From: Micrococcus luteus NCTC 2665
GTDB lineage: Bacteria > Actinomycetota > Actinomycetes > Actinomycetales > Micrococcaceae
Direction: 5' to 3'
DNA length: 32,000 bases
Assembly: GCF_000023205.1 (NCBI RefSeq)
Contig: NC_012803.1
Coordinates: forward strand, 1-32,000
In this document: one piece after another, positions 1-32,000 of the stretch
How the letters are laid out: every line of letters begins with the position of its first letter
Numbering within the stretch: position 1 is the stretch's first letter
Position numbers and translations under genes: made by a program
The notes under the pieces: model-generated
What the model saw: only the letters and a program-made list of their open reading frames with translations
Databases searched by the model: none
What the model was told of the DNA's origin: nothing

Positions 1-120
1 AAATCCCCGGCGGGCACGATCAACCGACACCCGGGGGACCAGACAACTCTAGTGGCCGGGGTACGCAGGGGTCAAACGGGTGCGCGCGGATCCCGGACGC
101 CCGTGGGCGCCCGGGACGGT

Positions 121-173
121 CGTCCACAGGATGATAGGGGTTGTCCACCGTCTGTGCACAACCCTGTGGACAA
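121..173. promoter_or_regulatory. DnaA-box cluster upstream of dnaA (autoregulation or left part of the origin)
   Basis: Four 9-mers match the actinobacterial TTGTCCACA box in both orientations with 0-2 mismatches: cgtccacag 121-129, ttgtccacc 141-149, tgtgcacaa 153-161, tgtggacaa 165-173. Confidence 0.75.
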
Positions 174-255
174 CCGTTAGACTCCGAGCACCGTCGTCCG
201 TCTCGCGCAGCCGCCCCCGTCCCCGGGGACGTCTGCCCCAGGAAAGGAAGCCTCC

Positions 256-1803
256 GTGGTGGCAGACCAGGCCGTGCTCAGCTCGTGGCGCTCCGTCGTG
301 GGCTCCCTCGAGGACGACGCGCGGGTCAGCGCCCGCCTCATGGGCTTCGTCTACCTGGCCCAGCCGCAGGGCCTCATCGGCAATACGCTCCTGCTGGCCG
401 TGCCGAACGAGACCACCCGCGAGACGCTCCAGGGCACCCAGGTGGCCGACGCCCTCACGGACGCCCTGACCCAGGAGTTCCGCGAGGAGATCCTGCTGGC
501 CATCTCGATCGACGCGAACCTGCAGCCGCCGCGGACCCCCTCCTCCGAGGCCCGCCGCTCCTCCCTCGCCGGCGGGCCGTCCGGCGCCGCGGCGCCGGAC
601 GTCGAGCTGCCCCCGGCCGCGACCGCCGCCACCTCCCGCCGCGCCGTCGCCGAGGAGCTGCCGGGTTTCCGCATCGAGCCGCCGGCCGACGTCGTGCCCG
701 CCGCGAACGCGGCCCCGAACGGGAACGGCAAGCCGACCCCCGCGCCGCCGTCGACGTCCGCGGAGACCAGCCGCCTCAACGACCGCTACCACTTCGAGAC
801 GTTCGTGATCGGCTCGTCCAACCGGTTCGCGCATGCGGCCGCGAACGCGGTGGCCGAGGCGCCGGCGAAGGCGTACAACCCGCTGTTCATCTACGGCGAG
901 TCCGGCCTGGGCAAGACGCACCTGCTGCACGCGATCGGGCACTACGCCCGCCGCCTCTACCCGGGCTTGCGGGTGCGGTACGTGAACTCGGAGGAGTTCA
1001 CCAACGACTTCATCAACTCCATCCGCCACGACGAGGGCGCCTCGTTCAAGCAGGTCTACCGCAACGTGGACATCCTGCTGATCGACGACATCCAGTTCCT
1101 GGCGGACAAGGAGGCGACGGTCGAGGAGTTCTTCCACACCTTCAACACGCTCTACAACAACAACAAGCAGGTGGTCATCACCTCGGACCTGCCGCCCAAG
1201 CAGCTCTCCGGGTTCGAGGACCGGCTGCGCTCCCGCTTCGAGTGGGGGCTGATCACGGACATCCAGCCGCCGGACCTCGAGACGCGCATCGCGATCCTCC
1301 GGAAGAAGGCGGAGGCCGAGGGGCTCGTGGCCCCGCCGGAGGCGCTGGAGTACATCGCCTCGCGCATCTCCACGAACATCCGCGAGCTCGAGGGTGCGCT
1401 GATCCGCGTGACCGCGTTCGCCTCGCTCAACCGGCAGACCGTGGACATCGAGCTGGCCGAGCATGTGCTCAAGGACCTGATCACGGACGAGACGGCGCAC
1501 GAGATCACGCCGGAGCTGATCCTGCACGCCACGGGGGAGTACTTCAATCTCACCCTCGAGGAGCTGACCAGCAAGTCCCGCACCCGCACGCTGGTGACGG
1601 CGCGGCAGATCGCCATGTACCTGCTGCGCGAGCTGACCGAGATGTCGCTGCCCAAGATCGGACAGGTCCTGGGCGGCCGCGACCACACCACCGTCATCCA
1701 CGCGGACCGCAAGATCCGCGAGCTGATGGCCGAGCGGCGGACGATCTACAACCAGGTCACCGAGCTCACCAACGAGATCAAGCGGAAACAGCGCGGCGCC
1801 TGA
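256..1803 (+). CDS. dnaA: Chromosomal replication initiator DnaA
   Basis: 515-aa ORF with GTG start and ggaaaggaag RBS at 241-250. Walker A is [11 protein letters not shown], followed by an AAA+ core and a C-terminal DNA-binding helix ([11 protein letters not shown]). A Pro/Ala-rich domain II linker is present. The gene is flanked by DnaA boxes. Confidence 0.97.
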
Positions 1804-1861
1804 GCCACCCGCCGTCCCACCCTCGAGTCCCGGTTCGAACCTTCGACCGGGACTCGAGCCT

Positions 1862-2303
1862 TCGTCCACATTGTCCACCGGTGTGGACAACTCTGTGGAG
1901 AACCCCCGTCGCTGTGGACAACCTCCGCCCCTGTGGATGGCGGAATCAGGCCGCTCACGCCGCGTCCACACCCCTGGGGGCGACGACGGTGCACAGGCTG
2001 GTGAATCACACGGATGCCATTCGGCGGTCCACACGTATCCACAGATCTCCACAGCCGAAAACCGCATGATCTCGCGGGTTCCGACGGGTGGGGACGCACC
2101 CTGTGGACAGGAATGTGGGCAACTGGGGGGTGGATCCGGGGACGAGTCTGGACAACTCCGGTCGAACCTGTGCAGAGCAGGGGGAGGACCTCCGGGGCTC
2201 GTCCACACCGGATGCACACCCCGAACGAGCGGGCGTCCACACGGTTCCCCCAACCGGATCCGCATGCTGACGCGGCAGAACGGCGTTCTCCACAGGATCC
2301 ACA
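1862..2303. other. oriC: dense DnaA-box array in the dnaA-dnaN intergenic region
   Basis: At least 17 TTGTCCACA-like 9-mers in about 440 bp. Examples are ttgtccacc 1871-1879, tgtggacaa 1882-1890 and 1913-1921, cggtccaca 2025-2033, gtatccaca 2035-2043, tgtggacag 2102-2110, tcgtccaca 2199-2207 and ggatccaca 2295-2303. No credible CDS lies here. The position is the canonical actinobacterial one. Confidence 0.9.
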
Positions 2304-2553
2304 CCCGCTACCACTCCTTCTGATCCCCCTTCAGAGATTCCGCCAAGCAACATCATCTCCGCCGCCTCGCACCGAGCTGAGGGCCCCGAGAGCCCGGGCT
2401 GCGCCCGAGCACTCAGAATCCTTGGAATCACACGCTTGTCATTCGCTTCCGACCTGACACCCGCCGCGCGGACCGCCTATGCTGAGGCCCGCGTGTCGCC
2501 GTTCCCCCGGGCCCGCAACCCCCGTCATCACCCCCAGAGAGGCAGTGCAGCTC

Positions 2554-3669
2554 GTGAAGTTCACCGTCGAACGCGACATCCTCACCGACGCCGTCTCCTG
2601 GGCCGCCCGCTCCCTGTCCCCGCGCCCGCCGGTGCCGGTGCTCTCGGGTCTGCTGATCACGGCCGAGGCCGGCGTCGTGTCCATCGCGAGCTTCGACTAC
2701 GAGACCTCCGCGCGCCTGGAGATCGAGGCGGACGTCGAGACCGCGGGCCAGGTGCTCGTCTCCGGCCGTCTGCTGAACGACATCGTCCGCTCCCTGCCGC
2801 AGGCCCAGGTCACGGTGGAGCTCGACGGCGGCAAGGTGCTCGTCACCTGCCGATCCTCCCGCTTCTCCCTGGCCACGATGCCCGTGGGCGACTACCCGGC
2901 CCTGCCCGAGCTGCCGGCCCCCGCAGGCACCGTGGACGGGGCCGCGTTCGCCCACGCCGTCGCCCAGGTCACCGTCGCCGCCTCCAAGGACGACACCCTG
3001 CCGATCCTCACCGCCGTGAAGGTGGAGATCGAGGGCGACACCATAACCTTCCTGGCCACGGACCGCTACCGGCTGGCCATGAAGGAGATCCGCTGGACCC
3101 CGGCGGACCCGTCCATCTCGACGTCGCTGCTCATCAAGGCGCGCACGCTCACCGAGGTCGCCAAGTCCCTCGGCTCCGGCGGCGACCTGGAGATCCTCCT
3201 CGGTCAGACCGCCGACCTCGTGGGCTTCGCCTCCGGTGGCCGCCGCACCACCTCCGTGCTCGTGGACGGCGAGTACCCCAAGATCCGCTCGCTCTTCCCC
3301 GAGTCCAGCCCCATCCAGGCCGTGGTGGACACCGCCGCCCTGGTCGAGGCGTCCCGCCGCGTGGCCCTCGTGGCCGAGCGCAACACCGCCCTGCGCATGG
3401 TGTTCACGGAGGGCCAGGTCACCCTGGACGCCGGCACCGGCGATGACGCGAGCGCCAACGAGTCCGTGCCGTGCACGCTCGAGGGCGAGGACATCACCGT
3501 GGCGTTCAACCCGTCCTACCTCTCCGAGGGCCTGGCCGTGGTGGACCAGCCGCAGGTGCGCTTCGCCTTCACGTCCGCGCCCAAGCCCGCCCTGCTCACC
3601 GGCGTGAACCAGGAGGACGGCGTCGTCTCCGACTACCGCTACCTCGTGATGCCGGTGCGCATCGCCTGA
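2554..3669 (+). CDS. dnaN: DNA polymerase III beta sliding clamp
   Basis: Track ORF 2479..3669. The start was trimmed to the in-frame GTG at 2554 (VKFTVERDILTDAV, a typical DnaN N-terminus) preceded by agagagg. The length of about 371 aa and the position after oriC fit dnaN. Confidence 0.95.
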   Translation: MKFTVERDILTDAVSWAARSLSPRPPVPVLSGLLITAEAGVVSIASFDYETSARLEIEADVETAGQVLVSGRLLNDIVRSLPQAQVTVELDGGKVLVTCRSSRFSLATMPVGDYPALPELPAPAGTVDGAAFAHAVAQVTVAASKDDTLPILTAVKVEIEGDTITFLATDRYRLAMKEIRWTPADPSISTSLLIKARTLTEVAKSLGSGGDLEILLGQTADLVGFASGGRRTTSVLVDGEYPKIRSLFPESSPIQAVVDTAALVEASRRVALVAERNTALRMVFTEGQVTLDAGTGDDASANESVPCTLEGEDITVAFNPSYLSEGLAVVDQPQVRFAFTSAPKPALLTGVNQEDGVVSDYRYLVMPVRIA

Positions 3670-3690
3670 CGCAGGGGGCCGGACGCTTCC

Positions 3691-4905
3691 GTGTACCTGT
3701 CCCACCTCACCGTCGCGGACTTCCGGTCCTACCGCTGGGCCGACCTGGAGCTGACGCCGGGGTCCACGGTGCTGCTCGGGGCCAACGGGGTGGGCAAGAC
3801 CAACCTCGTGGAGGCGATCGGCTACCTCGGCGCCCAGCAGTCCCACCGGGTCAGCTCGGATGCGCAGCTCGTGCGCTTCGGCCGGGACCGGGCCCGGATC
3901 GCCGGGCGCGTGCACCGCGGGTCCCGCACCGTCGCCCTCAAGGTGGAGATCCTGCCGGGCCGGTCCAACCGGGTGGCCATCAACCGCGGCGCCTCCGTGC
4001 GGGCGAAGGAGGGCCTCGGGATCCTGCGGACCGTGGTCTTCGCCCCGGAGGACCTGAGCCTCGTGACGGGGGAGCCCGGTGGCCGCCGTCGTCTCCTCGA
4101 CCAGCTCATGGTGCAGCTGCGTCCGGCGCTCGGCGAGGCCGCCGCCGACTACGAACGCGTGCTGCGTCAGCGCAACGCCCTGCTCAAGTCGGGCCGCGGC
4201 TCTCGCCGCTGGGGCCCCGAGGAGGACGCGACGCTCGCCGTCTGGGACGAGCACCTCTGCGCCGCCGGCGCCCGCCTGCTCCACGGCCGCCTGCACGTGC
4301 TGCGCCTGCTGGCCCGCCCCCTCCAGGAGATGTATGCGGCGCTGACGAACGGCTCCAAGGCCGCGGCCTACGCCTACGAGTCCACCGTCCCGCTGGCCCG
4401 CGGCACCCACGCGGAGGTCCCGGCCGTGGCGGACCTGGCCACGGACATGCGCCGGACGCTCGAGGCCCAGCGGGAGGAGGAGCGGGCGAGGGCGCTCACC
4501 CTGGTGGGCCCGCACCGGGACGAGCTCGCCCTCTTCCTGGGCCCGGCGCCCGCGCGCGGCTACGCGTCCCACGGGGAGACGTGGTCGCTGGCGCTGGCCC
4601 TGCGCATGGCGGCCTACGACGTGCTCGTGGCCGACGACCCGGACCCCGATGCCCGCCCCGTCCTGATCCTGGACGACGTGTTCGCGGAGCTCGACGCCGC
4701 CCGTCGTCGCCGCCTCGCCGCGCTCGTCCACCGGGCCGAGCAGGTGATCGTCACGGCCGCCGCGCTCGAGGACGTCCCCGAGGAGCTCACGGCCCATCGC
4801 GTGCTCATCCGCCAGGACGCGGAGGGCTCCGAGGCCGTGGCCGCCGCGGCCCCCGTGGAGGGGGACATCCGCGAGCCCCGGCGCGAGGGCGGGGCCGATG
4901 GCTGA
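3691..4905 (+). CDS. recF: DNA replication/repair protein RecF
   Basis: 404 aa with N-terminal [14 protein letters not shown] and Walker A GANGVGKT. An SMC-like signature region and Walker B ([11 protein letters not shown]) are present. Conserved dnaN-recF synteny. Confidence 0.95.
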
Positions 4906-5461
4906 GACTCCCGCCCCGTTCGAGCCGGACCGGCCGGACCTTGCGCTCGTGCAGCTGCGCCGGGTCCGCGAGGCCGCCCGGGAGCGGGGCGAGGCGCCCC
5001 TGCGGGCGCGGGGGACGGGCGCGGGCCTGGCCGGGGCCATGGCGGGCACGACGTCGGCCGGCCGGGAGCGGCAGGACCGTCGGCGCCCGTTCGGGGGCGC
5101 GGACCGGGACCCGGCCACGGTGTCCACCGTGTTCGGCCGGCTGATCCGCGATCGCGGCTGGTCCACTCCCGTGGCGGTCGGCTCCGTGCTCACCCGCTGG
5201 GCCGAGCTGGTGGGGCCGGAGATCGCGCTGCACTGCCGCCCGGAGAGCTTCGAGGACTCCGTGGTGCGGGTCCGGACGAGCTCCACCGCGTGGGCCACGC
5301 AGCTGCGCCTGATGAGCCCCGTGCTCCTGCAGCGCTTCGACGAGGCGCTCGGGCCCGGCGTCGTGACCCGCATCGAGGTGGCGGGGCCCCAGGCCCCGAG
5401 CTGGCGCAAGGGCCCGCGCACCGTGCGCGGCGGCCGCGGGCCGCGCGACACCTACGGCTGA
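4898..5461 (+). CDS. DUF721 (DciA-like) protein, Rv0004-type
   Basis: 187 aa, overlapping the recF stop by 8 nt. The C-terminal half ([11 protein letters not shown]...[38 protein letters not shown]) looks like DUF721. The recF-gyrB position matches mycobacterial Rv0004/DciA. Confidence 0.85.
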
Positions 5462-5830
5462 GTCCGCGGCCGCCCTCGCGCACCCCGACGGCGTCCCGGA
5501 CGCGGCGAGGCCATGGGCGCCGCTCTGGCGCGCTCACAGGGTCGGTGATGGCCCGGGAGGCATGGGCGGTCTCCTGCGCACGTCCTGAGCCGTGTCCCTG
5601 GCCGCTGAGCGGGTGTTCTCTTGCGGCGGACCCCCATCGATGCGGGCCCGCGGGGTGCCAAGCGGTACACTGGGACCAGTGAAAGGGGGCTGGCTGTCGT
5701 CCGTCCCCCGCCCCCGTGGATCTGCGGGAGCGTGTCGCGTGCCGGTCCTGTCCGGGCGGCGTCGCGCGCCTGCGCGCGGGCCGACCCTGCCGCCGACGTC
5801 CGAGGAAGTGAGCCACCCGTGGTTGACGCC

Positions 5831-7981
5831 ATGCCCGAGAACCCCGCGGAGGAGCCGACCGCCGCGTCGGCCGCGCCGAACCCGGAGGCCGTGCCGGACG
5901 CCGTCGGGCAGCCCGAGGCCCCGGTGAAGGACCGGAAGGTGCCCGGTGAGTACGGCGCCAGCGCCATCACCGTGCTCGAGGGCCTCGAGGCCGTCCGCAA
6001 GCGCCCCGGCATGTACATCGGCTCCACCGGCCCGCGGGGCCTGCACCACCTCGTGTACGAGGTCGTGGACAACTCCGTGGACGAGGCGCTGGCCGGCTAC
6101 GCCACCGGCATCGACGTCACGCTGCAGGCCGACGGCGGCGTGCGCGTGGCGGACGACGGCCGCGGCATCCCTGTGGACCTGCACCCCACCGAGGGGAGGC
6201 CGACCGTCGAGGTCGTCATGACGATCCTGCACGCCGGCGGCAAGTTCGGCGGCGGCGGCTACGCCGTCTCGGGCGGCCTGCACGGCGTGGGCATCTCCGT
6301 GGTCAACGCGCTCTCCCGCCGCGTGGACACCGAGGTCCGCCGTCAGGGGCACGTGTGGCGCATGTCCTTCGCGGACGGCGGCGTGCCCCAGGGCGAGCTG
6401 GTCAAGGGTGAGGCCACGGACGCCACGGGCACCGTGCAGACGTTCTACCCGGACGCGGAGATCTTCGACTCGATCGAGTTCGACTACGAGACCCTGCGAG
6501 CCCGCTTCCAGCAGATGGCCTTCCTTAACAAGGGCCTGCGCATCACCCTCACGGACGAGCGCGTCCAGGAGTCCAACGAGGTCGTCGACGACGAGATCGC
6601 GGGCGAGGGCGCCGCCGGCGAGGACGTCGCGGAGAACGGCCTGGCGGAGGACGCGGAGCAGGAGCCCCAGCGCCGCTCCGTCACCTACCTGTACGAGAAC
6701 GGCCTGCTCGACTACGTCCAGCACCTCAACTCCGCCAAGAAGGTCGAGTACGTCCACGACGACGTCATCGCCTTCGAGGCCGAGGACTTCTCGGACGGCC
6801 GCTCCATGGCCGTCGAGGTGGCCATGCAGTGGACCTCCGCCTACTCGGAGTCCGTGCACACCTACGCGAACACGATCAACACCCACGAGGGCGGCACCCA
6901 CGAGGAGGGCTTCCGCGCCGCGCTGACCTCCCTGGTCAACCGCTACGCGCGGGAGAAGGAGATCCTCAAGCCCAAGGAGGACAACCTCTCGGGCGAGGAC
7001 ATCCGCGAGGGCCTGACCGCCGTGATCTCCGTGAAGCTCTCCGAGCCGCAGTTCGAGGGCCAGACCAAGACCAAGCTCGGCAACTCCGAGGCCCGCGGGT
7101 TCGTGTCCAAGGCGGTCACGGACCACCTCGGCGACTGGTTCGAGCGCAATCCGGGCCCGGCGAAGGAGATCATCCGCAAGGCCATCATGGCCTCGCACGC
7201 CCGCCTGGCCGCCCGCAAGGCCCGGGACAACGCGCGCCGCAAGTCCCCGCTGGAATCCTTCGGCATGCCCGGCAAGCTGGCCGACTGCTCCTCGAAGGAC
7301 CCCGAGCGCTGCGAGGTGTACATCGTGGAGGGTGACTCCGCCGGCGGCTCGGCCAAGCAGGGCCGCAACCCGGAGACGCAGGCCATCCTGCCGCTGCGCG
7401 GCAAGATCCTGAACGTGGAGCGCGCCCGTCTGGACAAGGCCCTCGGCAACGCCGAGATCCAGTCGATGATCACCGCGTTCGGCACCAACATCGGCGAGGA
7501 GTTCGACATCTCCAAGCTGCGGTACCACAAGATCGTGCTCATGGCGGATGCGGACGTGGACGGCCAGCACATCACCACGCTGCTGCTGACCGTGCTGTTC
7601 CGGTACATGCGCCCGCTCATCGAGGCCGGCCACGTGTTCCTCGCGCAGCCGCCGCTGTACCGCATCAAGTGGTCCAACGCCCCGCACGACTACGTGTTCT
7701 CGGACGAGGAGCGCGACGCCGCCGTCGAGGCCGGCCTGGCCAAGGGCTGGCGCTACCCCAAGGACAACGGCGTGCAGCGCTACAAGGGCCTGGGTGAGAT
7801 GAACTACCAGGAGCTCTGGGACACCACCATGGATCCGGAGCACCGCACCCTGCTGCAGGTGACCATGGAGGACGCCGCCGCCGCGGACGCCGTCTTCTCC
7901 ATGCTCATGGGCGAGGACGTGGAGTCCCGCCGCACCTTCATCCAGCAGAACGCCAAGGACATCCGCTTCCTGGACGTCTGA
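5831..7981 (+). CDS. gyrB: DNA gyrase subunit B
   Basis: GHKL ATPase motifs ([41 protein letters not shown]), Toprim motifs ([28 protein letters not shown]) and [12 protein letters not shown]. The ATG at 5831 was chosen. An in-frame GTG at 5819, 10 nt after gaggaag, is an equally plausible start. Confidence 0.95.
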
Positions 7982-8049
7982 GCCGGACCCGCAGACCTGC
8001 CTGAGCCGACCACCCTCCCCGCCGTCGCGGGGAGCACGAGAGGACCCGC

Positions 8050-10746
8050 GTGAGCGACGAGACCACCCCCCAGACCCCGGACGAGCCCGTCGAGGGCGCC
8101 CCGATCCCGGGGACCCCGCAGACCGGCCTGGACATCGAGGTCGAGCACTACGTGCTCCCCGAGGGCGCGGCCGACAAGGTCGAGCCCGTCGACCTCGAGT
8201 CGGAGATGAAGCGCTCGTACCTGGACTACGCGATGGCCGTGATCGTCGGCCGCGCGCTGCCGGACGTGCGCGACGGCCTCAAGCCCGTGCACCGTCGCGT
8301 GCTCTACGCGATGTACGACGGCGGCTACCGCCCGGACCGCGCGTTCAACAAGTCCGCCCGCGTGGTGGGCGACGTGATGGGCAACTACCACCCGCACGGC
8401 GACACCGCGATCTACGACGCCCTCGTGCGCCTCATCCAGGACTGGGTCCAGCGCTACCCGCTGGCGCTCGGCCAGGGCAACTTCGGCTCCCCGGGCAACG
8501 ACGGCGCGGCCGCCCAGCGCTACACCGAGACCAAGATGGCCCCGCTGGCCATGGAGATGGTCCGGGACATCGACGAGGACACCGTCGACATGCAGGACAA
8601 CTACGACGGCAAGCAGCAGGAGCCCGTCGTCCTGCCCGCCCGGTACCCGAACCTGCTGGTCAACGGCTCCTCGGGCATCGCCGTCGGCATGGCCACGAAC
8701 ATCCCGCCGCACAACATGCGCGAGGTGGCCGCGGGCGTGCAGTGGTACCTCGAGCACCCCGAGGCCACCCGCGAGGAGCTGCTCGAGGCGCTCCTGGCCC
8801 GCGTGCACGGCCCCGACTTCCCCACGGGCGCCCAGATCCTGGGCCGCAAGGGCATCGAGGAGGTCTACCGGACCGGCCGCGGGCCCATCACCATGCGCGC
8901 CGTGGTCAACGTGGAGGAGATCCAGGGCCGCACGTGCCTCGTGGTCACCGAGCTGCCCTACATGACCAACCCGGACAACCTGGCCGCGAAGATCGCGGAG
9001 ATGGTGCGGGACGGCAAGATCAGCGGCATCGCGGACATGCGCGACGAGACCTCCGGCCGCACCGGCCAGCGCCTGGTGATCGTGCTCAAGCGCGACGCCG
9101 TCGCCAAGGTGGTGCTGAACAACCTCTACAAGCACACCGAGCTGCAGTCGAACTTCTCGGCCAACATGCTCGCGCTCGTGGACGGCGTGCCGCGCACCCT
9201 GTCCCTGGACGGCTTCGTGCACCACTGGGTGAAGCACCAGATCGACGTGATCGTGCGCCGCACCGCGTTCCGCAAGCGCAAGGCCGAGGAGCGCGCGCAC
9301 ATCCTGCGCGGCCTGCTCAAGGCCCTGGACATGCTGGACGAGGTCATCGCGACCATCCGCCGCTCGGCCTCGGCGGACGTGGCCCGCGAGGCCCTCAAGG
9401 AGCTCCTGGACATCGACGACGTCCAGGCCCAGGCCATCCTGCAGATGCAGCTGCGCCAGCTCGCCGCCCTGGAGTCCCAGAAGATCCAGGACGAGTACGA
9501 CGACCTCATGGCGAAGATCGCCGAGTACAACCGGATCCTGGAGTCCCCGCAGCGTCAGCGCGAGGTCATCTCCGAGGAGCTCGCCGAGATCGTGGCCAAG
9601 CACGGCGACGACCGCCGCACCGAGATCATGGCCGGCTTCGACGGGGACATGTCCATCGAGGACCTGATCCCCGAGGAGGAGATGGTCGTCTCCATCACCC
9701 GCGGCGGCTACGTCAAGCGCACCCGGATCGACCAGTACCGGTCCCAGGCGCGCGGCGGCAAGGGCGTGCGCGGGGCGACGCTGCGCGGCGACGACGTCGT
9801 CGAGCACTTCCTGACCGTGTCCACGCATCACTGGCTGCTGTTCTTCACGAACTTCGGCCGCGTGTACCGCATCAAGACGTACGAGCTGCTCGAGGCCGGC
9901 CGCGACGCGAAGGGCCAGCACGTGGCCAACCTGCTCGCGTTCCAGCCGGACGAGCGGATCGCCCAGATCCAGCCGCTCGTGGACTACGGCCGGGCCCCGT
10001 ACCTCGTGCTCGCCACGCGCGGCGGCCTCGTGAAGAAGACGCCGCTGCTGGACTACGACACGAACCGCACCGCCGGCCTGATCGCCATCAAGCTGCGCGA
10101 GGGAGACGAGCTGGTCTCGGCCCGCGTGGTCTCGCCCGACGACGACCTCATCCTGATCTCGCACAAGGGCCAGTCCCTGCGGTTCACCGCCACGGACGAG
10201 GCGCTGCGTCCCATGGGCCGCGCGACCTCGGGCGTGACGGGCATGAAGTTCCGCGACGACGACTCCCTGCTGACGATGGACGTGGTGGAGGAGGACGGCT
10301 ACGTCTTCACCGTCACGGACGGCGGCTTCGCCAAGCGCACCCACGTGGACGAGTACCGCCTGCAGAACCGCGGCGGTCTCGGCATCAAGGTCGCCAAGCT
10401 CGTGGACGACCGCGGCGAGCTCGCCGGCGGTCTCGTCGTGCGCGAGGACCAGGAGGTCCTCGTGGTGATGGCCTCGGGCAAGGTGGTGCGCTCCGCCGTC
10501 GCCGGTGTGCCGGCCAAGGGCCGCGACACGATGGGCGTGATCTTCGCCAAGCCGGACAAGCGGGACCGGATCGTCGCCGTCACCCTGAACAACGAGCAGG
10601 AGATGGAGGCGAAGGCGGACGCCGAGGCCGAGGCGGGGCCGGATGTACCCTTGGACGCAGACATCGACCCGACCGACCCCGTAGCCGCACCGGAGGACGC
10701 CCTGACGCAGGACGCCGGTGAGGGTGCAGACGGAGGAGAGCAGTGA
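8050..10746 (+). CDS. gyrA: DNA gyrase subunit A
   Basis: 898 aa with GTG start after gagagga. QRDR region is [15 protein letters not shown], and the catalytic Tyr lies in the context [12 protein letters not shown]-terminal beta-pinwheel repeats are followed by an acidic tail of about 50 aa. Confidence 0.97.
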
Positions 10747-11243
10747 GCACGTCCGCGTCGTCGCGTCCCGGCCAGGGACGGAGCACCGGGAAGGCCGCCG
10801 AGCCGCGGTCCGGCCGTCCGGTGCGCAAGGCCAGCGGGTCCTCGCAGGAGGACCTGGTCCGCGCCGTCCCGAAGGCCAAGGTGCGCCGCGCCCGCCTGGT
10901 CCTGACCCGGGTGGACCCGTGGTCCGTGCTGAAGCTGGCGTTCCTGCTCTCGGTGGCGCTGGGCATCCTCACGGTGGTGGCGGCGGTGGCGCTGTACTCG
11001 CTGTCCGACGTCCTCGGGATCTTCGACAGGGTCAACGACGTGATCGGCACCGTGCTCGGCTCCGAGGCCGGGCGCTACACCGTGGCGTCCCTGGCCCCGC
11101 TGAGCACCGTGACCTCGCTGGCCACCGTGCTGGCCGTGGTCAACGTCATCCTGCTGACCGCCCTGGCCACCGTGGCCGCGCTGCTCTACAACCTCTGCGC
11201 GAGCCTCGTGGGCGGCCTGGGCGTCACGCTGACGGACGACTGA
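10743..11243 (+). CDS. DUF3566-type transmembrane protein (Rv0007-like, conserved after gyrA)
   Basis: 166 aa, GTGA overlap with the gyrA stop. It has a basic N-terminus, the motif [15 protein letters not shown] and predicted TM helices. Synteny with gyrA matches what is known in Actinobacteria. Confidence 0.8.
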
Positions 11244-11256
11244 GCAGACCCTCGAC

Positions 11257-11286
11257 GACGCCCCGCGCGGATTTGCGCGGGGCGTC
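11257..11286 (+). terminator. GC-rich hairpin after the gyrA/DUF3566 operon
   Basis: 12-bp perfect stem (gacgccccgcgc, loop ggattt, gcgcggggcgtc) 14 nt after the stop codon. The downstream T-tract is weak (ggcgttcctgt). Confidence 0.55.
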
Positions 11287-11343
11287 GGCGTTCCTGTACA
11301 GTCATCTCCTGTTGTGAACGGCGTCAGCCGTGAGCGACGGTGA

Positions 11344-11417
11344 GGGCGTATAGCTCAGGCGGTTAGAGCGCTTCGCTGATAACGAAGAGGTCCCAAGTTC
11401 AAGTCTTGGTACGCCCA
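11344..11417 (+). tRNA. tRNA-Ile (anticodon GAT)
   Basis: Manual cloverleaf. Acceptor GGGCGTA/TACGCCC, D stem GCTC/GAGC, anticodon stem CTTCG/CGAAG with loop CTGATAA, T stem CCAAG/CTTGG with loop TTCAAGT. CCA is not encoded. Confidence 0.95.
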
Positions 11418-11475
11418 CTCCCACCACACAGAGCCCCGGTCCGCTGGGGCTCCGTTCGTCTCCGGAGGTCTTCCC

Positions 11476-11637
11476 ATGGGTCGACTGGCACGCGTGGCCC
11501 TCGTGGTCGGCGCCGCGGCAGCCGCCTACGGGGCGCGTCTCTGGCGGGAGAACAGTGCGGGGAAGGACGTCTGGGCCACGGCCACGGACGACCTGCCGGA
11601 GGACGCCGACGGCGTCGAGCCGGCACCGGAGGACTGA
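11476..11637 (+). CDS. 53-aa small membrane protein between the two tRNAs (resembles the actinobacterial DLW-39 small-protein family, from memory)
   Basis: Not in the ORF track because it is under 60 aa. ATG at 11476 lies 7 nt after GGAGG (11464-11468). Peptide: MGRLARVALVVGAAAAAYGARLWRENSAGKDVWATATDDLPEDADGVEPAPED. It has one hydrophobic helix, a D-V-W motif and an acidic tail, with high GC3. Confidence 0.6.
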   Translation: MGRLARVALVVGAAAAAYGARLWRENSAGKDVWATATDDLPEDADGVEPAPED

Positions 11638-11644
11638 CCGGTCT

Positions 11645-13309
11645 TCACGGGGGCATGGCGCAATTGGTAGCGCACCTGCTTTGCAAGCAGGGGGTTAGGG
11701 GTTCGAGTCCCCTTGCCTCCACCAAAAGGTCGTTGTTCAAACCAGCGACATCACCGGTTTGAGTTCTAGACTCCGCCGTCCGTCCTTGTTGACGGACGGC
11801 GAGGGTCTGGACGTCGGGGTTGAGGAACACGGTGAACGGGACGCCGGGTTCGCCGTGGATGGCGTCTTCGTCTTGGACGATGAGCTTGTCGAAGAAGGCT
11901 TGGTTGGCGATCCGTCGTAGTGAGTCGTCGATGCTCATGTAGATGGCGTGCATGTCGCCTGCGAGGGCGAGGCAGTCGTCCAGGTGGGCTTTCGCTTGGT
12001 CGTACTCGATGTCGCCGGCCTTGATCTGCGCATCGAGGAACACGAGCCGTCGGGCGATGCGACGCTGCTCGGAGCCGAGCAGGTCGAGGGGCACGGCTCC
12101 GGCGTAGTGGGCCTGCATGAGCTTGGTGCGCTCATCGCGGAGCGCGTCGCGTTCGATCTTGTACGCCTGGCGCTCCTGCTTGGCGACGGCGTGGAGCCGG
12201 TCGAACTCGCCGGTGACCAGCTCACGGAGCGCGGTCACGACGTGTTCGGGTATCTGCACCTGTCGGTAGTGGTCCTCGACGGCGGCTTCGATGTCGGGCA
12301 CGAACATGGACTTGCGCTCGCAGTTGGTGCGCTTCGCGTGCCGGCCGGAGCACATGAAGTACGGGTAGACGACCCCGCGGCGGCTCCTGGCGTTGGTCAG
12401 CGTCAGCCGGGACCCGCACTCCCCGCAGTACAGGCTTCCCTTGAGGTAGTGGTCGTGGGATTGAGTCTTCTCTCCAGATGTCTGATGCGCGTTCAGAACG
12501 GCCTGAACTCGGTACCAGACCTCGCGCGCGACCAGGGGTTCGTGGATGCCGTCGTAGCTGGCGCCGCGGAACCGGACGCTGCCCTTGTAGTAGGGGTTGG
12601 TGAGCATTTTGTGGATCGTAGACAGCACCGGCGGCTTGGAGGGCCGCTTCGGGGTGGGCACGGTCGTCAGACCCCGGTCGATCAGCTCCTCACGCAGGCT
12701 GATCGTGGAGTGGTTACCGGTGGCGTAGGCCTCGAACGCCCATCGCACCAGCGGGGCACGGTCGGGGTCCACCTCGACGGTGCGGACCTCGCGGCCGAGT
12801 TCGTCGCGGCGGGTGACGTTGAGGTAGCCCATGGGTGCTTTGCCGTTGGTGCCGCCACTGAGCGCCTTCTGGTTCATGCCCTTGGAGACCTCGCCAGCGA
12901 GGTTGCGGGAGTAGAACTCCGCGATGGTCGACATGATGCCGTGCAGCAGCATCCCCGACGGAGTCTCGTCGATGTTCTCGGTCGCGGAGACGAGCACGAC
13001 CCCGGCCTCTTTGAGGGCGAGGTGGATGGTCACGTCATCGGCGCGGTTGCGGGCGAGCCGGTCGACCTTGTGGACGATGCAGTATGCGACCTGGTGCGTT
13101 TGGACGTACTCGATCATCCGCATCAGTTCGGGCCGGTCGGCCTTGCGGGCGGACTCGCCGGCGTCGATGAACTCCTCGGTGATGACGGCGTTCAGGTCGC
13201 GGGCCTTGCGCAAATTCGCCTCCCGCTGGGCGGGGATCGAGAAGCCCTCGGCACGGCCGCCGCGTTCGGCTTGTTCCTTGGTGGACACGCGCAGGTAGGA
13301 GACGGCCAT
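11645..13309 (-). CDS. Large serine recombinase (integrase of the element)
   Basis: The start was trimmed to the ATG at 13309 (MAVSYLRVSTKEQ, catalytic Ser motif). It has a resolvase domain, a recombinase domain, a zinc ribbon (YCGECGSRL...FMCSGRHAKRTNC) and a coiled-coil region. The reading frame has no stop until 11645, inside antisense tRNA-Ala. Confidence 0.9.
   Translation of the reverse strand: MAVSYLRVSTKEQAERGGRAEGFSIPAQREANLRKARDLNAVITEEFIDAGESARKADRPELMRMIEYVQTHQVAYCIVHKVDRLARNRADDVTIHLALKEAGVVLVSATENIDETPSGMLLHGIMSTIAEFYSRNLAGEVSKGMNQKALSGGTNGKAPMGYLNVTRRDELGREVRTVEVDPDRAPLVRWAFEAYATGNHSTISLREELIDRGLTTVPTPKRPSKPPVLSTIHKMLTNPYYKGSVRFRGASYDGIHEPLVAREVWYRVQAVLNAHQTSGEKTQSHDHYLKGSLYCGECGSRLTLTNARSRRGVVYPYFMCSGRHAKRTNCERKSMFVPDIEAAVEDHYRQVQIPEHVVTALRELVTGEFDRLHAVAKQERQAYKIERDALRDERTKLMQAHYAGAVPLDLLGSEQRRIARRLVFLDAQIKAGDIEYDQAKAHLDDCLALAGDMHAIYMSIDDSLRRIANQAFFDKLIVQDEDAIHGEPGVPFTVFLNPDVQTLAVRQQGRTAESRTQTGDVAGLNNDLLVEARGLEPLTPCLQSRCATNCAMPP
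11649..11724 (+). tRNA. tRNA-Ala (anticodon TGC), CCA encoded
   Basis: Acceptor GGGGGCA/TGCCTCC with the G3:U70 alanine identity pair. Anticodon stem CCTGC/GCAGG with loop TTTGCAA, T arm AGGGG-TTCGAGT-CCCCT, discriminator A followed by CCA. Confidence 0.95.
11774..11801. repeat. 11-bp perfect inverted repeat at the chromosome/element junction
   Basis: cgccgtccgtc (11774-11784), 6-nt loop cttgtt, gacggacggcg (11791-11801). It lies 50 nt after tRNA-Ala and inside the recombinase ORF tail. Confidence 0.9.
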
Positions 13310-13369
13310 GGTGGTGGTCTCACCGATGCGGTCCAGAGCAGTAGTGGCTGGTGGTTGTGTAATGGTCAC

Positions 13370-13461
13370 GGGTCGTGTTCCCTTCCCCGGATTGATCGGG
13401 GCCAGCACAAGCGGCGGCTACCGCTTGGTGCGGTGCGACTCGTAAAAGGGAAACACGACCC
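13370..13461. repeat. Nested inverted-repeat structure in the recombinase 5-prime leader
   Basis: Outer 15-bp stem with a 1-nt bulge (gggtcgtgttccctt 13370-13384 pairs with aagggaaacacgaccc 13446-13461). It encloses two hairpins, 13385-13401 (ccccg/cgggg) and 13409-13426 (aagcgg/ccgctt). Confidence 0.85.
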
Positions 13462-13538
13462 AGCCGACTCGATATCGGAGCCTGCTGGGTAAGCCACGAA
13501 GGCCAAACAGGACTGCGCACCACGACCGAACCGGAGGT

Positions 13539-13781
13539 TCAGTCGTTGGCTTCTTGCTGGTCCGATTCTACCTTGCTGTCCCGACATGCGCCGGGAACCG
13601 GCGACACGGCGTCCGGTGCGGGACGGGCGCGGTCTTGTTCGGCGCGGGAGCGGGCCATGCCGATGAACAGTTGCGCGAGCTTGTGCAGGTCGGGTGTCTC
13701 ACGCGGCTCGGCCTCGATCCGGTAGTCCCGTATCCGATCCGGCAGCCGCTCATCCCGGCCGGGCGTATCTGGGCGTGTCAT
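13539..13781 (-). CDS. Hypothetical small protein (80 aa)
   Basis: ATGA start/stop overlap with the upstream gene (13778-13781) suggests translational coupling. No recognisable domain. Confidence 0.5.
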   Translation of the reverse strand: MTRPDTPGRDERLPDRIRDYRIEAEPRETPDLHKLAQLFIGMARSRAEQDRARPAPDAVSPVPGACRDSKVESDQQEAND

Positions 13782-14350
13782 GAGATTTCTCCGGTGCGTT
13801 CATCGAGGGTGCGGAAGAACGCCTCCTCGGCTTCGCGGCGCGCCTCGACTTGTTCGAACACGAACTCCACGAAGTCCTCGCCACGGTCGGCGATGATGAC
13901 GTCCTCGACGGGCGGGGCGGGGTCTTCACCGGGCCAGACGGTCTGCCGGGTGTGCCGGTCGCGGTCCAGGCGGGTGCCGGAGGCCGCGACCCATTCGCGG
14001 AGCCTGTTGCGGGCGTCGGCGAAGTCGCGGTGCCAGCCGACGGGAGCCGAACCGTTCTGTTCGGGGTCGTAGGCGCACAGCCAGTGGATGTGCAGAGCGG
14101 ACAGCTCCCACATCAGTTCGGGGTGTCGGTGCCAGAACGGCGGGATCACCGCAGCGGGGAGCCCGTAGGTGCGGCGAAGCCACGCCACCCAGTCGTTCAG
14201 CGCCAGCCACTCTTGTTCCAGGTCGTGCGCGTTCAGCAGGTTCCAGTTCACCGGGTGCGGCGGCTCCGCCACGTCATCTGATGGGGTATCGGTGCCGGGG
14301 TCGTCGTCCCGGTAGTCGGGTTCGTCTGGTCCGGGGGTGTATTCGTCCAT
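13778..14350 (-). CDS. Conserved hypothetical protein (resembles DUF4913 proteins found next to T4CP genes in actinobacterial elements, from memory)
   Basis: 190 aa with an acidic N-terminus and a Trp-rich core (WLALNDWVAWLRRTYGL...PPFWHRHPELMWELSALHIHW). A gaagggga RBS precedes the ATG at 14350. Confidence 0.7.
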   Translation of the reverse strand: MDEYTPGPDEPDYRDDDPGTDTPSDDVAEPPHPVNWNLLNAHDLEQEWLALNDWVAWLRRTYGLPAAVIPPFWHRHPELMWELSALHIHWLCAYDPEQNGSAPVGWHRDFADARNRLREWVAASGTRLDRDRHTRQTVWPGEDPAPPVEDVIIADRGEDFVEFVFEQVEARREAEEAFFRTLDERTGEIS

Positions 14351-14368
14351 CGTCAGCGTCCCCTTCGG

Positions 14369-14815
14369 TCACATGCTCACGGCCGCAGGCGACTGCGTGA
14401 CGGGGCGGTGCTCGGGGGCGGTGAACGCGGCCGCGTCCCGCTCAGGCGCTGCCCGGCGGGGTGCACGGTCGACGTCGTAGCGGGTGCGGGCCATGTCATG
14501 CCCGAGCCTGCGGGCGACGAACTCCTCACCCTCGACCGCTTGACCGTCGCGTTGGTGGGTGTATTCGCGGACGTAGCCCTCGGCGATGAACTTGTCGCCC
14601 TTCGCAAGTCGTTCGTGGCCCTGCTCTGCGGCGGCCTTGAAGGCGACCAGGTTGTGGAAGGTGGTCTCCAACTGGGTGAACGACCGGTCGTCCTCCTGCC
14701 GGTAGTGTTCCTTGCCGACCTTCATGTACAGCCGGGCATCGCCGTTCTCGGTGCGGGTGAGTTGCGGGTTGGACGCGACGAAGCCCGAGAACGACTGTTG
14801 AGTCTGGATAGCCAT
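14369..14815 (-). CDS. ssb: Single-stranded DNA-binding protein (element-encoded)
   Basis: 148 aa. The N-terminal OB-fold pattern (GFVASNPQLTRTENGDARLYMKV...FHNLVAFKAAAE...LAKGDKFIAEGYV) is typical of SSBs. There is no canonical acidic C-terminal tip. Confidence 0.8.
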   Translation of the reverse strand: MAIQTQQSFSGFVASNPQLTRTENGDARLYMKVGKEHYRQEDDRSFTQLETTFHNLVAFKAAAEQGHERLAKGDKFIAEGYVREYTHQRDGQAVEGEEFVARRLGHDMARTRYDVDRAPRRAAPERDAAAFTAPEHRPVTQSPAAVSM

Positions 14816-14902
14816 CGGAATCCCCTCCTGAAACGCGGCGTCCCCGGATCGGGATCGCTGGTGTCAGACAGGTGCACACCCCACCCCGGCGGGCGCGGCG
14901 GG

Positions 14903-16687
14903 TCAGGAACCAGGGCGACGCAGCAGCGCCTCGATCTCGGCCCGGTCGGTCTTCAGCTGGGCGGCATCGGGCCGAGAAGGCCAGGCGCGTAGGTCGGTGA
15001 CGATCGGTGGTGCGGCGCGGAGGAGGGTGACGCCGGTGCCGAATGGGAGGGTTCTGATTCGGTCTGGCGGGAGGATCGGGACGCGGCGGATGGAGCGTTG
15101 GTTGGAGCGCGTGCCGTGGTCGCCGAGGGTGACGGAATCGGTGTACTCGTCGCGTTCACCGATGAGCGTGCTCAGGTCTTGAAGGTCGCGGGAGTTGGAG
15201 GCGCCGCCAAGGATGATTTTGACGATGCTGGCGTCCCAGATCGCGCTGGCGGCGTTGTCGTTCCACTTGTCCCGTGCTTGGGCGAGGGATTGGAGGACGG
15301 GCAGGGTGGTGATACCGGTACCTCCGCCCTCAGCCATCAACGTCGGTAGGGACGGCAGGGGTGCGAGGTTGCCGATCTCGTCCAGGGCGAGGAGCAGGGG
15401 CGGGTCGAGCCTTGCGCCGGGTGAGCGGGCGGCGATGCGGCGGGCGGTTTCGATGAGGTCTTCGACGAACGCCGCCACTAGCGCGGCGGATGCGCCGGCG
15501 CCCGCGCCGGTAGCGAGGAGGTAGAGCGTGCCGCGGTCGCGGATGAAGGTTTCGGGGTCGAAGCCCTCACCCGGCCCGGGCGACACCGCATCGAGCACAC
15601 GGGGGTCGGCCAGCGCGCCGAGGGCCAGGGCGACGCCCTGCCAGATCGAGTCCCTCGTTTTGGGGTCGGCGTCGATCATCGCTCCGAGGGAGTCCGCCCA
15701 CCCGGTGGCCGCCTGAGTGGTGTTGGTGAGGATGGCGACGGCTTCGGCGGCGGCGGAGGGGTCGAGGGTCCAGCGGAACAGCTCTGCTGGGGGCCGGTGG
15801 TCAAGCGCCGCGGCATGCAGCAGCGCTTGGAGGGCGGTGCGGGTCTTGCCTTCCCAGAAGCCGCCGGATTCGACCCCGCCAGCGGACAGGCCGGTCGCTG
15901 ACGACAGCCCGGTGGCTCGGATCATCGCCGTGAGCGGGTCCTCACAGCCGCGGATGGGTGACCAGCGCATTCCGGCGGGGATGCCTTCGGCGAGGTGTTG
16001 GGGGTCGAACACCGCCACCGGCCGGCCGCCACGCTGCCTCGCGCGGAGGGTGGCCGTGAGGTTGTCCGGCCGGGTCGAGGTGGTGACGACAGCGCCGGGC
16101 GCGTCGAGGATCGCGGGGATGACGATGTGCAGGCCTTTGCCGGAGCGGGGCGGGCCGATGAGCAGGATCGAGTCTTCTACCGACGCCCACACGTCGCGCC
16201 CTTTGGACGCGCCGATCCGATAGCCGACGTCCGACGGCGAGGGATCGGTTAGGGATGCGCGGAGTGTCTCGGCTCGGCGGAGCAGCGCTTTCGCTGAGGC
16301 GCTCTGGGTGATGTCGTGGGCCGTGGCGGTGCCGGCGAGGCGGCGCGGGTCGGTCTCGACCCGGCGGGAATGGCGGCGCAGCCGCACCCACACCCATGCC
16401 CCGGTGGTCACGAGCCCGGCCAGCATCGCCGCGGTGACGATCCAGTATGCGATGGGGTTGAGCCCGTCGGCGTCGAGCGCACCCGCTGGGTCGCCGGGGT
16501 TGAACAGCACTCCGAGCCCGGCTGCGGGGCTGGCCTCGGGTTGGGGTGTGCCAGTCAGGAACGCGGCGACGGAGCCGGAGGCGCGGAGGATGAGCGCGAT
16601 TCCGAACATCCCCATCAGGGCGATGAGCGCGGCGTTGGTCAGCTCGTCGCCAAACGACCCACCCTGCCGCCCCGTTGGGGTACTCAC
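14903..16687 (-). CDS. Type IV coupling protein (VirD4/TraG family)
   Basis: The start was trimmed to the GTG at 16687, a GTGA overlap with the upstream stop. It has two N-terminal TM helices, Walker A LLIGPPRSGKGL and Walker B LLLALDEIGN. The Arg/His-rich N-terminal extension of the track ORF looks non-coding. Confidence 0.9.
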   Translation of the reverse strand: MSTPTGRQGGSFGDELTNAALIALMGMFGIALILRASGSVAAFLTGTPQPEASPAAGLGVLFNPGDPAGALDADGLNPIAYWIVTAAMLAGLVTTGAWVWVRLRRHSRRVETDPRRLAGTATAHDITQSASAKALLRRAETLRASLTDPSPSDVGYRIGASKGRDVWASVEDSILLIGPPRSGKGLHIVIPAILDAPGAVVTTSTRPDNLTATLRARQRGGRPVAVFDPQHLAEGIPAGMRWSPIRGCEDPLTAMIRATGLSSATGLSAGGVESGGFWEGKTRTALQALLHAAALDHRPPAELFRWTLDPSAAAEAVAILTNTTQAATGWADSLGAMIDADPKTRDSIWQGVALALGALADPRVLDAVSPGPGEGFDPETFIRDRGTLYLLATGAGAGASAALVAAFVEDLIETARRIAARSPGARLDPPLLLALDEIGNLAPLPSLPTLMAEGGGTGITTLPVLQSLAQARDKWNDNAASAIWDASIVKIILGGASNSRDLQDLSTLIGERDEYTDSVTLGDHGTRSNQRSIRRVPILPPDRIRTLPFGTGVTLLRAAPPIVTDLRAWPSRPDAAQLKTDRAEIEALLRRPGS

Positions 16688-17247
16688 GACAGCCGCCGCA
16701 CGTGGATAGTGCCCGAGACGCGACCGAACAGCACGACCTCGCTGGCACCATCGGAGGGCAGCGACCGGAGTTGGCGTCGGTCCAGGAGGGCGCGAGCATG
16801 ACCGGTGCTGGTGGCATCGGTGTGGGAGATGATGACCGCGACGGCGATGTCCTCGGCGGGCACGAACCCTTCGCCGGTCACTTCGACCAGGTCCGGCCGC
16901 CGCTTGCTGCTGGCCTTGACCTGCGTGCCCCCTTCGGTGTCGGCCTCGGTGTCTGGTGGTTCGGGTGTGGTGTGGCGGCGGGCGCGGATGATGTCGGTGA
17001 ACACGGTGCCGTCGCTCTCGTGTACCTCGATGCGCACCGTGATGGTCCGGTCCCGGGTGAGCGCGTCCAGCAGGGGCCCGAAGGTGCTCCGCGTCCACGC
17101 GTCGCCTTCCGGTGGTGGGAAAACGGTGCCGTCGAGGGTGACGTCCAGGGCGCCGGTCTCGGTGACGGTGATGACCGCGTGCGGCAGCACGACCGGCGTG
17201 TCATCTGGTTCCGGTCCGGTGGCGTGGCGTGGGGGTTTGCGGTTCAT
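16684..17247 (-). CDS. Hypothetical protein (187 aa)
   Basis: The ATG at 17247 overlaps the TAA of the upstream VirB4-like gene (TAATG), and its stop overlaps the T4CP start. No recognisable domain. Confidence 0.65.
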   Translation of the reverse strand: MNRKPPRHATGPEPDDTPVVLPHAVITVTETGALDVTLDGTVFPPPEGDAWTRSTFGPLLDALTRDRTITVRIEVHESDGTVFTDIIRARRHTTPEPPDTEADTEGGTQVKASSKRRPDLVEVTGEGFVPAEDIAVAVIISHTDATSTGHARALLDRRQLRSLPSDGASEVVLFGRVSGTIHVRRLS

Positions 17248-18734
17248 TACTTCACCCCCGAGGTGAGCCGTGAGCTGGTGTCGAATAGTGCCAGTTCGGC
17301 GGGATGGAGTTGGTGCTGGGTGACGAAGGCCCGGTCCTTGATGCGCCACAGTCCCTGCCCGATGCCCAACGATGGGAGCAGTTTCTGCTCGGTGCCGGTC
17401 AGACCGAGGGCCTGGGCGGTGGGGCCGAGCTGATCGGATTCTTGCCGGTAGACGATCCGGGTCTCGGCATTGGCCAGCAGACTGTTCGCGAGGGAGCGCA
17501 TGGCGGAGCCGGCGTCGCCGACGTTGTCCAAGTCGGAGAGTTTGTGGAAGATCAGCATGTTCGCGATCCCGTAATGCCGCGCGAGCCGCCAGTGCGCGTC
17601 CATCCGCTTCAACAGCGCGGGGTGGGACATCAGCCGCCACGCTTCGTCGTAGATCACCCACCGCTGCCCGCCGTTGGGGTCCAGCAGCGCGGACTCCATC
17701 CACGCCGACGAACACGTCATCAATACCGAAATGAGGGTGGAGTTCTCGGTGACGCGGGACAGGTCGAGGCTGATCATCGGCAGGCTCGGGTCGAACCGGA
17801 CCGTGCTGGGGCCATCGAACAGGCCGGCGAGGTCACCGGCGACCAGACGGCGCAGCGCGTGGCCGACGAGCCGCCCGTCCTCAGCGAGCCTGGCGTCGGC
17901 GGCCGCGTCCGGGGCGAGGATGCGGTCGACGACCATCGGCAGGATCGGCACAGTGTTCTCCGTGACAACTGCGGTGAGGGCAAGGTCGATCGCCGTGTGC
18001 TCCAAGGGCGTCAACCCGCGTGCCAGGACGGTCTCGGCCAGAGCGCCGATGAGGTCACGGCGGCGGGACGCGACCGTGATCGCCCACTCCTGATCCGACA
18101 GCCCGGTGGGCCGGTGGCCTTCATCGAGGGGGTTGAGGCGTGTGTTCAGGCCGTGGCCGAGAACTATTGCCCGTCCGCCGACTGCGTTCGCGACGGCGGT
18201 GTGCTCGCCCTTCGGATCACCGGGGACGTACACGCGCCGCCCGAACGGCAGCGACCGCGTATAGAGCGACTTCGCCAGGGAGGACTTGCCCGAGCCCACG
18301 ATGCCCGCGAGGACGACGTTGGGGGCGGTGATCATCCCGCGGGCGTAGAGCACCCAGGGGTCGTAGACGAACGAGCCGCCGGAGTAGAGGTCTAGACCGA
18401 CGAATACCCCCTCGGAGCCGAGGCCGCCTTCGGCGACGAACGGATAGGCACCCGCGAGGGTCGCGGAGGTGTCCTGGTGGCGAGGGAGGTGGAACCCGCC
18501 CGGGGTGCGCAGCGCTGTAGGGCCGGGCTCACCGGCCGCGGGTAGGTAGGTGGTGGCTCTGCGTTCGGCCCGTTCGGTCTCGGCTTTCTCCCTGGCCGCG
18601 GCCTGCTCGGTACGGTGCTGCTCGGCTTGGAGGCGTGCAGCGGCCTGTTTGCGTTGTTTGCGGAGTCGGCGACGGTCGTCGGTCGGGGCGACCAGGACCG
18701 AGGTGTGCAGACGTTCGGGCTCGCGCGTGCTCAT
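17247..18734 (-). CDS. VirB4-like conjugation ATPase (short form)
   Basis: 495 aa with Walker A LAGIVGSGKSS and Walker B RWVIYDEAWRL. The N-terminus is a charged coiled segment (RKQRKQAAARLQAEQHRTEQAAAREKAETERAERR) rather than a canonical VirB4 N-terminal domain. Confidence 0.88.
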   Translation of the reverse strand: MSTREPERLHTSVLVAPTDDRRRLRKQRKQAAARLQAEQHRTEQAAAREKAETERAERRATTYLPAAGEPGPTALRTPGGFHLPRHQDTSATLAGAYPFVAEGGLGSEGVFVGLDLYSGGSFVYDPWVLYARGMITAPNVVLAGIVGSGKSSLAKSLYTRSLPFGRRVYVPGDPKGEHTAVANAVGGRAIVLGHGLNTRLNPLDEGHRPTGLSDQEWAITVASRRRDLIGALAETVLARGLTPLEHTAIDLALTAVVTENTVPILPMVVDRILAPDAAADARLAEDGRLVGHALRRLVAGDLAGLFDGPSTVRFDPSLPMISLDLSRVTENSTLISVLMTCSSAWMESALLDPNGGQRWVIYDEAWRLMSHPALLKRMDAHWRLARHYGIANMLIFHKLSDLDNVGDAGSAMRSLANSLLANAETRIVYRQESDQLGPTAQALGLTGTEQKLLPSLGIGQGLWRIKDRAFVTQHQLHPAELALFDTSSRLTSGVK

Positions 18735-19597
18735 AGCGACAACCCCCGCCCGACCGATCCTGAGGAGCGGGCCGGACCGGCGAACCAGTCCGGCTCCGCT
18801 CCCACCGGGACCTGCCTTGTCCGCGCGGACGCTGGCGTCACTGCGGTCCGGGGCGTGCTCGGATCGAGTGACCCGACGCCGCTGATGGCCTCACGCGCTG
18901 TCGCAACGTCGGTCTCGTCCAGGCCCGGGTCGGGTAGGGCGCCGGGGTGTGCCCGGAGCAGATTGATGTGCCCCATGAACGGGTTGTAGGTGAGCGTGTA
19001 GTCGCCGTCCGTGACGACCCGGTCGAGCTGCCCGGTGGGTGGTTCGTCGTAGACGTACCCGTTCTCCAGTGCCGCGTCGGTGGTCTCGTCCCCGTAGTCC
19101 CAGTTCTTCAGGTGCTCGATGGCGGCGTCGGGGCCGTCGCGGCCGATGAGGTCGAGCACTTCGTCGGCTTCTGAGCCTTGGAGGAAGACGACGCTGAGCC
19201 AGCGCCGCGATGCTTCCGTGGACACTGCTTCCCGGTCGACCTCCTGCGCTGGGGCGTGCCAGGCGATGCGTCCGGAATGGATCATCGCGGCATTGACTCG
19301 CTCCTCGACTCCATCGAGGAGCGTTCCGGCGTGGTGCAGGTCGTCTGCGGCCGCGAGGGCTTCGGAGGCACCGATCGCTTGGTCACCGTCATCGTCGTGA
19401 GCGCGGCCGCGATGAACGAGATGCGTGGAGCCGACCTGATCGAGTACCTGGCGCAGCGACCGGATGCCCGAGAGGAGGTCGCCGAGCACGCTGTAGGTGT
19501 CGGCAGGGTTGTCGAAGGTACGGCTGGCGTGCGCGAGCCCGCGCAGCGCCTCGGATGCTTCGCCAGCATCCTGGAGTGGGTCGTGATACGTGGGCAT
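18731..19597 (-). CDS. Hypothetical protein (288 aa)
   Basis: The ATG at 19597 lies 3 nt after the aggaggccg RBS (19601-19609). ATGA overlap with the VirB4-like start. No TM segment or known motif recognised. Confidence 0.65.
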   Translation of the reverse strand: MPTYHDPLQDAGEASEALRGLAHASRTFDNPADTYSVLGDLLSGIRSLRQVLDQVGSTHLVHRGRAHDDDGDQAIGASEALAAADDLHHAGTLLDGVEERVNAAMIHSGRIAWHAPAQEVDREAVSTEASRRWLSVVFLQGSEADEVLDLIGRDGPDAAIEHLKNWDYGDETTDAALENGYVYDEPPTGQLDRVVTDGDYTLTYNPFMGHINLLRAHPGALPDPGLDETDVATAREAISGVGSLDPSTPRTAVTPASARTRQVPVGAEPDWFAGPARSSGSVGRGLSL

Positions 19598-19700
19598 GAG
19601 CGGCCTCCTGTGACAAGCGCGAAGCCCCGGGCATCGGGGTCGACTGTCAGGTGCACGCGCGCCCACACGCCGCGAGGACCGGGGTGTGTGTGCGGGGCGG

Positions 19701-21164
19701 TCAGATGCGGCGGCACAGGGGCAGGGCGGCGGCGGTGAACGCGGCCGCCTGTTGTCCGACGAGCAGCCGGGTTTCACAGGAGGCTTGGATCGCGGCCTGC
19801 TCAATTGCCGCGACACCGGCCTCCAGCTCCTCGACGCTGGGTGCGGAGACGCTGATGAGGCCGGTGAACCGCAGCACCCCGTGGCCGGCGGTCAGGTCCG
19901 CCTCCTGCTGGAGTACGTCGTGGTACTCGGCGGTCTGGGTGGCGTCTTCGATCTGCCCGATCTTCGCCCGCTGAGCGGCGTCGGAGATGTGCTCGACCTT
20001 CTTCTTGCGGATGTCCCGGGCGGCTTGGTCCGAACGCATCGGCGTGCACAGCAGCGAGAACGAGCGTTGGATGCCGGTGGACAGCAGCACCGGGGACAGG
20101 AACCCGGGGTAGACCATCGAGCGCGGCCACTCGCTGATCCACAGCACCGCGTGGTGGGCGGAGTCGGTGCGCAGGCGGCCCCAGGACTCGTTGACGGCGA
20201 CGGGACCGGCGGTAGCCAGGTGCTGGCCGAGTTCGCCGTGGCGCTCCAGGGTCGCGGCGATCGCCGGGTCATACGCGCTGCGCAGGATCACCGCGATCTG
20301 TCCCGGGCTCAGCCATCCCGCGGGCTTCAGGTCGGCTGAGCGCAGCGCCGCGGTGAGGGTTGACATTTCTTGGCGCAGGACGGCGGCGGCCCCGCGGATG
20401 CCGCCACCGGCGGTCCTGATCTGCCGGGCAGCGGTCTTCATATCCAGCGACAGGGACAGGGTGGTGGCGTGTCGTTCCCCGGCCGGCCCGGCACGCTCGA
20501 TGAGTTCGGCATAGGTGGTTGCGGCCCAGCTGTCGTCGGCGGTGCCGTGGGAGGCCCACCATTCAGCGAGCCCGGTACCGGAGTCCGACAGCGTCCGTTC
20601 CAGGACTTGCAGTGTAGCGATTCGTCCGGAGCGGCACACCGTGGCCAGCACGCGGCCCCAGGAGGTGACGCGGCGTTCCTGCTCGCCCGGGTCCAGGAGC
20701 ACGAACGCGGGATGGGTCACCTCGCAGACCACGGTGAGGGTCGCGGCGTGGGGGTCGTGGATCATCCCGGCCCCGGTGTCGGTGTCGGTGTACTCGCGCA
20801 GTCGCGCCATGTCACCGGGCAGCGCGAGCGTCCCGGCCGGCCGGGGTGCCACGATGCGGCGCCGATAGAGAAGTTGCCCGCAGGTGCTGCGCCACAGCCA
20901 CCAGCACGCGACCGGTAGCCATTCCACGGCCGGGCGTCCGGCGACGGGTACCCAGGTCAGGGCGGCGGCGAGCACCCAGACGGGTGCGGTGTAGGCCAGC
21001 AGGATGCCACCGCCGGCATAGAGGGCGCCGACGACGGCGAGGACGCCGGTGGCGAGGGTGATGAGCTGGGCCAGGGACAGGCCGAGGAGGATGCCGCGAC
21101 GGGTGAGCCGGGAGAACTTGACCGGCACCAGCTCGGTGGAGGACTCCTTCTGCTTCGTGGTCAT
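19701..21164 (-). CDS. Conjugation membrane protein (resembles the SCO6880 family of actinobacterial T4SS clusters, from memory)
   Basis: The start was trimmed to the ATG at 21164 (MTTKQKESSTELVPVKFSRLTRRGILLG). It has two N-terminal TM helices followed by a soluble domain of about 400 aa. Confidence 0.75.
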   Translation of the reverse strand: MTTKQKESSTELVPVKFSRLTRRGILLGLSLAQLITLATGVLAVVGALYAGGGILLAYTAPVWVLAAALTWVPVAGRPAVEWLPVACWWLWRSTCGQLLYRRRIVAPRPAGTLALPGDMARLREYTDTDTGAGMIHDPHAATLTVVCEVTHPAFVLLDPGEQERRVTSWGRVLATVCRSGRIATLQVLERTLSDSGTGLAEWWASHGTADDSWAATTYAELIERAGPAGERHATTLSLSLDMKTAARQIRTAGGGIRGAAAVLRQEMSTLTAALRSADLKPAGWLSPGQIAVILRSAYDPAIAATLERHGELGQHLATAGPVAVNESWGRLRTDSAHHAVLWISEWPRSMVYPGFLSPVLLSTGIQRSFSLLCTPMRSDQAARDIRKKKVEHISDAAQRAKIGQIEDATQTAEYHDVLQQEADLTAGHGVLRFTGLISVSAPSVEELEAGVAAIEQAAIQASCETRLLVGQQAAAFTAAALPLCRRI

Positions 21165-21171
21165 GGCCGTC

Positions 21172-22650
21172 TCAGTCCTTCCCGGTCGGCTTCGGTGCCG
21201 GCGGCGGGGCCGGCTTCGGCGCAGGTGGCGCCGGTTGTGAGGGACCCGCCGACGGCGTCTTCGGCTCAGCAGGAGACGGAGCCTTCGTGGTCGGTGCGGA
21301 TGACGTCCGGGACGCCGCAGGAGGGGGTGTGGCGCCGGTCTGCCCGGCACTGTCGGCGGCGGCCTCGCCCTGGTTCCCGAGGGCCGTGCCGGCCTTCGGA
21401 CCGGCGGTCGCCGCGTCCTTGGCGACCTTCGCCGCGATGACCGCCGCTGCGGCAGGACCAGCCGCAGCAGCACCCCCACTCGCCGTACCCGCGCCGGCAC
21501 CACCACTTGCTCCTGCGCCGGCTCCGGCGGACCCACCCGCGGTGCCGGCGCCTCCGGCAGCACTCGCCCCGCCCCCGGATGCCTGGGGTGCGGAGGTCTT
21601 TGGCTGGGGCGGCGTCTTCCCTCCGGCTCCACTGCCGCCTCCGCCACCGCTCTCGTTGCCGCCGCTATTGCCGCCGTCGAGGACCTTCTGGGGGCCGTCG
21701 CCGGCTGGTTTCGTCGGGGTGGGGACGGGCCGGTTGAGGGCCTGTTTGGCGTCTTGTTCGGAGCCGATCGCGTGGTACATGTCGAACCCGATGAAGCTGA
21801 TGAACTTGTAGGTCAGGTAGGGGGCGAACGCGGCCATCGCCATCAGCACGATCCCCGCCAGCGGGTCACTGATCGAGGTCAGGTCCGCATCGATCGGTGC
21901 CGAAACCTGGGTGATGGCGACCAGGAACATCAAGACCAGGACGAGCTTGGAGCAGATCAGCGCGATGACGAACATCGCCCACTTGCCGATCCACCCCCTG
22001 CTGGCGTCCCACGACGCACCGGAGAACGCCAGGGGTGCGAACACGATCGCCACCAGCAACAGCGCCTTGCGCACGAGCAGCGACAGCCACACGATCGCGG
22101 CAGCGGCGATCGCCAAGCCGGCGAGGAAGATCGTGATGATCGCCCCCACCCCGGGGGCGGCGATGTTGATCCCGACCAGGCCCGCGGCGAGGAGGGTGAT
22201 CTTGTCGCCCATGGACGCGGTGGTTTCCCCGGCAGCCTGGATGACCCCGACACAGAGCTGGTCGACGATCTCCAGCAGCAACGCCGTCAGCGTGATCACC
22301 ACGAACGAGCCGAGCACGGACTTCGCCAACCCGAGGGCGGCCCGAGACAGGGCGGTGGGGTCGCGGCGGATCAGGCCGGTGAGCAGTTGGAGGCAGAAGA
22401 AGATCAGCATCACGAACACGGCGATGCCGAACAGCAGGTTGTAGACCGCCACATACTCGGGCCGGGTGACGTCGACGAGCGTGGTGGTGTCGAACACGGA
22501 CCACACTGCCTCGAACAGCCAGCCGGCGGCAGCGCCCATCGCTTGGGCGAGCCAGTCGAACGGTGCCGCCACCAGGGACGCGGCGGCTTCGCCGGCGGTG
22601 TCGCACACGGCCGAGATGACGGGGATATCGCATACTCCCACCGCAATCAC
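21172..22650 (-). CDS. VirB6/TrbL-like polytopic membrane protein with a Gly/Ala/Pro-rich tail
   Basis: 492 aa with at least 6 predicted TM helices in residues 1-300. Residues from about 305 to 492 are low complexity. The start is uncertain: the GTG at 22650 abuts the AGGAG, while the GTG at 22641 has better spacing. Confidence 0.75.
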   Translation of the reverse strand: MIAVGVCDIPVISAVCDTAGEAAASLVAAPFDWLAQAMGAAAGWLFEAVWSVFDTTTLVDVTRPEYVAVYNLLFGIAVFVMLIFFCLQLLTGLIRRDPTALSRAALGLAKSVLGSFVVITLTALLLEIVDQLCVGVIQAAGETTASMGDKITLLAAGLVGINIAAPGVGAIITIFLAGLAIAAAAIVWLSLLVRKALLLVAIVFAPLAFSGASWDASRGWIGKWAMFVIALICSKLVLVLMFLVAITQVSAPIDADLTSISDPLAGIVLMAMAAFAPYLTYKFISFIGFDMYHAIGSEQDAKQALNRPVPTPTKPAGDGPQKVLDGGNSGGNESGGGGGSGAGGKTPPQPKTSAPQASGGGASAAGGAGTAGGSAGAGAGASGGAGAGTASGGAAAAGPAAAAVIAAKVAKDAATAGPKAGTALGNQGEAAADSAGQTGATPPPAASRTSSAPTTKAPSPAEPKTPSAGPSQPAPPAPKPAPPPAPKPTGKD

Positions 22651-22678
22651 TCCTTCGGGATCGAGTCAGCGGTTGGTG

Positions 22679-23017
22679 TCAGACCTGTTGGCCGACGTCC
22701 CAGAAGAAGTTGATCAACGTCACGCTGGCGCCGCAGATCACCGCGGCTCCGCAGCTCACGAGGACGCCCATCTTTCCGCGGCCGGCGAGGTGGGGGTTGG
22801 AGGAGTTCGCGCCGAAGCCCCACACGATCGCGGAGATGATCAGCGCGAGCACCGACAGGATCAGGCCGACGGTCATCACCGCGCCGACGATCGTGCGCAG
22901 CTGGGCGATGCCCGGTAGACCGGAATCGTTGGGGGTGATGTCGACATCCATCGGCACCAGCACGGGCAGCGCGGCGAGTGTGGTGGCGGCGTCGGTGATC
23001 AGGGTCAGGGCGTTCAT
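22679..23017 (-). CDS. Small two-TM membrane protein, VirB2/TrbC pilin-like (paralog 1)
   Basis: 112 aa with a strong RBS (aaggag, 8-nt spacer, ATG at 23017). A 22-aa hydrophobic leader precedes a core that aligns with paralog 2. Confidence 0.7.
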   Translation of the reverse strand: MNALTLITDAATTLAALPVLVPMDVDITPNDSGLPGIAQLRTIVGAVMTVGLILSVLALIISAIVWGFGANSSNPHLAGRGKMGVLVSCGAAVICGASVTLINFFWDVGQQV

Positions 23018-23098
23018 GGCGGGTGCTCCTTAGGCAAGCGAGGACAGGGGTTCTCGCTGTTCAGGTGCACGGCTGTCACCAGTTCGTAGGATGGTCAG

Positions 23099-23701
23099 GT
23101 GGAGATCGAGACGGTGCGGGCTGCGTACGCGCGACGTGCCGGTGAGTACATCGCCCGACTCGGGTCTATCGATGCCACGGCGCTAGCAGATCAGGACTTG
23201 ATCAACGCGTGGGGGCGTAGTGTCCATGGGCCTGTCCTGGACGTCGGGTGCGGACCCGGTCACTGGGCAAGCTTCCTGAACCAGACCGGTGTCAAGGTAA
23301 CGGGGATCGATCCGGTGCCTGAGTTCATCGACGACGCCCGCGCCCGGTTCCCGGACGTCGCCTTTCGGGTTGGACGGGCCGAGGCCCTCGACGTGTACGA
23401 CGCCAGCGTGGGCGGCATCCTGGCGTGGTACTCACTGATTCACACCGACCCGTCACAGCTGACTGCGGTGTTCGGCGAGTTTGCCCGGGTGCTGCGACCC
23501 GGCGGCAGCATTCTGGTGGGCTTCTTCGCCGGTGTGGACCTGACCCGGTTCGACCACGCGGTGACCACCGCCTACTTTTGGCCCCCGCACATGCTCAGCG
23601 CGGTGATCGAGGACGCAGGTTTCAGTGTGATTGCCTCGCATACGCGGACCGACCCCGGGCGCGCGCATGGTGACGTCAAAGCCCACCGTCTCCGGTGGTG
23701 A
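23099..23701 (+). CDS. Class I SAM-dependent methyltransferase (small-molecule type)
   Basis: 200 aa with motif I VLDVGCGPGHW, post-I TGIDP and motif II/III region GGILAWYSLIH...LRPGGSILV. It is the only + strand gene inside the ICE. Confidence 0.85.
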   Translation: MEIETVRAAYARRAGEYIARLGSIDATALADQDLINAWGRSVHGPVLDVGCGPGHWASFLNQTGVKVTGIDPVPEFIDDARARFPDVAFRVGRAEALDVYDASVGGILAWYSLIHTDPSQLTAVFGEFARVLRPGGSILVGFFAGVDLTRFDHAVTTAYFWPPHMLSAVIEDAGFSVIASHTRTDPGRAHGDVKAHRLRW

Positions 23702-23704
23702 CGC

Positions 23705-23971
23705 TTACATCGTCTGGCCGAGGTCGATGAGCCAGTTCATCCACGCCACTCCGGCACCGGCCAGGATCGCGGTGCCGAGGGCGACGAGGACACCGGTGCG
23801 GCCCTTCCCTGCTGCACTGTAGTTGCCGTTCGCGGCGGCGATGGCCCAGATGATGGCGGAGACGATCAGCATCAGGACGCTGGTGATGAGCACGAACGTC
23901 AGCAGCGCGCCGATCACTGCGCGCAGGTCATCGATCCCGCCGATCCCGCCGAAGTCAGGGAACACGTCCAT
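23705..23971 (-). CDS. Small two-TM membrane protein, VirB2/TrbC pilin-like (paralog 2)
   Basis: The start was trimmed to the ATG at 23971 (MDVFPDFGGIGGIDDLRAVIGALLTF). 88 aa, aligning along its whole length with residues 23-112 of paralog 1. Confidence 0.7.
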   Translation of the reverse strand: MDVFPDFGGIGGIDDLRAVIGALLTFVLITSVLMLIVSAIIWAIAAANGNYSAAGKGRTGVLVALGTAILAGAGVAWMNWLIDLGQTM

Positions 23972-23976
23972 GCCGC

Positions 23977-25641
23977 TCAGCTCCCGGACCGGGCGGTGAC
24001 GTGGAGGTGGTCGTAGTGGCCGCCGGTGACGTCGCCGGGGTCGTGCATGCCGCCGCCGTTGTAGTCGCGCCATCCTTCGGCGTCGCGGGAGAGGGACCAG
24101 ATCTTGCCCTGCCAGATGAGGTATTCGACCCCGAGGGTTTCGGCGTGGTCTTTCATCCAATTGGTGATGTCCCAGCCGGCTTCGAGCTGCGCTGGTGTGG
24201 GGTGCTGGCCGATGGCGTTGCCGAAGGTCAGATCGCAGGCCCGGCCGAGCGGGTGTTCGGAGCGGGTGCCGGGACGGGGCGAGTAGCAGGCCCAGGAGGT
24301 GTCAGGGAAGGCGGCAGTGCCCTGCTGGTATAGGTGCAGCATCCGAGCGGTGATCTGTCCGTCGCTGGTGGGGTCATCCACGAGGCGGTCCGGATCACCG
24401 TCGAGGGGGTCGGGCTGCCCGCCCGGAGTGCTGGTGTCGGGGTCGCAGCCGGCCGGGGCGCCGGTCTCGGGTTCGGGGAGGTCAGCAGCATCATGGGCGT
24501 TGAGCCAGGCGGCGGGGTCGATGTGCTCACCGTCGGTGCCGCCGGTACGGACCTCGAAATGCAGATGCGGCCCGGTGCTGTTGCCGGAGGAGCCAATGTC
24601 GCCGATGTGCTGGCCAGCGGTGACAGTGTCGCCGGGTTGGACGTGGATGCCGGTCTCCCACATGTGCCCGTACGCGGTCGCAAAGGTCTGCCCGTCGAGG
24701 GTGTGTTCGATGACGATGAGCCCGCCGTAGCCGCCGGAGAACTCGGCGACGGTGACGGTGCCATCGGCCGCCGCGAGGATCGGGGTGCCGTCCGGGGCGG
24801 CGAAGTCGGTGCCGGTGTGGAACGAACTCTCCCCGGAGATCGGATGGACCCGCGGTCCGTACTCGCTGGTCAGCACCCAGGTGCCCTCGGGCACCGGGAA
24901 CACCACCCGTGAAGACTCCGCCACCGCCTGAACCGCTGGAGCCACGGTGTCGTCGGTCGACATCCCCGCAGTGACTGCGTCGGCTGTTGCGGTGGTGCCG
25001 GTGAGGGTGGTCAGGATGGTCTCGGCGACGGGCTCGTAGTTGCGGTACCGGTCGGGGTAGGCGGACACCTCGACGGCTTGGGCAGCTTCGCCCTTGTCCA
25101 TCTGCTCCCAGCCGGGGACGTCCAACAGGCCCCGCGGTGAGGGGTGGTTGGGGCCGGTGGGTCCGCCGAAGAACGCCTGCGCCTGATACGTCGGGTCCAT
25201 CAGCTCGGCGACGGTGCCCCACCCGGACTGCGGCCGCATCTGAAACAACCCCAGGGAATCGTGGTCGGAGCCGTCGCCATCGTTGGGAAAGTCCGCCGAC
25301 TCCGGATAGACGCTCGTGTTGGACAGCATCCGCAGGGTGGATTCGGTCAGCGCCGCCATCAGCGCAATCACCAGCCCGTCCCGGGTCACCCCGTCGATGC
25401 TCGTGTCGGTCTCGATGATCGTCGCCGCATGCGTGAGCTGCTGCCGGTTCAGGGTGAAGGTCTCGCCGTTGGCGGTCGTGACGGTGAGTTCGTCGGGGAC
25501 GTCGCCGACCGTGACGCTTGTGCCGGCCACGGTGCAGGAGGCTGAGGCGGCAGGGTTCATCACCACCCCGACCCCGACCAGCACCAGCGACGGCGCCAGG
25601 AACACCAGCGCGAGAGCGGCGAGGGCGAGCTTCTTCACCAT
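23977..25641 (-). CDS. Secreted multi-domain peptidoglycan hydrolase (SLT-like, M23 and LAS/M15-like domains)
   Basis: 554 aa with a signal peptide (MVKKLALAALALVFLAPSLV). Transglycosylase-like ES and GLFQM motifs, M23 motifs HTGTD and HLHFE, and C-terminal H-x6-D (EHPLGRACD) and HxH (DHLHV) motifs. GGAGG RBS. Confidence 0.88.
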   Translation of the reverse strand: MVKKLALAALALVFLAPSLVLVGVGVVMNPAASASCTVAGTSVTVGDVPDELTVTTANGETFTLNRQQLTHAATIIETDTSIDGVTRDGLVIALMAALTESTLRMLSNTSVYPESADFPNDGDGSDHDSLGLFQMRPQSGWGTVAELMDPTYQAQAFFGGPTGPNHPSPRGLLDVPGWEQMDKGEAAQAVEVSAYPDRYRNYEPVAETILTTLTGTTATADAVTAGMSTDDTVAPAVQAVAESSRVVFPVPEGTWVLTSEYGPRVHPISGESSFHTGTDFAAPDGTPILAAADGTVTVAEFSGGYGGLIVIEHTLDGQTFATAYGHMWETGIHVQPGDTVTAGQHIGDIGSSGNSTGPHLHFEVRTGGTDGEHIDPAAWLNAHDAADLPEPETGAPAGCDPDTSTPGGQPDPLDGDPDRLVDDPTSDGQITARMLHLYQQGTAAFPDTSWACYSPRPGTRSEHPLGRACDLTFGNAIGQHPTPAQLEAGWDITNWMKDHAETLGVEYLIWQGKIWSLSRDAEGWRDYNGGGMHDPGDVTGGHYDHLHVTARSGS

Positions 25642-25656
25642 GAGCGCACCTCCGGC

Positions 25657-26355
25657 CTATCGGAGGGGGTTGTCGAGCTGGGACAACCGCAGCAGGTGGC
25701 AGGTGTCGTAGGTCGGGCCGCAGACGAGGAACACGGTGAACGTCACCGGATGCTCGGAGGTGACGCTCTCGTCGTTCCAGAGGCCGGTGCGGTGGCGGGT
25801 GCCCTCGATCGTGTAGGCGATGGTGCCCTCGGCGAGCTGACCGGGTTGCGCCTGTTCGAGGGCCGCATCCCAGGCATCGGGCACATAGGCGTCGTCGATG
25901 GTCAGGTGCTGGGCGGTGGCGTAGTGGCGCAGCTCGATCCAGGCGTCCCGGTTCGGCAGGTAGGTGGTGATGTCGGAGGCGAGCCCGGCCTGCTCGGCAC
26001 CCGAGGGGTCGCCGATGGCGAGGATGACCGAGGTGTAGTCCAGGGGCATGAACCCGCTGGCCGTGTCCCAGGCGAATAGCGCCGTCGCGACGTTGCGGGC
26101 GAAGGTCTCCGGATCGGCCGAGGTCCGCACCGTCGGCAGACGTGGTGTCGCGGTCGGGGCCGGATCGCCGGGCGCCGGATCGCTGGGTGCAGTCACAGCC
26201 GGCCCAGACCCGGAGGCGTCCTCGTTGGTGGTGGGTGGTCCGGTGAGGAGGCCGTAGACGCCGACACCGGCCAGCACCAGGACCGCCACGAGGGCGGCGA
26301 GTACGGCGATCAGCCGATGACGGGAACGCGGGGCAGACAGGTCGAGAGTCTTCAT
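25657..26355 (-). CDS. Membrane-anchored hypothetical protein
   Basis: ATG at 26355 (MKTLDLSAPRSRHRLIAVLAALVAVLVLAGVGV). It has a single N-terminal TM helix, a Pro-rich linker and a globular C-terminal domain. An alternative GTG start lies at 26376. Confidence 0.65.
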   Translation of the reverse strand: MKTLDLSAPRSRHRLIAVLAALVAVLVLAGVGVYGLLTGPPTTNEDASGSGPAVTAPSDPAPGDPAPTATPRLPTVRTSADPETFARNVATALFAWDTASGFMPLDYTSVILAIGDPSGAEQAGLASDITTYLPNRDAWIELRHYATAQHLTIDDAYVPDAWDAALEQAQPGQLAEGTIAYTIEGTRHRTGLWNDESVTSEHPVTFTVFLVCGPTYDTCHLLRLSQLDNPLR

Positions 26356-26394
26356 ACCCCGTAGGCGCACGACCACGCCCCGCCCTTGGTGCGG

Positions 26395-27405
26395 TTAGAG
26401 GGCGCGCAGGTGCCCCCGTGCGGGGGTTTCGTGGCCTGCGCGGCGGTCGCGGGCGGTCCGCAGTTCCTCGGCGAACCTGCTGGTGCCCTCAACCGTGGTC
26501 AGGAAGGACTCGATCTGCTCATCGGTGAGTTCGGCGACGAGCTGGTCGGCGTCGTAGTGGGTCCACCAGTCGATCAGTTCGGTCCAGGTCAGCACGAACG
26601 CCCGCACCGGATATTGCGCCGGCTCACCGGCGTCGTCGGGTGTTCCTGCGGGTCGAGGGACGCGCTTCTTCGCTTTCGCGTTCTTGGCGCGGGTGAGGGC
26701 ATCGGCGGCGAGCTGGTGCAGGTCCGCCTCGCGGTGGTTCCTGGCGGTCTCGGCGAGGTCGTGGATGTGCCGGTAGATCGGATCGACGGCGGCACCGGCG
26801 TCGATCCGCTCCAGCTCACCGGCCACGTATTGGCGTAGCTCGGTCGGCTGGGCGGTGTCGTCGGCAAGCTGCTGGAGGTAGCCGATCTTGTCCAGCGTGG
26901 TGTGGGACGCACTCCCGGGGACCATCGCCGCCGCCTGCTCCCGGGTCTTCCCGGAGGCGCCTGGTGACGGTGGTGCAAAATTTGCACCACCGTCACTTCC
27001 AGGCTGATTCTCCGCACTGAACCGGGCCGCGGCTTGCCTGCGGGCGGCGTCTTCGGCCATCAGCGCCTTCAGCTCCCGGTAGAGGGCGGCGGCTTCGGTC
27101 TGGGTCAGGGGTTTGTGCAGGACGTTGTCGTCCTGCTCGGCCAGGAGGTGACCGAGCCGGTCGGAGATGCCCGAGCGGACCCACACGTTGACGGTCTTCC
27201 AGCCGAGCTGCCTGATCGCTGTCAGCCTGCGGGCCCCGCACACGAGCACGCCTTCGGGGGTGATGGTGATGGGCTGCAACAGTCCGTCGCGGTCGATGGA
27301 GACAGCTAGTTCGTCGATGTCGCCTAGCTCGGTGCGGTGTCGGTGCCCGACCTGGATCGAGGCGACGGTGCGTTCCAGCTCGATGGACCCCGCCGGCGCG
27401 CTCAT
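26395..27405 (-). CDS. ParB-like N-terminal domain protein (orphan; no ParA in the window)
   Basis: 336 aa. ParB/Srx motifs GLLQPITI and VCGARRLTAIRQLG, the latter similar to the GERRxRA arginine patch. ATGA overlap with the upstream gene. Confidence 0.85.
   Translation of the reverse strand: MSAPAGSIELERTVASIQVGHRHRTELGDIDELAVSIDRDGLLQPITITPEGVLVCGARRLTAIRQLGWKTVNVWVRSGISDRLGHLLAEQDDNVLHKPLTQTEAAALYRELKALMAEDAARRQAAARFSAENQPGSDGGANFAPPSPGASGKTREQAAAMVPGSASHTTLDKIGYLQQLADDTAQPTELRQYVAGELERIDAGAAVDPIYRHIHDLAETARNHREADLHQLAADALTRAKNAKAKKRVPRPAGTPDDAGEPAQYPVRAFVLTWTELIDWWTHYDADQLVAELTDEQIESFLTTVEGTSRFAEELRTARDRRAGHETPARGHLRAL
26964..26996. repeat. 33-bp perfect palindrome (16-bp arms, 1-nt centre) inside the ParB-like CDS
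   Basis: gtgacggtggtgcaaa a tttgcaccaccgtcac, with an AT-rich centre AAAATTT in GC-rich DNA. It encodes the linker peptide SDGGANFAPPSP. Confidence 0.95.
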
Positions 27406-28301
27406 CGCGACCCGCCCCCACGGGGATTCCGGTTGTGGTGGGCGGGTGCGGCCAGGGAGATGGTGAGCACGAGGTCATCGTCGCGCAGCAGCACCGGCAG
27501 GCTCTCGCCGATCAGCAGCCGTAGCAGCACGCCGCGTCCCGTGGTCGTGGCGGCGTAGGCGGGGTGTGGGTTGCCCAGCAGGGCCCGGAGCAGTGCTGTC
27601 CAGGAGTGGCTGGGGATGTCGAGGAGGGCGCGGGCGTGCTTGTCGCGGCGCAGTGCCTCGTAGGTGGCCTGGCGGGTGCCGGTCTTGGTCAGTGCCCCGC
27701 AAACGTGCTCGATGCTGGCCCGCGCGGTGGCCGGGGGCCAGTCCAGCAGGGTGAAAAACGCGATCGCGTCCTCGACGGCCGAGCCCGCCGACGTGCGCGC
27801 CCGCGATGACGCTGGCGCGCCGTCGTTCTCCTCATCCGTGGGCTGGGTGTCATCGGTGATCTGGAATGCGGGGTGGTAGTCGGCCAGCGGGTTCTCCCGG
27901 TCGGAGAAGCGTTCGGGGTCGTGGAACGCCGAGATGTGCGGGCGCCGGGCTTGGTGGACCGAGCACAGGAGTCCTTGGGCGCGTTCTTCGAAGATGCAGG
28001 TGATCCGTACCGCGTGGGTGATCACCGCCCACGGATCAATCGCCGTGCGGGCCGCTGTGGTGCGCATCACGTCGAACGCCGCGCTGGCGGCCTCCCACGG
28101 GTCAAGGCCATGCTTATGCGCCAGTGGCGCGTACTTCTCCGCCGCGTAGGCCATCAGTTCCGCGGCGGTGGGGTCGTGCTTCCACGCGGTCGTCCCGGCA
28201 GCGTGGAGCCGGTTGAGCAGGGAGCGCAGGCCTTCGCTGGTCGCGAAGTCCTCGCCGGTCTCGGTCGTCTGTTCTCTGGTGGTGTGGGTGTTCTCGGTCA
28301 T
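27402..28301 (-). CDS. Hypothetical protein (299 aa)
   Basis: The ATG at 28301 lies 10 nt after AGGAGG, and the stop overlaps the ParB-like start. No recognisable domain. Confidence 0.65.
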   Translation of the reverse strand: MTENTHTTREQTTETGEDFATSEGLRSLLNRLHAAGTTAWKHDPTAAELMAYAAEKYAPLAHKHGLDPWEAASAAFDVMRTTAARTAIDPWAVITHAVRITCIFEERAQGLLCSVHQARRPHISAFHDPERFSDRENPLADYHPAFQITDDTQPTDEENDGAPASSRARTSAGSAVEDAIAFFTLLDWPPATARASIEHVCGALTKTGTRQATYEALRRDKHARALLDIPSHSWTALLRALLGNPHPAYAATTTGRGVLLRLLIGESLPVLLRDDDLVLTISLAAPAHHNRNPRGGGSR

Positions 28302-28401
28302 GGTTGGGGCACCTCCTGACAGGCAGGTGCGCACGCCGTCCCCAACGACGACGTTTGCGCTGCCTGCCTCGGCGGTGCTCATGACCTCTCACCTGCTCAG
28401 C

Positions 28402-28836
28402 TCATCCGACCGGCGACCGCGACGGAACGGACTCGGTTGTCCTGCTGCGGCCGAAGGCCGACAGCGGCGGCAACCGGCGCGCCCGCTCACCAACCCCCCG
28501 CACACCGGTGTTCGTGGCGGTGCGGGTGCGGCGAGCCAACTCGACCTCGAAGTCGATGCCCCGCCCCGCCAATGCCGCACCGTGGCGGGCGAGCAGGTCC
28601 GTGGGCCGCACCCACTCCACCCCCCGCGCACGCAGGCCCGCATCCTGGGCGAGCCGCTCACGGGTGTTGCCCCGGAGACCAGCGATCCTCGCCGCTTGCA
28701 CTGCCTCTGGTGTCTCCGTCTTCTCGGCTGGCGGTGTCTCGACCTGCTCGGCTGGCGTCGACGGCGGGTGGCCGGTCTCCGGCACCGGCGGTCGCCGGTG
28801 AGGTTCCTGCTGCTGGTGGTCGTGATCGGGATTCAT
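28402..28836 (-). CDS. Hypothetical protein (144 aa), Pro/His/Gln-rich N-terminus
   Basis: The ATG at 28836 forms an ATGA overlap with the upstream DUF2637-HTH gene stop. No recognisable domain. Confidence 0.55.
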   Translation of the reverse strand: MNPDHDHQQQEPHRRPPVPETGHPPSTPAEQVETPPAEKTETPEAVQAARIAGLRGNTRERLAQDAGLRARGVEWVRPTDLLARHGAALAGRGIDFEVELARRTRTATNTGVRGVGERARRLPPLSAFGRSRTTESVPSRSPVG

Positions 28837-29651
28837 GCGTCCTTCGCCTCCTCGGCATCGACGTGTTCGGTGGTATCGGGAAGGTGCGCGCTGGTGAACC
28901 ACCGGCCCACCGTGGACGGGTGCACGCCCAGTTCCCGGGCGATCTTCTTGTTCGACCATCCCTGCCCGCGCAGCGCCGCCGCTCGCCCACGCCGGTCGGC
29001 GGAATCCGCAGCGGCATAGACCTGCGGCTCAGCGCGCCGGTCCGCTGATGCCTGCCTCGTGTCGGGAGTTGTGACGGGGTCGTTCTCCTGCGGGGTCGGC
29101 GCTGACAGCGCGGTGGCTTCCATGCCATCCGTTGGTGTCACCGCCGATACCGGCTCCCACGCTTCGTTCGGGCCGGGCTCCTCGATCGCTGCGGCTTCGA
29201 TCGCGGACTCGTCGGTGGATGTGGGCACCTCGGCGGCGGGTTGCGGGCGGGTGAGGATGACGGTCAGGTGGGTGATCGCCAGCAGCACCACTGGCGGCAC
29301 CGCCGCCACCGCCGCCGCCAGCACTCCGGGCACGTCGGCGTCGGCTGCCACCACGGCGTGGATCGCGTTGGCGGTCACCGACACGAGAGCGCCGCCGATC
29401 AGCAGCGCCCACGGATACCACGCCGACCGCTGGCCGGCCAGGGCGACGACGGCGACGGTGGCCACGACGATGATGCCGTCGACGATCAGCGGCCACGCCC
29501 ACGCCTGCGAGCCGCCGACCCCGGAGCGGGCGGCCAGGTCCGCCAACGCCGTGAACGACAGCCAGAACGCGCCGCCGGCGATGAACACCGTCCCGGCCAC
29601 CGCCGTGACCACCGCCCAACGTCGACTCGTCGGACTGCCAGGGACGGTCAT
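28833..29651 (-). CDS. DUF2637-like membrane protein fused to a C-terminal helix-turn-helix
   Basis: The ATG at 29651 forms an ATGA overlap with the Prim-Pol stop. It has about 4 TM helices (WAVVTAVAGTVFIAGGAFWLSF...), an acidic linker and an HTH (GWSNKKIARELGVHPSTVGRW). Confidence 0.75.
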   Translation of the reverse strand: MTVPGSPTSRRWAVVTAVAGTVFIAGGAFWLSFTALADLAARSGVGGSQAWAWPLIVDGIIVVATVAVVALAGQRSAWYPWALLIGGALVSVTANAIHAVVAADADVPGVLAAAVAAVPPVVLLAITHLTVILTRPQPAAEVPTSTDESAIEAAAIEEPGPNEAWEPVSAVTPTDGMEATALSAPTPQENDPVTTPDTRQASADRRAEPQVYAAADSADRRGRAAALRGQGWSNKKIARELGVHPSTVGRWFTSAHLPDTTEHVDAEEAKDA

Positions 29652-30592
29652 GACAGCCCCCGCATCGGAGCGGACGTCCGCACGGTCGCATCGCGAGCAA
29701 ACCACCCGTCCGCGGCTCGCGGCGAGCCCTGCACCGTCGATGAAGGGCGGGCTTGGCGTTGGGGGGTGCGGTAGGCCGAGCGGACGGTCGTCGTGATCTC
29801 CCGCTCGCCCAACCCCGATTCCGAGGCAGCGGCCGCGAGCACATCGAGCGCATCAGGGGCCGGGACACCGTTCTCGGCCAGTCGGCAGGCGGCCCAGAAC
29901 AGGCCCCGGTTCCGTTCCCCTTCGCCGCGGGCAGCGACCCACGCCACCAATCGCGACACATCCACGGACCGCACCACATCGTCGCCCGTCCTGGGCGGGA
30001 GCGTCGGGCGCGGGTCAAGGAAGTCCCGCAACCGGTCCGAATCCAGCGTCGCCGAGGGGCCGGTGTTGATCTGCCGCACCCGGTAGCCGACAGCTCCACC
30101 GTTGATGGACACCATCGAGGGTGGGAGGAGGATGTAGCCGCCACCGCCACGGAAGTCCACACCGGCACGCGCGGCCTGCCAGGACCGCTGCGCCCGGTCA
30201 GGTGTCGCCGGGTAGTAGGCGTGCATCCCACCCGACGGCGTGGACACCAGGAACGCCCACCCCGACACGAGGCCGGCACGGTGGGCGCGCTCGAACGCCT
30301 CGTACCCGTCGGTGGGGGCGTGGACATCGACGTCCACCACCACCATCCCGGAGGCGGCGCCGGTGGGGACAGCGAGGTTCGCATCCGGGTGCGTCCGCCA
30401 CCAGGCCTCCACCTGGCCAGGATCGGTGGTGGCGTCGTGGAAGCCATGCTCGGTGAGCGGACGCTTCCCGCCCGGCACGCACGGGAACACCGGCACGCCT
30501 GCGGCGGCGAGTTCTCGTGCTGCGGCGGAGGCCGGCCATGGCCCGGTCATCTGCGACAGCACACCCGCGAGCGCGTCCGTAGCGGCCATCAC
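29648..30592 (-). CDS. Bifunctional DNA primase/polymerase (Prim-Pol, AEP superfamily)
   Basis: 314 aa. Motifs are VFPCVPGGKRPL, the DxD motif VVVDVDVH, TPSGGMHAYY and GGGGYILLPPS. The start is GTG 30592 or ATG 30589, either of which overlaps the upstream stop. Confidence 0.85.
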   Translation of the reverse strand: MMAATDALAGVLSQMTGPWPASAAARELAAAGVPVFPCVPGGKRPLTEHGFHDATTDPGQVEAWWRTHPDANLAVPTGAASGMVVVDVDVHAPTDGYEAFERAHRAGLVSGWAFLVSTPSGGMHAYYPATPDRAQRSWQAARAGVDFRGGGGYILLPPSMVSINGGAVGYRVRQINTGPSATLDSDRLRDFLDPRPTLPPRTGDDVVRSVDVSRLVAWVAARGEGERNRGLFWAACRLAENGVPAPDALDVLAAAASESGLGEREITTTVRSAYRTPQRQARPSSTVQGSPRAADGWFARDATVRTSAPMRGLS

Positions 30593-30930
30593 AGATCCCG
30601 TCCCTGCATCACGGCCGCGCTGGCCACCGGTCGGGGACCCGTTTCGGGCACAGCCTCGACCTGCCTGCCCGACGCTGCGCGTTCGGGTGCTGAGCGCTCA
30701 TGGGATGGCTGGTTGCGCTGCGGCGTCTCACGGTCGAGCCCCGGTGGAGTGCCGTCACCGACCTGGGCGGTGTCGAGCTGATCGAGGATCGTCAGCGCCG
30801 TCTTGCGGACCCGCTCGCCGGTGGCCTTGACGATCTCGACCGGTTCCTTGCCGTCCACCCGCGCCGCCCAGGTCGACACGTACGGGATCGTGTACCCGGT
30901 CGTGTCCATGTGATGGGCGGCACCGATCAT
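30589..30930 (-). CDS. Hypothetical protein, first gene of the - strand array (113 aa, or 106 aa from the ATG at 30910)
   Basis: Its stop overlaps the Prim-Pol start, and GC3 is high in the first half. There is no obvious RBS. The putative IS256-family end lies about 10 nt upstream, so the N-terminus may not be native. Confidence 0.5.
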   Translation of the reverse strand: MIGAAHHMDTTGYTIPYVSTWAARVDGKEPVEIVKATGERVRKTALTILDQLDTAQVGDGTPPGLDRETPQRNQPSHERSAPERAASGRQVEAVPETGPRPVASAAVMQGRDL

Positions 30931-30940
30931 CAGCGCCACC

Positions 30941-32000
30941 GATAGTTGAGTCCCGCATAGTGGTGTAGCGCACGGTGACTGGGCACGTCGTTCCGGATGT
31001 GGACGCGGCCACCGTGTGATCCTTCGAGTCAACCTTCCACAGAATCCTCGAACGGAGTCATCACGATGACCGCTCCTCATATTGTCGACCCTGCCGGCCT
31101 GCTCGGCGAAGCCCTGTCCGAAGCATCCCCGGATTTGATGCGTTCGTTGCTGCAGACCGTGATCAACTCCCTGCTCTCCGCTGACGCCGACGCGGTGGTC
31201 GGCGCCGAATGGGGTAAACCCACCCCGGGCCGAGCTACCCAGCGCAACGGGTACCGGCACCGGGACCTGGACACCCGGGTCGGGACCCTGGACGTGGCGA
31301 TCCCCAAACTCAGGTCGGGCACGTACTTCCCGGAGTGGCTGCTCGAGCGCCGCAAAAGGGCCGAATCCGCGCTGATCACGGTGGTCGCCGACTGCTACCT
31401 GGCCGGGGTCTCGACCCGGCGGATGGACAAACTGGTCAAGACCCTCGGGATCAACGCGCTGTCGAAGTCCCAGGTCTCGCGGATGGCCACCGAGCTGGAC
31501 GAGCAGGTCGAGTCCTTCCGTCATCGCCCGCTCGGGGAGGCTGGGCCGTTCACGTTCGTGGCCGCCGACGCGCTGAGCATGAAGGTCCGCGAGGGCGGCC
31601 GGGTGGTCAACGCCGTGGTGCTGCTGGCCACCGGGGTCAATGGTGACGGCCACCGCGAGGTCCTCGGCCTGCGGGTGGCCACCTCGGAGACGGGGTCGGC
31701 GTGGAACGAGTTCTTCGCCGACCTGGTGGCCCGGGGCCTGACCGGAGTCCGCCTGGTCACTTCCGACGCCCACACCGGGCTCAAGGACGCCATCGCCGCG
31801 AACCTGCCCGGAGCGACCTGGCAGCGGTGCCGGACCCACTACGCGGCGAACCTGATGGGCATCACCCCCAAGTCCATGTGGCCGGCCGTGAAGGCCATGC
31901 TGCACTCGGTGTATGACCAGCCCGACGCCGCCAGCGTGGACGCCCAGTTCGACCGGCTGCTGGACTACGTCAGCGAAAAGCTGCCCGCGGTGGCCGAACA
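30941..32000 (+). mobile_element. IS256-family insertion sequence (partial; right end outside the window)
   Basis: It carries the transposase ORF listed below. The candidate left terminus gatagttgagtcccgcatagtggtgta at 30941 resembles my recollection of IS256 ends and lies 125 nt before the ATG. The boundary is unverified because the right inverted repeat is not in the window. Confidence 0.7.
31066..32000 (+). CDS. IS256-family (Mutator-like) transposase, 3-prime truncated by the window end
   Basis: Not in the ORF track because it has no stop in the window. My own translation from the ATG at 31066: MTAPHIVDPAGLLGEALSEASPDLMRSLLQTVINSLLSADADAVVGAEWGKPTPGRATQRNGYRHRDLDTRVGTLDVAIPKLRSGTYFPEWLLERRKRAESALITVVADCYLAGVSTRRMDKLVKTLGI...VTSDAHTGLKDAIA. 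This is a typical IS256 transposase N-terminus and DDE region. Confidence 0.9.
   Translation, partial: MTAPHIVDPAGLLGEALSEASPDLMRSLLQTVINSLLSADADAVVGAEWGKPTPGRATQRNGYRHRDLDTRVGTLDVAIPKLRSGTYFPEWLLERRKRAESALITVVADCYLAGVSTRRMDKLVKTLGINALSKSQVSRMATELDEQVESFRHRPLGEAGPFTFVAADALSMKVREGGRVVNAVVLLATGVNGDGHREVLGLRVATSETGSAWNEFFADLVARGLTGVRLVTSDAHTGLKDAIAANLPGATWQRCRTHYAANLMGITPKSMWPAVKAMLHSVYDQPDAASVDAQFDRLLDYVSEKLPAVAE

What the first reader, a model, noticed from the sequence alone, without database searches (positions are those of the whole stretch)
11645..11830. The serine recombinase ORF runs across the element/chromosome junction and only stops inside antisense tRNA-Ala
The recombinase frame (start 13309) has no stop codon before 11645. 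Its last 25 or so codons (VEARGLEPLTPCLQSRCATNCAMPP) are the reverse complement of an intact, canonical tRNA-Ala (11649-11724, G3:U70, CCA encoded). The ileT-alaT pair after gyrA/Rv0007 is conserved chromosomal synteny in Actinobacteria, so the tRNA belongs to the host. The recombinase C-terminus therefore appears to depend on integration state, because in an excised circle the ORF would continue into the other element end. Genes that span attP and change their C-terminus on integration are known in mycobacteriophages with integration-dependent immunity. Convergent transcription into the tRNA gene is a further consequence. Serine recombinases integrating flush with a tRNA 3-prime end are less usual than tyrosine integrases doing so.
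Basis: partly seen in the sequence, partly recalled or inferred. Interest (0 to 1): 0.7.

Follow-up and report, generated by a model that had tools for sequence, protein, structure and literature searches.

The report
Recombinase gene that spans its attachment site
A mobile element sitting next to a tRNA gene carries an integrase gene with no stop codon of its own. Integrated, the protein ends in about 24 meaningless residues read off the back of the tRNA; excised, related elements show it would gain a conserved 90-residue DNA-binding tail. So the enzyme's form depends on where the element sits.

Summary
The large serine recombinase ORF (window 13309/13369 down to 11645, minus strand) has no stop before the element/chromosome junction. 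It reads the whole tRNA-Ala(TGC) gene (11649-11724) in antisense and stops at TGA 11647-11645. That is just beyond the tRNA 5' end, not inside it.

This is a family trait, not an accident. In 64 other actinobacterial loci, homologues (54-92% identical) run into the antisense 3' end of 13 different tRNA genes; three more lie next to tmRNA. All diverge exactly at one Val codon that overlaps the discriminator base.

In nine complete small elements, joining the two ends puts the recombinase in frame with a conserved ~90-aa module at the far end: helix, acidic linker, resolvase-type HTH. Database proteins carry this fusion.

The crossover maps to tRNA positions 71-74, most likely A73-C74 (window 11721-11722). 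The element's last ~45 bp mimic an inverted T-arm, and the host flank shows no conserved motif.

The window element's right end lies beyond base 32000, so its own tail was not seen.

A 2011 paper noted the same overlap for Dehalococcoides dsiB at ssrA but did not resolve it. I rate this a new variant of a known kind. The function of the tail is inferred, not shown.

The parts
11344..11418 (+). Host tRNA-Ile(GAT), first gene of the chromosomal tRNA-Ile/tRNA-Ala pair
   Evidence: ARAGORN. The same pair sits next to homologous recombinases in L008 and L010.
11649..11724 (+). Host tRNA-Ala(TGC). Its acceptor 3' strand and T-arm form the specific B' half of the attachment site. The T-arm motif lies at 11701-11707, which is 14-20 bp from the centre.
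   Evidence: ARAGORN. Junction alignment of 64 loci anchored on the discriminator base.
11719..11722 (.). Crossover core, tRNA C71-C72-A73-C74 (GTGG on the recombinase strand). The most probable 2-bp crossover is A73-C74 = 11721-11722. This is the attL junction; the element lies to the right.
   Evidence: The minimal sequence shared by attL and attR in nine complete elements is GTGG. In 57 unique attR flanks, position -1 is G in 57/57 while -2 and beyond are unconserved. tRNA-Pro, Arg and Leu targets differ at +1/+2.
11645..11647 (-). Stop codon (TGA) used in the integrated state. It lies 2 nt beyond the tRNA-Ala 5' end.
   Evidence: Sequence; ORF list.
11648..11719 (-). Integrated-state C-terminal tail, residues 531-554 (EARGLEPLTPCLQSRCATNCAMPP), encoded by the antisense of tRNA-Ala. 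It is host-derived, and in relatives it varies with the tRNA.
   Evidence: Tail length in 63 loci is 1-383 codons, median 20.
11723..11767 (.). Left end of the element, the P arm of attP. It encodes the linker ...QTGDVAGLNNDLL.
- Inner inverted T-arm mimic GTTCAAACC at 11735-11743, at the same distance from the centre as the tRNA T-arm.
- Outer inverted copy GGTTTGA at 11756-11762.
- It also supplies the CCA end (11722-11724).
   Evidence: attL is palindrome-like about the centre in all clades; sequence. AlphaFold2 of homologue P0025 gives pLDDT below 50 for this stretch, so it is a disordered linker.
11776..11799 (.). Perfect GC-rich hairpin CCGTCCGTC-CTTGTT-GACGGACGG inside the ORF, 55-78 bp from the crossover. 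Its role is unknown; it could be a terminator for tRNA read-through or an accessory site.
   Evidence: Hairpins occur at similar places in relatives, but a fixed-register covariation test was negative.
11645..13369 (-). Large serine recombinase gene with no stop codon of its own. The probable start is GTG 13369; ATG 13309 is the first ATG. The catalytic motif YLRVST has its Ser at residue 9 counted from the ATG.
   Evidence: Pfam PF00239, PF07508, PF13408. PDB sequence hits to TP901-1, phiC31 and A118 integrases. Homologues 54-92% identical. AlphaFold2 of homologue shows the catalytic, recombinase and zinc-ribbon domains plus long coiled-coil helices.
13539..32000 (-). Body of a T4SS-type actinobacterial conjugative element that continues past the window end:
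- 80-aa ORF 13539-13781
- DUF4913-like 13778-14350
- SSB 14369-14815
- TraG/VirD4 coupling protein 14903-17098
- VirB4-like ATPase 17247-18734
- SCO6880-family protein 19701-21647
- M23 peptidase 23977-25641
- ParB-like 26395-27405
   Evidence: Pfam; NCBIfam. No tail homologue and no second tRNA fragment occur in the window.

Best explanation
The window holds the left junction (attL) of a T4SS-type conjugative element. A large serine recombinase inserted it at the very 3' end of host tRNA-Ala, at the discriminator/C74.

The attachment site attP lies inside the 3' end of the recombinase reading frame. The gene therefore has two products.
- Integrated state: translation passes Val530 into host DNA, adds 24 arbitrary residues from the antisense tRNA, and stops at the first stop it meets.
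- Circular (or tandem-array) state: in relatives, the same frame continues into a conserved ~90-aa module at the opposite end of the element. That module is a short basic helix, an acidic linker and a three-helix resolvase-type HTH.

Target recognition rests on the generic tRNA 3' end (T-arm plus acceptor strand). The element's own last ~45 bp copy this in inverted form, and the host flank contributes nothing conserved. This explains why close relatives sit at many different tRNAs and at tmRNA.

Inferred, not shown: an element-borne promoter can drive the HTH module only in the circular form. The long isoform is therefore the one acting on attP x attB in a new host. Its amputation on integration changes what the enzyme can do, so DNA state and enzyme form are coupled.
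For: 1. ORF and tRNA geometry in the window.
2. 64 genome loci: the recombinase frame runs into antisense Ala (three anticodons), Lys, Val (two), Arg (three), His, Pro, Leu or Asp tRNAs. In 62/64 the frame is open for at least 450 codons upstream. tmRNA lies at the recombinase 3' end in L021 and L022 and about 1 kb beyond it in L058.
3. Proteins 90-92% identical to the window's diverge exactly after ...NNDLLV, according to the tRNA.
4. Fused forms P0025, P0037, P0015 and P0107 have no tRNA nearby.
5. The tail profile finds 406 proteins, nearly all 88-158 aa. They are conserved from V[DE]AME onward, with unrelated N-terminal extensions. There are 199 clusters at 50% identity with E<=1e-10, and about 25 of the best 145 carry recombinase C-terminal sequence fused in frame.
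6. In nine complete elements the reconstructed attP is in frame.
7. In 57 unique attR flanks, information falls to about 0 bits upstream of position -2, while -1 is G in 57/57.
8. attL is symmetric about the centre, and the P' arm motif GGGAAC lies 5 bp further out than the tRNA's CGAAC, as in classical serine-integrase attP versus attB.
9. AlphaFold2: the recombinase is folded to about residue 533 (P0025 numbering) and then disordered across the junction. The tail is a helix, a linker and a confident HTH.
Against: - The right end of this particular element is outside the window, so its tail type (A, B or C) and frame are unverified.
- No circular contig was recovered, and no family member occurs in plasmid records. 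Some attP-type junctions are demonstrably tandem arrays, not circles (L109, L112, L136, L149, L157).
- The tail has a mostly conserved Met at codon 4 (84%), so it could also be made as a free protein.
- One tail-C example (L065) shows a frame change between linker and HTH.
- The P arm has the short (attB-type) spacing, not the long one expected for a canonical attP arm.
- The AlphaFold2 fusion model gives no confident contact between tail and enzyme.
- No expression or activity data exist.
Confidence: 0.72

Rival explanations
1. Incidental read-through. attP merely happens to lie at the end of the recombinase gene. The HTH module is an independent small gene, starting at the Met at codon 4 or at the GTG of the junction codon. 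The in-frame fusion and the tRNA-encoded tail have no functional meaning. The recombinase is complete at about residue 513-530 in both states.
For: - The folded enzyme ends before the junction, and the junction region is predicted disordered.
- Integrated tails vary from 1 to 383 codons with no common sequence.
- Met at tail codon 4 is present in 84%.
- Many gene callers annotate an 88-aa free protein.
- McMurdie 2011 listed a similar 'trivial explanation' for dsiB.
Against: - No stop codon separates the two reading frames in any intact attP-type junction seen. This holds across at least four recombinase clades and three unrelated tail types, although a single base change would create one.
- Tail type B has no Met at all (P0037).
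- In the integrated state the tail ORF starts at the very element boundary with no conserved upstream DNA (0 bits). It has no element-borne promoter or ribosome site there.
Confidence: 0.2
2. The element is a decayed, immobile remnant. The recombinase lost its own stop codon by mutation, and the open frame into the tRNA is an accident of high GC content.
For: At 70% GC, stop codons are rare, so long accidental open frames are common (many spurious ORFs). Two of 64 relatives (L018, L057) do have interrupted frames.
Against: - The window ORF is intact, with all three domains and 92% identity to the best homologue.
- The same stop-less arrangement holds in 62/64 loci spanning 54-92% identity.
- Conjugation genes in the window are intact.
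Confidence: 0.04
3. The crossover lies inside the tRNA (T-loop or anticodon loop, as for tyrosine integrases). The element would then supply a replacement tRNA 3' half, so that the antisense-tRNA codons belong to the element in both states.
For: This is the usual arrangement for tRNA-targeting elements. [quoted passage not shown]
Against: - Recombinases about 90% identical sit at tRNAs whose acceptor stems differ directly after the Val codon.
- attR junctions carry no tRNA fragment; only 4-8 bp are shared with attL.
- There is no second copy of the tRNA-Ala 3' part in the window.
Confidence: 0.03

Closest known systems
Dehalococcoides ssrA genomic-island integrase DsiB (CcrB-like large serine recombinase; McMurdie et al. 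2011, PMC3146451)
   Same: [quoted passage not shown] The target is the tRNA-like 3' end of ssrA. Tandem islands occur. The authors speculated that the enzyme is fully functional only on the circular element or next to an adjacent island that supplies the 3' fragment. Relatives of the window's enzyme also sit next to tmRNA genes.
   Different: - Phylum Chloroflexi rather than Actinomycetota.
- Insertion is placed in the T-loop, with a 20-bp direct repeat.
- It is paired with a second small recombinase, DsiA; none of the window ORFs I scanned has a second resolvase domain.
- There is a single target, ssrA.
- The missing 3' fragment was never identified.
- Sequence relatedness to the window's protein was not tested here.
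Archaeal SSV1-type ('suicidal') integrases (PMC7253208, PMC8371274)
   Same: attP lies inside the integrase reading frame, and integration into a tRNA gene splits the gene.
   Different: They are tyrosine recombinases. The split separates essential parts of the enzyme, so the integrated copy is inactive. Here the catalytic, recombinase, zinc-ribbon and coiled-coil parts all stay intact, and only a C-terminal add-on is lost.
Mycobacteriophage integration-dependent immunity (BPs, Brujita, Charlie; Broussard et al. 2013, from my own knowledge)
   Same: attP lies inside a gene, so the integrated and free forms encode proteins with different C-termini and different behaviour.
   Different: There the split gene is the repressor, and the integrase is a tyrosine enzyme with a degradation tag. 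Here the split gene is the serine recombinase itself, and no degradation tag is evident.
Canonical large serine integrases (phiC31, Bxb1, A118/LI, TP901-1, SPbeta SprA)
   Same: Same domain order. Short att sites with a very short shared core. The zinc-ribbon motif lies 5 bp further from the centre in a phage-type arm than in a host-type arm.
   Different: From general knowledge, in those systems attP lies outside the integrase gene, attB is a specific two-armed site, and direction is set by a separate factor. Here only one arm of attB is specific, the P arm has host-type spacing, and an extra HTH module is attached only in the attP configuration.
Other serine recombinases at tRNA genes (phage phiRSM1 at tRNA-Ser; Mycobacterium AICEs at one tRNA-Leu; Ghinet et al. 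2011, PMC3218068)
   Same: A serine recombinase integrates at a tRNA gene, which that paper describes as rare.
   Different: Each of those uses a single tRNA. This family uses at least 13 tRNA genes plus tmRNA.
Engineered integrase-directionality-factor fusions (Olorunniji et al. 2017, from my own knowledge)
   Same: A serine integrase covalently joined at its C-terminus to a small accessory protein that changes which pair of sites it recombines.
   Different: Those fusions are man-made, and their tails are known directionality factors. Whether the natural tail here has such activity is untested.

Membership tests
Large serine recombinase (serine integrase) | N-terminal resolvase-type catalytic domain with the nucleophilic serine | tested here: met
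   PF00239, E=2.5e-29, residues 2-153; motif YLRVST. PDB hits to the TP901-1 and phiC31 catalytic domains.
Large serine recombinase (serine integrase) | Recombinase domain followed by a zinc-ribbon domain with an embedded coiled coil | tested here: met
   PF07508 (182-272) and PF13408 (289-349). The AlphaFold2 model of homologue P0025 shows long paired helices at 375-471, pLDDT above 90.
Large serine recombinase (serine integrase) | Short att sites with a 2-bp crossover and no long identity between attP and attB | tested here: met
   attL and attR of nine complete elements share only 4-8 bp; the minimal core is GTGG. There is a sharp information drop at -2 in 57 attR flanks.
Large serine recombinase (serine integrase) | Both attP arms long and both attB arms short (5-bp offset of the outer motif) | tested here: inconclusive
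   The P' arm motif lies 5 bp further out than the tRNA arm, as expected. The P arm, however, has the same short spacing as the tRNA arm, and the host flank has no motif.
Large serine recombinase (serine integrase) | Catalyses attP x attB recombination | not testable with these tools
   Needs an in vitro or in vivo assay.
T4SS-type integrative conjugative element of Actinomycetota | Coupling protein, VirB4-like ATPase and integrase in one block next to an att junction | tested here: met
   TraG-D_C / T4SS-DNA_transf at 14903-17098. VirB4-like at 17247-18734 and SCO6880 family at 19701-21647. Recombinase at the junction.
T4SS-type integrative conjugative element of Actinomycetota | Relaxase and a second boundary (attR) | not testable with these tools
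   The window ORFs I scanned gave no relaxase hit, and the window holds no tail homologue. The element runs off the window. The related locus L003 has a TrwC relaxase next to the recombinase.
DsiB-type ssrA-island integrases | Serine recombinase ORF overlapping attL, with the stop codon outside the island | tested here: met
   compared with the text of PMC3146451.
DsiB-type ssrA-island integrases | Target ssrA T-loop with a 20-bp direct repeat; partner small recombinase DsiA | tested here: not met
   The target here is tRNA-Ala at positions 71-74, with a 4-bp core. None of the window ORFs I scanned has a second resolvase domain.
DsiB-type ssrA-island integrases | Sequence relatedness to DsiB | not tested
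   The DsiB sequence was not retrievable with these tools.
SSV-type split integrases | Tyrosine recombinase fold and catalytic residues | tested here: not met
   The protein is a serine recombinase.
SSV-type split integrases | attP inside the integrase ORF; tRNA target | tested here: met
Integration-dependent immunity systems | attP inside the repressor gene, with a C-terminal degradation tag removed by integration | tested here: not met
   The split gene is the recombinase. The integrated tails have no common C-terminal sequence.

The most novel reading that the evidence does not exclude
The HTH tail may be a built-in directionality module, which would make the DNA configuration itself select the enzyme isoform. 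The biological attP (one short arm, one long arm) and attB (one specific short arm) are 'hybrid-type' sites, and attL is a symmetric host-type site. In that reading, integration would be the reaction that normally needs a directionality factor, and the tail fused in the circular form would supply it. The short isoform made in the chromosome would carry out excision unaided. Such a switch would be self-contained, with no separate excisionase, and would also be a natural generic 'any tRNA 3' end' integrase.
Probability: 0.2. Interest if true: 0.9.

Novelty: new variant of a known kind. Interest (0 to 1): 0.72.

Why it matters
Serine integrases are valued genome-engineering tools because a single protein and two short sites suffice. 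Their direction is normally set by a separate protein.

In this widespread actinobacterial family the enzyme's C-terminus is rewritten by the recombination event itself. That is a possible natural way to couple direction to DNA state, and a testable answer to the question left open for Dehalococcoides dsiB in 2011.

The family also appears to recognise the generic 3' end of tRNAs through a T-arm mimic in its own attP. This would explain its broad target and host range, and it suggests an integrase with ready-made landing sites in any bacterium.

For annotation, these recombinase ORFs (variable ends, overlap with tRNAs) and the orphan 88-aa 'HTH proteins' at island ends are two halves of one gene. 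Together they mark both island boundaries to the base.

Tried and rejected
- Second copy of the tRNA-Ala 3' part or long terminal repeats in the window: none.
- Tail homologue inside the window: none, so attP of this element could not be rebuilt.
- Circular contigs among all fetched loci (terminal overlaps of 20-200 bp): none.
- Family members or tails in plasmid records: none closer than about 33% identity, and no tail hit.
- Deep alignment for AlphaFold2 combining recombinases and free tails: MAFFT placed the tails at the N-terminus (A4, A5). The fusion was therefore modelled with almost no tail depth, and the tail came out at low confidence with no usable docking.
- Foldseek of the tail against the PDB: only weak generic HTH and resolvase hits, E>=0.28.
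- NCBIfam gives no name for the tail. Pfam gives only sub-threshold HTH_7, HTH_38 and HTH_23 hits.
- Hairpin at 11776-11799:
  - RNAalifold found no consensus structure.
  - A fixed-register pair count was no better than shuffled or slid controls: 43% paired.
  - The tRNA-sense strand folds more stably, but so does the antisense strand everywhere else in the gene. This is a base-composition effect.
- Literature: eight full-text searches found no description of this family or of a serine recombinase split from an HTH tail. They did find the Dehalococcoides precedent.
- Rejected readings: assembly artefact, pseudogene, and intra-tRNA crossover (see rivals).
Full report
**1. What is in the window**

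ARAGORN finds two tRNA genes on the plus strand: tRNA-Ile(GAT) at 11344-11418 and tRNA-Ala(TGC) at 11649-11724. To their left lie chromosomal genes:
- a DUF3566 membrane protein, the Rv0007-type neighbour, at 10743-11243;
- a 53-codon ORF between the two tRNAs, 11476-11637.

To the right, on the minus strand, is an ORF running from 13408 to 11645. From the ATG at 13309 it gives 554 aa. It has the three domains of a large serine recombinase: Resolvase 2-153, Recombinase 182-272 and Zn_ribbon_recom 289-349. It gives sequence hits to the solved TP901-1, phiC31 and A118 integrases. Homologues carry about 20 more N-terminal residues, so the real start is probably GTG 13369.

Further right are conjugation genes:
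- SSB;
- a TraG/VirD4 coupling protein;
- a VirB4-like ATPase;
- an SCO6880-family protein;
- an M23 peptidase;
- a ParB-like protein.

This is the left part of a T4SS-type conjugative element that runs off the window.

**2. The observation**

The recombinase frame has no stop before the tRNA. Its last residues, V-EARGLEPLTPCLQSRCATNCAMPP, are the antisense of tRNA-Ala. The Val530 codon (11722-11720) covers C74, A73 and C72.

The stop TGA is at 11647-11645, two bases beyond the tRNA 5' end. The frame therefore crosses the entire tRNA rather than stopping inside it.

**3. It is a family trait**

A protein search gave thousands of relatives. The best 120 are 57-92% identical and cover 64-100% of the query, most of them at least 96%. 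Their C-termini are conserved up to a motif ending in Val (...GLNNDLLV...GSSLVRGV and similar). After that they split into many different sequences of the type E.RG[LF]EP.. or GP.G[LI]EPTT... These are antisense translations of the T-arms of different tRNAs.

I fetched 80 genome loci from Actinomycetota, including Nocardioides, Antrihabitans, Microbacterium, Leucobacter, Brevibacterium, Propionibacteriaceae and Nesterenkonia. In 64 of them the recombinase 3' end overlaps an antisense tRNA:

| tRNA | Loci |
|---|---|
| Lys(ttt) | 13 |
| His(gtg) | 11 |
| Ala(cgc) | 9 |
| Ala(tgc) | 6 |
| Ala(ggc) | 6 |
| Val(tac) | 6 |
| Val(cac) | 4 |
| Arg (three anticodons) | 6 |
| Pro, Leu, Asp | 1 each |

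A tmRNA gene lies at the recombinase 3' end in two further loci (L021, L022) and about 1 kb beyond it in a third (L058).

In 62 of the 64 loci the frame is open for at least 450 codons upstream of the junction. The number of codons from the junction to the stop ranges from 1 to 383, with a median of 20. Proteins 90-92% identical to the window's abut tRNAs with different acceptor stems. The tRNA body is therefore host DNA, and the junction sits at the Val codon.

**4. The other half of the gene**

A few relatives have a different tail. P0025 (640 aa), P0037 (627 aa), P0015 (713 aa) and P0107 continue past ...LV into about 90-160 residues that end in a helix-turn-helix. Pfam gives weak HTH_7, HTH_38 and HTH_23 hits. 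Their contigs have no tRNA, and cargo or defence genes follow the recombinase.

A profile of the P0025 and P0037 tails found 406 proteins, almost all 88-158 aa. They are conserved from V[DE]AMEHYGNRRPRVERLVSAWNQG... to ...GVHRGTVWAKTR. Their N-terminal extensions are either unrelated sequence or recognisable recombinase C-ends (for example NDDVLV|DAME and SSLVRAV|GVMEHYG).

An exhaustive profile search gave 199 clusters at 50% identity with E<=1e-10. About 25 of the best 145 carry recombinase sequence fused in frame upstream of the tail.

**5. Both ends in one locus**

Neomicrococcus aestuarii CP018135 (L005) holds a complete 9.4-kb element:
- At one end, the tail ORF begins MPQDTTN|VDAMEHSG...
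- At the other end, the recombinase ends ...TLWV|ELTGIEPLTFSLRTKRSTN* inside antisense tRNA-Ala(cgc).

Among 80 metagenome loci fetched with the tail, I found more complete small elements. In nine elements, joining attL-left to attR-right keeps the frame. The excised form would carry a 90-115 aa HTH tail where the integrated form carries 12-41 tRNA-antisense residues. Eight of the nine have an intact recombinase frame of more than 570 codons.

**6. Where the crossover is**

I number positions on the recombinase strand, with 0 as the complement of the discriminator base A73. That is the T of the Val codon, window 11721.
- The only sequence always shared by attL and attR is GTGG, positions -1 to +2, which is tRNA C71-C74.
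- In 57 unique attR flanks the information content is about 0 bits upstream of -2. Position -1 is G in 57/57, -2 is G in 38/57 and -3 is T in 26/57, as expected when some hosts encode CCA. The left limit of exchange is therefore -1.
- On the attL side, tRNA-Pro has C at +1, and Arg, Leu and some Lys tRNAs have C at +2. The known P' arms read GTGGAC. I did not see the attR of those particular elements.

The most economical reading is a GT crossover (A73-C74; window 11721-11722). C72-A73 cannot be excluded. The CCA end in the window (11722-11724) is thus probably supplied by the element.

**7. Site architecture**

attL is palindrome-like about this centre in every clade. The element's last ~45 bp contain an inverted copy of the T-arm motif. 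That copy lies at the same 14-20 bp distance from the centre as the tRNA's own TTCGAAC.

| Clade | Inverted T-arm copy | Codons it forms |
|---|---|---|
| Window's clade | GGTTTGAAC (window 11735-11743) | G-L-N |
| Second clade | GGGTTCGAGCC | G-S-S-L |
| His clade | AGTTCAAACC | not determined |

The conserved C-terminal peptide motifs of these enzymes therefore seem to be shaped largely by the DNA site they encode. AlphaFold2 of P0025 agrees: the enzyme is confidently folded to about residue 533, and the stretch over the junction has pLDDT below 50.

The tail-side arm (P') has GGGAAC, the codons G-N of the invariant GNRR. This lies 5 bp further out than the tRNA's CGAAC, and tail type C has GAGAACC at the same place. 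That 5-bp offset is the classical difference between phage-type and host-type half-sites of serine integrases (general knowledge of the LI/A118 structures).

Two features are not classical. The P arm has host-type spacing, and the host flank has no motif at all.

The first ~60 bp of the tail are also more conserved at third codon positions than the rest: 1.52 versus 1.14 bits.

**8. Tandem arrays**

In L109, L112, L136, L149 and L157, a recombinase or its remnant lies directly upstream of the tail of a second element. That second element in turn ends in its own recombinase; in L109, L112 and L136 it abuts a tRNA. The intact tRNA half of attL therefore seems to remain a usable target. It also means that an attP-type junction in a database is not proof of a circle. 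No circular contig was found, and the family is absent from plasmid records.

**9. The tail as a protein**

With a 50-sequence alignment, AlphaFold2 predicts a helix (residues 7-19, RRPRVERLVSAWN), a disordered acidic linker, and a confident three-helix HTH at 53-87. Foldseek gives only weak matches, led by the C-terminal parts of Tn3, gamma-delta and Sin resolvases and by transposase HTH domains.

**10. How it most likely works**

*Shown*
- The gene spans attP, and the two DNA states encode different C-termini.
- The tRNA-derived tail is arbitrary.
- The other tail is a conserved HTH module.
- Only the tRNA side of the target is specific.

*Inferred*
- The tail ORF begins at the very boundary of the element, and no conserved DNA lies upstream of it in the integrated state. 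Only the circular (or tandem) configuration puts it behind an element promoter.
- The long isoform should therefore be the form present when the element arrives in a new cell and must integrate. Integration then removes the module.
- The module might add DNA binding on the long P' arm, act like a covalently attached directionality factor, or simply be tolerated. I cannot tell which.

*Main rival (about 0.2)*

The fusion may be incidental, with the tail an independent small gene. Met at tail codon 4 is present in 84%. Against this:
- no stop separates the frames in any intact attP-type junction, across at least four recombinase clades and three tail types;
- tail type B has no Met at all.

**11. 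Relation to what is known**

- Ghinet et al. 2011 call serine-recombinase integration into tRNA genes rare.
- The closest precedent is McMurdie et al. 2011 on Dehalococcoides ssrA islands. [quoted passage not shown] The authors speculated that it may be fully functional only on the circular element or beside an adjacent island supplying the 3' fragment. I found no follow-up.
- Archaeal SSV-type tyrosine integrases also carry attP inside the gene and split on integration into tRNAs.
- Mycobacteriophage integration-dependent immunity splits the repressor gene instead (my own knowledge).

New here:
- the missing half is identified as a defined, widespread HTH module;
- the crossover is mapped to the discriminator base;
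- the T-arm mimic in attP is described;
- the target range covers at least 13 tRNA genes plus tmRNA, in hundreds of actinobacterial genomes and metagenomes.

I file it as a new variant of a known kind.

**12. Limits**

- The right end of this element is beyond the window, so its own tail is inferred from relatives.
- There are no activity, expression or circular-form data.
- The exact 2-bp crossover is deduced from comparisons.
- The hairpin at 11776-11799 is real in this sequence, but a conserved homologous structure could not be demonstrated.

Noticed in passing
window 11476-11637 (+): A 53-codon ORF (MGRLARVALVVGAAAAAYGARLWRENSAGKDVWATATDDLPEDADGVEPAPED) lies between tRNA-Ile and tRNA-Ala, with a hydrophobic N-terminal stretch and an acidic tail. 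Its stop is only 8 nt from the recombinase stop on the other strand. It has no Pfam or NCBIfam hit.
   Followed up: partly
window 11776-11799: A perfect 9-bp-stem GC-rich hairpin lies inside the recombinase ORF, 55-78 bp from the crossover. Relatives have strong hairpins at about the same place with different sequences, but no common register. A covariation test was negative, and the apparent strand preference proved to be a base-composition effect.
   Followed up: yes
window 13309-13369 (-): Homologues start about 20 codons upstream of the first ATG (consensus MT..L...GETT.LAVSY). The window has GTG at 13369, preceded by a purine-rich stretch, so the recombinase is probably 574 aa, not 554.
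   Followed up: partly
L109, L112, L136, L149, L157 (recombinase or remnant | tail junctions): These are tandem arrays. A second small element sits directly downstream of a resident recombinase or its remnant and gives it a new in-frame tail; in L109, L112 and L136 that second element ends at a tRNA. Some upstream recombinases carry stop codons.
   Followed up: partly
L021 2455-2822, L022 11583-11950, L058 12493-12859: Members of the same recombinase family lie next to tmRNA (ssrA) genes, with tails of the type VEVAGIEPAS... In L021 and L022 the tmRNA overlaps or abuts the recombinase 3' end. In L058 it lies about 1 kb beyond the truncated match. This links the family to the Dehalococcoides ssrA-island case.
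   Followed up: partly
L075, L080, L082, L085, L086 (tRNA-His junctions): In the tRNA-His clade, some junctions create a stop codon exactly at the crossover (..LG* from TTG GGG TGA). There the integrated protein ends flush with the element.
   Followed up: no
L014 11586-12391: In Ornithinimicrobium murale, the recombinase runs into a tRNA array (Arg-Pro-Val-Ile, all antisense). A tail-C-like ORF begins right after the array. This suggests a second element inserted at another tRNA of the same array.
   Followed up: no
attR/attP loci, positions +19 to +58 from the crossover (e.g. L005 10042-10081): The tail-side arm holds an imperfect inverted repeat, CGGGAACAGG ... CTGGTTTCCG, about 20 bp apart. 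It is conserved at synonymous positions. The window's P arm has a comparable pair (TCAAACC 11737-11743 / GGTTTGA 11756-11762). These may be accessory binding sites.
   Followed up: partly
L065 1701-2174: In this tail-C attP-type junction, the linker and the HTH part match the tail-C query in different frames. This is either a frameshift or a sequencing error in the MAG. The recombinase frame nevertheless stays open to 2174.
   Followed up: no
P0273, P0303, P0321, P0368: The tail profile also hits long proteins (700-950 aa) made of 9-12 tandem copies of a similar HTH unit. They appear unrelated to the recombinase system.
   Followed up: no

What the first reader, a model, noticed from the sequence alone, without database searches (positions are those of the whole stretch)
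26964..26996. 33-bp perfect palindrome embedded in the ParB-like gene: candidate parS-like centromere or oriT
The sequence gtgacggtggtgcaaa-a-tttgcaccaccgtcac has 16-bp perfect arms around an AT-rich centre in GC-rich DNA. A chance perfect inverted repeat of this length in 32 kb is very unlikely. It lies in what looks like a low-complexity linker (GSDGGANFAPPSPGASG) between the ParB N-terminal domain and the C-terminal region, where protein constraint is weak, so the DNA or RNA symmetry may be the selected feature. ParB proteins bind palindromic parS sites, and a parS inside the parB gene has a precedent in B. subtilis spo0J. Inverted repeats next to a nick site are also typical of oriT, and no oriT or relaxase is otherwise visible here. 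I found no second copy or half-site in the window.
Basis: partly seen in the sequence, partly recalled or inferred. Interest (0 to 1): 0.75.

Follow-up and report, generated by a model that had tools for sequence, protein, structure and literature searches.

The report
Self-encoded binding site in ParB-like gene
A perfect 33-bp DNA palindrome inside a ParB-like gene of a Micrococcus conjugative element is most likely the docking site for the protein that the same gene encodes; site and protein reading head have changed together across a large family of actinobacterial mobile elements, to the point that the DNA symmetry dictates the local amino-acid sequence.

Summary
The palindrome is real: 26964-26996, 16+1+16, perfect, chance expectation about 5e-4. 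It lies in a 336-aa ParB-family gene of an integrated T4SS conjugative element next to gyrA. A 14+1+14 core (26966-26994) is kept at the same codon register in 139 distinct homologous genes: 96 perfect, 28 with one mismatch. Nine of 15 pairs show double compensatory changes, synonymous sites are frozen, and rare A/T-ending codons are used. Relatives at 36-60% identity keep the geometry with unrelated arms. At least 63 of 127 deep representatives have peptides that could encode such a palindrome.

An unbiased mutual-information scan links arm positions 7-9 to residue 153 (G with K/R, C with D/E, T with I/V) and positions 11-13 to recognition-helix residues 168-173. These rules hold in deep lineages (p about 1e-8) and predicted four held-out loci.

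Best reading: a parS/bisS/OB-like recognition site for the gene's own product, forming a compact, hypervariable specificity cassette.

"Centromere" is unproven because no ParA is present. "oriT" is unsupported but not excluded, because no relaxase is detectable. The "weakly constrained linker" premise is wrong.

Verdict: new variant of a known kind.

The parts
26964..26996 (.). 33-bp perfect palindrome (16+1+16) as present in this window
26966..26994 (.). 29-bp family-conserved core (14+1+14), GACGGTGGTGCAAA-W-TTTGCACCACCGTC. The dyad centre is the 3rd base of the Asn142 codon. The outer GACGG/CCGTC is near-invariant, and arm positions 6-13 are variable but symmetric.
   Evidence: 139 distinct genes: 96 perfect, 28 with 1 mismatch; for the reading frame
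26395..27405 (-). ParB-family gene (336 aa) that contains the palindrome at codons 137-148
27061..27342 (-). Codons 22-115: ParB N-terminal (CTPase-type) domain, with invariant G57-x-R59-R60 and a D93-N94...H97-K98 box aligned to the GERR and ENLQRE boxes of Noc/ParB
26878..26949 (-). Codons 153-176 (KTREQAAAMVPGSASHTTLDKIGY): predicted helix-turn-helix. K153 (26947-26949) covaries with arm positions 7-9. H168-T169-T170 (26896-26904) and K173 covary with arm positions 11-13.
   Evidence: (helices 153-160 and 168-182)
27402..28382 (-). Conserved 326-aa protein of unknown function. Its stop overlaps the ParB-like start (ATGA). It is syntenic with the ParB-like gene in the deep lineages examined and is a possible partner.
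11645..31905 (-). Context: an integrated T4SS-type conjugative element, all genes on the minus strand: large serine recombinase, SSB, T4 coupling protein, VirB4-like, SCO6880/6881-family, DUF6112, M23 peptidase, ParB-like, DUF2637+HTH, Prim-Pol, ArdC-like. No recognisable relaxase or ParA.

Best explanation
The palindrome is the cognate recognition site of the ParB-family protein encoded by the same gene. It is the counterpart of parS, KorB's OB and BisD's bisS. Each 14-bp arm is read as duplex DNA by one subunit of a dimer. The recognition helix (residues 168-173) reads the dyad-proximal bases (arm positions 10-14). The N-cap of the first HTH helix (residue 153) reads positions 7-9. An unidentified, invariant part of the protein presumably reads the invariant outer GACGG.

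The site sits in the codons just upstream of the HTH codons. Site and reader therefore form one cassette of about 120 nt that is inherited together. This cassette has diversified into many orthogonal specificities, and the DNA symmetry forces 'complementary' amino-acid pairs (G/P, A/A, V/T, D or E/S, N or K/F or L) onto the peptide.

Inferred rather than shown: by analogy with ParB, KorB and BisD, the protein loads here as a CTP-gated clamp. It then either spreads or slides to regulate or mark the element (about 0.45), or acts as a roadblock within its own operon upstream of the T4SS genes.

Shown: nucleotide-level selection, symmetry and protein-DNA covariation. Not shown: binding, CTP use and phenotype.
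For: (1) Conservation. The 14+1+14 palindrome is at the same codon register in 139 distinct genes at 60-100% identity: 96 perfect and 28 with one mismatch. 94.8% of cells are paired, against 33-51% for slid controls, and 9 of 15 pairs show double compensatory changes.

(2) Nucleotide-level selection. Synonymous entropy is 0-0.76 bit in codons 139-146, against a gene mean of 1.01. A/T-ending codons make up 72-94% there, against 15% gene-wide. Fully synonymous double changes occur (CCT/AGG to CCC/GGG). Another inverted repeat in the same gene is not conserved.

(3) Depth. Relatives at 60% and 36-50% identity keep the geometry and register with unrelated arms. 63 of 127 representatives that are mutually <50% identical could encode perfect arms of at least 12 bp at this place, against a background of about 1e-4 per position. 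Four such predictions were confirmed in DNA.

(4) Readout. Across all 336 residues, the top mutual-information partners of the arm bases are HTH residues. Position 11 pairs with residue 169 (normalised MI 1.0; C with T/A/S, G with K). Position 9 pairs with residue 153 (1.24 bit; T-K 56, G-R 18, C-D/E 35). Positions 12-13 pair with residues 163-173. Residue 153 shares at most 0.41 bit with any other third-codon position within 25 codons.

(5) The rules hold in deep lineages (Fisher p = 7.5e-9 and 6e-9) and predicted residue 153 correctly in 4 of 4 held-out loci. K/R with G, D/E with C and I/V with T match classical direct readout (established knowledge).

(6) Cassette. Gene pairs that differ by 1-5% elsewhere carry different, concordant site/HTH types. 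Their differences concentrate in codons 140-160, and also 168-172 when the core switches. Seven genomes with 2-3 elements always carry different types (P about 0.05-0.07).

(7) Family. The protein has a ParB_N domain with a GxRR box. The arms-plus-one-central-base layout is that of bisS (11+1+11, intragenic; PMC12409273) and OB (6+1+6; my knowledge).
Against: There are no binding data. Pfam does not call the HTH and the AF2 model is poor (pLDDT 56), so the HTH rests on ParB architecture, predicted helices and the covariation itself.

The site and HTH codons are only 20-90 nt apart, so part of the covariation could reflect co-inheritance of a recombining segment. The Fisher tests are not phylogenetically corrected.

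Symmetry is kept at all 14 arm positions, more than a typical HTH half-site. This hints at an extra constraint such as cruciform or hairpin formation. A hairpin stem is also a duplex copy of the half-site, so the covariation cannot tell linear from extruded DNA.

One lineage (GRA type) has stably kept a C.C mismatch.

No ParA, no second site and no obvious promoter lie nearby, so the downstream function is inferred only.
Confidence: 0.75

Rival explanations
1. The palindrome acts as a single-stranded DNA hairpin or extruded cruciform in conjugative DNA processing. It would be an oriT-type recognition hairpin, or a single-strand initiation site for the element's Prim-Pol, possibly with the ParB-like protein as accessory factor or even as the nickase.
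For: The element has a T4 coupling protein and a VirB4 but no detectable relaxase in Pfam, NCBIfam or PHROGs. Full-length perfect symmetry and an A/T-rich centre in 70% GC DNA favour extrusion. The hairpin is stable as ssDNA on both strands (about -24 kcal/mol, z about -7 to -8). Prim-Pol, SSB and an ArdC-like gene are in the element. No better inverted repeat was found in the intergenic regions. A hairpin stem would give the same protein-DNA covariation.
Against: The same register-locked palindrome occurs in a ParB-like gene next to a phage terminase, on a 99-kb phage-plasmid that PLSDB types as non-mobilizable and on which no relaxase or T4SS gene is annotated. Mismatches show no G.T wobble or strand bias: 5 A.C, 1 G.T and 6 transversion-type. 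Complementarity is kept up to the base next to the centre (pair 32-34: 47 A-T of 50), which cannot pair in a hairpin. The N-domain carries the GxRR clamp-type motif, and no nuclease-type motif was identified, although none was specifically searched for. No nic-like conserved flank was seen.
Confidence: 0.13
2. The selected feature is an mRNA hairpin inside the coding region. It would control translation, ribosome pausing or RNase III cleavage of the operon transcript.
For: Structure is conserved while sequence is not, as for structured RNAs. A 14-bp GC-rich stem would form in RNA. An mRNA structure that regulates ParB levels has been reported in Caulobacter, though at the 5' end of the transcript (10.64898/2026.07.07.737113).
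Against: Only 3 G.U-type pairs are seen among the mismatches on the sense strand, 2 of them at the centre-adjacent position and 1 in the stem proper, against 6 A.C. Symmetry extends into what would be the loop. There is no Rfam family, only a sub-threshold miRNA-like hit. An RNA model does not predict base-specific covariation with HTH residues that follows K/R-G, D/E-C and I/V-T rules.
Confidence: 0.05
3. There is no function. The palindrome arises from the conserved peptide (A-N-F-A is intrinsically near-palindromic in DNA) and is kept symmetric by templated quasi-palindrome correction during replication.
For: GCN-AAY-TTY-GCN is self-complementary by code. Template switching can copy a change from one arm to the other in one step (established knowledge), which may well be how the arms change together.
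Against: Frozen synonymous sites and rare codons persist over saturated divergence. The 14+1+14 geometry is kept in lineages whose peptides differ completely. Covariation with residues outside the palindrome is strong. Another inverted repeat in the same gene decays.
Confidence: 0.03

Closest known systems
BisD / bisS of ICEclc (Pseudomonas), a ParB-like CTP clamp that activates transfer-competence genes (PMC12409273)
   Same: An orphan ParB-family protein on an integrative conjugative element, with no ParA partner. A long perfect palindrome with one central base (11+1+11). Sites lie inside coding sequences. A GxxR CTP motif.
   Different: bisS lies in other genes (inrR, ssb) and in two copies, not in bisD itself. 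BisD has a C-terminal activator domain and the partner BisC. Here the site is single-copy, 14+1+14, and embedded just upstream of the protein's own HTH codons. The host phylum and the element family differ. No sequence similarity beyond the ParB N-domain was tested.
KorB / OB operators of IncP plasmid RK2 (PMC11790492; details from my knowledge)
   Same: A ParB-CTPase family regulator of a conjugative element. An odd-length palindrome with a central base (6+1+6). In KorB, specificity is partly set by residues outside the recognition helix (Khare et al. 2004, my knowledge), as with residue 153 here.
   Different: KorB has 12 operator sites, mostly at promoters, and works with IncC (a ParA) and KorA. 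Here there is one intragenic site, no ParA and much longer arms.
Chromosomal ParB/Spo0J with a parS inside its own gene (B. subtilis spo0J; my knowledge, Lin and Grossman 1998)
   Same: The binding site of a ParB protein lies inside its own coding sequence, in a linker-coding segment.
   Different: That parS is 16 bp, one of about 10 copies, lies after the DNA-binding domain, and is not reported to co-diversify with the protein. It belongs to a ParABS partition system.
Actinobacteriophage parABS systems with diverse specificities and incompatibility (Dedrick et al. 2016, cited in PMC12704722)
   Same: ParB/parS specificity diversifies among related mobile elements of Actinobacteria, with consequences for incompatibility.
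   Different: Those are ParA-containing partition cassettes with arrays of parS sites outside parB (my knowledge). There is no double-coding site.
Phage small terminase / pac site inside the terS gene (P22, SPP1, P1; my knowledge)
   Same: A cis site embedded in the gene for the protein that recognises it, so site and reader are inherited together. One 36%-identical relative lies right after a large terminase gene.
   Different: A different protein fold and a different function (packaging initiation). pac sites are not long perfect palindromes.
HerB (YfjB), a leading-region ParB-like CTPase of F-like plasmids (PMC13370423)
   Same: An orphan ParB-CTPase plus HTH protein encoded by a conjugative element among early or leading-type genes.
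   Different: HerB binds many chromosomal sites and reprograms the host. No self-encoded palindrome is reported.

Membership tests
ParB/Srx superfamily (ParB N-terminal domain) | Significant match to the ParB_N profile | tested here: met
   Pfam PF02195, 28 bits against a cutoff of 26.3, residues 22-78. NCBIfam parB_part and Noc at E about 6e-9. PDB profile hits to Noc/Spo0J/ParB N-domains at E 2e-4 to 8e-3. PHROG ParB-like at E 2e-20.
ParB-CTPase DNA clamps (ParB, Noc, KorB, VirB, BisD) | GxxR/GERR phosphate-binding box and ENxxR-type box III | tested here: met
   C56-G57-A-R59-R60 is invariant, and D93-N94...H97-K98 aligns to the E-N-L-Q-R-E of Noc. The catalytic Glu is Asp here.
ParB-CTPase DNA clamps | CTP binding/hydrolysis and site-stimulated clamp closure | not testable with these tools
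   Needs biochemistry.
ParB-CTPase DNA clamps | HTH DNA-binding domain after the N-domain that reads a palindromic site | tested here: inconclusive
   Pfam gives no HTH hit. AF2 predicts helices 153-160 and 168-182, with pLDDT 85-90 only for the second. Strong base-residue covariation points to these helices.
parS/OB/bisS-type loading site | Dyad-symmetric site specific to its cognate protein | tested here: met
   A perfect 14+1+14 palindrome conserved in 139 genes, with arm bases covarying with HTH residues and correct prediction in 4 held-out loci. Physical binding was not tested.
ParABS partition system (centromere) | Adjacent ParA (Walker-type ATPase) partner | tested here: not met
   No ParA/CbiA/AAA_31 domain was found in the element ORFs that were scanned, namely the larger ORFs and the candidates judged real. 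The phage-plasmid relative has its ParA operon elsewhere, with another partner.
ParABS partition system (centromere) | Site stabilises a replicon in cis | not testable with these tools
   Needs plasmid stability assays.
Conjugative oriT | Cognate relaxase encoded by the element | tested here: not met
   No relaxase family was found in Pfam, NCBIfam or PHROGs for any element ORF, nor in the related loci. A novel relaxase cannot be excluded.
Conjugative oriT | Conserved nic sequence beside the inverted repeat, with strand asymmetry | tested here: inconclusive
   The flanks are coding and conserved as protein. No asymmetric conserved motif was noticed and there is no wobble or strand bias. Nicking is not testable here.
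Structured RNA (Rfam) | Match to a curated family at the gathering score | tested here: not met
   Only mir-671 at 27.7 bits against a gathering score of 65, which is spurious.

The most novel reading that the evidence does not exclude
These widespread actinobacterial T4SS elements have no conventional relaxase. The ParB-like protein and its self-encoded palindrome would then be the element's DNA-processing start point: an oriT-equivalent at which a ParB/Srx-fold protein recognises (and possibly nicks) an extruded hairpin and hands the DNA to the coupling protein. The hypervariable site/HTH cassette would set transfer specificity and incompatibility between co-resident elements.
Probability: 0.1. 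Interest if true: 0.9.

Novelty: new variant of a known kind. Interest (0 to 1): 0.7.

Why it matters
Three reasons.

First, it assigns a concrete, testable cis site and specificity determinants to an uncharacterised ParB-family protein. That protein is conserved across a very large family of actinobacterial conjugative elements (10,646 profile hits), and the transfer biology of these elements, including their missing relaxase, is unknown.

Second, it is a clear natural case of overlapping codes. A protein-binding palindrome is written through a coding region, so DNA symmetry dictates complementary amino-acid pairs. As a result the site can be read from protein sequence alone.

Third, the many co-varying site/HTH variants form a natural recognition table (K/R with G, D/E with C, I/V with T, T/S against K/H/Q/R). 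This table could guide engineering of orthogonal ParB-type clamps and DNA labels. It could also explain how related elements coexist in one genome without cross-talk.

Tried and rejected
- **Structure prediction.** AF2 on the 41-sequence alignment gave pLDDT 56. That is too poor for fold search, so no fold search was run.
- **HTH detection.** Pfam on the isolated post-palindrome segment found no HTH family.
- **The upstream 326-aa protein as a hidden relaxase.** Every source names it hypothetical, and it has no Pfam, PDB or PHROG match.
- **Wobble and strand-bias test to separate hairpin from duplex.** Too few events (5 A.C, 1 G.T, 6 other), so not significant.
- **Second inverted repeat in the gene (26776-26811).** Not conserved in the family, so treated as chance.
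- **Extra copies or half-sites.** None within +-10 kb in 80 loci, none in a complete 99-kb replicon, and none in four deep loci.
- **A CCTGG/CCAGG extension of the stem, suggested by folding.** It depends on Pro148 and is not conserved.
- **IMG/VR scan with the family alignment.** No relatives found.
- **Phage and plasmid relatives without the feature.** Staphylococcus phage 85 ORF013 and a Curtobacterium plasmid ParB-like gene have no palindrome at this place, so the feature is not universal in ParB_N+HTH proteins.
- **Co-residence test.** Only suggestive (P about 0.05-0.07).
- **Caulobacter parB 'dual-function element' preprint.** It concerns a 5' mRNA structure and is not this phenomenon.
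Full report
**Observation**

The window has GTGACGGTGGTGCAAA-A-TTTGCACCACCGTCAC at 26964-26996, with 16-nt arms, perfect complementarity and one central base. It is the longest inverted repeat in the window. The analytic expectation for such a repeat is about 5e-4, and 60 dinucleotide-preserving shuffles never exceeded 13-nt arms. No other copy of the arm occurs in the 32 kb with up to 3 mismatches.

**Context**

The window carries gyrB, gyrA and a DUF3566 gene. An integrated element follows, with all genes on the minus strand:
- a large serine recombinase (11645-13408)
- an SSB
- a VirD4/TraG-type coupling protein
- a VirB4-like ATPase
- SCO6880- and SCO6881-family proteins
- a DUF6112 protein
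- an M23 peptidase
- the ParB-like gene (26395-27405)
- a 326-aa unknown protein whose stop overlaps the ParB-like start
- a DUF2637+HTH protein
- a Prim-Pol/PriCT protein
- an ArdC-like protein

The exact protein occurs in Micrococcus luteus. No relaxase and no ParA were found in Pfam, NCBIfam or PHROGs.

**The host protein**

Residues 22-78 match Pfam ParB_N above its gathering score. A family profile aligns residues 22-128 with the N-domains of Noc, Spo0J and ParB structures. That alignment includes the invariant G57-x-R59-R60 box and a D93-N94...H97-K98 box opposite ENLQRE. The palindrome encodes S137-P148. This stretch lies in an unstructured region that is followed by two predicted helices, 153-160 and 168-182 (low-confidence model). 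The position and sequence of these helices (GKTREQAAAM-x5-SHTTLDKIGYL) fit a helix-turn-helix, although Pfam does not call one.

**The symmetry is selected at the nucleotide level**

I gathered 80 loci from species-representative genomes and 80 from metagenomes, which gave 139 distinct genes at 60-100% identity. A 14+1+14 core (26966-26994 here) lies at the same codon register in all of them: 96 are perfect, 28 have one mismatch, 12 have two and 3 have three.

On 50 distinct 48-nt segments, 94.8% of cells are paired. Shuffled partners give 79% and slid registers give 33-51%. Nine of 15 pairs show double compensatory changes, in 100 cells.

These changes alter the protein in complementary pairs. 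GGA..APP becomes GPA..AGP, GGG..PPP, GAG..PAP, GPG..PGP or GSA..ADP. Even the near-invariant outer pair changes as GAC..GTC to AAC..GTT, which turns D into N and S into L.

Third codon positions pair with third positions, and fully synonymous double changes occur (CCT/GCA to CCC/GCG). Synonymous entropy in codons 139-146 is 0-0.76 bit, against a gene mean of 1.01 and 1.5-1.8 in the flanking codons. A/T-ending codons are 72-94% there, against 15% gene-wide. A second inverted repeat in the same gene (26776-26811) is not conserved, which serves as an internal negative control.

**Depth**

- A 60%-identical homologue on a Microbacterium plasmid has ATGGTCCCGCCGA-T-TCGGCGGGACCAT at the same codons.
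- A 36%-identical homologue on a 99-kb Streptomyces phage-plasmid, just after the large terminase gene, has a perfect 14+1+14 palindrome GCCACTTCCGCCAA-C-TTGGCGGAAGTGGC, centred on the third base of the equivalent Asn codon.
- Two viral-contig relatives of that gene have different arms again.
- A Mycobacterium prophage ParB-like gene has only an imperfect 28-bp palindrome at that place.
- Staphylococcus phage 85 and a Curtobacterium plasmid have none.

In this register a palindrome forces complementary amino-acid pairs, so I could test proteins alone. An exhaustive profile search found 10,646 family members, and the best 150 listed are mutually <50% identical. Of the 127 that cover the region, 63 could encode perfect arms of at least 12 bp exactly there, and most of the others are one mismatch away. 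Only about 1 in 10,000 other positions reaches 11. In a separate Nocardioides-rich clade, 91 of 120 proteins could do so. DNA for four of these confirmed real palindromes, each single-copy in its locus, with synteny preserved (Prim-Pol ... unknown - ParB-like - ~220 aa - cell-wall hydrolase - DUF6112).

**Who reads it**

I ran a mutual-information scan between variable arm positions and all protein columns outside the palindrome codons, using 116 sequences below 97% identity. The top hits were HTH residues:
- Position 11 with residue 169: normalised MI 1.0, C with T/A/S in 70 sequences and G with K in 46.
- Position 11 with residue 168: H or Y.
- Position 9 with residue 153: 1.24 bit, with T-K 56, G-R 18, C-D/E 35, T-R 4, T-I/V 2 and C-R 1.
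- Positions 12-13 with residues 163-173.

As a linkage control, residue 153 shares at most 0.41 bit with any other third-codon position within 25 codons, including its neighbours. Residue 169 shares at most 0.43.

The synonymous CCT-to-CCC change goes with I/V-to-D/E in two separate clades. In the deep representatives:
- Codon c0-1 as A against G, versus residue 169 as T/S against K/H/Q/R, gives 18/3 against 0/21 (p = 7.5e-9).
- Codon c0-2 as G against non-G, versus residue 153 as basic against acidic, gives 28/2 against 4/20 (p = 6e-9).

The rule predicted residue 153 in all four held-out loci. K/R with G, D/E with C and I/V with T are the classical direct-readout preferences (established knowledge). 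The layout fits an HTH docked on a half-site, with the recognition helix at the dyad-proximal bases and the N-cap of the first HTH helix about 4-6 bp further out.

**A specificity cassette**

Genes that differ by only 1-5% outside residues 128-190 carry different but internally concordant site/HTH combinations. Their nucleotide differences pile up in codons 140-160, and in 168-172 when the core switches: 10-13 per 10 codons against 0-3 elsewhere. Seven genomes with two or three such elements always carry different types, which is suggestive only (P about 0.05-0.07).

**Duplex site or hairpin**

A perfect palindrome necessarily folds as ssDNA (about -24 kcal/mol on either strand), and a hairpin stem is a duplex copy of the half-site. 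The covariation alone therefore cannot separate the two forms.

Four observations favour a linear dyad site bound by a dimer:
- Complementarity runs right up to the base beside the centre.
- The arms-plus-one-base layout is shared with bisS and OB.
- Mismatches show no wobble or strand bias (low power).
- The feature occurs in a phage-plasmid that PLSDB types as non-mobilizable and on which no relaxase or T4SS gene is annotated.

Two observations leave room for an extruded form: symmetry is kept at all 14 positions, and the centre is A/T-rich.

**Comparison with known systems**

The nearest characterised system is BisD/bisS of ICEclc. BisD is an orphan ParB-like CTP clamp on an ICE that loads at 11+1+11 palindromes inside genes and activates transfer genes (PMC12409273). 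KorB/OB (PMC11790492) and HerB/YfjB (PMC13370423) are further ParB-CTPase regulators of conjugative elements. A parS inside spo0J and pac sites inside terS are precedents for a site within the gene of its reader (my knowledge).

I found no description of a register-locked, family-wide palindrome embedded just upstream of the HTH codons and co-diversifying with them. Only open-access literature was searched.

**Verdict**

- The 'parS-like' reading is supported by comparative evidence.
- 'Centromere' is unproven, because no ParA is present.
- 'oriT' is unsupported but not excluded, because the element's relaxase is unknown.
- The 'weakly constrained linker' premise is wrong.
- Confidence that this is the cognate site of the gene's own product is about 0.75.
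- Confidence that it works as a CTP-gated clamp-loading site with a regulatory or marking role is about 0.45.
- Novelty: new variant of a known kind.
- Interest: 0.7.

Noticed in passing
window 11300-32000: The integrated conjugative element has a coupling protein, VirB4, SSB, Prim-Pol and an ArdC-like gene, but no recognisable relaxase in Pfam, NCBIfam or PHROGs. The same holds for related loci. How this widespread element family nicks and transfers its DNA is open.
   Followed up: partly
window 27402-28382 (-): A 326-aa protein is translationally coupled to the ParB-like gene (ATGA overlap). Homologues are widespread (1,472 hits), and a protein of similar size sits directly upstream of the ParB-like gene in the deep loci examined. 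Every source calls it hypothetical, and it has no Pfam, PDB or PHROG match. It is a candidate partner, in the way that KorA and BisC are partners.
   Followed up: partly
L083/L168 (NZ_CP108279.1, 47416-48312): A 36%-identical ParB-like gene with its own 14+1+14 palindrome lies directly after a phage large-terminase gene, on a 99-kb Streptomyces phage-plasmid. That replicon has a separate ParA operon (100-1652) and also a DUF2637 gene. This raises the possibility of a packaging-related or other non-partition role.
   Followed up: partly
L085 (Mycobacterium phage prophiGD57-2, gene 13) and L084 (Staphylococcus phage 85, ORF013/ORF016): Prophages carry pairs of adjacent ParB-like genes right after the repressor/cro region. 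The mycobacterial one has an imperfect 28-bp palindrome (12 pairs, 2 mismatches) at the pre-HTH position. The staphylococcal one has none.
   Followed up: partly
window 26776-26811: A second inverted repeat in the ParB-like gene (17-nt arms, 88%) overlaps the conserved ERIDAGA.V.PI motif. It is not conserved in the family (typically 8-10 of 17 pairs), so it is probably chance.
   Followed up: yes
window 26955-27005: In this window the stem can extend by a CCTGG/CCAGG pair across a 3-nt bulge. This depends on Pro148 and is absent from most relatives.
   Followed up: yes
window 11253-11290: A GC-rich inverted repeat (16-nt arms, 94%) lies just after the DUF3566 gene, at the chromosome/element junction. 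It may be a terminator, or it may relate to the serine-recombinase attachment site.
   Followed up: no
window 2428-5451 and 4000-6000: A 1007-aa minus-strand ORF has no Pfam match, and a stretch of unusually high GC (77%) lies upstream of gyrB. The gene calls here are ambiguous.
   Followed up: no
P0197; L076, L080: Near-identical copies of element genes appear in assemblies labelled Bacillus subtilis, Hyphomicrobiales and Chthonomonadales. This could be contamination, mis-binning or cross-phylum transfer.
   Followed up: no
L012, L018, L032, L035, L094, L096: The 'GRA' lineage has stably kept one C.C mismatch at arm position 7 (GGGCGT.. against ..CCCCC) together with Arg153. It is an asymmetric site that has persisted across diverged genomes.
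   Followed up: no
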